Shown here: one piece after another, positions 1 through 64,000 of the stretch
How positions within the stretch are numbered: the first letter of the stretch is position 1
Layout of the letters: every line of letters begins with the position of its first letter
Assembly (NCBI GenBank): GCA_033763455.1
Contig: JANRKO010000008.1
Span: 1 to 64,000 of the forward strand
DNA: 64,000 nt
Direction of reading: 5' to 3'
Origin: Polyangiaceae bacterium
Lineage (GTDB): Bacteria; Myxococcota_A; Polyangia; Polyangiales; Polyangiaceae
The notes under the pieces: generated by a model
What the model was told of the DNA's origin: nothing
Databases searched by the model: none
The model's input: only the letters and a program-made list of their open reading frames with translations
Position numbers and translations under genes: made by a program

Positions 1-105
1 GGCAGAGGCGAAGGCAGCCGCAGAAGCGAAGAAGGCAGAGGCGAAGGCAGCCGCAGAAGCGAAGAAGGCAGAGGCGAAGGCAGCCGCAGAAGCGAAGAAG
101 GCAGA
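1..105 (+). repeat. 33-bp tandem repeat (3 perfect copies plus a partial one, runs off the left edge) encoding AEAKAAAEAKK
   Basis: GGCAGAGGCGAAGGCAGCCGCAGAAGCGAAGAA at 1-33, 34-66 and 67-99, in frame with scpB. Confidence 0.95.
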
Positions 106-1099
106 AGCAGTAGCAGCTACGGCCGAGACGACCCATGCAGCAGGTGAAGACTCCCCAGCTAGCGCCGCTATGCCTGGTGATGCTTCGGACGAAAGCGCTG
201 AAGACACGCAGGCATTTTTGCGCGGGCTGGTGGAAGCGATCTTGTTTGTGGCCGAAAAGCCCCTCGATTTGAAAGAGCTCGCTCGCGCTGTGCGACTCGA
301 TCGTAAACGCACTGAAGAGCTATTGGGTGAGTTGCAGGAGCAATACGCCGGTCGAGGCGTGCGGATCGATATCGTGGGCGGTGGCTACGCGTTTCGCACC
401 ACGGCGACGTATTCCAAGTATGTTCAGAACTTCCTTGCGCAGCGCCCCGTTCGGCTCTCGCGGGCGCAGCTTGAAACGTTAGCCATTGTAGCTTACCGGC
501 AACCCATCACCCGTCCGGAAATCGACGAGATCCGAGGGGTCGATTGCGGGCCTGTGCTCAAGGGTTTGCTGGAACGCGATTTGATTCGCATCTTGGGCAA
601 AAAGGATGAGCCCGGCAGGCCCATGCTTTACGGAACGGCTCCGGGCTTTCAGGAACTGTTCAGCATCAGCAGCTTGAGTGAGCTGCCCACACTGAAGGAG
701 TTCACCGAGCTTTCGGGCGAGGCGCGTGCGGAGTTTCAGGAGAAAACGGGTGAAGAGGTTCCCGAAGGTCCGCTCGACTCTCCGGACTTGTTTGCTCCAG
801 CGCCCCAACCCACCCAGATGCTCGAAAATTCTAGGTCCTTAGGTGCAAACGCTGAAGACGAAGACGTTGAGGAGCACGATGCCCCCTCGGATTCCGCTGC
901 GCCGCCAAATTCTGAGCGCGGCGAAGATACTGAAGCCACCCCATCGGACGAGGACGACGAGGACGACGAGGACGACGAGGACGACGAGGACGACGAGGAC
1001 GACGAGGACGACGAGGACGACGAAGACGACGAGGACGACGAAGACGACGAGGACGACGAAGACGACGAGGACGACGAAGACGACGAGGACGACGAGTGA
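2..1099 (+). CDS. scpB: SMC-Scp complex subunit ScpB with low-complexity N- and C-terminal extensions (5' partial; frame is open from window start)
   Basis: ScpB motifs LSRAQLETLAIVAYRQPITRPEIDEIRGVD and GRPMLYGT. The frame has no stop from position 2 to the ATG at 170. Confidence 0.92.
   Translation, partial: AEAKAAAEAKKAEAKAAAEAKKAEAKAAAEAKKAEAVAATAETTHAAGEDSPASAAMPGDASDESAEDTQAFLRGLVEAILFVAEKPLDLKELARAVRLDRKRTEELLGELQEQYAGRGVRIDIVGGGYAFRTTATYSKYVQNFLAQRPVRLSRAQLETLAIVAYRQPITRPEIDEIRGVDCGPVLKGLLERDLIRILGKKDEPGRPMLYGTAPGFQELFSISSLSELPTLKEFTELSGEARAEFQEKTGEEVPEGPLDSPDLFAPAPQPTQMLENSRSLGANAEDEDVEEHDAPSDSAAPPNSERGEDTEATPSDEDDEDDEDDEDDEDDEDDEDDEDDEDDEDDEDDEDDEDDEDDEDDEDDE
947..1096 (+). repeat. 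9-bp tandem repeat (GAGGACGAC/GAAGACGAC) encoding a 50-residue pure Asp/Glu tail
   Basis: DE(DDE)16 immediately before the scpB stop codon. Confidence 0.95.
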
Positions 1100-1162
1100 G
1101 CTCAGGTAGCCGATTTCGCGCGTACTGACGCAACTCGGTCACGCGCTGGTCGAGGGAGCTCC

Positions 1163-2656
1163 ATGTACAGTTCCCCTGCTTGGGGTTTTCCCCAGATCAT
1201 AGTGCTCGCAGTTGGCTCACTCGCTTTGGCGCTGACCGCCTGTTCGGTTGGACTTGCTCCCGTGCCTCCAGGCTCTGACAGTGCCACTGTCGAAGTAACT
1301 TCCGAACTGGGTGCCAAACTGGGTCGGACGTCTCATTTTCGATTAACAAGTTCACGGCCAATAAATAAAGCTTCCGCCTGGGTGTTGCGCGGGGAGCTCT
1401 CAAGCTACGCACTGGGCCAGATCCGGCGGGACGAAGCCGCCCAGTCGTTGCTCGATCGTCGGGTTCCCTCGCTTAATTGGACTGATAGCGATGGGGTGCT
1501 CAATGTCGCCCCGCTTGAGCCACTTTCAGGGATGATTTCCGTCGTTGAAACGGGAAACGGCGTGCTGTTTCAGGGCATGGTCGAAAGTTCGGCGCAGGGA
1601 CTTATGCGCGTTTGGCCCCCCGCGGGCCAGGTTGCGAGCAATGCTGCGATGTTTTGCCTGGATGACACGAGTGAGTTGGGGACCACCGAGATCGACGCGT
1701 TGGATCTGCTGCCGAGTGGGGAAGCCCTTGGCGTTCTGCGTGGCCTACCGTTAGGCCTCCGGTTGGAGCGGTGCATTACCCTTTTCCCAAAGGCAGTTCC
1801 AAGGAACTCTCCAAGCCCATTCGGGATATCTCCGGTGTCTCTGTTTGGCGTTGCGCTAGATCCCACCGTTTTTGATGCGAGAGTTGCCTCGGCGTGGGGA
1901 ACGGAAGCTCCGTGTACTCCACACCAATTGGCCTTGCCAGCAGGCTGTGCCACCGTTGGAGACGATCGCGTTACGTTCACGTTTGATCGCCCCGTACACG
2001 TTGCTGTTAAAGTCGGCGCCGCGGAGAAAGATCAGGCGCTCGCTGCGGGCCAAAGCCTCAGCATTCCCGGTTTACTTTCGGAAACAGCGTACCCCCTGCA
2101 GGTTGCCGTTACCGATCTTGCGGGTGAGTCGCGAATCGCCGAGGGCACGGTCACAACGACCCACGCCGCTGCTCGCGTGGTCATCAATGAAGTCCTGGCC
2201 AATCCAAATGGGCCAGAGCCCGCGCAGGAATGGATCGAACTCTACAACGACGGCCGCGCGCCAGCGGATCTTTCGGGATTCACCCTGGAGGACAACGGCG
2301 GTGTTACGAACCTCCCGAATGCCGTCTTGGCTCCCGGAGCTTACGCGCTTCTGGTCAACGAGGGCTTCGACCCTGCAAACACAGCGGATGTGTTGCCTTT
2401 GACCGACACACAATTGCTGCGTATTCCTAAGCTGGGCATCAACGGCCTCAGCAATTCTGGCGAACCGTTGAAGTTGAAGGACGCTTCCGGGCAGGTAGTA
2501 TCGAATTTCATTGCACAAGTTCAGGCGCCGTCTGGCGTGAGCGTTTGCCGTGCGGCTCCCGGGAGTGACGGCCCCACCGCGTTCGTTCTGCATGCGGAGC
2601 CAGGCGCATCTCCGGGCGTTCCTAATGTGCCGAGTAGTGCGCCGCAAAAACTGTGA
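1163..2656 (+). CDS. Putative lipoprotein with C-terminal lamin-tail domain (LTD)
   Basis: Lipobox-like LALTAC. VVINEVLANPNG...EWIELYN...DLSGFTL...LSNSGE is the typical LTD signature. Confidence 0.75.
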   Translation: MYSSPAWGFPQIIVLAVGSLALALTACSVGLAPVPPGSDSATVEVTSELGAKLGRTSHFRLTSSRPINKASAWVLRGELSSYALGQIRRDEAAQSLLDRRVPSLNWTDSDGVLNVAPLEPLSGMISVVETGNGVLFQGMVESSAQGLMRVWPPAGQVASNAAMFCLDDTSELGTTEIDALDLLPSGEALGVLRGLPLGLRLERCITLFPKAVPRNSPSPFGISPVSLFGVALDPTVFDARVASAWGTEAPCTPHQLALPAGCATVGDDRVTFTFDRPVHVAVKVGAAEKDQALAAGQSLSIPGLLSETAYPLQVAVTDLAGESRIAEGTVTTTHAAARVVINEVLANPNGPEPAQEWIELYNDGRAPADLSGFTLEDNGGVTNLPNAVLAPGAYALLVNEGFDPANTADVLPLTDTQLLRIPKLGINGLSNSGEPLKLKDASGQVVSNFIAQVQAPSGVSVCRAAPGSDGPTAFVLHAEPGASPGVPNVPSSAPQKL

Positions 2657-2660
2657 CGGC

Positions 2661-4019
2661 CTATGTGCCCGCTATGGTCATGGCGGCGACACGGAATGTG
2701 GGCGCCGCTGTGGATGTCTTAAAGGTGAGGTCGTTCGCGATGGCATCCATGGACTTCAGCATGGTGTCGAGGTTTGACGAAATCGTGACTTCGCTGACCG
2801 GAAACGCGAGTTTGCCATTCTCGATCCAAAATCCTGCGGCACCGCGTGAGAAATCCCCGGTAACTGGGTTAAAGCCCATGCCCATCATTTCGGTTACGTA
2901 AAGGCCTGTGGGGGTTGCTGCGAGCAACTCAGCGGCGGACATGGAGCCGGGTTGTAGAATGAAATTGGTTGTTGAGGCACCGATGCTGCCTCCGCCTCGG
3001 CCTGCGTTGCCGGTACTGGCCCGACCGAGCTTTCGAGCACTGTAACAGTCGCAGAGGTACGTCCTCAGAATCCCGTTTTCCACCACTACGTTGCGGCGTG
3101 TGGGCAACCCTTCGCCATCGAATACTTTGGAGCCAGGGCCGCGCTTGATGAACGGATCATCGACCATGGTGACCAGGGGCGAGGCTACTTCGGTGCCTTC
3201 TCGTTCTAGGAGGTAGCTGGAGCGTCGCCATATCCCACCGCCCATGATGCAACCGGCAAAGGCGCCAATAATCGAGCGCGAAACGTCGGGGTCGAAGATC
3301 ACCGGAGCGGTGCAGGTTTTCACCTTCTTTGCGCCAAGCTTAGCCAGTGTGCGCCGAGCAGCTTCACGACCCACCTGCTCGGGGGATTCAAGATCCAAAA
3401 GGTGGCGCGCGGCGGACCAATAGTGGCCCCGCCGCCGCTTGCCGTCTTCATCTTCAGCAACTGGCGTAACAACAAGCGAGGCATAGGAGCCGCGAGTACG
3501 CCCCACAAACCCGCCCGAAAGCACCAATACGCTCTCGGAGCTTGTACGCCCAAAGGTTGCTCCCTCGCTCAACGTGAGCCGTGGATCTGCGCTTAGGGCT
3601 ACTTCTTCAGCATCGCGCGCGCGAGAGATCGCTTCTGTGGCGCTAATCGAGGAAATCTGAGGGTCGAAGAGTTCCAGATCTTGAAAAGGGCCCTTTGCAA
3701 GTTGCGAGGGATCTGCGGGCGCTGCGAACGGATCGGCTTCACTCAACTCCACCAACATCAGAGCGTCTTCAACGCATCGCAGGAGTCCAGCTTCGCTAAA
3801 GTCCGTAGTCGAGGTGGTGCTCACCCGATCACCGCGAATCACGCGTAGAGCGAGGCCCGAGCTCCCGGCTTCCTCCAACAACTCAACATTGCCCAATCTC
3901 ACCTTGACGCTCAGATCCCAGCTTTGGCCAAGGCTCACTTCCGCAACATCCGCGCCCTTGGCGCGTGCAGCTTGCATGACTTGCGTGGCGATGGCTTCGA
4001 GGTCTTTTGGTTCTGTCAT
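2661..4019 (-). CDS. pmbA: TldD/PmbA family protein, PmbA/TldE-like (non-catalytic subunit)
   Basis: FDGEG, GFNPVTGDFSRGAAGFWIENG and PVSEVTISSNL motifs. No HExxxH metal motif. Confidence 0.88.
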   Translation of the reverse strand: MTEPKDLEAIATQVMQAARAKGADVAEVSLGQSWDLSVKVRLGNVELLEEAGSSGLALRVIRGDRVSTTSTTDFSEAGLLRCVEDALMLVELSEADPFAAPADPSQLAKGPFQDLELFDPQISSISATEAISRARDAEEVALSADPRLTLSEGATFGRTSSESVLVLSGGFVGRTRGSYASLVVTPVAEDEDGKRRRGHYWSAARHLLDLESPEQVGREAARRTLAKLGAKKVKTCTAPVIFDPDVSRSIIGAFAGCIMGGGIWRRSSYLLEREGTEVASPLVTMVDDPFIKRGPGSKVFDGEGLPTRRNVVVENGILRTYLCDCYSARKLGRASTGNAGRGGGSIGASTTNFILQPGSMSAAELLAATPTGLYVTEMMGMGFNPVTGDFSRGAAGFWIENGKLAFPVSEVTISSNLDTMLKSMDAIANDLTFKTSTAAPTFRVAAMTIAGT

Positions 4020-4021
4020 AA

Positions 4022-4576
4022 CTACCTTCGATCGTTACCCATGCGGCGCAGGCAATAGATTGTCCACACACAAGCGCCCATAAGGACCGCTCCCATCCAG
4101 AGGACCGCATACCCAAGCGGGCTGCCTGCCAGCGGTTGGGTGCCAAAATCCCCTTGGAATTGCCCGTAGGAGCCCACCACGGCGAGCCGGCGGAGCGAAA
4201 GCGCAAGGCCAGCCGCCACAAGCAGAGCCGGGACTGCCATCATTCGCGCAAGCCCGACCACGTCCCGTTTGCCGGCGCGGCGCGCCGCACAAAAGAAGCC
4301 TAGGGGAACGCTGGTCGCATCGGCCAAGACAACTCCAATATCTAGGAAAGTGGGTGCACGCGACGCGGCCGCTAAGTACACGTAAGACCACGCTGGCGCA
4401 AAAGCGATGAAGAAGCCAGCTAGAGGTGCGTAGACAAGCAGGGCGAAAGTGAGCACTAAGAGTTGGGAGCGGCTTACTACGCGTGGCTCTGGGCTGCGCG
4501 CGAGCTCCTCGGCTGCGGCCCATGCGAAGAGGATCCCCAGGGCAAAACCAAGGATGGGACCTATAGGGGCGGGCAC
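4022..4576 (-). CDS. Hypothetical integral membrane protein
   Basis: About 5 hydrophobic segments. Ends 2 bp before the pmbA start. GTG start at 4576 is inferred. Confidence 0.65.
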   Translation of the reverse strand: MPAPIGPILGFALGILFAWAAAEELARSPEPRVVSRSQLLVLTFALLVYAPLAGFFIAFAPAWSYVYLAAASRAPTFLDIGVVLADATSVPLGFFCAARRAGKRDVVGLARMMAVPALLVAAGLALSLRRLAVVGSYGQFQGDFGTQPLAGSPLGYAVLWMGAVLMGACVWTIYCLRRMGNDRR

Positions 4577-4667
4577 GAAGTTTTCACCGAGAGTTGGGGG
4601 TGGATGGGGCGAGACCCGAGTTGCGATGGGTCGACGCGCGCCCGGGGATAGACTACACCACCCGGGC

Positions 4668-5432
4668 ATGAAGGAGGCAACGCTACGCCAGCTCCTTGCG
4701 TCGGTTCGGGACGGTCAGGTGGATGTTTCGGCCGCCGTTTTGCAGCTCAAGTCGTTGCCGTTTGAGGATGTAGGTTACGCCACGGTCGACCATAACCGCG
4801 CCCTGCGAAGCGGCGTCCCGGAGGTCATTTTTGCACAAGGCAAGACCCCGGAGCAGATTGTTGGGATTGCTCGTCGCCTGATCGCGTCGGATCAGGTGGT
4901 GCTCATCACTCGCCTGGATGCCGAAAGTGCAAGCTTCGCCATTCAGGAATTGCCCGGCCTTCGCTACGCCGAAGCTGCTCGCGTAGCTACTTTCGGACAC
5001 GAGATGATTGTTCCGCTTGAGATCCGGCCAGTCGCAGTGGTCACGGCGGGAACGAGCGACATCCCGGTGGCTGAAGAGGCGATCGAAACCTTGAGCATGA
5101 TCGGGATCCCCTTCGAGCGCGTGTACGACGTGGGCGTTGCCGGCCTCCACCGCTTGCTCGCACGGGTGGAGCGTTTGCGCGAAGCCTCGGCGCTCATCTG
5201 TGTGGCAGGCATGGAAGGCGCGTTGCCGAGTGTTGTTGGGGGTCTTGTCGCCGTTCCTGTCGTGGCGGTGCCCACCTCCACTGGCTATGGGGCGGCGTTG
5301 GGGGGGCTTGCTGCACTCATGGGCATGCTTACCAGTTGCGCGTCAGGCGTAACGGTCGTCAACATCGACAACGGGTTCGGTGCGGCCATGGCCGTTGCGC
5401 GCATGGTCATGAGTCAAGCCAAGGCGGTTTGA
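4668..5432 (+). CDS. larB: Nickel-pincer cofactor biosynthesis protein LarB (AIR-carboxylase-like)
   Basis: PEVIFAQGKT, AGTSDIPVAEEA, DVGVAGLHRL, AGMEGALPSVVGG, VPTSTGYG and VNIDNGFGAA motifs. Confidence 0.92.
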   Translation: MKEATLRQLLASVRDGQVDVSAAVLQLKSLPFEDVGYATVDHNRALRSGVPEVIFAQGKTPEQIVGIARRLIASDQVVLITRLDAESASFAIQELPGLRYAEAARVATFGHEMIVPLEIRPVAVVTAGTSDIPVAEEAIETLSMIGIPFERVYDVGVAGLHRLLARVERLREASALICVAGMEGALPSVVGGLVAVPVVAVPTSTGYGAALGGLAALMGMLTSCASGVTVVNIDNGFGAAMAVARMVMSQAKAV

Positions 5433-5434
5433 GC

Positions 5435-6808
5435 ATGAACGACAGCAAATTGGGCTCGGGAAAGATCTTCCGCCCTGAGGCGCAAAATCCGTTGGCGCCT
5501 CCTTCAGCGGCTCACAGGCACGCCGATCACGAGCACCACCACGGCCACGGGGATCACGAACACCACCACGGTCAGGGGTCTCAGCACACGGCGCCTGATC
5601 CCGCGCCGATTCTGCCGGGCGCGAGCGCCGGCTCCCTGCTGTTCTTCGATGCACCTAGCGGCTTGGCTGGCGACATGATCATCGCCTCGCTCGTGGACTT
5701 GGGCGTGCCTTTCGAAGTGGTCGAATCAGCGGTGGCGGCTCTTCGGCTTACGGGTTTTGAGCTGAAGCTGTGGTCGGCTTTTGCCGGTGCCATCGGCGTG
5801 AAGCGCTTCGACGTCGTGATCGCACCGGGCGGGCGCGAGCGGTCCCATGCCGAGATCGACAGTTTGATTGCTAAAGCTGACCTCCAGCCAGGGGTCTCTG
5901 AGTTGGCCCGTGCCATCTTCCTCAGGCTTGCGCGTGCTGAAGCACGGGTTCACCGCATCCGGGTCGAAGAGGTTCACTTTCACGAGGTGGGCGCCGTGGA
6001 TGCCATTGTAGATATCGTCGGTGCAGCGGCGTGTTTGGCGTATCTCGGGGCTACCGTTGTAAGTTCTCCGCTCCCGATGGGACGAGGTTTCGTGGAATGT
6101 CGGCACGGACGCATTCCGTTGCCTGCCCCCGCCACCGTCGAATGCCTAAACGGGGTTCCCACGTATTCTACGCCGCTTGAATACGAACTCGTGACACCTA
6201 CCGGGGCCGCCATTATCGGCACGGTTGCTAAGAGCTTCACCCACTGGCCTGATTTTTCGCCGCTTCGGGTGGGTTGGGGAGGAGGCACGCGTCAGTTGCC
6301 GGACCGCCCCAACGCTTTGCGCGCAATCCTGGGGATTCCCACTGTGCCGAAGGCAGATGCTGGAACCTATGAGTTAATCGAAGCCAACGTCGACGACATG
6401 ACGGGAGAGTTGGCGGCCTATGTTATCCAGGCGCTCGTGACGGCGGGGGCGCGCGATGCCTGGGTAAGCCCCATAACGATGAAGAAGGGACGGCCCGGGT
6501 TGATGCTGAGCGCGATAGCGGATGCTGCCCTTGGGTCCAGCATCGCGAGCCTGCTCTTGACTGAAACCACAACACTCGGCGTGCGCCGGCAGAATTTCAC
6601 GAGGCTTGAGCGGCCCCGGCGGATGCTTGAGGTGGAAACGCGGTTCGGGCAAGTGCGAGTGAAGGTAAGCGAAGGGCCGTATGGTCCACCGCAAGTGAAG
6701 CCCGAATTTGAAGATTGCGCTGCCTTGGCACGTTCCCGAGGGGTGCCGCTTCGCGAAGTCTTGGCTGAGGCGCTCGAACGTACGCTTGCCCTGCTGCGCG
6801 GCTGCTGA
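5435..6808 (+). CDS. larC: Nickel-pincer cofactor biosynthesis protein LarC (nickel insertase) with His-rich N-terminus
   Basis: SGLAGDMI, VHFHEVGAVDAIVDIVG, PAPAT, ELVTPTGAA, EANVDDMTGE, MKKGRPG and KPEFEDC motifs. Starts 2 bp after larB. Confidence 0.92.
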   Translation: MNDSKLGSGKIFRPEAQNPLAPPSAAHRHADHEHHHGHGDHEHHHGQGSQHTAPDPAPILPGASAGSLLFFDAPSGLAGDMIIASLVDLGVPFEVVESAVAALRLTGFELKLWSAFAGAIGVKRFDVVIAPGGRERSHAEIDSLIAKADLQPGVSELARAIFLRLARAEARVHRIRVEEVHFHEVGAVDAIVDIVGAAACLAYLGATVVSSPLPMGRGFVECRHGRIPLPAPATVECLNGVPTYSTPLEYELVTPTGAAIIGTVAKSFTHWPDFSPLRVGWGGGTRQLPDRPNALRAILGIPTVPKADAGTYELIEANVDDMTGELAAYVIQALVTAGARDAWVSPITMKKGRPGLMLSAIADAALGSSIASLLLTETTTLGVRRQNFTRLERPRRMLEVETRFGQVRVKVSEGPYGPPQVKPEFEDCAALARSRGVPLREVLAEALERTLALLRGC

Positions 6809-6841
6809 GCTTAAAGAAATAGGCCTTATTGGGCCGCAAAA

Positions 6842-7483
6842 TCAGTTGGGGCGGATCAGCCGGTAACCGGAAGCTTCCCAGGCCAACACACCGCCTTCCA
6901 GGAAAGCAACGGGAAAGCCACTCCCGTTTAACTTCTCTGCAAGATCTTTAGTTTTATCCCCGGCTCGGCAGTAAAGCACAGCGGGGGTCGGCAACATGTG
7001 CAGCTCAGCCAGGCGCGTCTCCACTTCTTCGGCTGGAATATTGATGGCGCCCTCAAGATGAGCGCGCCCAAAGACGGCCGGTTCGCGCACATCTACCAGG
7101 CTGATCTTCCCAGCCTTGTACAGCATTTCTACTTCGTTCGGCTTTAGCGCGCCCGCGGAACGGGGCAAGACGGGTTCGATGAGCGCGCGCAGTTCATTGC
7201 GCTTCAGCGCACCGACCTTGCCACCCACCGGCTGCCCCTGATTGAAAACCACAAAGGCGGGCACCGAGCGGACGCCCATTTGTTGTGCGAGCATGGGAGA
7301 GCGATCGATGTCGACCGCGACAACCTTAGCCTTTCCTTGAAGCTCTCTGGAGAGCGCCTCAAGCTCTGGGGCCACCACTTTGCAGGGGCCACACCACTCC
7401 GCACCGAACTCTACCAACACGGGCAGTTCGCTCAGGAGGACTTCACGCTGAAAGTTGGCTTCGGTGACTTCGGGAAGGGGCAT
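6842..7483 (-). CDS. Thioredoxin-rhodanese fusion protein
   Basis: N-terminal thioredoxin with WCGPC. C-terminal rhodanese with LVDVRE...HLEGAINIP...LYCRAG...LEGGVLAW. Confidence 0.85.
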   Translation of the reverse strand: MPLPEVTEANFQREVLLSELPVLVEFGAEWCGPCKVVAPELEALSRELQGKAKVVAVDIDRSPMLAQQMGVRSVPAFVVFNQGQPVGGKVGALKRNELRALIEPVLPRSAGALKPNEVEMLYKAGKISLVDVREPAVFGRAHLEGAINIPAEEVETRLAELHMLPTPAVLYCRAGDKTKDLAEKLNGSGFPVAFLEGGVLAWEASGYRLIRPN

Positions 7484-7493
7484 CTTGGGCCAT

Positions 7494-8276
7494 TCATCTA
7501 CTCCGTTCCTTTCCCGCCGCAAGCCCGGGTTCACGCGATGGGTGGGATGCGGCCCTTCTATCGCCCGAAGCGAGCGAGCGGAGGCCAACGAAAACGGCTC
7601 CTGCCGTCACAGCCACCGACAGGGCCCCGAGAAGGCGAACGAGAGCATCTGGTGCCACGAGCATCTGCCCCCAACTCAAGCTGCTGCCGCTCGGCATCTT
7701 AAGGAACCCGAGCCAGGCCTCCATCCCCACCACTGCCGGCAGGCTTAGGGCCACGCTGGTGAGTACGGGTACGCTCGCCTGCGGCAACAGGTACCTTTGT
7801 GTATAGGCCCAGACGCCCAGTTTTCGACTGCGCGCTTCTTGGGCTGCACCTTCGGGCTTTAGGTTCGAGAGTGTAGATGAGAACTGGTGAGCGATTTCTA
7901 GCGCTCGCAAACTCCCGACCCCCGCCACAAAACCCCAGAATGGGTTTTTTCCGGCCGTTCCAACCAAGAGAGCCACTGTGACTAGCGTAGGCAAGCTGGT
8001 AGCTAGATCGGTGAGCCCACGCACTAGCGTGCGCCCGGGCCCGCCTTCCCCGAGGTTCAGCAGGCCGAGAGCCGTGCCGACGACTGTTGAAAAAATTGCT
8101 ACGCCCAAGCACGCTCCGAGCGTTGCTCGCCCCGCGTGGCACCACGCTTGAAGGAGCCCGGGCTGCGTTGGAGGTAGGGGCAGCGGGAGCAGAAGCGAGC
8201 CCCAAAACACAACACTCCCGATGAGGAGCAGTGTGGCGATGCTGGCGCGGATGGCAAGTTGGCGGGGCGTGCGCAC
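7494..8276 (-). CDS. Divergent ABC transporter permease, DppC/OppC-like
   Basis: Multiple TM segments, EAA-loop-like EARSRKLG...RYLLPQ, and EAWLGFL...SWGQML typical of DppC. Confidence 0.65.
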   Translation of the reverse strand: MRTPRQLAIRASIATLLLIGSVVFWGSLLLPLPLPPTQPGLLQAWCHAGRATLGACLGVAIFSTVVGTALGLLNLGEGGPGRTLVRGLTDLATSLPTLVTVALLVGTAGKNPFWGFVAGVGSLRALEIAHQFSSTLSNLKPEGAAQEARSRKLGVWAYTQRYLLPQASVPVLTSVALSLPAVVGMEAWLGFLKMPSGSSLSWGQMLVAPDALVRLLGALSVAVTAGAVFVGLRSLASGDRRAASHPSREPGLAAGKERSR

Positions 8277-8284
8277 TCGGATCT

Positions 8285-9712
8285 CTAGAGGGTAACGTCA
8301 GCCGAAGAGTCTCTCACAATGAGCAAGCGCGCAACGCGTCGTGAGCGCTTGATGGCAAGATCGCTTGCGATTCGCAAAAGAGAGCTGCAAAGTGTGCCAA
8401 GGAGCGCCAAAAGCACCAGCTGGTTGCGATCTCCTGCATGCAGGGCTTCGGCGACTATGCGGCCAACCCCCTCCAAGCCGAACAAGAGTTCCAAAAGTAC
8501 GCTGAGGCTCAGCACAGCCGGTAGCTCCATGCCAAATAACATCTTCGGAGAGTGCTGAGGATGACCGACGCGAAACGATGCAGGCAACTCCTGTGCTTTA
8601 GTTTGAGCAGCAAGTTCTTGCCAAACTACGGGAGCCATCACCCAGATCAACATCAAGAACAGGGCACCCGCGAAGCCTCCAGGCTGACGTTCACGTGGAT
8701 CAAACATTGCCACGAATGGAAGCGCCACAGGTAGGAACCATAGTGACAAGAGTGCAAGCCTTAGCCTTTGGGGCAGCCGTCGTAACCAACTCGCGAGCCT
8801 TGGTCCAAGAACGTGGGCAAAGAGTAGCGAGGGTAAAATGAGGCCAAGCGTGGTAGGCGTCGCCCGCCACAGTCGCCGAGCCAAGGCCTCTCCGTGCACA
8901 TCGTTGCCCATGCCGTTACGTAGTAACGCCCCAAGCCATTTACCGTACTGCGTTTCGGCTACCAACGCCACTACCCTGAGCGGGCCGTCGAGCGGCATAA
9001 ACCTGGAACGAGCCGACGGCCACCAATCTTGCCACTTTTTGACAATGCTTCGGGTTGTCGCGAGGTCAGCGTTGGGCGGCACTACCCAGTCCTTGTCGGC
9101 AACGTGGGCCGCTACGCGCAAGAGGCGTTCGGCCCGCTTGATGTCTCCGGCTGTGCGGATGCTGCGAAGCCGCAGAAGAAGCTCGTTCAGACAGTACGTA
9201 TCGAGTTGGATGAGCTCGCGTTCGCTGAGAGGGGAGTCGTGTTCCGCCAACCGCTCGGTCAAGCGCTTGACCACGACCGGCCGAAAATCAATCGCCCGGT
9301 CCTGCCAATAGCGCTGCCAAAACTGAGGTAGTGAGGCTTTCTGTTCTGCGTCGGCTTGCTCCCAAATCCCCATGCGTTGCGCCACAGGCAGGAGCGCTCG
9401 GGCGACAAGCTCCCTCCCGTTAGGATTGAGCGCGTCAAGGCTTGGCAGCACAAAGGGAAACGCGGCGCTACCGAGTTCGACTAAGCGCCGTTCGGCACCA
9501 CGATCTGCGCGTTTCTGTGCGATTGCATTCATGAGCTCAAGCGAAACCGCCCGAACATCCACTGGCTTCAGGTTCGCGAAGAGCGGCAACTCGTTGGTAA
9601 CCTCCGGCTTGACGCGTTCCCCGAGCCCCACGCTCACGAGCGCGAACGCGGTGATAGACACCACAAAAAGCAGCGGCACGATCCGAAGGATCTGCCGAAC
9701 GGCGTCGCGCAT
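8285..9712 (-). CDS. Divergent ABC transporter permease, DppB/OppB-like, with a large extracytoplasmic helical insertion
   Basis: N-terminal ILRIVPLLFVVSITAFAL, QYGKWLGALLR-G, and C-terminal LLELLFGLEGVGR...ALHAGD match DppB. About 220-aa insertion. Confidence 0.65.
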   Translation of the reverse strand: MRDAVRQILRIVPLLFVVSITAFALVSVGLGERVKPEVTNELPLFANLKPVDVRAVSLELMNAIAQKRADRGAERRLVELGSAAFPFVLPSLDALNPNGRELVARALLPVAQRMGIWEQADAEQKASLPQFWQRYWQDRAIDFRPVVVKRLTERLAEHDSPLSERELIQLDTYCLNELLLRLRSIRTAGDIKRAERLLRVAAHVADKDWVVPPNADLATTRSIVKKWQDWWPSARSRFMPLDGPLRVVALVAETQYGKWLGALLRNGMGNDVHGEALARRLWRATPTTLGLILPSLLFAHVLGPRLASWLRRLPQRLRLALLSLWFLPVALPFVAMFDPRERQPGGFAGALFLMLIWVMAPVVWQELAAQTKAQELPASFRVGHPQHSPKMLFGMELPAVLSLSVLLELLFGLEGVGRIVAEALHAGDRNQLVLLALLGTLCSSLLRIASDLAIKRSRRVARLLIVRDSSADVTL

Positions 9713-9722
9713 GCCCGACTCT

Positions 9723-10952
9723 CTACCGGAAGAACATGAAGCCAGCGACTGCCACCATGAGGATGGCACCGAGCATCAGCATCCCAACTACCTTTGGATG
9801 CAGCCCAGTTGTCGGAATGTCCACCGGATCTTCCTGGAGGGTCGCGGCGGGAGGCACTGTGCTCGGGCCACTCGCCCCCGTTCCGGGTGGTAGCGAGCCC
9901 GCTGCGCGCGTGTCGGCAAAGGGTGAGGCAAGCGCGATCAACGTTTGCCCCACACGGAGGCGTGGCTCTCCCGGGCTGGTGCTCGCTACGGCCTTCGCCT
10001 GTAGCTCTGAGGGCTCCACTGCCAGTACCCCGGGGCTCGGCGGCTCCACAACGGGTTCGCCAGGCAACGCATACTTTTTATACTTGAGCTCGTCCGCGTC
10101 GCTCGGGGGCCTTAACCCTTCTCCGTCAAAGTGCGCCACAATTACGGTCACATTGTCGTGACCTCCGGCGAGGTTGGCCCGGTCGATAAGCTCTTTGCAC
10201 GCAGCTTGAGGGTCGGGCAACATGCACAGCACCTCACGCATCTCGTCGGCACGTAGCATTCCCGAGAGCCCATCGGAGCATACCATGAGCACGTCGCCTT
10301 GGCAGAGATCGACGTACGTCAGATCGACTTGCACCGTTTCCGCAGTGCCCAAGGCCTGCAGAATGATGTTGTTATGTTCAAAGGTTTCGGCTTCTTCTTC
10401 GGTAAGCTGCCCGGCTTCGATCAACTGGTTCGCGAGTGACTGGTCGCGGCTAACTTGAACGAGCCGTCCGTTACGAAGGATGTACGCTCGGCTATCTCCA
10501 ACCTGCGCCACGAAGAGCCGTGAATTCAACAGCGCGGCTATCGTGGCCGTGGTGCCCATGCCACGGCGCGTTCGATCGGCTCGCGCTTCATTGAAGATAG
10601 CGGCCCCTGCGGCCTCCACGGCCCGCACCAAACGACGCGCCAAGCTATCTTGATCGGTAGGGGCCCCCCCGGTCAGCAGCGATTCGTAGATAATGTCGAC
10701 GGCGAGCTGGCTTGCCACTTCGCCGGCAGCAGCTCCACCCATCCCATCGCACACTCCGAGCACGGTTCCGCGGGGACCCACAACCTGTTCCCGGTCTTCC
10801 TCTCGGATCCCACGGCGCTGTCGCGTAAGATCAGCGACGACAAAGTTGTCTTCGTTGTGCTCTCGGATCTGGCCAACGTCCGTGCGCCCAAACAGGCGTA
10901 GGCGGATGGTTGACCCGGTGGGGAGTGTGGAAATTTGGGGAGCCTCTGTCAT
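9723..10952 (-). CDS. PP2C/PPM family Ser/Thr protein phosphatase (Stp1/Pph1-like) with C-terminal TM anchor
   Basis: TDVGQIREHNED, VCDGMGG, MGTT, QVGDSRAY, CSDGL and GGHDNVT motifs. Confidence 0.93.
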   Translation of the reverse strand: MTEAPQISTLPTGSTIRLRLFGRTDVGQIREHNEDNFVVADLTRQRRGIREEDREQVVGPRGTVLGVCDGMGGAAAGEVASQLAVDIIYESLLTGGAPTDQDSLARRLVRAVEAAGAAIFNEARADRTRRGMGTTATIAALLNSRLFVAQVGDSRAYILRNGRLVQVSRDQSLANQLIEAGQLTEEEAETFEHNNIILQALGTAETVQVDLTYVDLCQGDVLMVCSDGLSGMLRADEMREVLCMLPDPQAACKELIDRANLAGGHDNVTVIVAHFDGEGLRPPSDADELKYKKYALPGEPVVEPPSPGVLAVEPSELQAKAVASTSPGEPRLRVGQTLIALASPFADTRAAGSLPPGTGASGPSTVPPAATLQEDPVDIPTTGLHPKVVGMLMLGAILMVAVAGFMFFR

Positions 10953-12049
10953 CAGTTGCTCCGTCCACCTGTCTGAACCTCAAGCCTGAAGAGGTGTTGC
11001 CCCACCCGGATGTAGTCCCGGTTGGAGAGCTCCGTTTCGCCGCGGATCCGTAGGTACGTACCGTTGGAAGACCCAAGATCCTTTAACACAAACGGTCCGC
11101 TCTCTGAGCCCCTCAGGATACGCGCATGCCTTCGGCTCATGTAAGGATCCCCGGTGAAGACGATATCGCCAGATTCTCTGCCAATAATCGTTTCCTCGCG
11201 CGTGAGATAGTAGACGTCGCGCGTAACGGCTTCCATGGTTTGCTGGGTGAGCCGTGCGTAGCGTGCGCACACGGGCGACCCGAAGATCTGTGCGCCCTGT
11301 CGGGCTGCGGGGGTCAAGGTTCGCTCCTGTGGGTCCACGACCTCAAACCTTAACACCTCTAGGCCCACCAACACCAAGTCCCCCGCGACGAGTTCTTGTT
11401 CGGACGTCAGCCGCAGGTAAATTCCATTCTCCGAACCTAGATCTTCCACCCAAAAACGCTGGTTTCGATAAGTGATTCGAGCGTGGAGTGGTGAAATGTA
11501 GGGATCGTTTGGCAGCACCACGTTCCCCTGGGTTCTGCCGATTTCGGTGGCGGGCGTGCTCAGCGGGTAGCTAATGCCTGGGCTGCCGTCTTGGGCGATC
11601 ACTACCAGATGCCCTGGCGAAGGACCCGCAGCAGGGGCATGGAACGCCTGCGACGAGCGAAGTGGCCCGGCAGCGTCGCTCACGCGTAGGCGGTTTCCGC
11701 AGAACTGACAATACGTGAGCTCGGCACTGTTTGATCCCTTGCACCGAGTGCACACGGTACGTCCAAGATCGACGCTGGGCGCAGCGACCCCACCCCGGGG
11801 CGCTGCGGGCGGCACACTGGCAGGTCGCTGCCCGATCAACATCCCGCACGAAGCGCAGAAGCGGTTCGTCGGTGGATTCGATGCGCCACACTGGCTGCAA
11901 ACACTCTTTACGGACGCGGGCTTGTCTTCCGACAGCGCGAACGAAGGAGCAACTGGCCGTGTCGGCACGGGCGCCGCAAGCACGCTCCCGCAACTTTGAC
12001 AGAAGCGGGAATCAGGTGGGTTCCGAGTCCCACAGTGATGACACTGCAC
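10952..12049 (-). CDS. Zinc-ribbon (three CxxC...CxxC units) plus tandem FHA domain protein
   Basis: CHHC/CQSC, CSQC/CASC and CTRC/CQFC pairs. Two FHA domains with IGR...SxxH...NG. Stop overlaps the PP2C start. Confidence 0.88.
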   Translation of the reverse strand: MQCHHCGTRNPPDSRFCQSCGSVLAAPVPTRPVAPSFALSEDKPASVKSVCSQCGASNPPTNRFCASCGMLIGQRPASVPPAAPRGGVAAPSVDLGRTVCTRCKGSNSAELTYCQFCGNRLRVSDAAGPLRSSQAFHAPAAGPSPGHLVVIAQDGSPGISYPLSTPATEIGRTQGNVVLPNDPYISPLHARITYRNQRFWVEDLGSENGIYLRLTSEQELVAGDLVLVGLEVLRFEVVDPQERTLTPAARQGAQIFGSPVCARYARLTQQTMEAVTRDVYYLTREETIIGRESGDIVFTGDPYMSRRHARILRGSESGPFVLKDLGSSNGTYLRIRGETELSNRDYIRVGQHLFRLEVQTGGRSN

Positions 12050-12211
12050 CCCGTAAGGGGACCGCGCGGCCCAGGTTGCGTCAAGTTGCTTTCCGCGCGG
12101 TGCGATAATTTACACGGATGAGAAAGGACGTTTCGTTAGGGGCCCATCTTGCCTCAAGGTGGCCGTCGGGCCGACAACACCTTTGCTCCAAATCGGGTCA
12201 CTGAATGCTAG

Positions 12212-12865
12212 CTACCAACGCGGTAGAACCTCGCGTTGTTCAAAGGTCACCTCCAGAGCGATGGAGTGAGCGAAGCCGAAGCCGAGGGCGCCGTTCGCTC
12301 GCCGCACGCCAGCGTCGTCGGTCCAGCTTCGAAATAGCAACGGTCGATATGCGAGCGCTGCCCCCACCAACGTTGTAGCGCTGACCTCGTACTCAATCCC
12401 TAGCCCGAGTGACCCCACCGCTCCGCCGCTTTCCACACCCCATTCGTCGCCGTACACCATCGGCCCAAGGCCTCCCACGACATACGTCGTCGCTCGGTTG
12501 CCAGCCTCGTAATAGTAACGTGCCTCCCCTCTTAATTGCTGCAGGATTGCAAGGCGGAGCAAATTCGCTGATTGCTGGCGCGAGAATTCGTAGACGCCGG
12601 CAAACAACCAAGGCCGGCTGCGATAACCCACTCGGATCCCCAAGCCAAAACCGGAACCCAGGATGCAATTCGAGGGTCCGTCGGCGGCAGGACACACATT
12701 TCCACCCGAAGCGATGCTCTCCAGCGCAAACGCAACCCCGTAGTGGAGTGCCTCGGTGTTGATCGGGGGCGGCGTCGGCTCGCCCTCCAGAGGGTCCGCG
12801 TTTGCTCGGGACGCACACAATGCGAGTGCGAGAAAAATCACCCCCGCGGTGGGCACTGGACGCAC
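12212..12865 (-). CDS. Putative small outer-membrane beta-barrel protein
   Basis: Signal peptide (IFLALALCASRANA) and alternating Gly/aromatic strands (GFGLGIRVGY, YVVGGLG, LGLGIEY). Start uncertain. Confidence 0.55.
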   Translation of the reverse strand: MRPVPTAGVIFLALALCASRANADPLEGEPTPPPINTEALHYGVAFALESIASGGNVCPAADGPSNCILGSGFGLGIRVGYRSRPWLFAGVYEFSRQQSANLLRLAILQQLRGEARYYYEAGNRATTYVVGGLGPMVYGDEWGVESGGAVGSLGLGIEYEVSATTLVGAALAYRPLLFRSWTDDAGVRRANGALGFGFAHSIALEVTFEQREVLPRW

Positions 12866-12995
12866 TATTGGGGCCAGAACTTGGGGTGAGTTCGGGCGAG
12901 AAGGCAGAAAGCGCACGGCACAAGTGTCGAGCGGCCTTGACGCGGGCGCAAGGCTTCGTTTAAAGGCGACCGAAGTTTCAGGGAAGCGTAAATCC

Positions 12996-13415
12996 ATGGA
13001 AATCCACCTCGACAGGCGTGCGGTCCGGCACATTCGTCTCTCTGCTCAGGAGGCGATCGAAGAAGACGACATCGAATCGCTTCGCGAGGACATCCTCGAA
13101 GCATTCACCGAAGATCAGGTCGAAGAGATCGAGCGGCGCCTCGATAACGCCGATTTCTTCGAATTTTTGACGGAGGTTCTCGACGAGTGGGGCGGAGATG
13201 ACGTCGACGAGCTGTTTGAGCTCTTGGAGACTCAGCTCGGAGAAGTTGGGCTCGACATCAAGATCGACGGCAAGGAAGCGGAAGGCGAGGAGCCGGAGGA
13301 AGAGGCCGAGGTCGACGGAGCTGACGCGGAACCCGACGAAGACGATGACGACGAAGACTTTGACGTCGACGACGAAGAAGTCGACGAGGATGAAGACTTC
13401 AGCGACAAGGAGTGA
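12996..13415 (+). CDS. Highly acidic hypothetical protein (139 aa)
   Basis: ATG at 12996, strong GC3 codon bias, about 45% Asp/Glu by manual count. Confidence 0.75.
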   Translation: MEIHLDRRAVRHIRLSAQEAIEEDDIESLREDILEAFTEDQVEEIERRLDNADFFEFLTEVLDEWGGDDVDELFELLETQLGEVGLDIKIDGKEAEGEEPEEEAEVDGADAEPDEDDDDEDFDVDDEEVDEDEDFSDKE

Positions 13416-13433
13416 GTCGCGCGCCGGGGCGCG

Positions 13434-14021
13434 CTAAGCCGGCTGCCTTGTTCGGGCCTCTAGGGCTAACGCAAAGAGTTCGTACGCCATGATCTGGACC
13501 GCTTGTGCCAGATTGATGGAGGGTTGTGCTCCGGCCATCTGGATCCGGGCAAAACCGTGGGCGAGGTTGGAGTCCACCTCGGACAGCCCGGTTTTCTCGT
13601 TCCCAAAGACGAGAGCGAGCCGCTCTTTCCGATCGGCGCGGAGTAGGAGCTCGTGGGCCACCTCTCGCGGGTCAGAAATCGCGGAGTGTCCACCCTTTGC
13701 GGTCGTGGCCACAACGAAATCGACATCCGCCAGTGCTGCGGGGAGAGACTCGCACACCATGGCGTTGTCGAGCACATCCCAGGAGCGCACAGCCATTTTC
13801 TGAGCCATGTCGTGACGAGGATCCGCGAGGCGGCCTGGCCGTACAATACGGAGCTGGTAGAACCCCATGGTTTTCATGGCTCTAGCGCACGCGCCGACAT
13901 TCTCCGGGTAGTGCGGCTGCACCAGAACGAAACAGAGCGCCTCGTGGATCGGAAGCCGCACGCGATCAGTACTTCCTAGGTCGCTCTTGTCAGTTCTGGG
14001 TAGCGTGCCGTCGTAATTCAC
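13434..14021 (-). CDS. trmJ: SPOUT RNA methyltransferase, TrmJ/TrmH family
   Basis: VLVQPHYPENVGACARAMKTMG, LVFGNEKTGLS and SINLAQAVQIMAYE motifs. GTG at 14021 gives a GTGA overlap with the upstream gene; alternative start 14045. Confidence 0.8.
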   Translation of the reverse strand: MNYDGTLPRTDKSDLGSTDRVRLPIHEALCFVLVQPHYPENVGACARAMKTMGFYQLRIVRPGRLADPRHDMAQKMAVRSWDVLDNAMVCESLPAALADVDFVVATTAKGGHSAISDPREVAHELLLRADRKERLALVFGNEKTGLSEVDSNLAHGFARIQMAGAQPSINLAQAVQIMAYELFALALEARTRQPA

Positions 14022-15103
14022 GGGGTTCTCTTTTCCGGATCCCAAGCGCGGTCGTGCGCGCAGCGAAAACCAAGTGTTGGGCTGCGGGTCTCAGCCACGA
14101 ACGCTTGGCGCGCGGCGCCTCTAAGCCACGCCGCGGTGCTCTTATAGTGTCCTCCGCGTGCAACGCGCATCCCGCTTTCGGTGGTAGCAGGCCCGCGCGG
14201 ATCTATTAGAGGCGCCGCTCCGACGTTCGATGCGCTCGGCTTGGGGTATGGTGCATAGAGGTCGTAGACCCACTCTGCGACGTTGCCAGCCAGATCGAGG
14301 ATCCCTTCGGGGGTGGCTCCCCAGGGAAAAGAGCCCACTGGAGCTTTCTCCTCGAACCCATCGCTCGGATCAGAAGCGAGGGCTTGTTCATCGCTGACTC
14401 CCAAGGGGGGAAGAAGTGCTGGGCTGCCATGATTGCTCGCGTGTGAGTTATACAGATCGCCCCAAGGGAAGAGACGGGCACGCCAAACGGTCTGATCCGC
14501 ATCTGCCTCCACGGGGCGGGATACTCCGCGCGCCGCGCGTTCAAACTCGGCTTCGGTCGGGAGCCGCCCCCCTTGGAAGGAGCAGTAAGCCTGAGCTTCG
14601 AACCAAGTGACCATGGATACGGGGTCGTCCGGCTTGAAGAAGCGTTCAGCCCCCTCCGAGTCGCGCAGCACTCGGCAATGTTGGGCAGCGACGCAGCTCT
14701 GGTAGTCGCGGACGCGAACCTCCGTACGATCCATAAAGAACCCTGACACGAAAACCTTGTGTTTGGGTACTTCGTCGGTAAAGAGGCCCTCGGCGCAGAA
14801 CGCATCGCGCTCGCTTCCGGGTCGTCCTCGGCTCCCACGGAGGCACAACTCTTGTGCTTCCAGGATCTCAAGCACACTGGAACCTAATTCGGTGGTGACG
14901 CTTCGGAGCCACACGTAAGGAACTGTTGGACTCTTGAGTCGTACCTGGCGCGGAGGCAGCGCTGGTTGGTTGCTGGCGTTGGTCTGCTGCGTTGTTGATC
15001 CGGTGACAGATACACCGCGAGCTGCACCGGAGCTTAGAAGTGTCCAGCTGAACAAAGCGAGAGCGCCCGAGGTTGTGAGCGTTCGAAAGACGTGAGCTGC
15101 CAC
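14018..15103 (-). CDS. Secreted FGE-sulfatase (SUMF1/EgtB/PvdO) domain protein
   Basis: PKHKV...FFMDRTEV, VTWFEAQAYC, RLPTEAEFERAARG, DLAGNVAEW and GFRCA motifs, with an N-terminal signal sequence. Confidence 0.85.
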   Translation of the reverse strand: MAAHVFRTLTTSGALALFSWTLLSSGAARGVSVTGSTTQQTNASNQPALPPRQVRLKSPTVPYVWLRSVTTELGSSVLEILEAQELCLRGSRGRPGSERDAFCAEGLFTDEVPKHKVFVSGFFMDRTEVRVRDYQSCVAAQHCRVLRDSEGAERFFKPDDPVSMVTWFEAQAYCSFQGGRLPTEAEFERAARGVSRPVEADADQTVWRARLFPWGDLYNSHASNHGSPALLPPLGVSDEQALASDPSDGFEEKAPVGSFPWGATPEGILDLAGNVAEWVYDLYAPYPKPSASNVGAAPLIDPRGPATTESGMRVARGGHYKSTAAWLRGAARQAFVAETRSPTLGFRCAHDRAWDPEKRTP

Positions 15104-15121
15104 CTTTATGCTCCCGCTGTG

Positions 15122-15619
15122 CTATTTTTGCCCGGCGTCTCTCTTGGGAGCTTCGGCCTTATCTCGGTCTTTTTGGCTATCTTTCGGGGGCTTGGGTGCG
15201 TCCGGCTTAGGGGCTTCTGGTGCCCCGTAATCGCCCCGCAGCTTCTCCAGAAGAGAATCTTTCAGTGTCTGTTCGTAATAACTCGGAAGCTTGTTGAGCT
15301 GGATCACCACGCGACAGCCACCCTTAACGCTGATGATCTCGATGCTTCCGGTGGATGTTCGACGTTCGGCGCCCGTCGCTTCAAAATGAAACAGAAGGTA
15401 GGCCGCGTCAGCGTCCTTTTCATAGACCTCTTGCCCGAGGTCTACCCGCAGATGTCGTAGCGCCGCGCTGTACACCTGGGCCTTGCTATAGCCCACTTCG
15501 AACGGGGTTCTGGCTAAGGCTTCGCTTGAAACCCCGAAGACACACACGATCAACGTGAGCCACCACCCTAGCCGTGAGCGCTTGCTGATGTGACTCCATG
15601 ACATTCGATACTTCTCCAA
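15122..15619 (-). CDS. Hypothetical exported protein
   Basis: Signal-like segment (LTLIVCVFGVSSEALA) and Pro/Lys-rich tail. Lies in a co-directional gene run. Confidence 0.65.
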   Translation of the reverse strand: MEKYRMSWSHISKRSRLGWWLTLIVCVFGVSSEALARTPFEVGYSKAQVYSAALRHLRVDLGQEVYEKDADAAYLLFHFEATGAERRTSTGSIEIISVKGGCRVVIQLNKLPSYYEQTLKDSLLEKLRGDYGAPEAPKPDAPKPPKDSQKDRDKAEAPKRDAGQK

Positions 15620-15630
15620 ACGGCTCGGGT

Positions 15631-16353
15631 TTAACTGGGGAGGTGCCCTTCGAGCAGTGCACGCGGCCCCTCATGGAATAGGAACTGAATTTCTTCAGCT
15701 CCATACAAAGCGTCAACGCGCTGCATGCCCTTTCGCACGGCATCAATGTCCTCTGGGCGGTGAGCGTCACTACAGGCCGCGTGATACAGGCCGCGTTTCA
15801 ACAATTCTTCCGCGGACTTCTGCGGTTGCCGGCCGTATTTCCCGGCCAACGCGGCTACGTCGAGTAGCGCACCTGCGCCACCGTCGACTAACCGCTCTAG
15901 GATGTCCGGGGAGCTCCAGATCGCGCGGTAGCGTTCGGGGTGCGCGATGATGGGCAAGAGCCCGTGGCGCCGCACATCTGCTAGGCGGTGGTCCACCGTG
16001 TACGGAAAGCTAACTTCGTAAAATTCAAAAAGCACGGCTCGACCACCCGGGTAGGGCAACCCTTCGCCGCTTAAAACTCGCTGAAACACGACGTCGTCGA
16101 AATAGTGTTCACTGGCGAGCCCGAGTTCTGGCAGCAGGGGAGCCGCTAGCAATTCCAAGGTTTTGGCGTACGCTGCCTGCAAATCTTCCTTGGAATTATT
16201 GAACAGCCCAGGCCGCATGTGGGGCGTGCCGATGACTCGCGAAAAACCAAGCTTCGCTAGCCCTTCGAGAATGCCCTGGCTCTCCACAAGCGTGCGCGCG
16301 CCGTCGTCGACCCCCAAAACGTAGTGGCAATGCAGGTCCCAGAAGTCAGCCAC
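15631..16353 (-). CDS. PHP-family protein-tyrosine phosphatase, CpsB/CapC/YwqE-like
   Basis: DLHCH...DDGA, GTPH, IIAHPERY and SDAH motifs. Confidence 0.9.
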   Translation of the reverse strand: MADFWDLHCHYVLGVDDGARTLVESQGILEGLAKLGFSRVIGTPHMRPGLFNNSKEDLQAAYAKTLELLAAPLLPELGLASEHYFDDVVFQRVLSGEGLPYPGGRAVLFEFYEVSFPYTVDHRLADVRRHGLLPIIAHPERYRAIWSSPDILERLVDGGAGALLDVAALAGKYGRQPQKSAEELLKRGLYHAACSDAHRPEDIDAVRKGMQRVDALYGAEEIQFLFHEGPRALLEGHLPS

Positions 16354-16390
16354 GGCACTAGGTGTAGCGGAACCAGCCTCGGCTGGCGAC

Positions 16391-16753
16391 TTATGCCGCC
16401 AGGATGCGCAGGCAACCCGCCGCTGCTTCGTTCAGCTGTTCGGCGGCTGGTGGCGGCGACCCCATCCCGCACATAAGGACCGCTTGGCCTTTTATATCCA
16501 CGCGGCGCACTATTACCTTGGCGGGGCCAGCAAGTTTCGCGACTCGACCTAGGGGCGCCGTGGCCGCCAATTCCTCGCACACCGTGGCCGGCCCAGCACC
16601 AGCCACTAGCAGGCCGGTCTCGTCGGAAATCGCGAGCACCTCCAGACGGGCGCGGAGGCGGCACCCTTCAAGCATGAGTGAAAGAGCCTGTTCCAGGTTC
16701 TCAGTGCGGTTTTTTCGGCGGTCATTCCAGGTGTCATGGGCCAGGGTGCTCAT
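16391..16753 (-). CDS. Small hypothetical protein, possibly Roadblock/LC7 (MglB-like) fold
   Basis: LEVLAISDETGLLVAG resembles the Roadblock beta-strand motif. 120 aa. Confidence 0.5.
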   Translation of the reverse strand: MSTLAHDTWNDRRKNRTENLEQALSLMLEGCRLRARLEVLAISDETGLLVAGAGPATVCEELAATAPLGRVAKLAGPAKVIVRRVDIKGQAVLMCGMGSPPPAAEQLNEAAAGCLRILAA

Positions 16754-16830
16754 GGGCGCAAGGATCGCACCCGTGCTCAAAGGCGGCCAACTTCGCCGCT
16801 CTGGCCGCCTGTGTTACACCCGTGCCCCGC

Positions 16831-17976
16831 ATGGCTTCGGTCCTCACACCACTGCTTTGGGGTCGGAGGGTGGTGGTCTGCGCGGGCTCTGGGGGAGTAG
16901 GAAAAACGACCGTGGCTGCTTCGTTGGCCTTGGCGGCGGCGGGCCAGGGAAGGCGTGTCCTTTGCCTCACGATCGACCCGGCGAGGCGCCTCGCCAATAG
17001 CCTCGGGATCGATAGCATGAGCGGAGACCTGCATACGGTGGCGCCCGAAAGGTTGGCGGGGTTGGGGCTCGCCGCTTTTGGGGAGCTCAGTGTCATGATG
17101 CTCGATACGAAGACCGTGTTCGATCACCTCGTTGAGAAGCACGCCAAGGCACCGAGCGTGCGTGAACGCATTCTGAAGAACAAGCTCTACCAATCCATCT
17201 CGACGCACCTTGCGGGCGTACAATCCTACATGTCGATGGAGAAGGTGCTGGAGGTAAAGCTTGACCCCCGATTTGATCTGATCGTGTTGGACACCCCACC
17301 AACCACCGAGGCTTTGGACTTCCTGCGTGCTCCTGGGCGGTTGATGGAGGCTTTAGATAGCCCGGCCATGCGCTGGTTGGTTCAGGCTTTTGAGCCCAAA
17401 AGAGCTTTTAGTTTCAACATTGTGGCGCGTGGAGCTGCGTTTGCGTTGAGGGGCCTCGGGCGTCTTACTGGGAAGGGCTTCCTAGAATCAGTTGCAGAAT
17501 TTGTGACCGACATGAGCGCGTTGTTTGGTGGGTTTCGCGCACGCGCGGCGGAGGTAAAGCGGGCCTTTGCTAGCCCTGAGTTCGGTTACGTGTTGGTAAC
17601 TGCGCCTCGCGAAAGTGCGATAGGCGATGCCCTATTTTTCGCGAGGAGCCTCGTGGAAGAACGCGTTGCGGTGGACGCAGTGGTGTTGAATCGACTCCAC
17701 ACGGCCACTGGCACCGAACCGAGTGCGTTCGACGTGGAGGCACACCTAAAATCATTAGGATGGCCTGAAGCCCCGAGCTTTGCGCCCCGAATCCTGCAGG
17801 CTGCAAAGGAAGCTGACGCACGTGCAGCCGTCGAAGCCGTTCAGGTTTCGAGGTTGGCGGTTAGGCTGGCTGAGCTCGGGATAGACGCTTCCAAGGTGGT
17901 TCGGGTGCCGGCGATGGACCAGGACGTGCACGATCTGTCGGCCTTGGCCAAAGTCGCCCACGCGCTCCTTCGCTAG
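16831..17976 (+). CDS. ArsA/Get3-family ATPase
   Basis: GSGGVGKTT P-loop, TIDPARRLA, DTPPT and VVLNR motifs. Confidence 0.88.
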   Translation: MASVLTPLLWGRRVVVCAGSGGVGKTTVAASLALAAAGQGRRVLCLTIDPARRLANSLGIDSMSGDLHTVAPERLAGLGLAAFGELSVMMLDTKTVFDHLVEKHAKAPSVRERILKNKLYQSISTHLAGVQSYMSMEKVLEVKLDPRFDLIVLDTPPTTEALDFLRAPGRLMEALDSPAMRWLVQAFEPKRAFSFNIVARGAAFALRGLGRLTGKGFLESVAEFVTDMSALFGGFRARAAEVKRAFASPEFGYVLVTAPRESAIGDALFFARSLVEERVAVDAVVLNRLHTATGTEPSAFDVEAHLKSLGWPEAPSFAPRILQAAKEADARAAVEAVQVSRLAVRLAELGIDASKVVRVPAMDQDVHDLSALAKVAHALLR

Positions 17977-19295
17977 CGTTCGGCGCGTCGACGAGCGCGC
18001 CAGCGAATGATCACGGGCACCGCGTCGAAACCGAATTCTTGGCGGATCTGATTGCTTACAAAGCGCCGATAGCTTTCCGGCACTGATTCCGGAGCGCTCG
18101 TCATTGCGACGAAAACGGGGGGAGCGGTTTGGGCTTGCGTCAAATAGTAGATGCGCGGCGCCTTGCCGCCGCTCGTTGGTGGCTGACGCGTGGCCAGAAC
18201 CTTGTCGAAGAAGCGGTTCAGCGCTGCTGTGGGAACGCGGAGCGTGAACTCGGCCGCCGCTTTTGCCACCAACGCCATAAGCTCAGGAACACCAGCCCCC
18301 GTCTTTGCGCTGATGTGCACTACAGGTGCCCAAGGCGCAAAGCGCAGCGCATCTCTGGCCTGCGCTTCCACCTTCTTACGGGTCTTTTTGTCGATGAGAT
18401 CGACCTTATTGAGCGCAACTACGAGCGCTCGTCCACGGTCCAAACACAGGCCCAATAGGCGCGCGTCTTGCTCTGCCACCTCCGCGCTGCTGTCGCAGAC
18501 CAGCACGGCAACTTCTGCGCGCTCCATCGCACGGATGGATCGAATAACGCTCGCAGATTCTACGCCCTCATCGACCCGGGCCCTCCGCCGAATCCCCGCC
18601 GTATCCACGACGAGGTAAGGCTTTCCCTGGTACGTTACCGCGCAATCCACAGGATCACGGGTGGTGCCGGGGCGGTCGTCGACCAGGGAGCGCTCGGTTC
18701 CAGCCAAATGGTTGAGCAAAGATGATTTGCCAGCGTTGGGGCGTCCGAGGAAAGCCACTCGTGGCCCACCAACCTCGATAGCTTCGCTTGCTGGGACGAA
18801 GGGCGGCAATTCGGCCACCACCGCGGCCATCAGCTCGGCCATGCCACGCCCGTGGAGGGCACTCACCGCTAGGATTTGCCGCACGCCGAGCTCATACAGC
18901 TCCATCATCACGGCGTCGCCAATCGGGCGATCTACCTTGTTCCCAACATAAATGACCGGCTTCTTGCTGTTTCGGAGTAGCTGAATCGCCTGCCTGTCGG
19001 CCTCTGTTGGGGGTGCTGAGCCGTCGAGCACCGTGACTACGACGTCAGCCTCCGCAATTGCTGCGCGCACGTGGTTCGCAATGCCCATCCCCATCGGATC
19101 TTCCGATTCGGGATCGAACCCTCCTGTATCGACGAGCACCACGTCTCGGCCATGCATGTGTGCATCCGCATAGTGCCTATCGCGGGTGATCCCGGGTGCA
19201 TCAAAAACAATAGCCAGTGGCCGCTGTGCGAGCCGATTAAAAAGTGTACTCTTGCCCACGTTGGGGCGCCCGACAATTGCAACGATAGGCTTCAT
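17973..19295 (-). CDS. der: Ribosome biogenesis GTPase Der (EngA)
   Basis: Two G domains (GRPNVGKSTLFN, GRPNAGKSSLLN), TRD, DTGG/DTAG, NKVD, and a C-terminal KH-like domain. Confidence 0.96.
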   Translation of the reverse strand: MKPIVAIVGRPNVGKSTLFNRLAQRPLAIVFDAPGITRDRHYADAHMHGRDVVLVDTGGFDPESEDPMGMGIANHVRAAIAEADVVVTVLDGSAPPTEADRQAIQLLRNSKKPVIYVGNKVDRPIGDAVMMELYELGVRQILAVSALHGRGMAELMAAVVAELPPFVPASEAIEVGGPRVAFLGRPNAGKSSLLNHLAGTERSLVDDRPGTTRDPVDCAVTYQGKPYLVVDTAGIRRRARVDEGVESASVIRSIRAMERAEVAVLVCDSSAEVAEQDARLLGLCLDRGRALVVALNKVDLIDKKTRKKVEAQARDALRFAPWAPVVHISAKTGAGVPELMALVAKAAAEFTLRVPTAALNRFFDKVLATRQPPTSGGKAPRIYYLTQAQTAPPVFVAMTSAPESVPESYRRFVSNQIRQEFGFDAVPVIIRWRARRRAER

Positions 19296-20284
19296 TTTTT
19301 GCCCTTCGTCGGTTCGCGTTTTTGAGTCGACTTCTCCTGCACGGGCGTTTCGCTCAAGCGGTCAGAACCGAAGCCGAGCTCTGCCAGCTTACGCGGCATG
19401 TTCTTCCAGCTGGGTGTGATGCGAACGAAGAGTTTGAGGTACACTGGGTGTCCCACCCTGCTTTCAATGCGCTGACGGGCGAGCGTACCGATAGACTTAA
19501 TCTGTGCACCCCCCGCTCCGATTAGGATACGACGTTGACCCTCTTTTTCTACGTGCAGCGTTGCGAAAATGGAGGTCCGCTCTGGAGATTCCTCGACCTT
19601 GTCGATGCTAACTGCCACCGCATGTGGAACCTCTTTATGGCACTGTAAGAGCACCTGTTCTCGCACATATTCAGCCAGAAAAAAGCGCAGTGGACGATCG
19701 GTCAGGGTGTCGTCGTCGTAGGCCTTTTCGCCTTCCGGTAGTACCGCCTCAAGGGCGCCGAGGACTCGCTCGACGTCGGCAGGGTCTAAAATGGATGCGG
19801 GAATGATCGCTGAAAAATCATAAGCCTTGGCCAAGGCTTCAAGGAGCGGCAGGAGCCTGGGTTTGGCACCAATTAGATCGACCTTGTTTACCACCACAAT
19901 GGTAGGCAACTGGACTTCCGCCAACTTCTGGAGCAGCAGTTGATCTTCTGGGTGAAAAACATGTTCGGTGTTGGCTTTTTTCGTTTTCTCAAGTTGAACA
20001 CCCGCGTCCAACATGAAAAGGATGGCATCCGCCCCCCGTGCACCCTCCATCGCAGAATCGTTCATACGCCGCCCAAGCTCCGAGCGCGGCCGATGGATCC
20101 CCGGGGTGTCCAAAAACCCGATTTGGCACTCATCTCGATGCACGACACCGAGGAGATTCTCCCGCGTGGTCTGAGGCACTGGTGATACGACAGCCAGATC
20201 TTCACCCAAGGCGGCGTTTAGAAATGTGGTTTTCCCAACGTTGCTGCGACCCACGATCGCGACGGTTCCGAATTTCATACGCAA
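19292..20284 (-). CDS. era: GTPase Era
   Basis: GRSNVGKTT, PQTTR, DTPGIH, NKVD, EVPH and ILIGAGG (KH) motifs. Confidence 0.95.
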   Translation of the reverse strand: MRMKFGTVAIVGRSNVGKTTFLNAALGEDLAVVSPVPQTTRENLLGVVHRDECQIGFLDTPGIHRPRSELGRRMNDSAMEGARGADAILFMLDAGVQLEKTKKANTEHVFHPEDQLLLQKLAEVQLPTIVVVNKVDLIGAKPRLLPLLEALAKAYDFSAIIPASILDPADVERVLGALEAVLPEGEKAYDDDTLTDRPLRFFLAEYVREQVLLQCHKEVPHAVAVSIDKVEESPERTSIFATLHVEKEGQRRILIGAGGAQIKSIGTLARQRIESRVGHPVYLKLFVRITPSWKNMPRKLAELGFGSDRLSETPVQEKSTQKREPTKGKK

Positions 20285-20450
20285 GGTTTGTTGGGGGGTT
20301 GTCGCGCTTGGGGATAGGGGGCGGTTCGCAGTGGCTCTCGGGCTCTTGCGTTGGGTAAGTAACTCGTGCGACTAGCACCCGAGGTATGGGTGACCTGAAA
20401 GCGTCCCGACCGAGTCCATCGACACCAGGCTCCAAAGAGGGGGCGCTCTT

Positions 20451-22658
20451 GTGACCGACGGGGGCACCTCCGTCAAGGGGAGACAGTGGGGAGGCAGGCG
20501 CTTTGCATGGCTTTTGTTGCCCGTGGTCGTGTTCCTGAGCTTGGGCGCAGGGATAGGTAGCGGTGGGGTTTGGGTACCGCCTGAACTTGAGGTGGCCGAA
20601 TTTTCTCGGCGGATCGGCGCAAGCGTGCTCAATGGTGAAGCGCTGCGCTTGGGGGAGGGTCGAGACCAAGTACCAACGCAGACCGAGCTCAGGCGAGGAC
20701 AGCTTCCGTTCATCAGCATCGCGCTCGGGTTTCGTGCTTTCGGTCTGCGCGATTGGGCCGGGCGCCTTCCGTTGGTGCTGTGGGGCATTCTGGGAGTTTG
20801 CGCCACGGCTCTGCTCGCGAGGCGTTTTGCCGGCGGGCGGGTCGCCGGCTTATCAGCTTTGGTGTTGGCGACGACCCCAATCTACTTTGTGCAAGCCAAG
20901 ACCATGCTGGGCGACATTGTAACGCTCTCAATCACGAGCTGCGTCATGTGTTGCTTGGCGTTTGCCGTTTTTGGAGGACCGGGAGCTCACGGTGGATCGC
21001 TGATGCGCCGGGGGGCTTGGCTTTTCGCCGGAATGGCTTTCCTTGGCCTAGCCATTTTGTGTCGAGGACTTGTGATTGGCGTGGCCTTGCCACTTCTTTC
21101 GGTTGGAGTGACTTCTTGGATGCTCCTTCCCAGAAAGGGCGATCTGGTCTCTCGAGTACTGACGGTTGCGTTCGTAGGGGTTGGTGCCTTTGCGTGTGCA
21201 GTGGGCGTGATGGCACTCGCATCGTCGGTGACGACCGCTAAGGTGACCCTATGGGCCGGCATGTTGGCGCACGCGCCCTCAGGGCCTGCTGCGTTCGACG
21301 CGGTGATTCAGCAGATTGGTCATGGCTTGTTGCCGTGGTCGGCGTTCGTTCCGGTTGCCGCTTGGCGGCTAGGGTTGAGGAGGCGTTCGGTGTTCGCAAG
21401 CGCCGATACACGGGATCGTGAGGTGCTAACGGTTCTTGTGTTAGTCACCCTGGGGCTTTGCTTCCTGTTCGCAACGTTGCTGGCGCCTTGGGTTGGCAGC
21501 TTTGCCTTTCCAGCCGTTTTCGCCTTGGCAGTCGTAACGGGGCTCGGCCTGGATGAGGTGAGCGCGTCGGACCACTGTTCGCCGTTGGCTGGTGCCTGCA
21601 CTTTGGGAACCGGCCTGCTATTGGTGCTCGATTTCCGGAATTACCCAGAGAAGGTGCTGACACCGTTCATGATCGCTGGCAGCCAGTTGCCCGCCCGTTT
21701 CGGGCAGGAGGTGTCCACCTATGTGACGTATGGTGTGTCGCCCTTGGTGCTCTTGTTTGCTCTCGTGCTGGTGTTTGGGCGTTTCCTGCCAGCGCCAAGT
21801 TGGTTGGCCGTTGGCCTCCTCTCTCTTTCGGGGCTAGCTCTCAGCGTTGGGCTCTATCCGGCGTTAGCCGCTGAGCTCGCGCCGAAGTCAGTGTTTGCTC
21901 GTTATCAGGGTCTAGCTCAAGTGGGTGAGCCTCTGGGCGTTGTTGGGTCCGAGGGGCTAGCCCAGGCGCGGTACTCGACTGGGCTCAACGTGTTGGGGTT
22001 TGATTCGACGACCGACGCATCCGCCTGGCTGTTGGACGTACCCAATGTGCGGCGTTGGCTCGTTTTGCCTGCCGGTGACTTGCCAATGTTGGACTCAGAA
22101 TTTCGACGTAGGGATCCAAAGCGCGAGGGGTTGCCCGTGTTGGAAGGAAAGTGGAGCTCGGTGTTTCTGGTCTCAAGTAGCCTTCAGGGCTCAGCAAATC
22201 AAAATCCGTTCGCAGCTTGGTTCACGGCTGCGCCGCCGCCCGTGGCTCGACCACTCACAGCAAGCCTCGGCGGCTCCCTTCGCCTACTGGGCTGGGAGCT
22301 TCGAGACCCAAAGGGAAAAGTGGTATCTTGGGCAAGGTCGGGCCACGAGTTTCAGTTCGTCACCTACTACCAGGTGGTCGATTCCGTCCTGGAAGAGTGG
22401 CGCGCCTTCATTCACCTTGACGGTGTGAAAACACGGATTAACGCCGATCACGATCCGCTTGCTGGCCGCTATCCCATGACCCTCTGGAACGTCGGCAGCT
22501 ACGTCACCGACATCCACACCTTTAGCATCGACAGACGCTTTCCTCCGGGTCGCTATCGCGTTTACTTGGGGCTGTTCTCTGGGGCCCGCCGGATGGAGGT
22601 CCTAACAGGCGAGGCCGAAGACGATCGGGTGTACGCGGGTGAGCTTGAGTTGCGGTGA
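20451..22658 (+). CDS. GT-C fold glycosyltransferase (ArnT/PMT, GT83/GT39-like) with C-terminal periplasmic domain
   Basis: FGLRDWAGRLP...ALVLATTP, many TM segments, and C-terminal FIHLDG...DH...YRVYLGLF. Confidence 0.72.
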   Translation: MTDGGTSVKGRQWGGRRFAWLLLPVVVFLSLGAGIGSGGVWVPPELEVAEFSRRIGASVLNGEALRLGEGRDQVPTQTELRRGQLPFISIALGFRAFGLRDWAGRLPLVLWGILGVCATALLARRFAGGRVAGLSALVLATTPIYFVQAKTMLGDIVTLSITSCVMCCLAFAVFGGPGAHGGSLMRRGAWLFAGMAFLGLAILCRGLVIGVALPLLSVGVTSWMLLPRKGDLVSRVLTVAFVGVGAFACAVGVMALASSVTTAKVTLWAGMLAHAPSGPAAFDAVIQQIGHGLLPWSAFVPVAAWRLGLRRRSVFASADTRDREVLTVLVLVTLGLCFLFATLLAPWVGSFAFPAVFALAVVTGLGLDEVSASDHCSPLAGACTLGTGLLLVLDFRNYPEKVLTPFMIAGSQLPARFGQEVSTYVTYGVSPLVLLFALVLVFGRFLPAPSWLAVGLLSLSGLALSVGLYPALAAELAPKSVFARYQGLAQVGEPLGVVGSEGLAQARYSTGLNVLGFDSTTDASAWLLDVPNVRRWLVLPAGDLPMLDSEFRRRDPKREGLPVLEGKWSSVFLVSSSLQGSANQNPFAAWFTAAPPPVARPLTASLGGSLRLLGWELRDPKGKVVSWARSGHEFQFVTYYQVVDSVLEEWRAFIHLDGVKTRINADHDPLAGRYPMTLWNVGSYVTDIHTFSIDRRFPPGRYRVYLGLFSGARRMEVLTGEAEDDRVYAGELELR

Positions 22659-22842
22659 GCGCTAGTGATTTGCGGTAACTGGTCGTAAGGCCCCAGAAAT
22701 GAGCGGCCCGCCGTCCGCTGGGGCAGGAGAACTCCGATGCGGGCGTCTTTGCCAGCAATCCAAGTCGAACGTTCCAAAAAAATGGGATGGGGCCGACTCA
22801 GTTGCGGATGACATTGCCGACGTAAGCGGGTAAGCCCGAACC

Positions 22843-23250
22843 GTGAGTGACTCACCGCCCAGATCCTCTGACGCGCCTCCCACGGATGCTCCTCCGGGTT
22901 CCGAACGACGCGGGGCAGATCGCATTGAGGTCATGTGGTCGGTTGATTGCGAGACGGACGATACTTTCCTTTACGCAAGCATCACGAACATCTCTGAGAT
23001 GGGGATTTTCGTAAGTACGCGTGAGCCGCTCGAGCTTGGCGCACATGTTCGTCTCCGCTTCTCGCCTCCAGGTGCGAGTGAGCCGTTCGTGTTGAGGGGG
23101 CAAGTGCAGTGGATCAATCCGGTGCGGTTACTTTCGGAGAGCCGCAACCCGGGTATGGGTATCTTGTTCAATTCGCTCTCCGCCGACGATCGCGAGCGGA
23201 TTGTTGAGGCGATTCGTACGATTGCCTACGTTCGTGATTCGGCAAATTGA
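22843..23250 (+). CDS. Stand-alone PilZ domain protein (myxobacterial TIGR02266-like)
   Basis: ERRGADR (RxxxR), NISEMGIF (NxSxxG) and GMGILF motifs. Confidence 0.88.
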   Translation: MSDSPPRSSDAPPTDAPPGSERRGADRIEVMWSVDCETDDTFLYASITNISEMGIFVSTREPLELGAHVRLRFSPPGASEPFVLRGQVQWINPVRLLSESRNPGMGILFNSLSADDRERIVEAIRTIAYVRDSAN

Positions 23251-23276
23251 AGTTCTCTCCGAATGGCGGTCAAACC

Positions 23277-24260
23277 TCAGTGGCCTTTTGGCGCTGGCTC
23301 GTCGGTAGCGTTCACCTCGGCCGGAGCATTTGCAGTTGGGGCCGCTCCGCTCAGAGCGGCCAGGCTGCGTGAAGCTCGCTCCGCGTAGATCGGGTCCTTA
23401 GCAAGCGCTTCAAAATAGCGTCGCGCGCGATCCAAATCCCCAGCTTGGCTGTAACAGGTGCCCGCCTCCCAGCCGGCGATGCTACCATTCCTGCCACCCG
23501 GATCTTGGGCATAAACCCGCTCAAAACGCTCAACGGCCGCCGCACAGCCCCGGCCTTTAAGGTCTGACTGCGCGGCCAACAGAGCCGCCTCCGAGGCACG
23601 CGGTCCACCTTCTGCCGCTACGCGGTCGAACAGCTCAGTAGCTTCCAGAAAGTGGTGATCGCGAAAGGCGCGCTCCGCGAGAACGAAGGATTGGTCCGTT
23701 GCCTCTCCCACGATGCCGCCAGGGGCGCCGGCTGCTTGCTTCGTCCCATCGCGCGGGTCCGATGGGCTCGAAACTCCGTGTGCCCGTTGTTGGTCATCGA
23801 CCAAAGCGGGGGCTCCCGTGTGTGGCTTTTGTGTTTGAGCTGGTGAGGCGATTTCACTTTCTGGGATCCCCTTCTCAGTCACGTAAACGCTGTCTCGGTC
23901 TCCTGGGCGTGCACGTAGGAAAAGGAGGCTGGCACCAATCATCAGCAGAAAGAGCGCGCCCATACTCACCTGTGGTCGCATCGCATACCCGGCAGCAATG
24001 GACATCCAACGCCCCATGCGTTCGGCAAAGCCTTGCCCTCTGCGAGCGGTGTGTTCCTGCAGCAGGATCTGCTGGCCAAGCTCCGGAGGCGGGCTGAGCT
24101 GAATTAACTGGCCTGTTGTTTGAGCTGATTTTAATCGAGCGTACACTCCGTTGCAGCGCGAACAATGGCTAAGATGCTGTAGCGCCAAGCTGCGCGTCTG
24201 CTCCTCCACCTCATCGTAGAGAACGTCCAACGCAACTCGATCGAATTGTTCACAATCCAC
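23277..24260 (-). CDS. Membrane-anchored zinc-binding anti-sigma factor (zf-HC2/ZAS) with periplasmic TPR-like region
   Basis: MDC...HLSHCSRC (HxxxCxxC), one TM segment, C-terminal TPR-like helices. Lies downstream of an ECF sigma. Confidence 0.8.
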   Translation of the reverse strand: MDCEQFDRVALDVLYDEVEEQTRSLALQHLSHCSRCNGVYARLKSAQTTGQLIQLSPPPELGQQILLQEHTARRGQGFAERMGRWMSIAAGYAMRPQVSMGALFLLMIGASLLFLRARPGDRDSVYVTEKGIPESEIASPAQTQKPHTGAPALVDDQQRAHGVSSPSDPRDGTKQAAGAPGGIVGEATDQSFVLAERAFRDHHFLEATELFDRVAAEGGPRASEAALLAAQSDLKGRGCAAAVERFERVYAQDPGGRNGSIAGWEAGTCYSQAGDLDRARRYFEALAKDPIYAERASRSLAALSGAAPTANAPAEVNATDEPAPKGH

Positions 24261-24266
24261 GTGCAG

Positions 24267-24806
24267 TTAACCTTGAGATTGGTGCTCAGAGATCCGTTTG
24301 GAGCCTTCGCCAGACGACCGTCGTTCTTGGACCACTTTCTGAATCCCAAGTAACGCCTTTCGCATCCTCTCTTTCACTTCTTCGATGTCGGTGCCAATAA
24401 TGTCCGCGATTTGGGCGAACTGAAGCGAGGCTACCTGTTTTAAGAGGAATACCGTGCGTTGGCTGTCCGGGAGCGCTGCAACAATGGCAAGCGCCTCTTG
24501 GTGTTGGCGTTCGAGAGATTGCCCGGGAGTGGCTCGGCTTGGTCCTGCTGGTGTGCTCATCGCGAGGCGGTACAACCAGGTTGAGAACGGGCTTTGGTCC
24601 CTAAATTCGCCGGCGCGTCGCGCAAGCTCGGCGAACACCCGCAGCGTTAAGTCTCGAGCGAGGTTGGGGTCCGCTTCGATGTAATGTGCGACGGTGTAGA
24701 CCCCCGGTAGATGCCGCTGGACGAGCTCTTCGTACGCACCGAGATCCCCTCGTTGGTAGCGAACCATCAGGGCATTGTCTGAAGCGCGGCTGTTGGAGTC
24801 GTTCAT
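24267..24806 (-). CDS. ECF-type RNA polymerase sigma factor, divergent
   Basis: GDLGAYEELVQRH and FSTWLYRLA (region 2), LPDSQRTVFLL...IADIIG (region 4). Confidence 0.78.
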   Translation of the reverse strand: MNDSNSRASDNALMVRYQRGDLGAYEELVQRHLPGVYTVAHYIEADPNLARDLTLRVFAELARRAGEFRDQSPFSTWLYRLAMSTPAGPSRATPGQSLERQHQEALAIVAALPDSQRTVFLLKQVASLQFAQIADIIGTDIEEVKERMRKALLGIQKVVQERRSSGEGSKRISEHQSQG

Positions 24807-25149
24807 GTCCAGGTAGTTGGGCGCAAAATCATTGCCGTTCGGAAAATCGTGTAGCCTCCCCGCAGGCAACACGCTACCCAGCCTCTACCCGCCGGCCCCG
24901 CCCTGCGTTGGGCCGAGCCCCATGTATTTTGTCCGCGGATCCAAGGCGCTGACCCAGGAGCCGACGTCGGCTGTTGATCGCCGAGCCGGTTGCTCCGGTG
25001 GGGATCCGGGCGCTGAGCCGGAGCAAGCATCGATCCGTGGCTAGGGGGACCCGTAAAAAAATGGGGACTGAAAGGGCGGCTAGATGTAAGTTGAGGGTCG
25101 GCTGAATTTTGGCATTCGCCCAACGGTAAGATAGAGCAAGAGGGAAACG

Positions 25150-26079
25150 ATGCGATTCTTAAGCGCAGTTACGGTTCTAGCGATTTGTGTGCCCCAAGTA
25201 GCGTGGGCGCAAGCAACGGCTCCATCGCCGGAAAAATCCGGGGAGGCGGCGGCTGCAGGTGCATCGCCCTCGCCTGCGGCAGCGGGCCCGGCGGCAGCGC
25301 CTGCGTCCGAGGCGGTAGCGCCCGCACCGACAGCGGCGGGAGCGCCGGCAGCCACCGGGGAGGGCAGCTCCGGGTCCTCGGCGGCAAGCCCAACAGCCGC
25401 GGCGGCTCCTCAGGTAAAGGGTCCCACTGCGGTAGGTTCACCCACGCCCAGTGAAGGTGCGATGGATGGTGCCACTTATGCCGTACGTCTGCGAGACCTA
25501 GAGCAACGAATAGATGAGCTGAAGGAACAGATTCGGCGAAGTCATACGCGGCTAAGCTTGCTGAGCGACACGATCTTGTCTGGTGGCGTTGGCGGGGCTC
25601 GCGCGGAAATCAAGTTCGTCAACGAGATGAGCAACGCCTTCAGGCTAACAAGCGCACTGTTCGTGCTAGATGGCGCGGTGCAGTACAACAAGCAGGATGA
25701 TTCGGGTGCACTCGCGGAGCAGAAGGAGATCCCCATCTTCAACGGTGCGGTACCCTCCGGCGATCACACCCTACAAGTGGCCCTGAAGTTGCGCGGCCAC
25801 GGGTATGGGGTTTTCTCGTACCTTCGCGGCTACCAGTTTGACGCAAAGAGCAGCCATTCGTTCACCATCACTGAGGGCAAGACGGTGCAGGTTGAGGTGG
25901 TCGCGTACGAAAAGGGGGGCGTCACAACGCCGCTCGAGGAGCGTCCCGCGATTCGCTACGGGCAGAAGCTATCGAGTGGTGTTCAAGGCGACGGAGCTGC
26001 ACCTCAGGCTAGCTCGGGCGCTTCCATCACTCCAAAGAGTGCTTCCGGAAACATCAATCTCGGCACTGGAGGTAAGTGA
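25150..26079 (+). CDS. Exported protein with Ala/Pro-rich linker, coiled coil and beta-rich domain; first gene of the Glt-like cluster
   Basis: Signal peptide (…QVAWA), A/P/S-rich segment, and LRDLEQRIDELKEQIRRS coiled coil. Stop overlaps the next start. Confidence 0.75.
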   Translation: MRFLSAVTVLAICVPQVAWAQATAPSPEKSGEAAAAGASPSPAAAGPAAAPASEAVAPAPTAAGAPAATGEGSSGSSAASPTAAAAPQVKGPTAVGSPTPSEGAMDGATYAVRLRDLEQRIDELKEQIRRSHTRLSLLSDTILSGGVGGARAEIKFVNEMSNAFRLTSALFVLDGAVQYNKQDDSGALAEQKEIPIFNGAVPSGDHTLQVALKLRGHGYGVFSYLRGYQFDAKSSHSFTITEGKTVQVEVVAYEKGGVTTPLEERPAIRYGQKLSSGVQGDGAAPQASSGASITPKSASGNINLGTGGK

Positions 26080-28466
26080 TGAAATCCTTTGGCGCTCGGT
26101 CGCGAGCGCTCGGGGGCCTTTCGGCCCTCCTCACACTATTGGTGAGTTCTGGAGCGTCGGCACTGAATGCCTCCCAGGCGCAGGAAGTCGCGCGCGCCGG
26201 GCTAGCTGCGGCAGCAGCCCAGGCTCAACGCGGAGCTCCAGCACTGCGTTCCTCAGTCACGAGTCTCGCTCCAGCCGAGCGTGTTGCCGCTGGCGAGTTG
26301 ATGCTCCGAACGCGAGACTTTGATCGCGCAGCGGAGGAATTCAACAAAGTGCTCGAGCTGTTTCAGCAGGGCAAGGTTCCCGAAGCGACCTATGCCGACG
26401 CGCTGTTCTTGCTGGGTGAAACTTACCTCAAGTCGCAGCAGCACTTGTCCGCGCGCCGCTGTTACCAGCGGATCGTGGAGCAGGGGAGCCGGCGCCCATT
26501 TGATACTTACGCAGGGCGTGCACTCAGCCGTTTGGTTGATATCGCCTGGCGTCGCGAAGACAAAGAAGGTCTCGATTACATCTTTGCGCATATGGGGAGC
26601 CTGCCAGCCTCGGACGACACCGGCTCGGTGCAGTACGCTAGGGCGAAGGCTTTCTTCTTGCGCAAAGATTATGCTTCATCCAAAAGTTCCGTGGGCGGGT
26701 TACCGGCCACAAGTGAGTTCGCCCATCAGGCACAGTACTTACTTGGCGTTGTGCTGGCGAAGGAAGCCGCTGCCCAGCCAGTTGTTGGCCCGTCTATTGG
26801 GTCACCCACGAGTGGGGCTCCAGGCGCTTCGACTCGTTTTGCTCCCGCAATCGACCAATTTCGCCGGGTCACTCGCATGCCGGCCGATAGCGCTGCCCAT
26901 CGGCACGTGGTCGATCTTGCCTGGATGGCGATCGCCCGTTTGTTTTATGAGGGTGACAACTACACGGAAGCTGCCGAAGCATACGGCCACGTAGACCGCA
27001 CGTCTCCTGAGTTCTCGACGATGTTGTTTGAGCTCAGCTGGGTCTGGGTTCGGCTTGGGGACTACGAGCGTGCCCAGCGATCTTTGGAGGTGCTCTCCAT
27101 TACAGATCCGGGAAGCTTAAAGGTTGCCGATGGCGCCCTATTGCGTGCCGACTTGATGCTGCGCTCCGGGCAGTTCGATCGTGCCCTGGCAGCCTACGAG
27201 AGCGTGCGAGATCGCTTTGACCCACTCCGAGATCAGGTTGAGCGCTTCCTCACTTCCAATACAGACCCAGCCGTCTACTACGACAAGCTAACCGCTGAGG
27301 AGTTTGCCGCTGGGGGCGAGCTCTCTCCGTTGGTTCTTGACTGGGCGCGAGAAGAATCCACCAAAGACAACGTCTTTTCGGTGATCGACGATGTCACGCG
27401 CTCGCGAAGTATGTTGAAGCGAACCGGGCAGCTGGCGCAGAAGTTGCGAGGGGTTCTCAACTCAACCACTCGCGCCAAAGCTTTTCCTGAGCTTAAGGCC
27501 GCTCTGGAGCAAACGCTCGGCGCGCTCAACAAGATCGGGATGGCTCGCTATAACCTTGCGCTCGGCATGGATGATGTCGCGAGCGACAACGTAAGTGGGG
27601 AGCTTGCCACGGTTCGCCGCGAGCGCCGCGCTTTAATGCGTCGTGCGAGCTTTCTACCGGTCACTGATGGTGATTTTGCGCGCAGGGAAACCTTGGGAGA
27701 AGCTCAATGGACGGGCGCATCCCAGCAACTCCAACGCCTCACACTTGAGATCGACCGCCTTCGTGCCATCGTCAACGGCCTGCGTCGTGTGCTTCAAGAC
27801 AGCATGCGTGGAGTTTCCCAAGATCCTGCCACTCGTGACCGTTTTCGGGAGGAAATAGCTGCGAATGAGCGCGATTTGGAGGTCTACGAAACGCGTGTAA
27901 AAGGCTACCAAGAAGCCGTCGAAATGGGGCGGGCACAGATTGGGTTTGGTGACCAGCGCTACGTTGAGGATGACCAGGTGCGTTCGCAACTATCTCGGCT
28001 GTTTGAACAGGAAGTTGCGCTTGTTGCATCGGGTCAAGACCCCGATGCGGTGGATTACGCTCGGGCGATTTCCGGGATGCTTGCAGAGGCGCGATCCACC
28101 GAGAGTCAGCTAGCCGCGGTCCGCGGCCAATATGAACGCCAGGCTGAGGAAAGCTCCGTCAAGCTCATTGGTATCGTGAACGACGAAGCGAACAAGCTTG
28201 AGAACTACGCGATCAACCTTGAGGGGTTGGACCAACAGGCGCGGCTTTTGGTCGGTGAGGTGGCCATGAAGAACTTCGGGTTAGTGCGTGACCGCCTGAA
28301 GAACTTGGTGCTCAAGGCGAACGTTGGCATTGTTCAACAGGCCTGGGAGGTTCGCGAAGAGCAGCGCGTGCGAGTGAGAAACTTGCAGCGGGAACGGGCG
28401 CGTGAGGAGCAGAACTTGAACGACGAATTGAGAGAAGTGCTGGATGACGCGGAGGAGGAGCAGTGA
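26076..28466 (+). CDS. Periplasmic TPR/coiled-coil protein, GltC/NfsC-like
   Basis: Signal peptide, TPR motifs (ALFLLGETY, AQYLLG, MLFELSWVW) and a long coiled-coil C-terminus. Position precedes the D-E-F-G-like genes. Confidence 0.65.
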   Translation: MMKSFGARSRALGGLSALLTLLVSSGASALNASQAQEVARAGLAAAAAQAQRGAPALRSSVTSLAPAERVAAGELMLRTRDFDRAAEEFNKVLELFQQGKVPEATYADALFLLGETYLKSQQHLSARRCYQRIVEQGSRRPFDTYAGRALSRLVDIAWRREDKEGLDYIFAHMGSLPASDDTGSVQYARAKAFFLRKDYASSKSSVGGLPATSEFAHQAQYLLGVVLAKEAAAQPVVGPSIGSPTSGAPGASTRFAPAIDQFRRVTRMPADSAAHRHVVDLAWMAIARLFYEGDNYTEAAEAYGHVDRTSPEFSTMLFELSWVWVRLGDYERAQRSLEVLSITDPGSLKVADGALLRADLMLRSGQFDRALAAYESVRDRFDPLRDQVERFLTSNTDPAVYYDKLTAEEFAAGGELSPLVLDWAREESTKDNVFSVIDDVTRSRSMLKRTGQLAQKLRGVLNSTTRAKAFPELKAALEQTLGALNKIGMARYNLALGMDDVASDNVSGELATVRRERRALMRRASFLPVTDGDFARRETLGEAQWTGASQQLQRLTLEIDRLRAIVNGLRRVLQDSMRGVSQDPATRDRFREEIAANERDLEVYETRVKGYQEAVEMGRAQIGFGDQRYVEDDQVRSQLSRLFEQEVALVASGQDPDAVDYARAISGMLAEARSTESQLAAVRGQYERQAEESSVKLIGIVNDEANKLENYAINLEGLDQQARLLVGEVAMKNFGLVRDRLKNLVLKANVGIVQQAWEVREEQRVRVRNLQRERAREEQNLNDELREVLDDAEEEQ

Positions 28467-31400
28467 AACTCACTCGTTCTCGCGCTCTTGTGAGCGCACT
28501 TCCGCTTTTGACTCTCAGCTTGGTGGCTCTGCCATCCCTATCGCAGACCTCAGGTGCGCCAACTGCGCCCGCGGTGTCCCCATCGGCGTCGACCGGTGCT
28601 GCCTCTCCTTCGGCGAGTGCCACTGCGGCGCCTCTGCCGAGTGCTGCTCCGAGTGCGAGCGCCTCGGCGGAAAAACTACCGTCGGCCCCGTCGGCCCCGT
28701 CGGCTCCAGCGCCGGCAGAGGCACCCAAAGTTGTGGCTCCGGCAGTGCTAGCCAAGAAGGTGCCGCCGCCGCCGCCGCCAAGTCCGGCGCAACTACGGGC
28801 ATTCCAGGTTCTGCAGGGAGAAGCCGGCGCGTACGAGGCCTCGGCCAAGGAGTTTCGACAAACGCTCACTCAAATCGTGCGACACCATTATGAAGAGCGC
28901 CGTCGTCGTGTTCTGAGCGCGTTGGATGCCGAGATCACGAGCGAGAAGAAGTTGCTCGATTCCGCACGTGATGAGGCTATCGCGCGCCTTGAAAAGTTCG
29001 TGGCCCAATACTCCGGAGCGAATGCCCACGTTGAGGCCACCCCTGACGCCATGTTTAGGCTAGCTGCTCTGTACGAGGAGAGGGCCCGCTTGAAGTCCGA
29101 AGGCGAGCTCTCGGAGGCGTTGGAGCCGGCGGTCGCTTTGTATCGGAGAATCGTTGTCGAGTATCCGAAGTACAACGAGCTGGCAGCCGTTCACTATTAC
29201 CTCGGCCATGCGCTCACCGATGGTGCTAGGATTGAGGAAGGCCAGCAGGCGTGGAGAGCTTTGGTTTGCAACAATAAGTTCACGGTTCAGGATGACACCG
29301 CCAACGCTTCGAAAGTGAAGTTGCAACCGCTCGCGCAGGATCATGATCAGGCCTATTGGAACGAGTGGTACAATCAGCACCCTGTTCCGTTTGATCAGGC
29401 AGCAAGTGGTCGGAAGGCACGCTTTAAGGCCGAGTCCGACGAAGTTACCTATCAGGACCCGTACGCCGGTTGTGAGAGTATTCCGCAGCAAACAGAATCC
29501 GGAGAAGAGCCCCGCTACCTCGCAGAAATTTGGTGGCAGCTCGGCAACTTCCACTTTGACCAGATCGATCCTGCCGGTGGCCCTTACAACTTGAACCGAG
29601 CTGTTAGCGCCTACGAGCATTCGATGGCCTACAAGAAACCGCCCCTCTACGGCGTGGCCATGTACAAAAATGCGTGGGCGTTCTTCAAGCAGCAGCGGTA
29701 TCACACTGCCGTCAACGAATTTGCTAACCTGCTCCGATATGCGGACGAGCAGGAGGAAAAAACCGGTGATAAGGGCGCCGACTTCCGGAGTGAGGCGTAC
29801 ACCTACATCGCTGGCTCGTTGACCTACGTAGATTTTGAGGGCCCACCCGCGGACCACCCATACATCCCGCGGAGCGACGTGCTCGATACTGAGAGCAATC
29901 CTGTGGTGGCCGAGGAGAAGATGGGCATAGCGATCCAGCGGGTCCAGGACGCCTCGCTGATCCCACAGGATAAGAAATGGACGGTCGAGATCTATAAGGC
30001 CTTGGCCCAGGAGTTCATTGAGATCACCCAGAATCGCAATGCCATTTCGACCCTGGAGCTAACCCTGCGCAAGTTCCCGATGGATCGGGATGCTCCGGTT
30101 ATGCAGAACAAGGTTGCGGAGCTGTACGACCAGTTGGGGCGCCTTGCACCTGACGGTTCGGCTGCTCGCGCCGAGTACGCTCAGAAAGCACTTTCGGCTC
30201 GAACAGCGCTTGCTGCGTACGTTGGAGCGACGCCGTGGACGAACGCGAACCGGGATGATCCGGAAGCCTTGCAACAAGCAGAGGAACTCGTAAAGGGCGG
30301 CCTTCGTCGGGCCGCGGCAGACCACACGAACTTCGCTCGAACATATTACAACAAGGCAGTTGAGCTGAGTGACGTAGGTGAGCAGCGCCAGCTGATTGAA
30401 AAAGCGATCGCCGAGTATAGGCTCGCTGAGAGCGGCTGGGCGGCTTATTTAGCTCAAGATCCGAATGCTTCAGATGCGTACGAGAGCCAATTTTGGCTCG
30501 CGGATGCACGGTACTCAATCGTGGTGTTGCAAGTGGCCCTGGAGCGCTCGCCTACCGAACAGGAAGTGGCGGACGCGCGCCAGTCCGCTGTGGCCGTTAG
30601 GGACTCCAACGAAGACGATAAGTACTTGCAACCTGCGGCCTATTACGTCGTATCGCTCGCCGACAAAGTGTTGGATGACGAGGCGCGCAAGCATGAGCAG
30701 GGCGGAAAGCAGGGTATCGAAAGGCGCACAGAGGTGCGTTTCGAGGGAGAGGGGGAGGCTCGGCGGGTCGTTCGTGATGTGATCCCCCAGCCTGTGGTTA
30801 ACGCGATGTCGGCCCGAGACGAGTACAATGCGCGCATCGCGCCGGACCAAGATCCAGAGAAGAATGGGATGCTGTACGCCTTCCAGGTTGCCGACTGGTA
30901 CTTTGCGTATGGCCAGTTCGACAAAGCTCGGGAACGCTTTGTCCCACTCTACGAGCAGCACTGCGGTAAGGATGAGTGGGGTTACAAAGCGTGGGAGAAG
31001 CTCATCAGCATGAGCAACTTCGAAAATAACGCTGCCGAAAGTCGCCGACTCGCCGAGGGTAAGAGCTGCGCGTTCAACGAAGAGACTAAGGTGGCCGAGG
31101 AAAGCATTCGCAAACCCGTGAAGCAGGGCGTCGCGTACCTCGATGCAAGAAAGCTCTACGAAGAGGCCGAGAAGATGCCCGAAGGCCCGGCGCGCGACAA
31201 GAAGTGGCGGGAGGCTGCGGCCGCCTACAAAGTCGCACTCGATGCGGCGCCAGATCGGGATGAAGCTCCCGAAGCGGCCATGAACGGAGCCTTCGCTTAC
31301 AAGCAAGTTGGTGAGTACGACAAGGCGATTGGCATGTACGAGCTTTTCATCGCTCGCTACGGCAACAACAAGACGCTCACCAGCCTGCGTGATGGCGACC

Positions 31401-32683
31401 CGAACGGCAAGCCTCCGGTAAGCGCCGATCCCAAGAAGTATCAGGATCGCGTGGGGTACTTGAAGAACGCTTACGATGCCCTTGCCGGCGCCTACGTGTT
31501 GTTCTTCAACTATCCGAAGGCTGCTGGCACCTTCGATAAGATCAGTGACATTTCGCACTTCTCACGAGATGCGCGTCGAGAGTCTGCACGCCAGGCGCTT
31601 TCGCTCTACTCGAGCCTTGGGGACACAGGCGGAATGCGCAAATCTCGCGAGAATTTTAGGAGCCTTGGTGCTTCTGAAAAGGAACTCGCGGAGGCTGATT
31701 TTACGATCGCGTCTGCAGAGCTCAAACAGTGGGATCCTTTGAGCCCTGCGGATGGCACGAACAATACTGCTCGTCGCCGCGCCATGACGGCGATGGAAGC
31801 GTATTATACGCTGAACGCCTCGCGCCCTGCCGCCGCGCAATTCGTAGTGCAGGCCGCGTATTGGTCGGCCAAGGCCCGCCATTCGGGTAAGGCCGATGAC
31901 ACCAACAAGTGGTGGCAGAAGACCATCGAGGCCTTCGAGAAGTGGAAGCCGACGGCGGAGGTCAAAGGTGGTCAAAGCGTGGCTCTGGGTTCCAAGGAGG
32001 CCGGCATGGCAGCCGAGGCGGAGTTCACCATGTTGGATGAGCAAATCGGCGTTAACTTCGACTACGAGACCGGGCACCACCGTTACAAGGGAACGCCGGT
32101 AGAAGTCATTGCGAGCTACCAGAAAGACGCGCTTGACGCCAAGAAGTACTACGACAAGTTGCAGCGCGTTATTGATAACTACGTTTCCCCCGAGTGGACG
32201 GTAGCCGCAATTTCCCGCCAGGGCTCACTCTACGACTCGCTCCGCACGGGTCTCTACAATACACGTCCGCCAGCTCTCCAAATGTTCGACAAGAAACAGG
32301 AGGCAATGCTGAAGCGGGCTGAGGAAAGCGATAATCCCGACCTCCAGGAAAAGGCGGATGCCGTACGCGTCAAGGTGCAGCAGTCGTGGAGGGATAGGCG
32401 TGATCAGGAGTTGGACGGTGCCGATCAGATCATGGTGGATCGCTACGGCAACACGGTGGTGTTGGCACGACGCTACAACGTCTCAAGCGTTGCCGTGACG
32501 CGAGCTATTCGGCGCTTGGCTTTCTTCACCGATATCATCGGCGAAGCGAAGATGAAGCAGCACAGCGGCAACGTGAAGGATCTCAACTACACAGATGGTA
32601 TGTTCCCTAAGATGCGACCTGGCCAAGTTACGGCGCCCGCACCCAAGGGCATGCCTGAACCCCTACCGGTATACGTCCAATGA
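28463..32683 (+). CDS. Large periplasmic TPR protein, GltD/AgmU/NfsD-like
   Basis: 1406 aa with a signal peptide and many TPRs (PDAMFRLAALY, HYYLG, AMYKNAWAFF, DFRSEA). Confidence 0.72.
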   Translation: MKLTRSRALVSALPLLTLSLVALPSLSQTSGAPTAPAVSPSASTGAASPSASATAAPLPSAAPSASASAEKLPSAPSAPSAPAPAEAPKVVAPAVLAKKVPPPPPPSPAQLRAFQVLQGEAGAYEASAKEFRQTLTQIVRHHYEERRRRVLSALDAEITSEKKLLDSARDEAIARLEKFVAQYSGANAHVEATPDAMFRLAALYEERARLKSEGELSEALEPAVALYRRIVVEYPKYNELAAVHYYLGHALTDGARIEEGQQAWRALVCNNKFTVQDDTANASKVKLQPLAQDHDQAYWNEWYNQHPVPFDQAASGRKARFKAESDEVTYQDPYAGCESIPQQTESGEEPRYLAEIWWQLGNFHFDQIDPAGGPYNLNRAVSAYEHSMAYKKPPLYGVAMYKNAWAFFKQQRYHTAVNEFANLLRYADEQEEKTGDKGADFRSEAYTYIAGSLTYVDFEGPPADHPYIPRSDVLDTESNPVVAEEKMGIAIQRVQDASLIPQDKKWTVEIYKALAQEFIEITQNRNAISTLELTLRKFPMDRDAPVMQNKVAELYDQLGRLAPDGSAARAEYAQKALSARTALAAYVGATPWTNANRDDPEALQQAEELVKGGLRRAAADHTNFARTYYNKAVELSDVGEQRQLIEKAIAEYRLAESGWAAYLAQDPNASDAYESQFWLADARYSIVVLQVALERSPTEQEVADARQSAVAVRDSNEDDKYLQPAAYYVVSLADKVLDDEARKHEQGGKQGIERRTEVRFEGEGEARRVVRDVIPQPVVNAMSARDEYNARIAPDQDPEKNGMLYAFQVADWYFAYGQFDKARERFVPLYEQHCGKDEWGYKAWEKLISMSNFENNAAESRRLAEGKSCAFNEETKVAEESIRKPVKQGVAYLDARKLYEEAEKMPEGPARDKKWREAAAAYKVALDAAPDRDEAPEAAMNGAFAYKQVGEYDKAIGMYELFIARYGNNKTLTSLRDGDPNGKPPVSADPKKYQDRVGYLKNAYDALAGAYVLFFNYPKAAGTFDKISDISHFSRDARRESARQALSLYSSLGDTGGMRKSRENFRSLGASEKELAEADFTIASAELKQWDPLSPADGTNNTARRRAMTAMEAYYTLNASRPAAAQFVVQAAYWSAKARHSGKADDTNKWWQKTIEAFEKWKPTAEVKGGQSVALGSKEAGMAAEAEFTMLDEQIGVNFDYETGHHRYKGTPVEVIASYQKDALDAKKYYDKLQRVIDNYVSPEWTVAAISRQGSLYDSLRTGLYNTRPPALQMFDKKQEAMLKRAEESDNPDLQEKADAVRVKVQQSWRDRRDQELDGADQIMVDRYGNTVVLARRYNVSSVAVTRAIRRLAFFTDIIGEAKMKQHSGNVKDLNYTDGMFPKMRPGQVTAPAPKGMPEPLPVYVQ

Positions 32684-34149
32684 TGGGTGAAATAGCCAGA
32701 ACGCTTCCAAAGGTGAACGCCCGCAATCGCGCGTGGCGTTCGGTGGAGCGTGCGTTCCTTGTGATTCTCCTCGCGGGGCTCGCCGTAGGTTGCGCCAAGA
32801 AGGGGGTCGGCGTGGGGCCCCAGGTAGCACCTGGTCAGCCGCCGCCGGTGCCGGGTGCTCCAGTGATGGGGCCACAAGGTCAGCAGTTTGCCGTTTCGGA
32901 CGCACCAACGGGCGGTCCGAGCGCTGTGGAGCGGCCGAAGATGAATGCGGCTGCCGCTCAGGCCTATGCAGCTGGATTGAGCGCCTTTCAAGCTGGAGAT
33001 CTTGCGGGCGCGCAGCTCCAATTCACGAGCGCTACTCAAGCAGATCCACGAGCGTTTCAGGCTTTTTATTCACTTGGAACGGTAAGGGAAAGGCTTTCAA
33101 ATCGCGCTGGCGCCATTTCCGCTTATCGGCAAGCGCTCGCCATCGTGCGGGATTACGAGCCTGCCCTGGTAGGGGTAGCGTTGGCTCAGGCACAGGGTGG
33201 GCAGGAGGCGGAGGCGGAGGCCTTCCTCCAGTCCGCGCGCGCCCAATTCCCGAGTAGCGCGGCTGTGCTCGCGGCATTGGCTGAGGTGAAATCTATCTTG
33301 GGTGATTCTGGTGAGGCACAGAAGCTCGCGCAGGAAGCCCTCAAGAAAAATCCCGACTATCGCCCGGCGATGGTGACGTTGGCTCGCGACCACTACCGCC
33401 GACGTCGGCTGGATTTGGCGTTGTACGCTCTCAAGGGGATTCTTGATGGTTATGGCGACGAAAACCCAGCGCGGGACAAGAACAACGCGGTCGCCCGCCT
33501 CCTGCGTGGACTGATTTACAAGGAGCAAGGCCAGAAAGCTCCCGCGATTGATGAGTTTCGCAAGGCCCTAGAGCTCCGCCCGGATCTCGTTGAGGCACGT
33601 GTGCAGCTCGCTGCGTACCTGCTTGAAGCTGGCAACGCCGTGGACGCGTTGCCACTTCTCGAAGGGGCTCTGCGGTACGACAGTAACAACGTTCTTGCTC
33701 ACTTGAATCTTGGGGATGCGTATCGGCTTCTTGGTCGCCCTCAGGATGCCAAGCGTGAGCTTGAATGGGTCGCAAAGAAGGACCCTTCGCTTCCCCAGGT
33801 GCACTACAATCTTGGGCTGCTATATCTCTTTTCCGATAACATTCCCGGCGTTAGCGCCGAGCAGGCGTCGGACATGGCGATCGATGCACTCCAGAAGTTT
33901 CAGCAGATGAGGCCGCGTGGCGGCGGCGGACGTGCCGACGACACCGAGGAGTTGATCACTCGAGCCAAGACCAAGAAGGCTTTGATCGAGGCACAAAAGG
34001 CCGACGCCGCAGCAGCGAGTGCCCCCGAAGCGGCACCTGCGGCAGGCGCCCCAGCCGCCCCGGCCCCAGCAGCGGGCGCGACGCCCGCACCTGCGGCCCC
34101 CGCGGGAGCCGCAGCGTTTCCCACAGCACCCGAAGGAGCAGCAAAGTGA
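32680..34149 (+). CDS. TPR lipoprotein, GltE/AglT/NfsE-like
   Basis: Lipobox LAVGC, consecutive TPRs (AHLNLGDAYR, VHYNLGLLYL) and an Ala/Pro tail. Confidence 0.75.
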   Translation: MMGEIARTLPKVNARNRAWRSVERAFLVILLAGLAVGCAKKGVGVGPQVAPGQPPPVPGAPVMGPQGQQFAVSDAPTGGPSAVERPKMNAAAAQAYAAGLSAFQAGDLAGAQLQFTSATQADPRAFQAFYSLGTVRERLSNRAGAISAYRQALAIVRDYEPALVGVALAQAQGGQEAEAEAFLQSARAQFPSSAAVLAALAEVKSILGDSGEAQKLAQEALKKNPDYRPAMVTLARDHYRRRRLDLALYALKGILDGYGDENPARDKNNAVARLLRGLIYKEQGQKAPAIDEFRKALELRPDLVEARVQLAAYLLEAGNAVDALPLLEGALRYDSNNVLAHLNLGDAYRLLGRPQDAKRELEWVAKKDPSLPQVHYNLGLLYLFSDNIPGVSAEQASDMAIDALQKFQQMRPRGGGGRADDTEELITRAKTKKALIEAQKADAAAASAPEAAPAAGAPAAPAPAAGATPAPAAPAGAAAFPTAPEGAAK

Positions 34150-34388
34150 CCAGAGGTTTCTACGTTGTTGGTTTAGGAGTCTTGGGCTTGTTGCTGTTCC
34201 CCGGCGGCGCGAGTGCACAAGGAAAGAGTCGCGTCGTGACAATTAGCGAAGTTACGATTGTTGGTCGCGTGCAGAAACCGATCGCTGCTGTTGATGTGAG
34301 CAGGATTCAGCCGAAGCTGACGCTGGCAGAGCTCAAGCAGCCCTTTTTAGAGCGGATAGAAGAAGCCTTGTATTCGGAGCCGTTCTGA
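34146..34388 (+). CDS. Small exported protein, GltF/CglF/NfsF-like
   Basis: 80 aa with a signal peptide, TIVGRVQKP motif and C-terminal F..RI...PF. Sits between the TPR lipoprotein and the TonB-like gene. Confidence 0.68.
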   Translation: MTRGFYVVGLGVLGLLLFPGGASAQGKSRVVTISEVTIVGRVQKPIAAVDVSRIQPKLTLAELKQPFLERIEEALYSEPF

Positions 34389-34417
34389 GTTCTCGATTTC
34401 ACTGAGCCGCGTCGGGG

Positions 34418-34984
34418 TTGTCGGAAGTGATAGCCGCAACCGTGAGTTCACTGTGTGCCTTGGCTGCGCTTGCATTTTCGATTCGTAGTGTACGTCTTCT
34501 TGATGTGGCGGACGGAGCGGAGGAAGTTGCTCTGCTGCTAAGAAGAAACACCGGCAGCGCTTCAACGGCTCTAGGGGCTCGCGTGGGCGAAGCGGCAGAG
34601 TTAGCGGTTCGTGTGCTCCAGGCGCCTACGTCCGAAGTTGCTCGCGCCGAATTACGCGAGGCCCTCTTAGGGGTGGCCGCGCTTAAGCACCTGAGGCAAT
34701 TACCCAAAGCCGGAGGTCGCGTTGGGCTTACCGTAGGCACGCTTGGAGCAGTTATCGAAATCGCCCAAGGGCTCCCCGACCTCGGGGGTCCGACGATCTG
34801 GGCGAGCGTGGCATTTGGCACCGGCCTTTGTGTGTGGATGGCCTCCAACATGGTGGGCCAGAGGGCGCAGACAGCGTTGCACGCACGCCTTCGTGCGTGG
34901 TCCGAACTACATCGTGTTTTGGAGATCCATATATCGGGCCAATGGCCGGAAAATTTACCCCGCAACAACAGCCCCCAGGCATAG
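34418..34984 (+). CDS. Membrane protein, possibly a highly divergent MotA/TolQ/ExbB (AglR-like) protein
   Basis: Three hydrophobic segments. LP...GLTVGTLGAVI and AFGTGLCVW resemble TolQ/ExbB TM2 and TM3. Confidence 0.45.
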   Translation: MSEVIAATVSSLCALAALAFSIRSVRLLDVADGAEEVALLLRRNTGSASTALGARVGEAAELAVRVLQAPTSEVARAELREALLGVAALKHLRQLPKAGGRVGLTVGTLGAVIEIAQGLPDLGGPTIWASVAFGTGLCVWMASNMVGQRAQTALHARLRAWSELHRVLEIHISGQWPENLPRNNSPQA

Positions 34985-35120
34985 TGGATTCTTCTACCCT
35001 GCCTCGGTATCCTTCCCGGCTAGCCAGACCTCCGGCTAAGGCGGGGCCCACTTTGGGCCGTCATGAAGCAGTCAGCACGCCCTTTCTCGGTCACGACCAT
35101 TTCGAACTGTGAGTTGAAGA

Positions 35121-36524
35121 ATGACGCAACCCCCCAATCAACAGCCAGGCTCGCCCCAACAACGCCCCGGACAAATGACCGCGGTCATGCGAGCCGTTGC
35201 CGCATCGGGTCCAAAGGTGCTTCGCATCGGCATGGTCCACCGCGGAAGGGTCGTCGAAGAGCGCATCATCAAACAGCGTGGCCACGTTACGGTGGGGCCG
35301 AGCGAAAAGAACGTGTTCGTGGTTGCCGCTCCGAACATAGCAGCAAGCTTTCGCTTGTTTGAGATCGTCGGCACTGATTACTGCTTGAATTTCACCGAGG
35401 GGATGAGCGGCCGTGTTGCGCTGCCCACAGGTATCTCGGACCTCGCAGCGCTGAAAGGCCAAGCAAAAAAGGGAGCTCAAGGTGCCTACCAGATCCGCCT
35501 CACGGAGGATTCTCGAGGCAAGGTTGTCGTTGGTGACACCACCTTTCTTTTTCAATTCGTTGCTCCTCCACCGATTCAACCAAAGCCACAGCTGCCAGTG
35601 GCGGTTACGCGCGGCACGAGTTCGATCGACTGGGGCACCACGATCATTGCAGCGTTTTCTTTTCTGCTTCACTTCCTCGCCATAGGCTCGCTCTATTCCG
35701 ACTGGCTCGATCCTGTCATCGACGACGAAGTGAACGTGGCAAGCCTGATCGATTCGGTCAAAGCCCTACCGCCGCCTCCACCCGTGGAGGAGAAGCCCGC
35801 GGAAACCACCGACGCGAAAGATACGAAAGCACCAGAGGAGAAGGCTCCAGCAAAGCCTTCGCCGCAGCAGAGCTCTGATAAGCCTGCGGGTAAGCTCAGT
35901 GAGAAGCAGGCCGCGGCTCTGACGCAGGATCTAGATCAACTCGAGATGGCCACCCTCGGGGCTCTTACTAGCGCGGGGCCTGCTACCGCGGGCGTGCTTC
36001 GTGCCGGGGAAGTCGCGACGAGCGCACTCGATCAAGCCGCTGCGAGTAGCGCTGGCGTTGGTGCGAGCGGGGGAGATCTTAAGATCGGTGGAGGTGGGGG
36101 CGCTCTGCGGCCGGGTCAGACTGGGGGCGGTCTCGGTAGCATCGGTGCAACAACCGCCGGTGGCGGCGGAACGGGTAAGGCAGCTGCCGTATCGGGTCCG
36201 AAGGGGAATGCGTCGGTGGGCGGGGCCAATGTTAGTGGAGGTAGTGTGAGCAATGCGGCCCGAACCGTTGCGGGGATGCGCGCTGGTTTCCGGGCTTGCT
36301 ATCAGCGAGGTCTCAGCGAAAACCCTGACGCCTCCGGCAGCATTGGTCTCACGATTCGTGTCGGACCCGGTGGAGAAGTTATCAGCGTATCCGCGAAGCC
36401 ATCCGGAACCATCCCTGCGTCGGTGGTGGCCTGTGTTCAATCACGCGCCAAATCCGCCCAGTTCTCACCTCCTGACGGCGGCTCAGCCGTAGTCGTCGTG
36501 CCCGTGACATTTGTGAAGCAGTAA
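35121..36524 (+). CDS. GltG/PglI-like TonB/TolA-type energy transducer (AgmX/PglI C-terminal domain)
   Basis: Cytoplasmic beta domain, TM with SFLLH (SxxxH TonB motif), Pro- and Gly-rich linker, and C-terminal FRACYQRGL..NP...G.V...CV...F..P....VVVPVTF. Confidence 0.82.
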   Translation: MTQPPNQQPGSPQQRPGQMTAVMRAVAASGPKVLRIGMVHRGRVVEERIIKQRGHVTVGPSEKNVFVVAAPNIAASFRLFEIVGTDYCLNFTEGMSGRVALPTGISDLAALKGQAKKGAQGAYQIRLTEDSRGKVVVGDTTFLFQFVAPPPIQPKPQLPVAVTRGTSSIDWGTTIIAAFSFLLHFLAIGSLYSDWLDPVIDDEVNVASLIDSVKALPPPPPVEEKPAETTDAKDTKAPEEKAPAKPSPQQSSDKPAGKLSEKQAAALTQDLDQLEMATLGALTSAGPATAGVLRAGEVATSALDQAAASSAGVGASGGDLKIGGGGGALRPGQTGGGLGSIGATTAGGGGTGKAAAVSGPKGNASVGGANVSGGSVSNAARTVAGMRAGFRACYQRGLSENPDASGSIGLTIRVGPGGEVISVSAKPSGTIPASVVACVQSRAKSAQFSPPDGGSAVVVVPVTFVKQ

Positions 36525-36715
36525 TAAGTAGGTGAGTTACTGAATGGATCAGGCCCTGCGAGCACCCGAACATGAATGCCCCGTGGCTCGTTGGCTCGTC
36601 GGCTCGCGCCCTGGTTCGGTCCTTACTCGGCCGCCGATACGGAAGATTGTCCACGGCTCGACGAACTCAAGGTTCCGGCCGGCCGTCGTTTCAGTAAGAA
36701 TCCTCAAGGGTTACG

Positions 36716-36745
36716 TTGACAGCCGTTTGTTCAGTTTCCTATACT
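36716..36745 (+). promoter_or_regulatory. Near-consensus sigma70 promoter
   Basis: TTGACA (36716-36721), 18-bp spacer, TATACT (36740-36745), 37 bp upstream of the ATG at 36783. Confidence 0.7.
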
Positions 36746-36782
36746 TTCAATTGTTCATCGTTAGGGTGTAAGGCAGAGGTGT

Positions 36783-37376
36783 ATGGGCAAAGCGCATAAG
36801 GGTTGGTCGTTTGGGTTGGGGGTTTCGGCTGTGCTCGTCCTTGGGGGCGCGTCCGCGCAATCCGCGCTGGCGCCGCATCCCGTGCTTCCCCAGGCTAGCG
36901 TCCGGGCATCGGCCCCGGATGCTGACCTTACACCTGAGCAAATGATGAGCGAAGCGAACGGGTACTTCCCGCAGATGGATCAAGGAGCTTCCAGCGTCCG
37001 GCGTCAGCTCAGTACCGCTCGCGAGCAGCGCGATGTGGTCAAGGTCCTATGTCTTAACGACAAGTTAACGCAAATCAATGTTGCCGTACGCTCGGCTCAG
37101 GATCGTGGCACTTCACTGAGAGCGGCTGTGTCGCGTGGCGATAAAGAACGTTCCCGGCATGAGTTCACTGTGCTGAAGGTGCTTAAGGATCGCGTCCGCA
37201 CCTTGGTTTCGGAATCCAATCAGTGCATTGGGGAAGAAGTCGGGTTTGTCGGCGAGTCTAATGTGACCGCCAATATTGATCCCAACATTCCCGACATCGA
37301 CCCGGGGGGACCCGGGATGTCGGGCGGCGCAATCCCAACCCCACCAACGCCAGTTGTCAGTAGCCCCATTCAGTAG
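36783..37376 (+). CDS. Exported helical hypothetical protein with a Cys pair and Pro-rich tail
   Basis: Signal peptide, amphipathic helices, and VLCLNDKL...NQCIGEE. Confidence 0.75.
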   Translation: MGKAHKGWSFGLGVSAVLVLGGASAQSALAPHPVLPQASVRASAPDADLTPEQMMSEANGYFPQMDQGASSVRRQLSTAREQRDVVKVLCLNDKLTQINVAVRSAQDRGTSLRAAVSRGDKERSRHEFTVLKVLKDRVRTLVSESNQCIGEEVGFVGESNVTANIDPNIPDIDPGGPGMSGGAIPTPPTPVVSSPIQ

Positions 37377-37414
37377 TTCTCCTTTGACTAGAGGCCGGCT
37401 GGCCTCACGGAATC

Positions 37415-38770
37415 ATGAAGTACTTTCTTGTCCTCGCGGCAGTTCTTGCTGCAGCAACAACCCTTGAGCAGGCATCCGCACAGCAGCCGTGGATTGCGGA
37501 TCGCCGCTATGGGGAGGGCATTGGGATTCGCACCGGAGATCTTGAGGTGCATCCCGGTATTTCGGGTGAGTTCGGGTATGATTCCAACTATTTCCAGCGC
37601 GCACCGGAAGAAGATGTCACCGGCGCCTTGCGCTTGCGAATCTCTCCCCACTTGAACTTGTCCACGCTCGGGGCCCAGCGGCGCGGGGCTGGTGGTGGTA
37701 CTGGGGCCCCGCCGACTGTTAGCTTTCAGGGCGGCCTTTCTGCTTCGTACAACGAGTTTTTCGCGACCGACTCCAAGTATTCGAGCGATGTATCCCAACA
37801 GAGAAACCTCGAGGGTGGAGCCAATCTGAAGTTGGATATCCTGCCGGAGCGTCCGTGGGGCGGGGACATTCACGCGGGTTTTACGCGCGCAGTTGACCCA
37901 TCAAATTCTGCGATTCTTGATAGTTCGTTCGATCGGGATACGTTGGTGGTGGGCCCCGGGGTGAGCTGGCGCCCGGGCGGCGGCATGTTCGAGTGGCGCT
38001 TTGGCTACCGGTACACGTACAACATGTTTGAGCGTCAGGCCTACAAGAACCTGAACAACTCAATTCACCAGCTTGAAACCAGCGGTCGCTGGCGATTCTT
38101 TCCGCGCACAGCCGTTCTCTATGATGGGCATTATGCGTTTGCGAATTACGCCAACTCGACAACGCAGAACAACAGCGAATCGCTTCGCGCTCGGATGGGT
38201 CTCAACGGGCTCATTACGAACCGGTTCTCGTTGATGGGCATGCTCGGTTGGGCCCAGAGCTACTATGAACGAACCGTTGCGCCTCCGCAGAATTACGACA
38301 ACTTGATCGCCGTGGGGGAGCTCAGGTGGTTCCTATTGCCGCGCGCCACACTAGATCCGACCGCTGCCACGATTGGCCTTTCCTCGATTGCAGCGGGCTA
38401 CACGCGCGATTTTCGCGGCAGCTATCTCGGTGATTTTTCGCAGACCGATCGCGGTTATCTCTCGGTGGAGTACTTTGCTGCCGGCACGGTGCTGCTGTCG
38501 CTCCAGGGGGGCGTCGCGCAGGTGGGTTACCCTCAGAGCTTTGGTCCAGGCGGCGCTCCGCTTAACGCCTCGTTCTCTGAAACTCGGGTGGATGCAAGCT
38601 TGTTCGGTGAATACCGCTTGAGCGATTCCATAGCAGTCAACGGTACCCTACGGTACGACGCCAACCTTTCTGACTCCCGGGTGCGTACCAGCCTCACAGA
38701 CCCTAACGCTACGGATAATCTCAAGTTTAGTCGTTTGCAGGCGTGGGCTGGCTTGCGCTGGTTCATGTAG
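37415..38770 (+). CDS. Outer-membrane beta-barrel, Wzp/EpsX/ExoB-type polysaccharide secretion porin
   Basis: Signal peptide, N-terminal HPGISGEFGYDSN motif, many amphipathic strands and an aromatic C-terminus (AGLRWFM). Directly precedes an OPX gene. Confidence 0.75.
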   Translation: MKYFLVLAAVLAAATTLEQASAQQPWIADRRYGEGIGIRTGDLEVHPGISGEFGYDSNYFQRAPEEDVTGALRLRISPHLNLSTLGAQRRGAGGGTGAPPTVSFQGGLSASYNEFFATDSKYSSDVSQQRNLEGGANLKLDILPERPWGGDIHAGFTRAVDPSNSAILDSSFDRDTLVVGPGVSWRPGGGMFEWRFGYRYTYNMFERQAYKNLNNSIHQLETSGRWRFFPRTAVLYDGHYAFANYANSTTQNNSESLRARMGLNGLITNRFSLMGMLGWAQSYYERTVAPPQNYDNLIAVGELRWFLLPRATLDPTAATIGLSSIAAGYTRDFRGSYLGDFSQTDRGYLSVEYFAAGTVLLSLQGGVAQVGYPQSFGPGGAPLNASFSETRVDASLFGEYRLSDSIAVNGTLRYDANLSDSRVRTSLTDPNATDNLKFSRLQAWAGLRWFM

Positions 38771-38829
38771 CGATAGTTCTTGGGCCAAGCGCTCCCGTTC
38801 TGGGGCACTATCTGCTACGAGAGGCTTTG

Positions 38830-39435
38830 ATGTCGCTCTTCTTCCAGCGTCTACTGATCTGTACGCTATGCCTTCTAAGTTGCGCTGTCGGGTGTTCTGC
38901 TCACTCGGATAACGCAAGCGTCCGCCTGCCCGATCCCGTCGAGAGCTCAACGCTTGGGCCAGGGGACGTATTTCGGATGGAAATCGTCGGGGAGAAGGAT
39001 TTGCCTCAGGAGTACCAAGTGGCCTCCGACGGCAGCGTTGATCTGCCCTACCTCCACACCGTCATGGTCAGCGGATTGGAGCCACAAGTGGTGGCACGTT
39101 TGGTTCGTAAGCTTCTCATTGAGCAGAAGTTTCTGACGGATCCGAGCGTCATCGTTTCGGTGAAGGAATACAACAGCAAACGGGTTACGGTGCTAGGTCA
39201 GGTCCAAAAGCCTGGAAGCTTTCCGCTTACGCCTGGGCTCACTCTCATCCAGGCCATCTCGTTGGCTGGCGGCTTCAATTCCATTGCCGCGGGTGATCAG
39301 GTGAATCTTACTCGCAAGACCAAGTCTGGGTCGAAAACAGTGGTCGTTAGCATCGACGCCATCACGGACGGCCGGGCACAGGATATTCCGCTTCAAGCGA
39401 GCGACCAGATATTCGTGCGCGAGCGTGTTTTCTAA
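38830..39435 (+). CDS. wza: Short polysaccharide export protein (OPX/Wza-like; Poly_export + SLBB, no C-terminal OM helix)
   Basis: Lipobox AVGC, LGPGDVF...VASDGSVDLPYL and VTVLGQVQKPG...LIQAISLAGG. Ends at DQIFVRERVF. Confidence 0.9.
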   Translation: MSLFFQRLLICTLCLLSCAVGCSAHSDNASVRLPDPVESSTLGPGDVFRMEIVGEKDLPQEYQVASDGSVDLPYLHTVMVSGLEPQVVARLVRKLLIEQKFLTDPSVIVSVKEYNSKRVTVLGQVQKPGSFPLTPGLTLIQAISLAGGFNSIAAGDQVNLTRKTKSGSKTVVVSIDAITDGRAQDIPLQASDQIFVRERVF

Positions 39436-39476
39436 CTCGCGTATTTCATCAAAAAGCGGTTCGGGTAAGTGGTGAT

Positions 39477-40097
39477 GTGGTGTTGATCTCAGACCAATTC
39501 CCTCTCCTGCTTGGCTCAGCCTCGCCTCGGCGTCGCGATCTGCTTTCAGGGTTGGGGCTGCCAATTCGCGTTTTCCCTCGTGACATCGACGAATCCGTGC
39601 GGGCTGGAGAGGGAGCGATGGCTTATTTGGAGCGTATCGTAGAAGCCAAGCAGGTCGCCGTTTGGAATGAGTTCAGCACTGAGCCTGAGCCGCCTTTTAC
39701 AGCGATCCTAGTGGCGGACACCGTGGTGGTGCTGGATGAGCAAATCCTGGGTAAGCCCACCGACATAGCGCACGCTTTTTTGCTTCTACAGAAACTTGCG
39801 GGCAGAACGCACCGAGTCATGACTCGTTTCGTGCTTCGCGATCGAAACCCCCTGGGCCCGAAAATCGGGCACACCGTGACCACTGAAGTAACGCTCGCCA
39901 ATCCCGGTGAAACTTGCCTCCGGCGCTACGCAGCGACCGGAGAGGGGCTCGACAAAGCTGGAGCTTATGCGGCGCAGGGCATCGGTGCTTTTTTGGTGGA
40001 GCGCCTGGTCGGTTCCTACACGAACGTTGTGGGCCTGCCAGTGAGCCACGTCGTTGAGGCATTGGTGAGTGCTGGCTGGTTGAAAGATTTCCCGTGA
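39477..40097 (+). CDS. maf: Maf family nucleoside triphosphate pyrophosphatase
   Basis: LGSASPRRRDLL, ADTVV, ILGKP, DKAGAYAAQG and SYTNVVGLP motifs. Confidence 0.93.
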   Translation: MVLISDQFPLLLGSASPRRRDLLSGLGLPIRVFPRDIDESVRAGEGAMAYLERIVEAKQVAVWNEFSTEPEPPFTAILVADTVVVLDEQILGKPTDIAHAFLLLQKLAGRTHRVMTRFVLRDRNPLGPKIGHTVTTEVTLANPGETCLRRYAATGEGLDKAGAYAAQGIGAFLVERLVGSYTNVVGLPVSHVVEALVSAGWLKDFP

Positions 40098-41542
40098 CGA
40101 ACTCTGGGGTAGAGGCTCCGAGCTCGCTGCGTGAGTCGAACCAAGAGACGCTTGCTGGTGCTCCCGAGCAATGGTCAGTACGCGATCCTTCGAGCGGCTG
40201 GGGGCAGGCATGCCTTCTCGCCGCGCTTGGCTTAGCGCTTCGACTGGCGATCGCCATTTGGGGCAGCGCCAGATTCCCTCCGAGCGATGATGGCAGCTTC
40301 TACCACGTGGTAGCCCAGCGCATTGCTCAAGGCTTCGGCTACACCTGGCTTTGGCCTGATGGCAGCGTCACTTACGCTGCTCACTATCCGGTGGGCTACC
40401 CCGGGATGGTCGGAGCAGCTTACGCTGTGTTTGGGCATCTCCCACTTGTGGCGATGTGTCTCAACGCGTGTGTCGGCGCGTTGGGTGTGCTTGCCGTTCA
40501 TCGACTGCTGCATGCTGAAGCCAACTCCCGCGTTGCCTGGATCGGAGGGCTGGCGGTAGCGCTCAATCCGACGCTACTTTTTTATACCCCTGCGCTCATG
40601 ACGGAAGGTGTTGTGGCGGCGGGCCTGGCGTTGCTGGCCTGGGCGTGCGTTCCGCGCGCGGACCTTCGTGGGCTCTGGCTTTGGTTGCTAACCGTGGGGA
40701 GCTTGGGCGGCCTTTTGACCCTTCTTCGCCCCCAAAGCCTACTGCTGGTGGCAGCGCTTGCGTTCGTGAGCGCTCACCGCGAACGCTGGTTTCTTCGCGC
40801 CGGGCGGGCTCTCGCGGTAACGATCATCGCATGTGCGGTCTGCTTGCCCTGGACGCTCCGCAATTGCGAACGGCTTGAACGCTGCGTGTTGGTCAGCGCG
40901 AACGGGGGGTGGAATCTCCTCATTGGAACCTCGGAGAAAGCGCAAGGCGGATGGATTTCTGTTGACGAAATGGGCGTTCCGGAGAAGTGCAGGAACGTGT
41001 TTCAGGAGGCGCACAAGGACGCTTGCTTTGGGCACGCGGGAGTAACACGGATCCTGCAAGATCCGATTGCTTGGCTGCGCCTCGTTCCGAGCAAGCTGGG
41101 GAATACGTTCAACTACGCCACGCCCGCCGCCTATTACCTTGGGGCGGCGAATTCGAATGCCTTTCCTGAAGCGCCCCGCACCTGGCTGGGTGCAGCAGAG
41201 CTTCTCTCGACTCGCTTGGCCACGGGGGCGGCACTCATGGCTTGCGGGCGTCGCCGAATTTCCGGCCGCAAATGGCGATGGTGGCTCATGTTGGGTGGGG
41301 TCTTGGCTCTGGTCACCCCTTGGGCTTGGCTTAGCTTTGTCTGCCTAGCCATCTTGGGTCTTTTCTCGGGGTCCACTGTCGGGCGTTTTGCTGGTGCCAC
41401 TGTTGCGGTCACCGCCCTGACCCACGCCGTGTTCTTTGGGGCCTCTCGGTATGCGTTGGTTTGTCTTCCGCTGCTGATTGCCCTGGCTGCCCAAGTTTTG
41501 CGCTCCAAGGACGCCGAATCGCCCCGACAGTTGGTCAGTTGA
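40094..41542 (+). CDS. GT-C-like membrane glycosyltransferase (GT39/ArnT-like)
   Basis: DD..FYH..A..IAQG.G, YPVGYP, LMTE, LLRP and PWTLRN motifs, with multiple TMs. Confidence 0.7.
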   Translation: MTNSGVEAPSSLRESNQETLAGAPEQWSVRDPSSGWGQACLLAALGLALRLAIAIWGSARFPPSDDGSFYHVVAQRIAQGFGYTWLWPDGSVTYAAHYPVGYPGMVGAAYAVFGHLPLVAMCLNACVGALGVLAVHRLLHAEANSRVAWIGGLAVALNPTLLFYTPALMTEGVVAAGLALLAWACVPRADLRGLWLWLLTVGSLGGLLTLLRPQSLLLVAALAFVSAHRERWFLRAGRALAVTIIACAVCLPWTLRNCERLERCVLVSANGGWNLLIGTSEKAQGGWISVDEMGVPEKCRNVFQEAHKDACFGHAGVTRILQDPIAWLRLVPSKLGNTFNYATPAAYYLGAANSNAFPEAPRTWLGAAELLSTRLATGAALMACGRRRISGRKWRWWLMLGGVLALVTPWAWLSFVCLAILGLFSGSTVGRFAGATVAVTALTHAVFFGASRYALVCLPLLIALAAQVLRSKDAESPRQLVS

Positions 41543-41584
41543 CTCATGGTTTTCGACTTCTTGCTTGAAGTGCCCAAGGTCTTT

Positions 41585-41614
41585 TTGACAGACCGGTGCG
41601 TCGCGAGCGATACT
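41585..41614 (+). promoter_or_regulatory. Putative sigma70 promoter
   Basis: TTGACA (41585-41590), 18-bp spacer, GATACT (41609-41614), with an AAGGAG RBS before the ATG at 41636. Confidence 0.5.
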
Positions 41615-41635
41615 ACCCGTTAGAAGGAGAGCCAG

Positions 41636-41899
41636 ATGCCGCTTATCGAAACCGAAGAAGGTGCACGTCGTCTCGCCCGCGCTATTGCGAGTGACCTCTC
41701 GCTCTACAACGAGGAAAAGATCATTCGCGGCATCGAGACAGATAGCCTGTTTGAAGAACTCAACGAAGAAATCCAAGAGGGGCGCGCCCTCTACAAGAGC
41801 CGTGTGTCTCCGGATCTCTACCGAAAGAATTTTTACGACCGCGCACTCGTGGATATTCTCGTGAAGTCCAAAGGGCACATAAAGAGCAAGCTTTGGTGA
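41636..41899 (+). CDS. Small hypothetical protein (87 aa, ARRLARAIASDLSLYN motif)
   Basis: Strong RBS, GC3-biased codons, upstream of rluD. Confidence 0.8.
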   Translation: MPLIETEEGARRLARAIASDLSLYNEEKIIRGIETDSLFEELNEEIQEGRALYKSRVSPDLYRKNFYDRALVDILVKSKGHIKSKLW

Positions 41900-41908
41900 A
41901 GAGTCTGT

Positions 41909-42862
41909 ATGTCGCTTTCGTTCGTGCTTGACGACACGCAAGCGCGACAACGCATCGACAAGGTATTGCACCAGTTCTTGCCTGATACGTCGCGGGTCAC
42001 GCTGCAACGCTGGATGGCGGAGGGGCGTGTGCTTGTTTCAGGGCGTCCGTGTCGCCCAAGTGATCTGGTTGGGCCAGGTGCTGTGATTTGGGTCGATCCT
42101 GGCGCTCCGTTGCCATCGGAGGCGGCGCCTGATCCAAGTGTGGTGCTCGACGTGTTGTTTGAAGATGCCTTCTTGATGGTCATCAACAAGCCGGCCGGGC
42201 TCGTTGTGCATCCGGCGCGGGGGCATTGGAGTGGCACATTGGTGAACGGTCTTTTGGCCCGCAGTAGTTTCTCGCGGGAGGCCTTGGGGTCAGACGCCGC
42301 CGCACTTCTTCGGCCCGGAATTGTGCATCGGCTCGATAGGGACACGAGCGGAGTCATTATGGTCGCGAAAACGGAGGCTGCGCGCGAAGGCCTCAAATCC
42401 CAACTCGCCGCGCGCACCGTCGAGCGGTTGTATCGCGGCATTACGCTGGGTGTCCCGAGCAATGCCATTATCCGTACCCTTCACGCACGCAATCCGCACT
42501 CGCGCCTGAAGTTCACGTCACACGCCGAAGTGGGAAAATCAGCCGTCACTCGCGTGACCGTCCTGGAAAAGCTCGCCAGTGGTCGCGCGGCTTTGATTGA
42601 GTGCCGCCTGGAGACAGGACGGACACATCAGATCCGAGTGCATCTCTCCGAGCAATCTAAGACGCCTCTCATCGCAGATGCGCTCTATGGGCGTGTCTCG
42701 AACGATCCCCAACTAGCAGCCATTGGCACACGGTTGGGCCGCCATGCGCTGCACGCGGAAGTGCTTGGTTTCGTGCATCCTATAACGCACGAAGCGCTGC
42801 GGTTCTCGGTGCCGTTTCCCGCCGATCTCGCCGAAACGCTCAGTGCGCTCCGGGCACTCTAA
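41909..42862 (+). CDS. rluD: RluA/RluD family 23S rRNA pseudouridine synthase
   Basis: S4-like N-terminus, NKPAGLVVHP, HRLDRDTSG, ETGRTHQIRVH and LHA motifs. Confidence 0.93.
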   Translation: MSLSFVLDDTQARQRIDKVLHQFLPDTSRVTLQRWMAEGRVLVSGRPCRPSDLVGPGAVIWVDPGAPLPSEAAPDPSVVLDVLFEDAFLMVINKPAGLVVHPARGHWSGTLVNGLLARSSFSREALGSDAAALLRPGIVHRLDRDTSGVIMVAKTEAAREGLKSQLAARTVERLYRGITLGVPSNAIIRTLHARNPHSRLKFTSHAEVGKSAVTRVTVLEKLASGRAALIECRLETGRTHQIRVHLSEQSKTPLIADALYGRVSNDPQLAAIGTRLGRHALHAEVLGFVHPITHEALRFSVPFPADLAETLSALRAL

Positions 42863-43835
42863 TTTCGTCGGGCTCCGGAATCTTCCCGGCAAAAAGAGTC
42901 GGATGCTTGAGCTTTAGGAAGAAGAGCGCCACAAATCCCACAAAGACAGCCCACCAGAGCGTCGCGAATCGAATTAACATCATCGATGCTGTGGCGGCAC
43001 CCGTGGTGACTGCCCCAAGATGCACCATTTGCTCATGCAGCATGGCTTCGGTTACGCCAAGGCCACCGGGTACAGGGATTATCGCTCCTGCGAGCGTAGC
43101 CGTAGCGTAGAAAAACACGGCGCGCGCAAGAGGGACTTCGAGTCCAAACCCGTTGAGCAGTGTGGAGAGCGCTAACCCTTCAAGCCCCCAACCAACAACG
43201 GATAGGAGCGCCGGCCAAAGCAAGGCAGAAGGTGCAGCGACCAAGCGCAAGCTCACCAAGGCATCTCTCAATTTGGGTGCGAAGCGCACGAGCTTGCCTT
43301 GGGATTTTTCAATACGTGCCAGCACCCACTCAAGTGGCTTGGGCCAAATCACTATAACCAGGCCGACTCCAACTGCCGCCAGGCCAGCCAACGCCCAGGG
43401 CAACCCGCCGCTGAAGCCAACGCTACCGAGCAAAATGAGAAGCACGACACCGATCACGTCTGTGAGGCGTTCAGCGAAAACGATAGGGGCGGTTCTTGCG
43501 GCGGGCACCTGATGTGTTTCGGAAAGCACCGCGCTTTTGAATACCTCGCCGATTTTTCCAGGAGTGATGGTGAGTACAAAGCCAGAAAGGAAGGCGAGCA
43601 AGCTATCGATCTTGGGAATACCGCGGATGTTGAGGCGTGCCAGGTAGTATTCCCACTTCAGGAAACGAAGCAGATAATTGGTAGTGGCGAGCGCGAGGGC
43701 TAGCGCGAAGGCACTCCAATGAAAGTGCACGAGGCTTTGGGCTATCTTGCTGTAGCCGGTATACAGCACAAACGCCCCGTACAAGAGCACACCGAGCAGC
43801 ACCGCCACCAAGAGGCGAGTGACCAGGTTTTTCAT
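42840..43835 (-). CDS. Lysylphosphatidylglycerol synthase TM-domain / flippase-like protein (UPF0104)
   Basis: TPGKIGE, ERLTD, PGGLGVTEA and RFATLW motifs, about 8 TMs. Confidence 0.82.
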   Translation of the reverse strand: MKNLVTRLLVAVLLGVLLYGAFVLYTGYSKIAQSLVHFHWSAFALALALATTNYLLRFLKWEYYLARLNIRGIPKIDSLLAFLSGFVLTITPGKIGEVFKSAVLSETHQVPAARTAPIVFAERLTDVIGVVLLILLGSVGFSGGLPWALAGLAAVGVGLVIVIWPKPLEWVLARIEKSQGKLVRFAPKLRDALVSLRLVAAPSALLWPALLSVVGWGLEGLALSTLLNGFGLEVPLARAVFFYATATLAGAIIPVPGGLGVTEAMLHEQMVHLGAVTTGAATASMMLIRFATLWWAVFVGFVALFFLKLKHPTLFAGKIPEPDEIRVPGAH

Positions 43836-44032
43836 CGGTCGCACAGATGCCTGACCCCGTAGCGGAAGTACAGGGCTGAAGGCGCCTCTCGCTGGCGAGA
43901 CTCGTTCGCGCGGCCTTTCGGTCGGCTCAATCGGTCCTAGCCGCTGCCTTCGCATTGGATCTCGGCCGTTTGATGCTACCCTCCGCCCGCCTCGCTCCGC
44001 CCCTTTAGAGCCCTCGGACCGGTCCCCTTTTC

Positions 44033-45043
44033 ATGAGTCTCGAAACATCCTCATCCTCCTCTGACGTTGAACTGCTTGAGATCTGCGCCGCTGCGTGCAA
44101 GCGATTAAAGAGCCAAGTCTCCCGAGTTGTGGTTGGGCAGTCTGCGACGGTAGATAGCTTGCTCGTAGCTTTGCTCTCGCGCAGCCACGCATTGCTCGTA
44201 GGTGTTCCTGGCTTGGCAAAAACGCTCTTGGTTTCGAGCGTTTCGCAAGCATTGGGCCTCTCATTTGGCCGCGTCCAGTTTACTCCAGATTTGCTGCCCG
44301 CTGACATTACGGGAACCGACGTGCTGACAGAGGTGGAGAGCCAGGGTGGGGTTCGTCGACAGCTTAGCTTCATGCCCGGTCCCATTTTTCACAACCTGAT
44401 CCTAGCTGACGAAATCAACCGCACGCCGCCCAAGACACAGGCCGCCCTCCTTCAAGCAATGCAGGAACGCCACGTGACGGTGGGTGGCTCAACCCACGCG
44501 CTGCCGGATCCATTTCTCGTGTTCGCGACACGCAATCCAATTGAACAAGAAGGCACGTACCCGTTGCCAGAAGCACAGCTCGACCGGTTCCTGTTGGAAG
44601 TACACGTTGAATATCCCTCTGAGGCTGAAGAGCAGGAAATTTCTCGACGCACCACTTCTGGTCCCGTAAGTGTGATTGAGCCCGTGGTCTCCAAGGAGGA
44701 GCTCGGCCGTCTAACCGCGCTCGTGCCGCGGATCCCCGTAACCGAGGAGGCCGTGAAGCTGGCCGTGCGCATTGCGCGAGCCTCCCGTCCGGAGAACCCT
44801 CAAGCCCCGAAGGAAGTGACCGAATATGTTCGTTTCGGGGCAGGGCCTCGCGGGAGCCAGGCGCTCGTGTTGGCCGCCAAAGCCTGGGCTGCGTTGAGGG
44901 GCGAGGCGGCCGCCGATATCGAAGACATCGAAAGCGTGGCGTTGTCAGCTATGCGGCATCGGCTTGTCTTGAGTTATCGGGCGGAGGCTGACGGGGTGAA
45001 AGACCAAGACGTGCTCCGAGCCATCCTGGGTCAGGTTCGCTAA
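44033..45043 (+). CDS. moxR: MoxR family AAA+ ATPase
   Basis: [38 protein letters not shown] and [19 protein letters not shown] motifs. Confidence 0.93.
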
Positions 45044-45163
45044 ATGAGGCTTGCCCACCCGAGGCGGGTTTGGCACGGTCCGCGGAAATTCGGGAATGCC
45101 CCTAGCCAGTGTCGCGTTCCATCTATTTGGGATTTCGGTAAGTAGCGTAAGGAAAAGCGGGAC

Positions 45164-45661
45164 ATGTTCAGAACGAAACTTGCAGCGTTTACCCTCTTCG
45201 TAGCTCTGTGTCTCCCGGGGCTAGCTCTCCTTGGTGGGTGCGCCACACGCAACATCCCCGACACGGATGTGGCGGACTCGGAGTTTAACCGCAGGGTTCT
45301 CGATTTTTGTGAGACGTACCGCAAGGCCGTTGAACGCCGCAGCATTGGGCAGCTCGCGAGCTTGGCCGCGCCTACGTACTACGAAGACGGTGGCAACGCA
45401 GATTCCTCTGACGACATGGGGCTGGAAGAGTTCAAAGCGTCGCTCAAAGATGTGTTCGCCAAGGCGCGAGCTATCCGGTACGAAATTCGCTATCGCCGCA
45501 TCGGGCGCGGTGAAAAAAATGAAGTCTATGTCGACTACACATACAGCGCCTCGTACAAGGTTCCGACTGAAAACGGCGATGTTTGGCGAAGGCGCGTGGC
45601 CGAGAATCGGCTAGAGCTGATCGAGAACGGCGAAACATTCCGCATCGTTGCGGGCATGTGA
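45164..45661 (+). CDS. Lipoprotein with probable NTF2-like fold
   Basis: Lipobox LGGC. YRKAVE...L..LA...YYED helices followed by beta strands. Confidence 0.65.
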   Translation: MFRTKLAAFTLFVALCLPGLALLGGCATRNIPDTDVADSEFNRRVLDFCETYRKAVERRSIGQLASLAAPTYYEDGGNADSSDDMGLEEFKASLKDVFAKARAIRYEIRYRRIGRGEKNEVYVDYTYSASYKVPTENGDVWRRRVAENRLELIENGETFRIVAGM

Positions 45662-45695
45662 ACCGCGACGCCAATTTCTGGACTGAGGCGCGGAG

Positions 45696-46364
45696 TTAGG
45701 GGTCGAGCATGGCCGTGACGCGATATTCATCGTCCACGCGTCGAAGCCCCACGAACAAGGTTGCGCCGAACAAGCGTTCTCCGTTGTGTTGCGGCCGCAG
45801 CACGGGCACTTTCGCCACGAATTCAGCGCCTTCTGCGAGGGATCGCCCCTCTCCCAAGAGCTCTGGGGTCTCCGTGCTGAACAGCGAAATGTGCGATAGG
45901 TCCAGGGCTTCTTCGCATGGGATGAGCTGATAGGGGAGGCGAGCAAAGCGCGCTGTCCATGTCGTGAGCAGAGGGCGGCGTTCTCCTTGAACCTCAAGCC
46001 AGGGATCGGGTGCGACCAGCGCAGCCAAATCATCCGATGATTCGGCGGCGATCGCGGCGCACAGTCGGGCAATGGTCGCAACGGCTGCCGATCTCGGCAA
46101 AGGCTCACGTAATGTAACCCACCCTTTTTGTGCGTTAGCCACATCTTGACTTCTAGGCACGAGTGCAGCTGAAACGACGCGTGGTGGTCGAGGATTCCCC
46201 GATGCCAAATTGGTTTCCGTGGGGTCTTGTGGCGGCATACTGGATGCTGAGCTCTCCAGGTGTGCGCCACAACCAATCAAGAGTAGGCCGGAAAGCTTCC
46301 ACGAACTTGCCCAGAACCGAGGGGGAGGGTGAGCGTGCACCAAGTTGGGCATGACTGAGCGCAT
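45696..46364 (-). CDS. Hypothetical protein, possible lipoprotein
   Basis: LLLIGC lipobox-like motif. Fills the gap between neighbours; start uncertain. Confidence 0.5.
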   Translation of the reverse strand: MRSVMPNLVHAHPPPRFWASSWKLSGLLLIGCGAHLESSASSMPPQDPTETNLASGNPRPPRVVSAALVPRSQDVANAQKGWVTLREPLPRSAAVATIARLCAAIAAESSDDLAALVAPDPWLEVQGERRPLLTTWTARFARLPYQLIPCEEALDLSHISLFSTETPELLGEGRSLAEGAEFVAKVPVLRPQHNGERLFGATLFVGLRRVDDEYRVTAMLDP

Positions 46365-46414
46365 CCTAGAATTCTGCGGACTCTTAGCTGAGCGCTTCTT
46401 AGGAGTCTGTTGAG

Positions 46415-47248
46415 CTACAGAGACTCGGTGGTGATCTCATCGCTTCGGCTGAGGGTCACGATGGAGCGTGGTGTCACGCGAGTCCAGCCGGGTGGAAGCT
46501 CGTTCATCGCGGAAGCGACCAAGCGAATGCGAGAATTTTCGACGCTCGGGATGCGAGCTTTCTGCACCACTTCCTCGCCCAAGAGGTTTTCGAGGTCGTG
46601 GCGCCCTTTGAGTTCGCGGTAACCCATCGTGCCGTCTCTGTGTACTGCGATGATGCACTCACCATCGGCAACCAAAATATCTCCGCGATTCTTCTCTTCA
46701 AAGCCTTCCTCGGCCGACAATTGATCCACGAGGGAGATGGAGGCACGGAGGGCTGCGCGAATATGTTCGGGGGCCACATGCGCATCGTCGAGCCGACCAG
46801 CGTCGTGCAGAAAGCTCAAAAATAAGTAGAAAAACAGCTCGCTGTCCGTTTCCCCGCGAACATTGCGCCGCAGAAATTCAGGTTGCGAGCCGAGCAGCCG
46901 CTCCCGCAACCGTTCAAAACCTTGAATGGTTCCGGTTTGTGCGAACAACCATGAGCGATAGCGAAAAGGGTGCGTATTTTCCGTGCGGAGAGCCCCGATG
47001 CCGGCCTTCCTCACGTGCCCAATGATGAGATCCCCCCGGATGCCTTCTGCAGCATCTGCGAGACCAATCACTTCACGTTCATCGATCGGACGCCTGCGCA
47101 ACAAGACTTCACCAGATTGGTAGAAGCCAACGCCCCAACCGAGCGGCTCGGGGCCATCACGCCGAACCTGCAGCACGTCGCCGTACGCTTCAAGGACACT
47201 GCTGGCGAGATCGGAACGATTCGCGATCAAGCCGAACATTCGAGCCAT
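46415..47248 (-). CDS. Class II glutamine amidotransferase (YafJ/EgtC-like) homolog lacking the catalytic Cys
   Basis: GWGVGFY, HVRKA...ENTHPF and GETDSE motifs. N-terminus is MARMFG instead of MCRxFG. Confidence 0.85.
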   Translation of the reverse strand: MARMFGLIANRSDLASSVLEAYGDVLQVRRDGPEPLGWGVGFYQSGEVLLRRRPIDEREVIGLADAAEGIRGDLIIGHVRKAGIGALRTENTHPFRYRSWLFAQTGTIQGFERLRERLLGSQPEFLRRNVRGETDSELFFYLFLSFLHDAGRLDDAHVAPEHIRAALRASISLVDQLSAEEGFEEKNRGDILVADGECIIAVHRDGTMGYRELKGRHDLENLLGEEVVQKARIPSVENSRIRLVASAMNELPPGWTRVTPRSIVTLSRSDEITTESL

Positions 47249-47440
47249 TAATCAAACTCCGGGGAAAGCACTTGCCCAAGCATAACGTGTTCATCGCGGT
47301 ACTGCACGCCGAACGCTCTAAGGGCTAGTGGCCCCAGGCCGAACGGCCCAGATCGCTAGGACACGGGCAACATGGAACGTACCTCTCCCGCCCTGTAAGC
47401 CCAGGTGTGGTGGCGAGGGGCGCGGTGGGGTGAAGCCTCA

Positions 47441-48730
47441 TTACGGGCTCAGGCGGTTTAGCGTGCGTGCGAACGGGATCGTTTCCCGCACGTGGGGGAG
47501 ACCACACAGCCAGGCGACGGTGCGTTCCACCCCTAGGCCGAAGCCAGCGTGTTCGAACGTGCCGTAGCGACGGAGATCAAAATACCACTGAAAGGCGGAC
47601 TCCGGTAGGCCGTGCTGCTGGATACTGCTCCTCAGTGTTTCAAGATCATCTTCACGCTGACCCCCGCCGATGATCTCGCCGTAGCCCTCGGGTGCCAACA
47701 CATCCATGCAGAGCGCAAGATCAGCATTCTCTGGATCGCGCTTCATGTAGAAAGCTTTGAGCTTCAAGGGGTAGCGATGAACAATTACGGGCCGATCAAA
47801 CTTGGAACTTATCACCGTTTCTTCGTCCGCCCCAAAGTCGTCTCCAAACTTCGCGTCGTGCCCCGCCCCGCGTAGGATATCAATGGCTTCGGCGTAGGTG
47901 ATACGAGGGAAAGGTGGAACAATCGCTCTGAGTTTATCCAGATCACGTTCGAGCGTCAGAAGCTCAGGTTCACGGGTCTTGAGAACATGAGCCGCAATTG
48001 CACCGATGAAGTTCTCGGCGAGCTCCATGTCCCCTGCGAGGTTCATGAACGCGACCTCTGGCTCCACCATCCAGAATTCGGCGAGGTGGCGCCGAGTTTT
48101 GCTTTTTTCTGCACGAAACGTGGGCCCAAAACAATACACCTTGCCGAAAGCGGCCGCGCCCGCCTCCATGTAAAGCTGCCCAGATTGGGTGAGGTAAGCC
48201 TTGTCGCCATGGTAGTCGGTTTCGAACAGCGTGCTTGTGCCTTCGCAGGCGCTCGGCGTAAAGATCGGGGCGTCGATGAGAGTGAAATCTCGCTCGTCGA
48301 AGAAATTGCGGATGGCCTGGATGATGGCATGGCGGATCCGCAAGATAGCGTGCTGGCGTTTACTGCGCAGCCACAGGTGCCGGTGGTCCATTAGGAAATC
48401 CGTACCGTGCTCTTTGGGCGTGATGGGGTAATCCACCGCGGTTCCCAACACCTGGATGGCCGAGATGTGGAGCTCGAATTCGGAAGGGCGTTTGGGGTGC
48501 GCACGTACGACGCCTTGAAGACGAAGCGACGTCTCTTGGGTTACATGGCCCGCGAGCTCGAAGCTTTCGGCATCCACATCGTTCTTCCCGATGACACACT
48601 GAACCGTGCCGGTGCCGTCGCGCAGCTCCAAGAAGTGCACCGACTTTCCCGATCGACTGTTGTAAAGCCAGCCTTGGATGCTGACGGTTTCTCCCACGTG
48701 GTGCTTGAGTTCAGTGACGCGCACAGACAT
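47441..48730 (-). CDS. asnS: Asparagine--tRNA ligase
   Basis: OB-fold N-terminus, [47 protein letters not shown] and [10 protein letters not shown] motifs. Confidence 0.96.
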
Positions 48731-48875
48731 AAGGAACCATTATCGTCGGAGTGGAGGGGAAGCCAACTCTGCGCGGATGCACGCTAAGTTGCGTGGCTTC
48801 GCTCTCGCCTACCAGCGAGTGGTCGAGGGCGTACGACACTTGCCATTCTGAAGGGAGTTCTCTCGGCGCGCGGGG

Positions 48876-48893
48876 TACTTAGCATGCTAAGTA
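48876..48893. promoter_or_regulatory. Perfect 18-bp palindrome, putative transcription-factor operator
   Basis: TACTTAGCATGCTAAGTA in the asnS/ygfZ divergent intergenic region, 8 bp upstream of TTGACA (48902-48907). Confidence 0.6.
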
Positions 48894-49012
48894 TCTCTGC
48901 TTTGACAAATTTCAGCTACCCAATACACGGCGTCTTACCTCTTAAGTGAGGCTCCGTTGCGCTCACTCAGACTAGCGCGTGAGCGGCTCGGTGCTCCGTT
49001 GCGCAAGGAACA

Positions 49013-49960
49013 ATGGTACAGATGCGGGGTATGAACGTGATAGCGGCGCCCGCTGGGATCTCAGTGGTCACTCGGGAGGATTTCTTCTCCTTTGTCGTGA
49101 CGGGGCCGGAGCGGAAGAGTTGGCTTCAAGGTTTGCTCACCGGTGATGTGAGTGCCGTAGGGCCTCGGGCGGGCGCATGGAGCTTGGCGCTCACCAAGCA
49201 GGGCAAGATCGTGGCGGACTTGGTGTTGCTCGAAAACGCCGACGAGGAGTTGTGGGTGGGGGGCACCGAAGCCGAGCCCGGTGCCTTTGCGAAGTACTTA
49301 GACGCCTTCCTGATCATGGAAGACGCTGAGGTTCGCGAGGCGAGCTCCGAGTGCGTTTGGATATTCGCTTTTGGGCAGAATGCTTGGGGAACGCTTTCGG
49401 GAGCGCGGCCTGGTACGATGGCGCAGGGGCAAGTGAGTGCGCTCGGGGTCGGCACGACGGCGTGGGTGGTGCAGCGCAACGCGCAGGCGAGCTTCTTACA
49501 AAGTGTTGGCGAGCTTGATGCCGTACATGTGGTTGTGGACGCCGAGGAATGGTTGCGGTTGCGCCTGCGGCTGGGGCTGCCGTTATTCGGTACGGATTTT
49601 TCCGGAGATGAAAACCCACACCAGGCCTCGCTCGAACGCCGCGCCGTCGATTGGCAGAAAGGCTGCTACCTGGGCCAAGAAGTGGTCTGTATGCAAGAGA
49701 TGCGCGGAAAGGTGAAGCGCCGCTTGGTGCGCCTCGAAGTGGAGCAGGCGGCGCCTGTAGCTGCCGGTGCAGCCGTGTTCGGGCCCGAGGGCGCGTTTGT
49801 CGGCGAGGTCACGTCGTCTGTTCAAGCCGACGGCCAACAGCTCGCGTATGCGCGCGTGAAGGCGCCCTACTTCGACGGCTCGGTGCCGCTCCTGGTGGGT
49901 GGGGCAGCGGCGCGGGTAGTTGCAGGCGAGAACGGCTCTTTCGCCAGCAAGGCTCCATGA
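49013..49960 (+). CDS. ygfZ: Folate-binding Fe-S repair/tRNA-modification protein YgfZ (GcvT family)
   Basis: WLQGLLTGDV and the KGCYLGQE signature. Confidence 0.9.
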   Translation: MVQMRGMNVIAAPAGISVVTREDFFSFVVTGPERKSWLQGLLTGDVSAVGPRAGAWSLALTKQGKIVADLVLLENADEELWVGGTEAEPGAFAKYLDAFLIMEDAEVREASSECVWIFAFGQNAWGTLSGARPGTMAQGQVSALGVGTTAWVVQRNAQASFLQSVGELDAVHVVVDAEEWLRLRLRLGLPLFGTDFSGDENPHQASLERRAVDWQKGCYLGQEVVCMQEMRGKVKRRLVRLEVEQAAPVAAGAAVFGPEGAFVGEVTSSVQADGQQLAYARVKAPYFDGSVPLLVGGAAARVVAGENGSFASKAP

Positions 49961-49979
49961 TAGAGTGATCGCTGAAGCC

Positions 49980-50945
49980 ATGAGCGACAGCCACCCTTTT
50001 TCTCCTGATCAACTTCAACGCAGTCACCGCACGAGCTCCGGCTTGCAGGTGGCCGAAGACGTGCTGGGGCTCATCGCGCAGACACCGTTAGTACGGCTGG
50101 GTCGCATATCACCCGACGGTGGAGCCCACGTGTGGGCGAAAGTGGAGTTCGCCAATCCCGGCGGGAGTGTGAAAGATCGGCCAGCCTTGGCCATGATCCT
50201 GGAGGCGGAGAAAGCAGGGCTGCTCAAAGAGGGGTCCACCATTGTGGAGGCTACGAGCGGCAACACAGGTATCAGCCTCGCCATGATTGCGGCGATCCGT
50301 GGTTACCGGTGCGTATTGGTGATGCCAGAAGATATGAGCATGGAGCGTCGCTACATTTTGCGCGCCTATGGAGCTGAAATTGTACTGACGCCTGCCAAAG
50401 AGGGCATGGCGGGCGCAGTTGCTAAGTCGACTCAACTCATGGGTGAGACCGTGGGAGCCTTCATGCCAAGTCAATTCAAGAACAAGGCGAATCCTTCGTG
50501 TCACGAGGTGTTAACTGGGCCAGAAATCTTGGAACAAACCGGCGGAGATATCGCCGCATTTGTTGCGGGGGTGGGTACCGGCGGTACGCTCACGGGCGTT
50601 GCGCGGGCGCTTCGCGCCAAGCTTGGCAGTAAAGTAAAAGTGATTGCGGTGGAGCCTTCGGCGAGTGCCGTGCTGAGCGGCAAACCGCCGGGAATGCATG
50701 GTATCCAGGGGCTCGGTGCGGGCTTTGTACCTGAGATCCTAGATCGATCGCTGATCGATGAAGTCATTACGGTGTCGGATGTGGCGGCTGAGCGCATGGC
50801 GCGCAGGTTGGCTCGCGAAGAGGGCCTATTGGTCGGCCCTTCTGCGGGAGCTAACGTTCACGCGGCGAGCGAAGTGGCTGCCCGTTTTCCTGGCGGCAAA
50901 GTTGTCACCATCTTGTGCGATTCGGGCGAACGCTATTTGTTCTAA
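49980..50945 (+). CDS. cysK: Cysteine synthase A (O-acetylserine sulfhydrylase)
   Basis: NPGGSVKDR (PLP Lys), EATSGNTG, GVGTGGT, HGIQGLGAGF and DSGERY motifs. Confidence 0.94.
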   Translation: MSDSHPFSPDQLQRSHRTSSGLQVAEDVLGLIAQTPLVRLGRISPDGGAHVWAKVEFANPGGSVKDRPALAMILEAEKAGLLKEGSTIVEATSGNTGISLAMIAAIRGYRCVLVMPEDMSMERRYILRAYGAEIVLTPAKEGMAGAVAKSTQLMGETVGAFMPSQFKNKANPSCHEVLTGPEILEQTGGDIAAFVAGVGTGGTLTGVARALRAKLGSKVKVIAVEPSASAVLSGKPPGMHGIQGLGAGFVPEILDRSLIDEVITVSDVAAERMARRLAREEGLLVGPSAGANVHAASEVAARFPGGKVVTILCDSGERYLF

Positions 50946-50955
50946 GAGCCGGCCC

Positions 50956-51741
50956 TCAGCTTCCACGAAAGCTTGGCGTGCGTTTCTCTCGAAAGGCCGT
51001 GACACCTTCAAGAAGGTCAGCGCTTTTTAGCAGCCGGAGCTGACCTTCCTTTTCGCGAGCTAACCCTTCGGCGAGATCTCCGTGAAGGCTACTTCTCACC
51101 GCTTGTTTGATCCGTTGCACCGCGAGCGGAGCCGCTCCCTGGAATCGCTCGGCCCAGCCGTCCACGCATGCTTCCAATGAATCAGCTGGTACCACTTCGC
51201 TGGCGAGCCCCAGGGCTAAGGCTTCGGCTGCCTGCACGGCACGGCCCGTAAGCAGCAGTTCAAGCGCCCGCCCCACGCCTACAAGCCGTGGCAGAAAGTA
51301 GCTCGCGCCGCCGTCTGGCATGAGGCCTATCGCGATGAACTTCTCCTGAAAATAGGCCTTTTCACTCACAATTCGGAGGTCGCACGCGAGGGCCAAATCA
51401 GCGCCGAAACCAACGGCTGGCCCATCCACCTCTGCGATCACCACCTGTGGAGCGCTGGTGATGCAGCGGATCAATCGTTGAAAGGCGTCCAGGCGTGCCT
51501 CTAGCAAAGGCAACTCAGTTCGATGAGGTTGAAAATCCTCCATCAAGTCGGCGCCGGAACAAAAGCTGCCGCCCGCTCCGCTCAGCACAATCACCCGGTT
51601 AGTGGGTGTCGAGGCCGCGCGCTCTAATGCGTCCCCCAACATACTTACAAGCTCCGGGTTGAGTGCATTCTTGGTCTTCGGGCGGTTCAGCGTGAGACGC
51701 ACGACGCCGTGTGTTTCGCTCACCAGGAGTGGAAGAGTCAT
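50956..51741 (-). CDS. Enoyl-CoA hydratase/isomerase family protein (PaaG-like)
   Basis: LNRP..KNAL, FCSGADL, GPAVGFGADLALACD and GLMPDGG motifs. Confidence 0.9.
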   Translation of the reverse strand: MTLPLLVSETHGVVRLTLNRPKTKNALNPELVSMLGDALERAASTPTNRVIVLSGAGGSFCSGADLMEDFQPHRTELPLLEARLDAFQRLIRCITSAPQVVIAEVDGPAVGFGADLALACDLRIVSEKAYFQEKFIAIGLMPDGGASYFLPRLVGVGRALELLLTGRAVQAAEALALGLASEVVPADSLEACVDGWAERFQGAAPLAVQRIKQAVRSSLHGDLAEGLAREKEGQLRLLKSADLLEGVTAFREKRTPSFRGS

Positions 51742-51806
51742 ATTGGGCCAGAATACCACGTTCTTTTGCCGGAAACGCCGCCATTCCGTGCTAAGGCGTG
51801 CGGCCT

Positions 51807-52670
51807 ATGGGCGAGCCTTTCGAAATTCCCGATGCTTTGCCACTCCACGAACAGCGGGGTCAGACATTTCCCGCGCTCGTTGCGCTGATGCAGCGGCTGC
51901 TCGGGCCAGGTGGTTGCCCCTGGGACAGAGAGCAAGATCTGCTTTCGTTGCGCAAATTTGTGCTCGAAGAAGCCTGCGAGGTAATCGACGCGATCGACGG
52001 CGGCAAGCCCGAAGAGCTCGTGGAAGAGCTCGGAGATCTTGCGCTTCAGGTGGTCTTCCTAAGTGAGCTCGGGCGAGCGCAGGGCACCTTCGGGCCGGAC
52101 GATGCCATTCGAAGTATTGTTGAGAAGCTGGTTCGGCGCCATCCCCATGTATTCGGGGATGTTCAGGTTGAGGATTCGGGTGAGGTGCTTTCGAACTGGG
52201 AGGCCATCAAGGCCATGGAGAAACGGGATCGCCCGTTGCTCGGCGGCGTGCCCCGTTCACTACCAGCGCTCTTGCGTGCTCAGACGCTTTCGGAGCGCGT
52301 GGCGCGAGTCGGCTTTGATTGGCCCGATGGGCGTGGCTCTCGCGACAAAGTGAGCGAAGAGCTGGCGGAGCTCGACGAAGCTATTGCGAGCGGAAATCGA
52401 GAACACATAGAACATGAGCTCGGAGATCTTTTGTTTGCCGTTGTGAATTTAGCTCGGCACGCGGGGCTCGATGCCGAGGCCGCGCTCAGGAAATCCAGCG
52501 ATCGCTTTGGGGCACGTTTTGGCCACGTGGAAACGCGCGTGAAGGAGCGCCACGGCGGCTGGCCAAAAGGTGCAGACGGAAAGCCGGGTCGAGGGCTTGG
52601 GCTCGAAGAGCTCGATGGCTACTGGGACGAAGCCAAAGCGCTTGGTATCGGTAAGGAACCCGCGCTGTGA
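51807..52670 (+). CDS. mazG: Nucleoside triphosphate pyrophosphohydrolase MazG
   Basis: GCPWDREQ, EEACEV, EELGD, KLVRRHPHVF, GFDW and ELGDLLF motifs. Confidence 0.94.
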   Translation: MGEPFEIPDALPLHEQRGQTFPALVALMQRLLGPGGCPWDREQDLLSLRKFVLEEACEVIDAIDGGKPEELVEELGDLALQVVFLSELGRAQGTFGPDDAIRSIVEKLVRRHPHVFGDVQVEDSGEVLSNWEAIKAMEKRDRPLLGGVPRSLPALLRAQTLSERVARVGFDWPDGRGSRDKVSEELAELDEAIASGNREHIEHELGDLLFAVVNLARHAGLDAEAALRKSSDRFGARFGHVETRVKERHGGWPKGADGKPGRGLGLEELDGYWDEAKALGIGKEPAL

Positions 52671-53839
52671 CCACGGAGGCCACCAAGCTCACAACAGATC
52701 CAATCGACCGTTATCCGGAAGAACTAGCCGAGAATATGCGGGCGCTCGATGAAAAGCCGTATCGAGCGGCCCAAATTTTCGAATGGATCCATCGGCGGGG
52801 CGTGTCGGATCCGGAACGTATGACGGACCTCAGCCTTCCCCTCCGTGAGAAGCTCAAGACTCTCGGCGTGGCGCCCCGGGCACGTCTTCAAACGCTCAAG
52901 GCCGCCGAAGATGGCACGCGCAAGCTAGTGCTAGAAATGCGCGAATCCGCCACCGTGGAGTGTGTGCTCATCCCAATGACTCCCCTGGGTGATCAGTTAG
53001 ATGCTGACGCTGCGGCCGTCGACGACACGGATGAAGACGTAGAGCCAGGGCGTACGCGGGTTACATTGTGCATCTCGACGCAATTTGGCTGCGCCATGGG
53101 TTGCGTGTTCTGCGCGAGCGGCCAGGCCGGGCTTTTTCGAGGGCTTTCTGCCGCAGAGATTGTGTCTCAAGTATACCTAGCCCGCGAGCACCTAACGCCG
53201 GGCGAAGATCTGAAAAATTTGGTCTTTATGGGCATGGGTGAGCCCTTACACCATTACGACGAAACGGCCCGCGCGCTCCGGCTGCTGACGCACCAAAAGG
53301 GCCTCGGCATGGGTGCGCGTCGCATCACCGTGAGTACCGTGGGGCTGGTGCCAGGCATCAAGAAATTGGGCGAAGATTTCGGCGGGAAAATTGGCCTCGC
53401 GCTTTCGCTGCACGCTCCAGATGATGCTACGCGTGACCGCATCATGCCGATGAATAAGCGTTACCCTTTGGCCGAGCTACGCCGCGCGCTCGATGCTTAT
53501 CCGCTCCCCAATCGCCGGCGCATCACCATCGAGTACATCCTGATCGATGGTGTGAATTCCAGCCTCGAACAGGCGCGAAAGCTGGCCCAGTTTCTGAAGG
53601 GCCTGCGCGTGAAGATCAATCTGATCCCCATGAATCCTATAGCGGCATCTGAGCACCGAGCCCCCAACGGCGCTACCGTGCGGGCTTTCCAGGAAGTGCT
53701 GGCCGAAAAGGGTTTCAGCTGTTTCGTCCGTGGCCGGCGCGGGGATGAAGTGGACGCAGCCTGCGGACAATTGGCGCTCTCGGAAGGCCTGGTAGCGCTT
53801 GGGCGGAGCAAGAAGGCTGCGCGTGGGGAGAGTGGGTGA
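52667..53839 (+). CDS. rlmN: Dual-specificity RNA methyltransferase RlmN (radical SAM)
   Basis: CISTQFGCAMGCVFC, MGMGEPL, SLHAP, NLIP and AACGQL motifs. Confidence 0.95.
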   Translation: MTTEATKLTTDPIDRYPEELAENMRALDEKPYRAAQIFEWIHRRGVSDPERMTDLSLPLREKLKTLGVAPRARLQTLKAAEDGTRKLVLEMRESATVECVLIPMTPLGDQLDADAAAVDDTDEDVEPGRTRVTLCISTQFGCAMGCVFCASGQAGLFRGLSAAEIVSQVYLAREHLTPGEDLKNLVFMGMGEPLHHYDETARALRLLTHQKGLGMGARRITVSTVGLVPGIKKLGEDFGGKIGLALSLHAPDDATRDRIMPMNKRYPLAELRRALDAYPLPNRRRITIEYILIDGVNSSLEQARKLAQFLKGLRVKINLIPMNPIAASEHRAPNGATVRAFQEVLAEKGFSCFVRGRRGDEVDAACGQLALSEGLVALGRSKKAARGESG

Positions 53840-53939
53840 TGCGAGCTGCGCGAGACCGGCAGCAAAAGATGCCTGAGTCGAGCGATTCGACTGGCGTGTC
53901 TGCTTGTTGCAACAACTCGCCGGACGTCTTCTCAGGCCG

Positions 53940-54344
53940 CTAGGGCGCGATCAGGACAACGCTGGGGAAGTAGCTCCGATAGCGCCCTGCATCACGCGTT
54001 AGAAGCTTGAAACCGGAAATGGCAGCGTGCGCTCCGATATAGAAGTCCGGCAAGGGTGAGCGCCTCGCTCCGCCCTTGCGCCGGTACTTGAGGAAAGCCT
54101 TCCCAGCTAAAAAAGCCGCTTCGTAAGGTAAGGGCTCGCGGCGAAACACGGTCGCCGGAAGGGCAGCCTCTAACTCTTCGATCAACTTGTAGCCCATCGA
54201 AACCTCCGAGTAGATCAAGGCGTTGATCATGAGGGGAGCTTCGTTCGCGGCGTTTTCCAGTGCCAGCGACGACCAGGTGAGCCACGTAGGATCGTTGGTC
54301 GCAATGTCCAACAGAACGTTGCTGTCTACTAGTATGCCTGTCAT
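53940..54344 (-). CDS. vapC: Type II TA toxin, PIN domain (VapC)
   Basis: LVDSNVLLD, YSEV, PDFYIGAHA and LLTRD motifs. 4-bp overlap with the antitoxin. Confidence 0.9.
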   Translation of the reverse strand: MTGILVDSNVLLDIATNDPTWLTWSSLALENAANEAPLMINALIYSEVSMGYKLIEELEAALPATVFRREPLPYEAAFLAGKAFLKYRRKGGARRSPLPDFYIGAHAAISGFKLLTRDAGRYRSYFPSVVLIAP

Positions 54345-54577
54345 CCCGACTTCCGTGTTAGCGCCAGGATCTCGTCAGTTGTCATCTTCACGCTGGCACT
54401 TCCCTTCAACCGGCCCAGCACGCTCGCTCCCCTGCTCGCAACCCGTTTGCCCTGCACCTTCACCAAACGCGCCGTCTTTCCCTGAAGTTGGAACTCCACT
54501 TCTGTACTTGGAAGGAGCCCCAGCTTCTCTCGAACTTCAATCGGAATTGTGACCTGCCCCTTTGAGGTGACGCGCAT
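54341..54577 (-). CDS. vapB: AbrB/MazE/SpoVT family antitoxin (VapB)
   Basis: MRVTSKGQVTIPIEVREKLGL is the AbrB-type DNA-binding motif. Lies upstream of the PIN toxin. Confidence 0.9.
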   Translation of the reverse strand: MRVTSKGQVTIPIEVREKLGLLPSTEVEFQLQGKTARLVKVQGKRVASRGASVLGRLKGSASVKMTTDEILALTRKSG

Positions 54578-54600
54578 GTATTACTCCTACATGTATTACT
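54575..54600 (-). promoter_or_regulatory. Putative vapBC autoregulatory operator (11-bp direct repeat)
   Basis: Minus strand AGTAATACATG-TAGG-AGTAATACATG; the second copy ends in the vapB start codon. Confidence 0.55.
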
Positions 54601-54914
54601 ACCCCCACCTCTCTGCTAGCGCAAGAAGTTAGCAAACGCTGGAGAAGCTTCGACGGCCCTGCCGCTTCCCTGGTAACGAACGCCCGTCGGCCGTCTAGGC
54701 CCCTCGACGGACCTTTTTTACCGATCCACAGAAATGAGACCATCCGTGCGCTGCCCGCATCTTCAATCGCCATACTTAGCATGTGCGTTTCGACATGGTT
54801 GCACGGGAACACCTTTTCGCGAGGCCGCTCGTTTCGGCGTGTTTCGGCGCGCGCTCGTGCCCCAGCCTCTCTTGACTTGACGATCTTCAGGGACGCGGCG
54901 AGATTAGTGCCAGC

Positions 54915-56303
54915 GTGTTCAACAAAGTCCTGGTGGCAAACAGAGGGGAAATCGCCTGTCGAATTTTGCGAACGTGCGAGCGACTGGGAGTGCACACGGT
55001 TGCTGTGTTTTCGGATGCGGATGTTACGGGCTTGCCGGTGAGCCACGCGGACGAAGCTGTGCGCCTGGGCCCCGCGCCCGCTAAGGAGAGTTACCTGAAC
55101 ATTCCTTCGCTGGTTGCGGCCATTGAATACACGGGAGCAGAAGCGGTGCATCCCGGGTACGGGTTGCTTAGTGAAAATGCTGATTTTGCTCGCGCCGTGG
55201 CTGAGGCGGGGGCAGTGTTCATTGGGCCACCGCCTGCGGCTCTGGAAGTGTTTGGCGACAAAATTGCCGCTCGCAGGTTAGCGAGAGCGGCTGGAGTGGA
55301 GCCGCCTCCTGGAAGCGAAGGTCCACTCGATCCCGAAGCCACCGAGGCGGTGAAAGCTGAGGCCGCGCGCATTGGCTACCCACTGCTCGTCAAAGCCGCA
55401 GGCGGTGGGGGGGGTATTGGGATGCAAATCGTTGAAGATGAGCCGGGCCTAGAGCAAGCCGTGAAGACCTGTGCTGCCCGCGGGCAAGCTGCTTTTGCCG
55501 ATCCACGCGTGTACCTCGAACGCTACATCAAGAGCCCACGCCACATTGAGGTGCAAGTATTTTGCGACTCGGCGGGCCATGCCGTGGCGCTTGGCGAACG
55601 CGAATGCAGCGTGCAGCGGCGTCACCAGAAAGTGATCGAAGAATCGCCGTCTCCAGCGGCTTTTTTCGATGGACTGGAAGGTGAAGCGCGCCGCCAGGAG
55701 CTGTTCGCCTCAGCGCTTCGTATCGTGAAGTCTGCCGGATATGTCGGTGCCGGCACTGTAGAGTTCGTCGCGGATGCTGCGGGCCAATTTTACTTTCTAG
55801 AAGTGAATGCGCGTTTGCAAGTGGAGCACCCCGTTACCGAGATGGTAACAGGGCTTGATTTAGTCGAGTTGCAGCTCAGGGTGGCCAGTGGGGAGGCGTT
55901 GTCCGCAACAGCCCTGAATGTAAAATGCTCGGGTGTGAGCCTGGAAGCGCGTGTATACGCGGAAGATCCGGCGCGTGGCTTTATTCCGCAGCCGGGCAAG
56001 CTCACGCACGTGGTCTGGCCGAGTGGGCCGGGGATCCGCGTGGAGGCGGGCGTGGAAGTGGGCTCGGAGGTGAGCGTGCATTACGATCCTTTGCTCGCCA
56101 AGATTGTGGCTTTTGCCCCGACGCGTGCTGAAGCTGTGGCGCGCCTCGATCTCGCGCTCAGCCACACCGAGCTCACGCTCATGGGGCCCAAAGGGGAACG
56201 CGCCACTAATCTCTCGTTTTTGCGCTCAATTTTGGGCAGTTCGGCTTTTCAGAGCGGACAATATTCGACAGACCTCATAGCGAATCTCCTCAAACCTTCG
56301 TAG
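54915..56303 (+). CDS. accC: Biotin carboxylase subunit of an acetyl/propionyl/acyl-CoA carboxylase
   Basis: KVLVANRGEIA, HPGYG, GGGGIGM, RECSVQRRHQK, EVNARLQVEHPVTE and YDPLLAK motifs. No biotinyl domain. Confidence 0.88.
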   Translation: MFNKVLVANRGEIACRILRTCERLGVHTVAVFSDADVTGLPVSHADEAVRLGPAPAKESYLNIPSLVAAIEYTGAEAVHPGYGLLSENADFARAVAEAGAVFIGPPPAALEVFGDKIAARRLARAAGVEPPPGSEGPLDPEATEAVKAEAARIGYPLLVKAAGGGGGIGMQIVEDEPGLEQAVKTCAARGQAAFADPRVYLERYIKSPRHIEVQVFCDSAGHAVALGERECSVQRRHQKVIEESPSPAAFFDGLEGEARRQELFASALRIVKSAGYVGAGTVEFVADAAGQFYFLEVNARLQVEHPVTEMVTGLDLVELQLRVASGEALSATALNVKCSGVSLEARVYAEDPARGFIPQPGKLTHVVWPSGPGIRVEAGVEVGSEVSVHYDPLLAKIVAFAPTRAEAVARLDLALSHTELTLMGPKGERATNLSFLRSILGSSAFQSGQYSTDLIANLLKPS

Positions 56304-56354
56304 ATCGTTTCTGCGCGCCGCCATCTGACCGGTGCCCCAGATAAAAAGGACGCC

Positions 56355-58079
56355 ATGCAAAGCGAACAAGAATTGGTAGATCGAGCAAAGGCGTGGATCG
56401 CTGCCGATCCGGATCCGGTCACTCAAGCCGAGCTAAGCGCTCTTATCGACGCGAGGGATTGGGTGGAGTTGGGTGAAAGAATGAACGGCGCTCTCAGCTT
56501 CGGCACGGCGGGGTTGCGGGGCATCGTGGGTGCGGGCCCGAACCGCATGAATCGAGCTGTAGTGATCCGCACTACTTCTGGCCTTGCGAGTTACCTGCTC
56601 CAACACGTAAAGGACGCTCGCACACTGCCGGTGATTGTCGGCTACGATGGGCGCCTCACAAGCGAGGAATACGCGCGGGACACCATCCGTGTGCTCACGC
56701 GCGCGGGCATTCCTGTTCGCTACTTCGCGATGGCAGCCCCAACACCGCTTGTGGCCTACGCCGCCCGCCAGCTGGGCGCGAGTGCGGCCGTAGTGGTCAC
56801 AGCGAGCCATAATCCAGCGGAATACAACGGGTATAAGGTGTACGCAGGCAACGCCATTCAGATCGTGCCCCCTGTGGATGAACAGATTGCCGATGCGATT
56901 GAAAAGGCGCCCCAACCCAAAAATATCCCGCTTTCCGAGTTCGAACTCAATCGCCCCACAGAGAGTGCAAGCCTCATCCCGGATTCGCTCATCGAGCGCT
57001 ATTACGACGACATTCTCCCCGTTCGCCCGGCGTGTGCCAAAGATCAAAATATTTCCATCGTCTACACTCCGATGCATGGCGTGGGGTGGCGCTTTGCTCA
57101 GCAAGCCTTCCATCGCTCGGGGTATCGCAACGTCACGGTTGTGGCGGAACAAGCCGCACCCGATGGGCATTTCCCCACTGTAAAATTTCCGAATCCTGAA
57201 GAGGCTGGCGCCATGGACTTAGCGTTTGCTCTAGCGGCGAAGGTAAAGGCAGATGTCGTGGTGGCCAACGATCCGGACGCCGATCGCTTGGCGATAGCGC
57301 TGCCAAAAGGCGGCGGATACCAGCAGCTCACCGGGAATCAAGTGGGGCTACTGTTGGCCGATTTTGCCCTGCAATATGCCCCCAAGCTGCCCCAGCCTTT
57401 GGTAGCGCAGTCGATTGTTTCGTCACCCATGTTAGAGAGCATCGCTACGGCCTACGGCGCCGCTTATGCGCAAACGCTCACTGGTTTTAAGTGGATTTGG
57501 AATGCAGCGCTGGATCTAGCGCGCGACCATGGCGTTCGTTTTTGCTTTGGCTACGAAGAGGCACTCGGGTACTCGATTGGCCCGTTGGTTCGGGACAAAG
57601 ATGGCATCAGCGTGGCAGTGGTGTTTGCGGATCTTGTGGCTCACTGCAAAGCGTCCGGCACCACCGTGCTTGAGCGCCTTTCCGATCTATATCGGCGCCA
57701 CGGGCTCTGGGTGAGCTTTCAGCGCAGCCTGGTGATGCCCGGCACCTCTGGCCAAGCGCAGATTGCGGCGATGATGAAGAAGGTGACGAACACGCCGCCA
57801 CCGGTGCTCGGCACCCGCGCGGTGGTGTCCACCACAGATTATCAGTCAGGTGAAGAGAATCGCCCACGCTGGCTCCACAATACGAGCCTGTTTGAGCTGC
57901 GCCTGGCCGGAGGCGGCAGGGTGCTTGTGCGGCCGAGCGGCACGGAGCCGAAGCTCAAAATCTACGTGGATTTGCGCGTGGAAGTGGCCCCGGATGCAGC
58001 GCTTACGGCCCGCGAAGCGGAGGCTGAGGCGGAAGCCAAGTCCATCGCCGAGGCCACCGAAGTGTTTCTTCGGGGTTAA
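56355..58079 (+). CDS. Phosphomannomutase/phosphoglucomutase
   Basis: FGTAGLRG, TASHNP, DPDADR, GYEEALG and RPSGTEPKLKIY motifs. Confidence 0.93.
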   Translation: MQSEQELVDRAKAWIAADPDPVTQAELSALIDARDWVELGERMNGALSFGTAGLRGIVGAGPNRMNRAVVIRTTSGLASYLLQHVKDARTLPVIVGYDGRLTSEEYARDTIRVLTRAGIPVRYFAMAAPTPLVAYAARQLGASAAVVVTASHNPAEYNGYKVYAGNAIQIVPPVDEQIADAIEKAPQPKNIPLSEFELNRPTESASLIPDSLIERYYDDILPVRPACAKDQNISIVYTPMHGVGWRFAQQAFHRSGYRNVTVVAEQAAPDGHFPTVKFPNPEEAGAMDLAFALAAKVKADVVVANDPDADRLAIALPKGGGYQQLTGNQVGLLLADFALQYAPKLPQPLVAQSIVSSPMLESIATAYGAAYAQTLTGFKWIWNAALDLARDHGVRFCFGYEEALGYSIGPLVRDKDGISVAVVFADLVAHCKASGTTVLERLSDLYRRHGLWVSFQRSLVMPGTSGQAQIAAMMKKVTNTPPPVLGTRAVVSTTDYQSGEENRPRWLHNTSLFELRLAGGGRVLVRPSGTEPKLKIYVDLRVEVAPDAALTAREAEAEAEAKSIAEATEVFLRG

Positions 58080-58390
58080 CCTAGCGAGCGAGGAAGGCGG
58101 GGGGTAACGTCCGCCTGCGCATCCCCGTCCCCACGAGCCAGAGCGCTTCCGGTTTTATTAGCCGCAGCTTTCGGCAAAGTGCGGTGGAGGCACGGCCCAA
58201 GCTCGCCGCTTCCGGCACGAAAGAAGTGGCGCCCAAGGATTGACGAGGGGGGCCCGAGGATTTACCGATTGAGTGCGGCGCAAGCGCAGGTTTTGCGAGC
58301 TGAGCCGGGCATGGCGCAATACTGTGCCTTTCTCAACTCGCTTGGCCAGAGAGGCTGGGCCAGTTTGGCTGATAAAAGGGCTAGGAGTGG

Positions 58391-58406
58391 CGGCATGCGC
58401 CTTGCT
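58391..58406 (+). promoter_or_regulatory. Putative sigma54 (-24/-12) promoter of hsp20
   Basis: CGGCATG-CGCC-TTGCT matches TGGCACG-N4-TTGC(A/T) with exact GG-N10-GC spacing. Confidence 0.6.
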
Positions 58407-58464
58407 TCTTGCTCATCGGTCGATGCGTGGGCAGCTACGCCGTAACTAAGAAAGGAGAACAATC

Positions 58465-58920
58465 ATGAGCCTAGTACGATGGGATCCATTCAGGGAATTG
58501 GAAGACATGACATCGCGGTTAAATCGCATCTTTTCAACGCCGGCGCACACGCGCGCTCAGGGTGGGAACACAGATGCGATCACCGTATTCGATTGGGCAC
58601 CGTCCGTAGATATCGCCGAGACAGCCGAAGCCTTCGAAATCAAGGCAGAGCTGCCCGACGTCAAGAAGGAGGACGTGAAAGTCTCGGTGGATGGGGCCGT
58701 GCTCCGGATCGAAGGCGAACGACGGCAGGAGAAAGAAGAGAAAGGCAAGAAATACCACCGCATCGAGCGCAGCTTCGGTTCTTTCCTCAGGACGTTCACG
58801 GTTCCCGACAACGTGGACGACACCAAGGTTCAGGCCGAATTCAAGGACGGTATCCTTCACGTGCACCTTCCGAAGTCCGAGAAGGCCAAGCCGAAGAGTA
58901 TCGAAGTCAAAGTTCGCTGA
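58465..58920 (+). CDS. Hsp20/alpha-crystallin small heat-shock protein
   Basis: WDPFREL, PSVDIAET, AELPDVKKEDV, IERSFGSFLRTF and FKDGILHVHLPK motifs, with an AAGGAG RBS. Confidence 0.95.
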   Translation: MSLVRWDPFRELEDMTSRLNRIFSTPAHTRAQGGNTDAITVFDWAPSVDIAETAEAFEIKAELPDVKKEDVKVSVDGAVLRIEGERRQEKEEKGKKYHRIERSFGSFLRTFTVPDNVDDTKVQAEFKDGILHVHLPKSEKAKPKSIEVKVR

Positions 58921-58943
58921 GTCGGCCGAGCTCAAGCGCAAAT

Positions 58944-58991
58944 GGGCCACTGCGAGTGCGCCAGGAGGGAGGGGGGCACTCGCGTGGGCCC
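58944..58991. terminator. GC-rich hairpin between convergent genes, possible terminator
   Basis: GCGAGTGC (58952-58959) / GCACTCGC (58976-58983) inverted repeat with imperfect outer arms. No U-tract. Confidence 0.35.
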
Positions 58992-59025
58992 CGGCCGGGC
59001 CGGAATGCATTCTGCCCGCGCTGCT

Positions 59026-59967
59026 TCACGTGCGGTCAGAAAATCGGATCGCCTGCACTAGGTAGGTTCGGCTCTTGGTTTTCCACAACCAGGGCTCGTA
59101 CTCTTCGAGCGGTGCCGACTGGGCCATAGATGGATCGGTGGCTTGGATAGACTCCAGCATCTTAGGATTGCCACCGCTGTACACTTTGCCTGATTCCAGC
59201 AGCTGGGCGAGCAACGCGCGGGGAGACACCACTTTGAGCGCATCTTCAATCGGATATAGGCTTGTGGAGCTCACATCCGACACCCAAAGGGAGGTGCCCC
59301 CCTCGGCTTTTCGCAACCCCAAAAGAACACGTAAATGCACCATCATGAGGGAGAGGCGCAGCGTTTCGAGCCTTGGGTGCTCTCTGGTTAACATTTCGCT
59401 CAACGCCCATGAAAGCTGCGTGGAAATACAGCACGATACGCACACATCAAAAGGGCCGGGCAAGCGAGCAATGAGCGATGCGCTGGAGGCATGCACAAGC
59501 TTCAAGAGCTCGACGGCGAACACATTGGGTGGAATGAGGCCGTCGGCGTCCAGGGCTCGAAGTGCGGGCAGAGCTGGGAAAATTCCGGAAAGATCAAAAG
59601 GAGCGTGAGCGAAGAGCTTGCCCCGGATGGCTTCGGGTTGGCGCGAAATGGCTCCAGCTACCGCCCGATCATCAATGTCCACGAGGTGCACTTCGGCAAA
59701 GTGCTCACACAGAAGCTCAAGATCTACGTCGTTGCAGTTACCAGCGCCAAGCAAGCAGAGCCTTTTGCCTGGCCCCCCAAACGATGCGACCAGGGAGGTG
59801 AGGCGCTCGCGGTGAGAGGTGTAGAGCTCGCGTGAGTCGAGCCCATTTCTATTCGCTGTACGCTCGCGTTCGGAGACCCAGCCCACTGGATCATGCATGG
59901 CCCCCACGAGCTTGGGCTTGCCTTGGGGCTTCAGCTTAGACTTGGGCTTACGCTTGGGTTTCACCAT
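59026..59967 (-). CDS. Hypothetical protein, possible class I SAM-dependent methyltransferase fold
   Basis: LCLLGAGNCNDVDL...VHLVDID resembles SAM-binding motifs I and II. The start may be the downstream Met (MHDP). Confidence 0.6.
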   Translation of the reverse strand: MVKPKRKPKSKLKPQGKPKLVGAMHDPVGWVSERERTANRNGLDSRELYTSHRERLTSLVASFGGPGKRLCLLGAGNCNDVDLELLCEHFAEVHLVDIDDRAVAGAISRQPEAIRGKLFAHAPFDLSGIFPALPALRALDADGLIPPNVFAVELLKLVHASSASLIARLPGPFDVCVSCCISTQLSWALSEMLTREHPRLETLRLSLMMVHLRVLLGLRKAEGGTSLWVSDVSSTSLYPIEDALKVVSPRALLAQLLESGKVYSGGNPKMLESIQATDPSMAQSAPLEEYEPWLWKTKSRTYLVQAIRFSDRT

Positions 59968-61264
59968 CGTAGGGGATCACCTTGTAACTCTTGAGATCTA
60001 AGATCTTCTCTTTGAGTTGCTCCGCAATGAGCTTTTCCGTGCACACCACCACAATCAGTAGATCTTTCGGGGAGATCCTGTTGGCAACAGCTTGATTGGC
60101 CTGCTCAAGCGTTACGGCTTGAATGTTCTCCAGGTAGTGTTCGTGATAGCCGGCGGGCAGATCGTAGAGCGCTTCGTCTAACTTCTGGGCGACGCGCTTG
60201 CTGGCTGTATCCACGGAAAATGCATGAGAACGGATCAGGTAATTCTTGGCCCAATCAAGCTCCGCCTGAGTTACGCCCTCTTTGCACCATTGCTCAATGA
60301 GGGCGAGCTCGAGCTCGATACACGGAGCCGCATCTTCCGCTTTGGGAAAGGTGAGGATGCTGAATGCCTGGCGTTGCCTATCATAGGGAATGTTGGAGGA
60401 AGCGCCGTAGGACCAGCCCCGCTTGGAGCGAACTTCGTGCATCAAACGCGAGGTAAAGGTACCGCCAAAGACCGTGTTGGCGACGTGCAAGGCGGTGTGA
60501 TCGGCATCTTTGGGGTGTGAACCGCGAGTTCCGATCAGGATCTGCGTCTGGGTCCGTTCGGGCTTGTCGACCACGACCAAATGGCGCCCGCTCACGAAAT
60601 TGGGCTCACCCACCTCCACTGTGCTCGTTGCTCCTACGGGAGCTGCCGCTGCTATTTTTGCGGCGAAACGTTCGGCCTGTTCGGTATCAATGTCACCGGC
60701 GAACGCACACAACAAACGACCGCGGTCAATCATGCGTGTCGCGTGCTGCTGCGCATCAGCGTGCTCAATCTTTGGGACGGAGGGCAAGGTGCCGCCAGCG
60801 GGGCGACCGTACGGGTGGCCGGCGAACAATTCGCGGCGGAACCAGTGGCGGGCAATAGACTGATCACTGTCCAACATCGATAGAAGTTCGGCTTGCGATT
60901 CGCCCTTTAACTTGTTGAACTCGTGTTCACTCAGCGATGCCTTCCCGACAACATCTTGGATGACGTTCACATAGGCCTCCAGGGACCGCGAGATGCAGGT
61001 TCCCTGGAAGGAAATCGCGCTGTGCGACACATCCACCCCCAACGACGACCCAAGTGTATCAATACGTGTATCGAGTTGATCGGCACTGAGCCCCGCACCG
61101 GTGCGGCGCATCAGACGCCCCGTTAAGCGGGTGAGCCCTTCTTTGCCCACCGGATCGAGTACGGACCCTTGGGTAAACGTAACGGATACTGAAACCAACG
61201 GGACTGCCCGGCTGGTTTCCACGAGCACCTGGGAGCCCGATCCATCTTTAGACGCAGAAATCAT
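59948..61264 (-). CDS. M16 family peptidase-like subunit (no HxxEH)
   Basis: GSVLDP..KEGL and FGG.FTSRL..EVR..RGWSYG motifs; zinc motif absent. Confidence 0.85.
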   Translation of the reverse strand: MISASKDGSGSQVLVETSRAVPLVSVSVTFTQGSVLDPVGKEGLTRLTGRLMRRTGAGLSADQLDTRIDTLGSSLGVDVSHSAISFQGTCISRSLEAYVNVIQDVVGKASLSEHEFNKLKGESQAELLSMLDSDQSIARHWFRRELFAGHPYGRPAGGTLPSVPKIEHADAQQHATRMIDRGRLLCAFAGDIDTEQAERFAAKIAAAAPVGATSTVEVGEPNFVSGRHLVVVDKPERTQTQILIGTRGSHPKDADHTALHVANTVFGGTFTSRLMHEVRSKRGWSYGASSNIPYDRQRQAFSILTFPKAEDAAPCIELELALIEQWCKEGVTQAELDWAKNYLIRSHAFSVDTASKRVAQKLDEALYDLPAGYHEHYLENIQAVTLEQANQAVANRISPKDLLIVVVCTEKLIAEQLKEKILDLKSYKVIPYDGETQA

Positions 61265-62676
61265 GCGGCCTCCGCGTCGGAGTCATCACTGTCACCCACA
61301 TCATCAGGTTCTTCTTCCTTTGCCCGAACAAACAGCACCGTGCGCTGGGTGTCGACGAAATAGCGGCGTGCTACTCGGCGTAGATCGCTCTGGGCGACTC
61401 GCTGTTCCAAGGTGAGGCGATCGAAGGCGGCGGCGGGTTGCCCCAAGACGGTTTCGTAGAATCCCAAAGTGGAAGCTTTGCCATCAGCTGTTTCAAGGCT
61501 TGCTAAGAGTGCCAACTCGTTGCGCGCTAGGGCTCGGTCCATTTCCTCTTGGGCTACCGGCTCTTCTTTCACACGTGCGAGCTCTTCCTCAATAACGGTT
61601 AACAACTCTTCGGCCGTGTGCCCTTCGCGCGCCGAGGCGTAAATCTCAAGTAAGCTCGGATCCCGAAAGGGCCCCACTGAGATCCTAACCTCTGATGCAA
61701 GCTCTAGCTCTCGCACCAGCCGTCGATACAACCTGCTGGCTCGCCCGCCCGCCAATACCTCTCCGAGCAACGACAGCGCGGGGTAGTCAAAGTCACCAAA
61801 CGCGGGGCTCTTGTATCCAATTACCAGCTTCTCCGTTTGGGTTGGTTTTTCGATGACGAGCCTTCGTTCCTCGGTCTGCGGGGGTTCGGGCCGCACATCT
61901 TCCAGCGGGACGCTGGAGCGCGGCATGGATCCGTAATGCTGGCTGATGGCGGCTAGAACCTCTTTAGGGTTTACGTCCCCGGCCACGACGACGGTGGCAT
62001 TGTTGGGGGCGTAATAGGTTCGATAAAAACCAAGGCAATCTTCCACCGTGAAGTTCTCGATGTCTTTCATCCAACCGATGGTGGGCCAGCGATAGGCGTG
62101 CTCGGTGAACGCTGTGGCCCACAGCAGCTCATTGATTGCCCCGTCTACGTCATCTTCGACGCGGTAGCGTCGCTCATTGGCCACCACCTCTTTTTCGCTG
62201 TCCAGCTGGGGCGGCTTCAAGACGAGCCGAGCCATGCGTTCGGCTTCCAGGGGAATAGCGGTTAACAACTGGCTCTTGGGCAGGGCAGTGCTGTATTGCG
62301 TCCAATCGAGCCATGTGGAGGCGTTCACCTCTGCACCCGCCTCTTCCATTTTTCGGTCGAATTCCCCAGCAGGCAGATTTTCCGATTCGTTGAACATCAG
62401 GTGCTCGAACAAGTGCGAGAGCCCCGTCTTGCCCACTTGTTCGTGCCGCGAACCCACGCTGAACCAGGTGTGGTACGCCACCACCGGGGCCTCGTGATCT
62501 TCAACGAGCAAGAGATTCAAGCCGTTGGCAAGCTGGTAGCGATCGACCGTGAGCGCTTTGCCAAAAGGGAGCGTTTCGACGAACCGAACGCGGCCACCCT
62601 CCGGGGCGTTTTGGTTGACCTCTTCGAGCCATGCTTTTCGGGTAACGTCGCTGCTAGACGTGCGGGGATCTGTCAT
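61261..62676 (-). CDS. M16 family zinc peptidase (pitrilysin-like), catalytic subunit
   Basis: GSRHE...GLSHLFEHLMF (HxxEH), NAST, EKEVVANERR and YYAPNNA motifs. Confidence 0.92.
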   Translation of the reverse strand: MTDPRTSSSDVTRKAWLEEVNQNAPEGGRVRFVETLPFGKALTVDRYQLANGLNLLLVEDHEAPVVAYHTWFSVGSRHEQVGKTGLSHLFEHLMFNESENLPAGEFDRKMEEAGAEVNASTWLDWTQYSTALPKSQLLTAIPLEAERMARLVLKPPQLDSEKEVVANERRYRVEDDVDGAINELLWATAFTEHAYRWPTIGWMKDIENFTVEDCLGFYRTYYAPNNATVVVAGDVNPKEVLAAISQHYGSMPRSSVPLEDVRPEPPQTEERRLVIEKPTQTEKLVIGYKSPAFGDFDYPALSLLGEVLAGGRASRLYRRLVRELELASEVRISVGPFRDPSLLEIYASAREGHTAEELLTVIEEELARVKEEPVAQEEMDRALARNELALLASLETADGKASTLGFYETVLGQPAAAFDRLTLEQRVAQSDLRRVARRYFVDTQRTVLFVRAKEEEPDDVGDSDDSDAEAA

Positions 62677-62724
62677 GCGGGTTTAGAAGTCCTAGCGCCA
62701 ACTCGGCAGAGAACCAAGCCCGCC

Positions 62725-64000
62725 TCAGTTCTCAAGCTTCAGAACCGCTAGGAAAGCTTCCTGAGGCAGATCCACTCGCCCCACGCTCTTCATGCGCTTT
62801 TTGCCCTCTTTCTGCCTTTCGAGGAGCTTGCGCTTGCGGCTAATGTCACCACCATAGCACTTCGCCGTAACGTCTTTGCGCATGGCTCGCACTGTCTCAC
62901 GGCTGATGATCTTGGCGCCAATGGTCGCTTGGATCGCCACGTCAAACTGTTGGCGAGGCACGAGCTCCTTCAATTTTGATGCGAGCTGTCGGCCTCGAAA
63001 GATGCTGGTATCCCGGTGCAGGATTACGCTCAGTGCGTCAAGGGCTTCACCGTTAATCAGCATGTCAAGCTTCACGAGGTCCGAGGTGCGGTACCCAATG
63101 AGCTCGTAATCCATACTCGCGTAGCCACGAGACTGACTCTTCAGCTTATCGTGAAAATCCAAGATCACCTCGGAGAGCGGCAACTCGTACGTTACCACCA
63201 CGTGGTCGGGGCTCGGGTAGACGAGGCCGAGCTGGATGCCCCGCCGTTCCTCGCACAAGGTCACCACTGCGCCCACGAAGGTGTTGGGTACATGGACGGT
63301 CACCTTCATTACAGGCTCTTCGATGCTTTCAATGTCGCCAGCGCCAGGCAGCTTGGAGGGGTTGTCGACCTGTACAACAGTGCCGTCGCGCTTGTGCGCG
63401 AGGTACACCACGCTGGGTGCTGTGGTGATGAGGTCGAGGTTGTACTCCCGCTCCAGGCGTTCCTGAATGATCTCCATGTGTAGGAGGCCTAAAAATCCGC
63501 AACGGAACCCAAAACCCAAAGCTTCGGAGGTGTCGGGTTCGAACTTGAAGGATGCGTCGTTCAGGTGCAGCTTGCTGAGGGCATCCCGGAGATCCTCGTA
63601 ATCCGCAGAATCCGTCGGGAAGAGGCCAGCGAACACCATGGGCTTAACTTCCTTAAAGCCTGGCAGGGCCTCCGGGAGTTCTTTACCACTGTGGGTGATC
63701 GTGTCGCCGATCTTGGTGTCTTCAACGCTTTTGATTTGCGCGGCGATAAACCCAACCTCGCCCACTCCGAGCTCGTTGAGTCGCATCGGGTGTGGAGCGA
63801 AACAGCCAACTTCGGTCACCTCGTAGGCACCGCGAGTAGCCATGAACAAGATCTTGTCGCCCTTCTTCAGGTGGCCATCCACCACTTTCACCATGACCAC
63901 GGCGCCGCGGTAGCTGTCGTACCAGCTGTCAAAAACGAGCGCGCGAAGCAGGCCGTTCGGATTGCCGTTCGGTGGCGGAATACGGGTAACAATGGCCTCG
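62725..64000 (-). CDS. lepA: Translation elongation factor 4 LepA (5' partial)
   Basis: [26 protein letters not shown] and [25 protein letters not shown] motifs. Frame continues past the window end. Confidence 0.97.

Follow-up and report, generated by a model that had tools for sequence, protein, structure and literature searches.

A Glt paralog cluster beside the genes of a WzpB-WzaB-type polysaccharide exporter in a Polyangiaceae bacterium and across the Myxococcota

Why should the genes for a Glt-type trans-envelope machine adjoin those for a polysaccharide exporter? The question is raised by ten open reading frames, all on the + strand, at positions 25150..39435 of a 64,000-nucleotide stretch from a Polyangiaceae bacterium (GCA_033763455.1, contig JANRKO010000008.1, positions 1 to 64,000), referred to here as the window. 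An earlier note, made from the DNA alone, had described ten same-strand genes, the first five overlapping, and the coordinates checked in the window bear this out: all ten genes are real, and each junction among the first five overlaps by 4 nt. The series begins with orf1 (25150..26079, 309 aa), an ortholog of Myxococcus xanthus MXAN_1924 and an exported protein with a long helix and a beta-sandwich. Paralogs follow of GltC (26076..28466, 796 aa; ortholog of MXAN_1923, a TPR scaffold with a long helical C-terminal part), GltD (28463..32683, 1406 aa; MXAN_1922, a reciprocal best hit), the TPR lipoprotein GltE (32680..34149, 489 aa; MXAN_1921, by position) and GltF (34146..34388, 80 aa; MXAN_1920, with a conserved beta-strand and C-terminal helix). 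Then come orf6 (34418..34984, 188 aa, start codon uncertain), a GltG paralog (35121..36524, 467 aa; MXAN_1919), orf8 (36783..37376, 197 aa; an exported helical protein orthologous to MXAN_1917), the ortholog of the outer-membrane barrel WzpB, MXAN_1916 (37415..38770, 451 aa), and that of the OPX protein WzaB, MXAN_1915 (38830..39435, 201 aa from the ATG at 38830; the longest reading frame, from 38743, encodes 230 aa). The series probably comprises two transcription units: a sigma-70-like site scoring 11/12 (36716..36745, + strand) precedes orf8. The gap before orf8 scores at least 10/12 in 20 of 72 loci against none of 92 coding controls, a contrast that is overstated since coding DNA is richer in G+C than intergenic DNA.

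Which Glt system is this? Of the nine genes shared with a Myxococcus locus, eight prove reciprocal best hits when compared against the paralogs of Myxococcus sp. Y35; the Myxococcus loci were located via the published MXAN_1922 primer, and their gene order and lengths equal those of MXAN_1926-1915. By homology and gene order, the locus is the ortholog of M. xanthus MXAN_1924-1915, that is, of Glt paralog cluster G4 together with wzpB-wzaB; for wzpB-wzaB, a caveat in the earlier note had anticipated this. G4 was defined by Luciano et al. 2011 (PMC3169522) as five genes, MXAN_1919-1923, with its function left open; the accessible text of that paper lists it without MXAN_1924, MXAN_1917, the barrel or the OPX, and does not assign the M2 motor to it. 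The order gltC-D-E-F-G without A/B/H/I/J/K is the G4 arrangement, and Pfam and NCBIfam searches of the stretch agree with the earlier reading in giving no family match that points to a GltA/B/H/K gene. The five proteins measure 809/1111/490/91/447 aa in M. xanthus and 796/1406/489/80/467 in the window, and the Sorangium counterpart, sce5940-5945 (802/1431/449/82/511), has the same order. Myxococcus G4 carries a cNMP-binding gene after gltG and an empty motor slot, whereas the slot in the window holds a decayed aglR.

That the window genes are the organism's gliding gltC-G is very improbable and, at the level of orthology, already refuted. There is homology to the NCBIfam families for GltC (E 5.6e-16), GltE (NF033758, E 1.8e-27) and GltG (E 8.2e-27), but all fall far below the gliding equivalog cut-offs, with GltC at 58 bits against 450 for NF033756 and GltG at 94 bits against 650. 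Gliding GltE also finds its best match in the window genome in the window GltE, which is ambiguous by similarity alone (86 bits to G4 GltE and 80 to gliding GltE). Window GltC, however, scores 169 bits to Myxococcus G4 GltC and 32 to gliding/Nfs GltC. For GltF there is a forward match only (E 0.001), and its family is seen in a listing over 70 loci. Against the gliding assignment, a gliding cluster on contig C6 of the same genome gives reciprocal matches to gliding GltC, D and G and carries an FHA-GltG and a 3790-aa GltI-sized gene. The GltD tree likewise joins window GltD to Myxococcus G4 GltD at 100/100 and keeps the pair out of the gliding, Nfs and G5 groups; the gliding GltD of the window genome joins G5 by long branches, which leaves the G4 split unaffected. 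Window GltG combines a beta domain on the cytoplasmic side, a single TM helix at about 173-191 and an AgmX/PglI TonB-like C-domain above its cut-off; the canonical FHA that gliding GltG carries at its N-terminus is missing. Neither the GltC/GltG orthology and FHA of gliding Agl-Glt (G1/G2/M1) nor the NfsC/D/G orthology and in-cluster NfsA/B/H barrels of Agl-Nfs was found. The earlier proposal of a Glt paralog distinct from the gliding set therefore stands, and reciprocal comparison and phylogeny against the gliding, Nfs and other paralogs place it with G4. Agl-Nfs and Agl-Glt share with G4 the C-D-E-F-G core and a TolQR-type motor, but they use GltA/B/H barrels, an FHA-GltG and the M1 motor, and their exporter is not adjacent; in G4, by contrast, orf1 is present, A/B/H/I/J/K are missing and the exporter lies alongside.

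What drives such a machine? The earlier note had listed orf6 as TolQ-like, but it is not a working TolQ: orf6 gives no Pfam MotA/ExbB match, has lost the channel threonine motifs, has the weakest codon signal among the ten genes and has no ExbD partners in cis. A profile of 12 homologs from the same slot, built with the window gene left out, retrieves 12/12 in-operon AglR proteins (E 1.4e-7 to 4e-3) and finds orf6 at E 0.034 among 1618 ORFs. In the other direction, hhalign of the orf6 family against AglR is weak (probability 5%, E 0.007), and an AglR profile matches the slot proteins at E 0.11 or worse. On the strength of the profile of slot homologs and of its position, which is where aglRQS sits in other lineages, orf6 is called a decayed aglR remnant. 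Of the 74 loci, 42, from 16 families, carry intact aglRQS genes between gltF and gltG, and from 31 the motor has gone. The orphan Myxococcus M2 motor (MXAN_3003-3005) nests among these in-locus motors (100/98), so that M2 is probably the motor of G4; the tree shows the detached M2-type motor to descend from in-operon motors. The window genome has an intact M2-type aglRQS on the + strand of contig C45, sister to M2 (100/99) and on a long branch, which retains the channel residues as do the other M2-type motors and is, judged by phylogeny, most likely the motor for the window locus. In the accessible part of its publication, M2 is an orphan that binds neither GltG nor NfsG and is dispensable for motility and sporulation, and no binding to MXAN_1919 is reported.

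The exporter half can be placed more directly. A manual count gives 18 long strands in the structure model of the barrel (pLDDT 86.7), which matches outer-membrane porins including PgaA 4y25 and AlgE, while the OPX contains Poly_export and SLBB and gives no Wza C-terminal family match, as expected from the earlier description of a barrel and an OPX without its outer-membrane helix. Read from the ATG at 38830, the OPX has a lipobox signal and ends Val-Phe. A short OPX with a lipobox, no outer-membrane helix and an adjacent 18-strand barrel make up the Class-3 (D1D2) OPX/Wzp arrangement, and the window OPX is by these features a Class-3, or D1D2, OPX lipoprotein. Both proteins are reciprocal best hits, and hence assigned by orthology to the BPS pathway, of the WzpB-WzaB exporter (Islam 2020 PMC7310880; Saidi 2022 PMC9603273; Schwabe 2022 PMC9601211; Mellouk 2026 PMC12819527). 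The 18-strand barrel, the short lipoprotein OPX with a hydrophobic-Phe end, the placing of the exporter apart from the Wzx/Wzy cluster and a fused-kinase Wzc elsewhere (here in a cluster on contig C47) are common to both. The twin-arginine Wzc-binding motif of WzaB is absent from the window protein, which has Thr-Asp at the aligned position. In M. xanthus BPS is a ManNAcA-rich biosurfactant polymer.

Two uncharacterised proteins head the Glt and exporter halves. The first, orf1, is a reciprocal best hit with the Myxococcus copy; its structure model (pLDDT 81) gave no match at E 0.001 in one fold search, and a second, with a top Z of 9.1 above generic beta-sandwiches, yielded no clear fold match. 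Homologs of orf1 precede gltC in distant core clusters (28-47 bits, against at most 3.6 for 400 shuffles), and orf1 is by this placing an unrecognised subunit heading Agl-Glt core clusters. The second, orf8, has two conserved Cys and a C-terminal PPxxSP motif; in 10 of the 11 split-locus genomes that were fetched it adjoins the barrel, and it is by this association a companion that travels with the barrel. An ESM Atlas search with orf1 and orf8 matched only nameless Myxococcota clusters; a 'dihydrolipoamide acetyltransferase' label met in that search was without Pfam support there and was rejected.

Does the junction between the two halves reflect coupling, or is it simply old? Both orf1 and the barrel are present in 115 of 151 phylum genomes and neither in 33, the latter including G001, whose weak orf1 match marks another paralog cluster; two genomes have orf1 only and one the barrel only, each at a contig end. 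Of the 115, 94 have the halves linked and 13 have them truly apart, with 8 unassigned; in these counts the genomes are not independent, being kin, and one deletion can take neighbours together. Profile or tblastn matches were used where relevant because a simple ORF caller missed GltE at three loci (L113, L114 and L116) and the OPX at one (L121). The linked genomes span 26 families, whose proteins are about 20-30% identical. Linkage to wzp-opx is thus conserved through the phylum sample, and the description of a Glt machine joined to an exporter holds at the level of genes only. Flanking genes vary, with 21 upstream clusters in 74 loci and 19 downstream in 71. The persistence of the junction despite these varying flanks and the promoter-like site of orf8 itself is counted in favour of coupling, as is the joint loss of both halves in five genomes of three families that keep a gliding-type GltC (in the phylum sample of 150 genomes, a Myxococcaceae-like gliding GltC exceeds its cut-off in only 1 of 151). 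Family f25 (n=20) has 12 genomes with both halves, 7 with neither and 1 with the barrel only. Counted against coupling are the 13 truly split genomes, among them the fetched members of family f17, in all of which the locus is split and the Glt unit stops at gltF.

These splits, clean and at or near the boundary, are also what would be expected of an old neighbourhood, in which G4/M2 would be an envelope machine for some other cargo and orf8-wzp-opx a unit of its own that has stayed beside it. Such an account is a real though minority possibility. The separate promoter-like site before orf8 is in its favour, as are related core clusters and further paralogs without any wzp nearby, a single downstream flank cluster that likewise covers 33 of 71 loci (by single linkage), and mutants for which the accessible reports give no phenotype. 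It has to contend with a junction kept in so many diverged families, with the joint losses where gliding-type GltC remains, and with split genomes that still keep both halves.

Alternatively, the barrel and orf8 may primarily be the outer-membrane module of G4, standing in for GltA/B/H, with the OPX secondary and a non-OPX cargo in some lineages. Loci with Glt core and barrel together but no adjacent OPX (18 of 74), which are also counted for coupling, fit this arrangement, as do four families in which a close OPX homolog is missing or only divergent ones occur elsewhere. It is nevertheless improbable, since the OPX lies directly 3' of the barrel in 56 of 74 loci, orf8 and the barrel stay with the OPX and not with Glt in split genomes, and WzpB has been shown to export BPS.

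If the halves are coupled, does the motor power export? The earlier note had inferred that proton-motive force is coupled to secretion or surface deposition; in the first case G4/M2 would open the Wzp gate or pull the polymer in a TonB-like manner. The TonB-like domain of GltG, the complete motor within 42 loci, and simulations in which the Wzp loops are closed at rest and need a trigger are in keeping with this. However, WzcB-WzaB-WzpB is published as a direct, self-contained tripartite translocon, its force ascribed to the Wzc phosphorylation cycle, and in the regions fetched around the two further OPX genes of Myxococcus, no orf1- or orf8-like gene was found to adjoin either. In the accessible parts of the published accounts, a polar MXAN_1922 mutant (gltD of G4) and an MXAN_3004 deletion have no appreciable motility defect, and MXAN_3004 is not needed for sporulation, yet strains without BPS are clearly impaired in swarming on soft agar; any role of G4/M2 must therefore be subtle. 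Energised export is thus disfavoured and rather unlikely, and the self-contained translocon, with the promoter-like site of orf8-wzp-opx, counts against a single export machine. G4 may instead act in positioning or surface handling. On a related Myxococcus-type locus, RNA reads (three samples, one study) give a strong stranded mglBA signal that ends before orf1, while over G4-wzp-wza their depth is even and almost without strand bias. Six locus tags were looked for in four supplements of a Cappable-seq paper, and none is present.

The best explanation, to which we give about an even chance, is that the work of G4/M2 for a BPS-type exporter resembles that of Nfs for the spore coat: it would place or move the exporter or its polymer and not power export. 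An M2-type AglRQS proton channel (that on contig C45 here) would drive GltG, whose TonB-like domain would pull on GltF, GltD and GltC as modelled for gliding, with orf1 as structural partner to GltC. At the outer membrane the machine would end in the Wzp barrel, contacted directly or via orf8 and replacing GltA/B/H; that G4 is without a GltA/B/H-type barrel, while GltC docks under outer-membrane barrels in the gliding model, is counted in favour of this. The Wzp-OPX translocon or the emerging polymer would be positioned, moved or tensioned, with the machine accessory to export, which Wzc-Wza-Wzp can carry out by themselves. Nfs, which acts on a secreted polysaccharide, the spore coat, provides a precedent, and Wzc or sugar-modifying genes downstream of the locus in several genomes are likewise counted for this explanation. 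Counted against it are the WzaB octamer, which fills the periplasmic loops of WzpB and so leaves little room for GltC, the absence of the motor from 31 of 74 loci and the long branch of the contig C45 copy.

A larger proposal, held more tentatively, is that myxobacteria have in G4 a third Agl-Glt machine, present across the phylum and possibly the oldest of the three. Its 12-13 genes, orf1-gltCDEF-aglRQS-gltG-orf8-wzp-opx, would form a unit whose dedicated proton motor, M2, would be coupled mechanically, by way of GltG/F/C and orf8, to an exporter of the Class-3 OPX/barrel kind, with a Wzx/Wzy polysaccharide secreted or deposited under motor control. Work published in 2011 and 2013 assigned no function to G4 or M2, and later dissections of the BPS exporter do not mention the Glt genes that lie three loci upstream ('Glt' is absent from the main texts of Saidi 2022 PMC9603273 and Mellouk 2026 PMC12819527). 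The phylum-wide co-occurrence and linkage of G4 and the barrel, the in-locus aglRQS motors with M2 nested among them, and orf1 and orf8 as core subunit and barrel companion were not found in the papers searched. Joining G4, M2 and the exporter provides a partner for an orphan motor and a candidate substrate for an orphan transducer, and brings in two conserved proteins, MXAN_1924 and MXAN_1917, whose functions are uncharacterised; M. xanthus, which is genetically tractable, carries the counterparts (MXAN_1915-1924 and MXAN_3003-3005). If the coupling is true, a proton-motive-force motor would act on a Wzx/Wzy export pore, which would bear on the origin of gliding; under the larger proposal, gliding and the winding of the spore coat would have arisen as sister specialisations from a motor that handles polysaccharide.

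All ten ORFs of the locus (25150..39435) were found on the plus strand, in the order orf1-gltC-gltD-gltE-gltF-orf6-gltG-orf8-barrel-opx, and the overlapping stop and start codons reported for the first five are overlaps of 4 bases each. Each gene's own reading frame outscores the other five, with the smallest margin for orf6. Family matches of the GltC-, GltE- and GltG-like proteins all lie far under the gliding cut-offs, the AgmX/PglI TonB-like C-domain of GltG lies above its family cut-off, the OPX matches Poly_export and SLBB, and the barrel gene weakly matches an OM barrel family; the Pfam search returned nothing for orf1, gltF, orf6 or orf8. The predicted structure of the barrel is confident (pLDDT 86.7, pTM 0.83), has 18 long strands by our own count and resembles porins, PgaA and AlgE among them, which bears out the OM beta-barrel assignment. 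As the earlier note had observed, GltA, GltB and GltH are absent from the locus, and the Wzp barrel is the only one there.

The locus can be ruled out as the organism's gliding set and is, as proposed, a distinct Glt paralogue. A separate cluster on contig C6 of the window genome encodes GltC (568 aa), GltD (1240 aa), GltE (556 aa), GltF (92 aa), an FHA-GltG of 670 aa and a 3790-aa gene product, and a GltD tree of 19 rows places 15 G4-type proteins apart from those of the gliding, Nfs and G5 clusters with 100/100 support. The caveat that this might be the orthologue of the Myxococcus wzpB-wzaB locus proved well founded. Cluster G4 (MXAN_1919-1923) was named without an assigned function, and the accessible part of that paper records no observed motility defect in a polar MXAN_1922 mutant; its Table S3 includes Sorangium sce5940-5945, with lengths near those of the window genes (Luciano et al. 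2011, PMC3169522). MXAN_1916 is wzpB and MXAN_1915 is wzaB (Saidi et al. 2022, PMC9603273). The published MXAN_1922 primer matches 11 records, of which four are labelled as far as the OPX, one more as far as the barrel, and six stop at contig edges; the sufficiently long ones read mglB-mglA-orf1-gltC-D-E-F-G-cNMP gene-orf8-barrel-OPX, with lengths as published. When 24 Myxococcus paralogues (GltE from locus L119, all others from L114) were compared in both directions with 28,727 window-genome ORFs, eight of the nine shared genes were reciprocal best matches, pairing the locus with G4. GltF matched in the forward direction only, and the G4 and gliding copies of GltE scored close to each other. 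WzpX/S-type barrels, which score 7-8 bits against the barrel profile, were absent from the query set.

The linkage of Glt to wzp-opx is conserved. Among 151 genomes of the phylum, including the window's own and with Myxococcaceae under-represented, 115 have both the orf1 and barrel profiles, 2 orf1 only, 1 the barrel only and 33 neither; the genomes are related and so non-independent, and the counts are given without a statistic. The two halves are colinear on one contig in 82 of the 115, rearranged in 6 (family f17) and on different contigs in 27. In the 22 of these 27 that were examined, gltG immediately precedes orf8-barrel in 12, a contig edge ends 3 and the separation is real in 7. This gives 94 linked genomes, 13 split and 8 in neither class; orf8 adjoins the barrel in 10 of 11 examined split cases. 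It is rather doubtful, with the split genomes on its side and the linked ones against it, that G4 and the exporter are merely adjacent. Gliding-type GltC occurs in 122 of the 151 genomes, five of them without either half, and family f25 (n=20) has both halves in 12, neither in 7 and the barrel only in 1. The flanks vary, with 21 upstream clusters over 74 loci (largest 16) and 19 downstream clusters over 71 loci (largest 33 by single linkage). In f17 (G074, G028, G009), gltF is the last gene of the Glt unit; elsewhere these genomes have 4-6 copies of GltG-like genes (490-670 aa), often as tandem pairs. Further orf1-gltCDE(F)G paralogue clusters with no nearby Wzp barrel occur in families f7, f8 and f10 (L183, L184, L185, L181). 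In BNCN01000011.1, titled Comamonas sp., the mglA-G4-wzpB-wzaB locus is of Myxococcus type and its gene lengths are Myxococcus-like; the assembly is probably mislabelled or mixed.

The slot between gltF and gltG was surveyed in the window and 80 chosen loci (the 40 best GltD matches and 40 for family spread); the 74 that hold gltD, gltG and the barrel serve as denominator. It contains ExbB-ExbD-ExbD in 42 (16 families), a single fast-diverging orf6-type gene in 13 (5 families, all of the window's order), nothing in 18 and a partial set in 1; the OPX immediately follows the barrel in 56. A profile built from 12 proteins of the orf6 slot ranks the in-operon AglR sequences, all 12 of them, next after its own members. 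The window's orf6, described earlier as TolQ-like, reaches E 0.034 against this profile and its channel motifs are eroded; judged by its sequence, it is an AglR remnant and no motor. In L089 (flipped 11552-12244 and 15387-16028), a near-identical aglR copy follows gltG; in L101, orf1 is duplicated in tandem.

A motor may instead be supplied from a distance. The window genome carries two aglRQS sets, both on contig C45, where sets of M1 and M2 type are adjacent and divergent (4480-9216). Myxococcus sp. Y35 also has two, M1 being assigned from lengths and the other called M2 by elimination, since besides M1 only M2 is complete (Wartel 2013, PMC3858216). M2 and the C45 plus-strand set nest among the in-operon motors (AglR tree 97/89; concatenated R+Q+S 100/98), and M1 pairs separately with the minus-strand set; the detached plus-strand motor has a long branch and retains the channel Thr and Asp residues. 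MXAN_3003 is reported to bind neither GltG nor NfsG, and sporulation to be independent of MXAN_3004 (PMC3858216), which fits a third partner for M2. Sorangium has six consecutive motor genes, sce2991-2996 (PMC3169522).

The predicted structure of orf1, a long helix and a beta-sandwich, found no named fold in fold searches. Its distant homologues (28-47 bits, where 400 shuffles score no more than 3.6) sit immediately 5' of gltC in the orf1-C-D-E-aglRQS-G clusters of other groups and in further paralogue clusters, and we read orf1, missing from the G4 genes listed in the accessible part of PMC3169522, as a putative core subunit of Agl-Glt clusters. As had been claimed, orf8 is helical and exported; it carries a C-terminal PPxxSP motif, two of its cysteines are conserved, and Islam 2020 (PMC7310880) lists it in a table of the BPS cluster as no more than 'hypothetical'. 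A stand-alone second paralogue (contig C19, 114606-115340; 44% identity over 116 aa) is convergent with two genes, one lipoprotein-like (429 aa) and the other TPR-like (411 aa).

There appear to be two transcription units, with a candidate sigma-70 site before orf8 marking the usual break point. The site predicted in the window is near-consensus; the gap before orf8 scores at least 10/12 in 20 of 72 loci, compared with 0 of 92 coding controls, and 9/12 in five Myxococcaceae-type loci. Because a promoter-like site precedes orf8, a polar MXAN_1922 insertion need not silence wzpB-wzaB. Divergent from orf1 on the minus strand (23277-24872) are the genes of an ECF sigma factor and of an anti-sigma-like membrane protein with TPRs; 12 loci, most of them belonging to the window's order, share this flank. 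Regulation of the Glt unit by this pair is possible, as is nucleotide regulation in Myxococcus through the 148-aa cNMP-binding-domain gene between gltG and orf8 in L114 and L119 (MXAN_1918 position). PMT_2-type membrane glycosyltransferase genes lie on both flanks (20451-22658 and 40094-41542). In 16 loci of several families (L072-L087, L090, L099), a gene of 500-570 aa lies 5' of orf1; from its sequence we take it to be a D-Ala-D-Ala carboxypeptidase (DacB), which would place wall remodelling beside a trans-envelope machine.

Both halves, G4 and wzpB-wzaB, are already published; what is new is the reading of their joint architecture. A search by locus tags returned the 2011 paper alone for G4, and one on Glt with Wzp, OPX or BPS returned none joining G4 to wzpB-wzaB or M2, most subscription papers lying outside the coverage of both. 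'Glt' is absent from the main text of Saidi 2022 (PMC9603273) and Mellouk 2026 (PMC12819527), and appears only as a control strain in the accessible text of Schwabe 2022 (PMC9601211). The accessible parts of two 2026 preprints (10.64898/2026.08.28.747804 and 10.64898/2026.09.26.754727) do not mention G4; fitness tables of the former may bear on it.

In the gliding model, GltF links the TonB-like domain of GltG to GltC, and OM barrels sit above docked GltC (Attia 2025, PMC11761067). G4 retains the GltF strand and helix but lacks GltA/B/H and has Wzp as its sole barrel, which argues for Glt-Wzp coupling. That G4 and M2 energise export itself seems improbable: WzcB-WzaB-WzpB is shown to be a direct translocon, with a WzaB octamer on periplasmic loops (Mellouk 2026, PMC12819527), and BPS-null strains are impaired in swarming (Islam 2020, PMC7310880), whereas the 2011 G4 and M2 mutants were reported, qualitatively, to be motile (PMC3169522). 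Gating stays as a rival, since simulations show the Wzp gates closed at rest (Franca 2024, PMC10955716). In the coupling that we favour, the G4 machine would act on the Wzp barrel in place of GltA/B/H, and we put at about an even chance that G4 has an accessory, Nfs-like role on a BPS-type exporter or its polymer.
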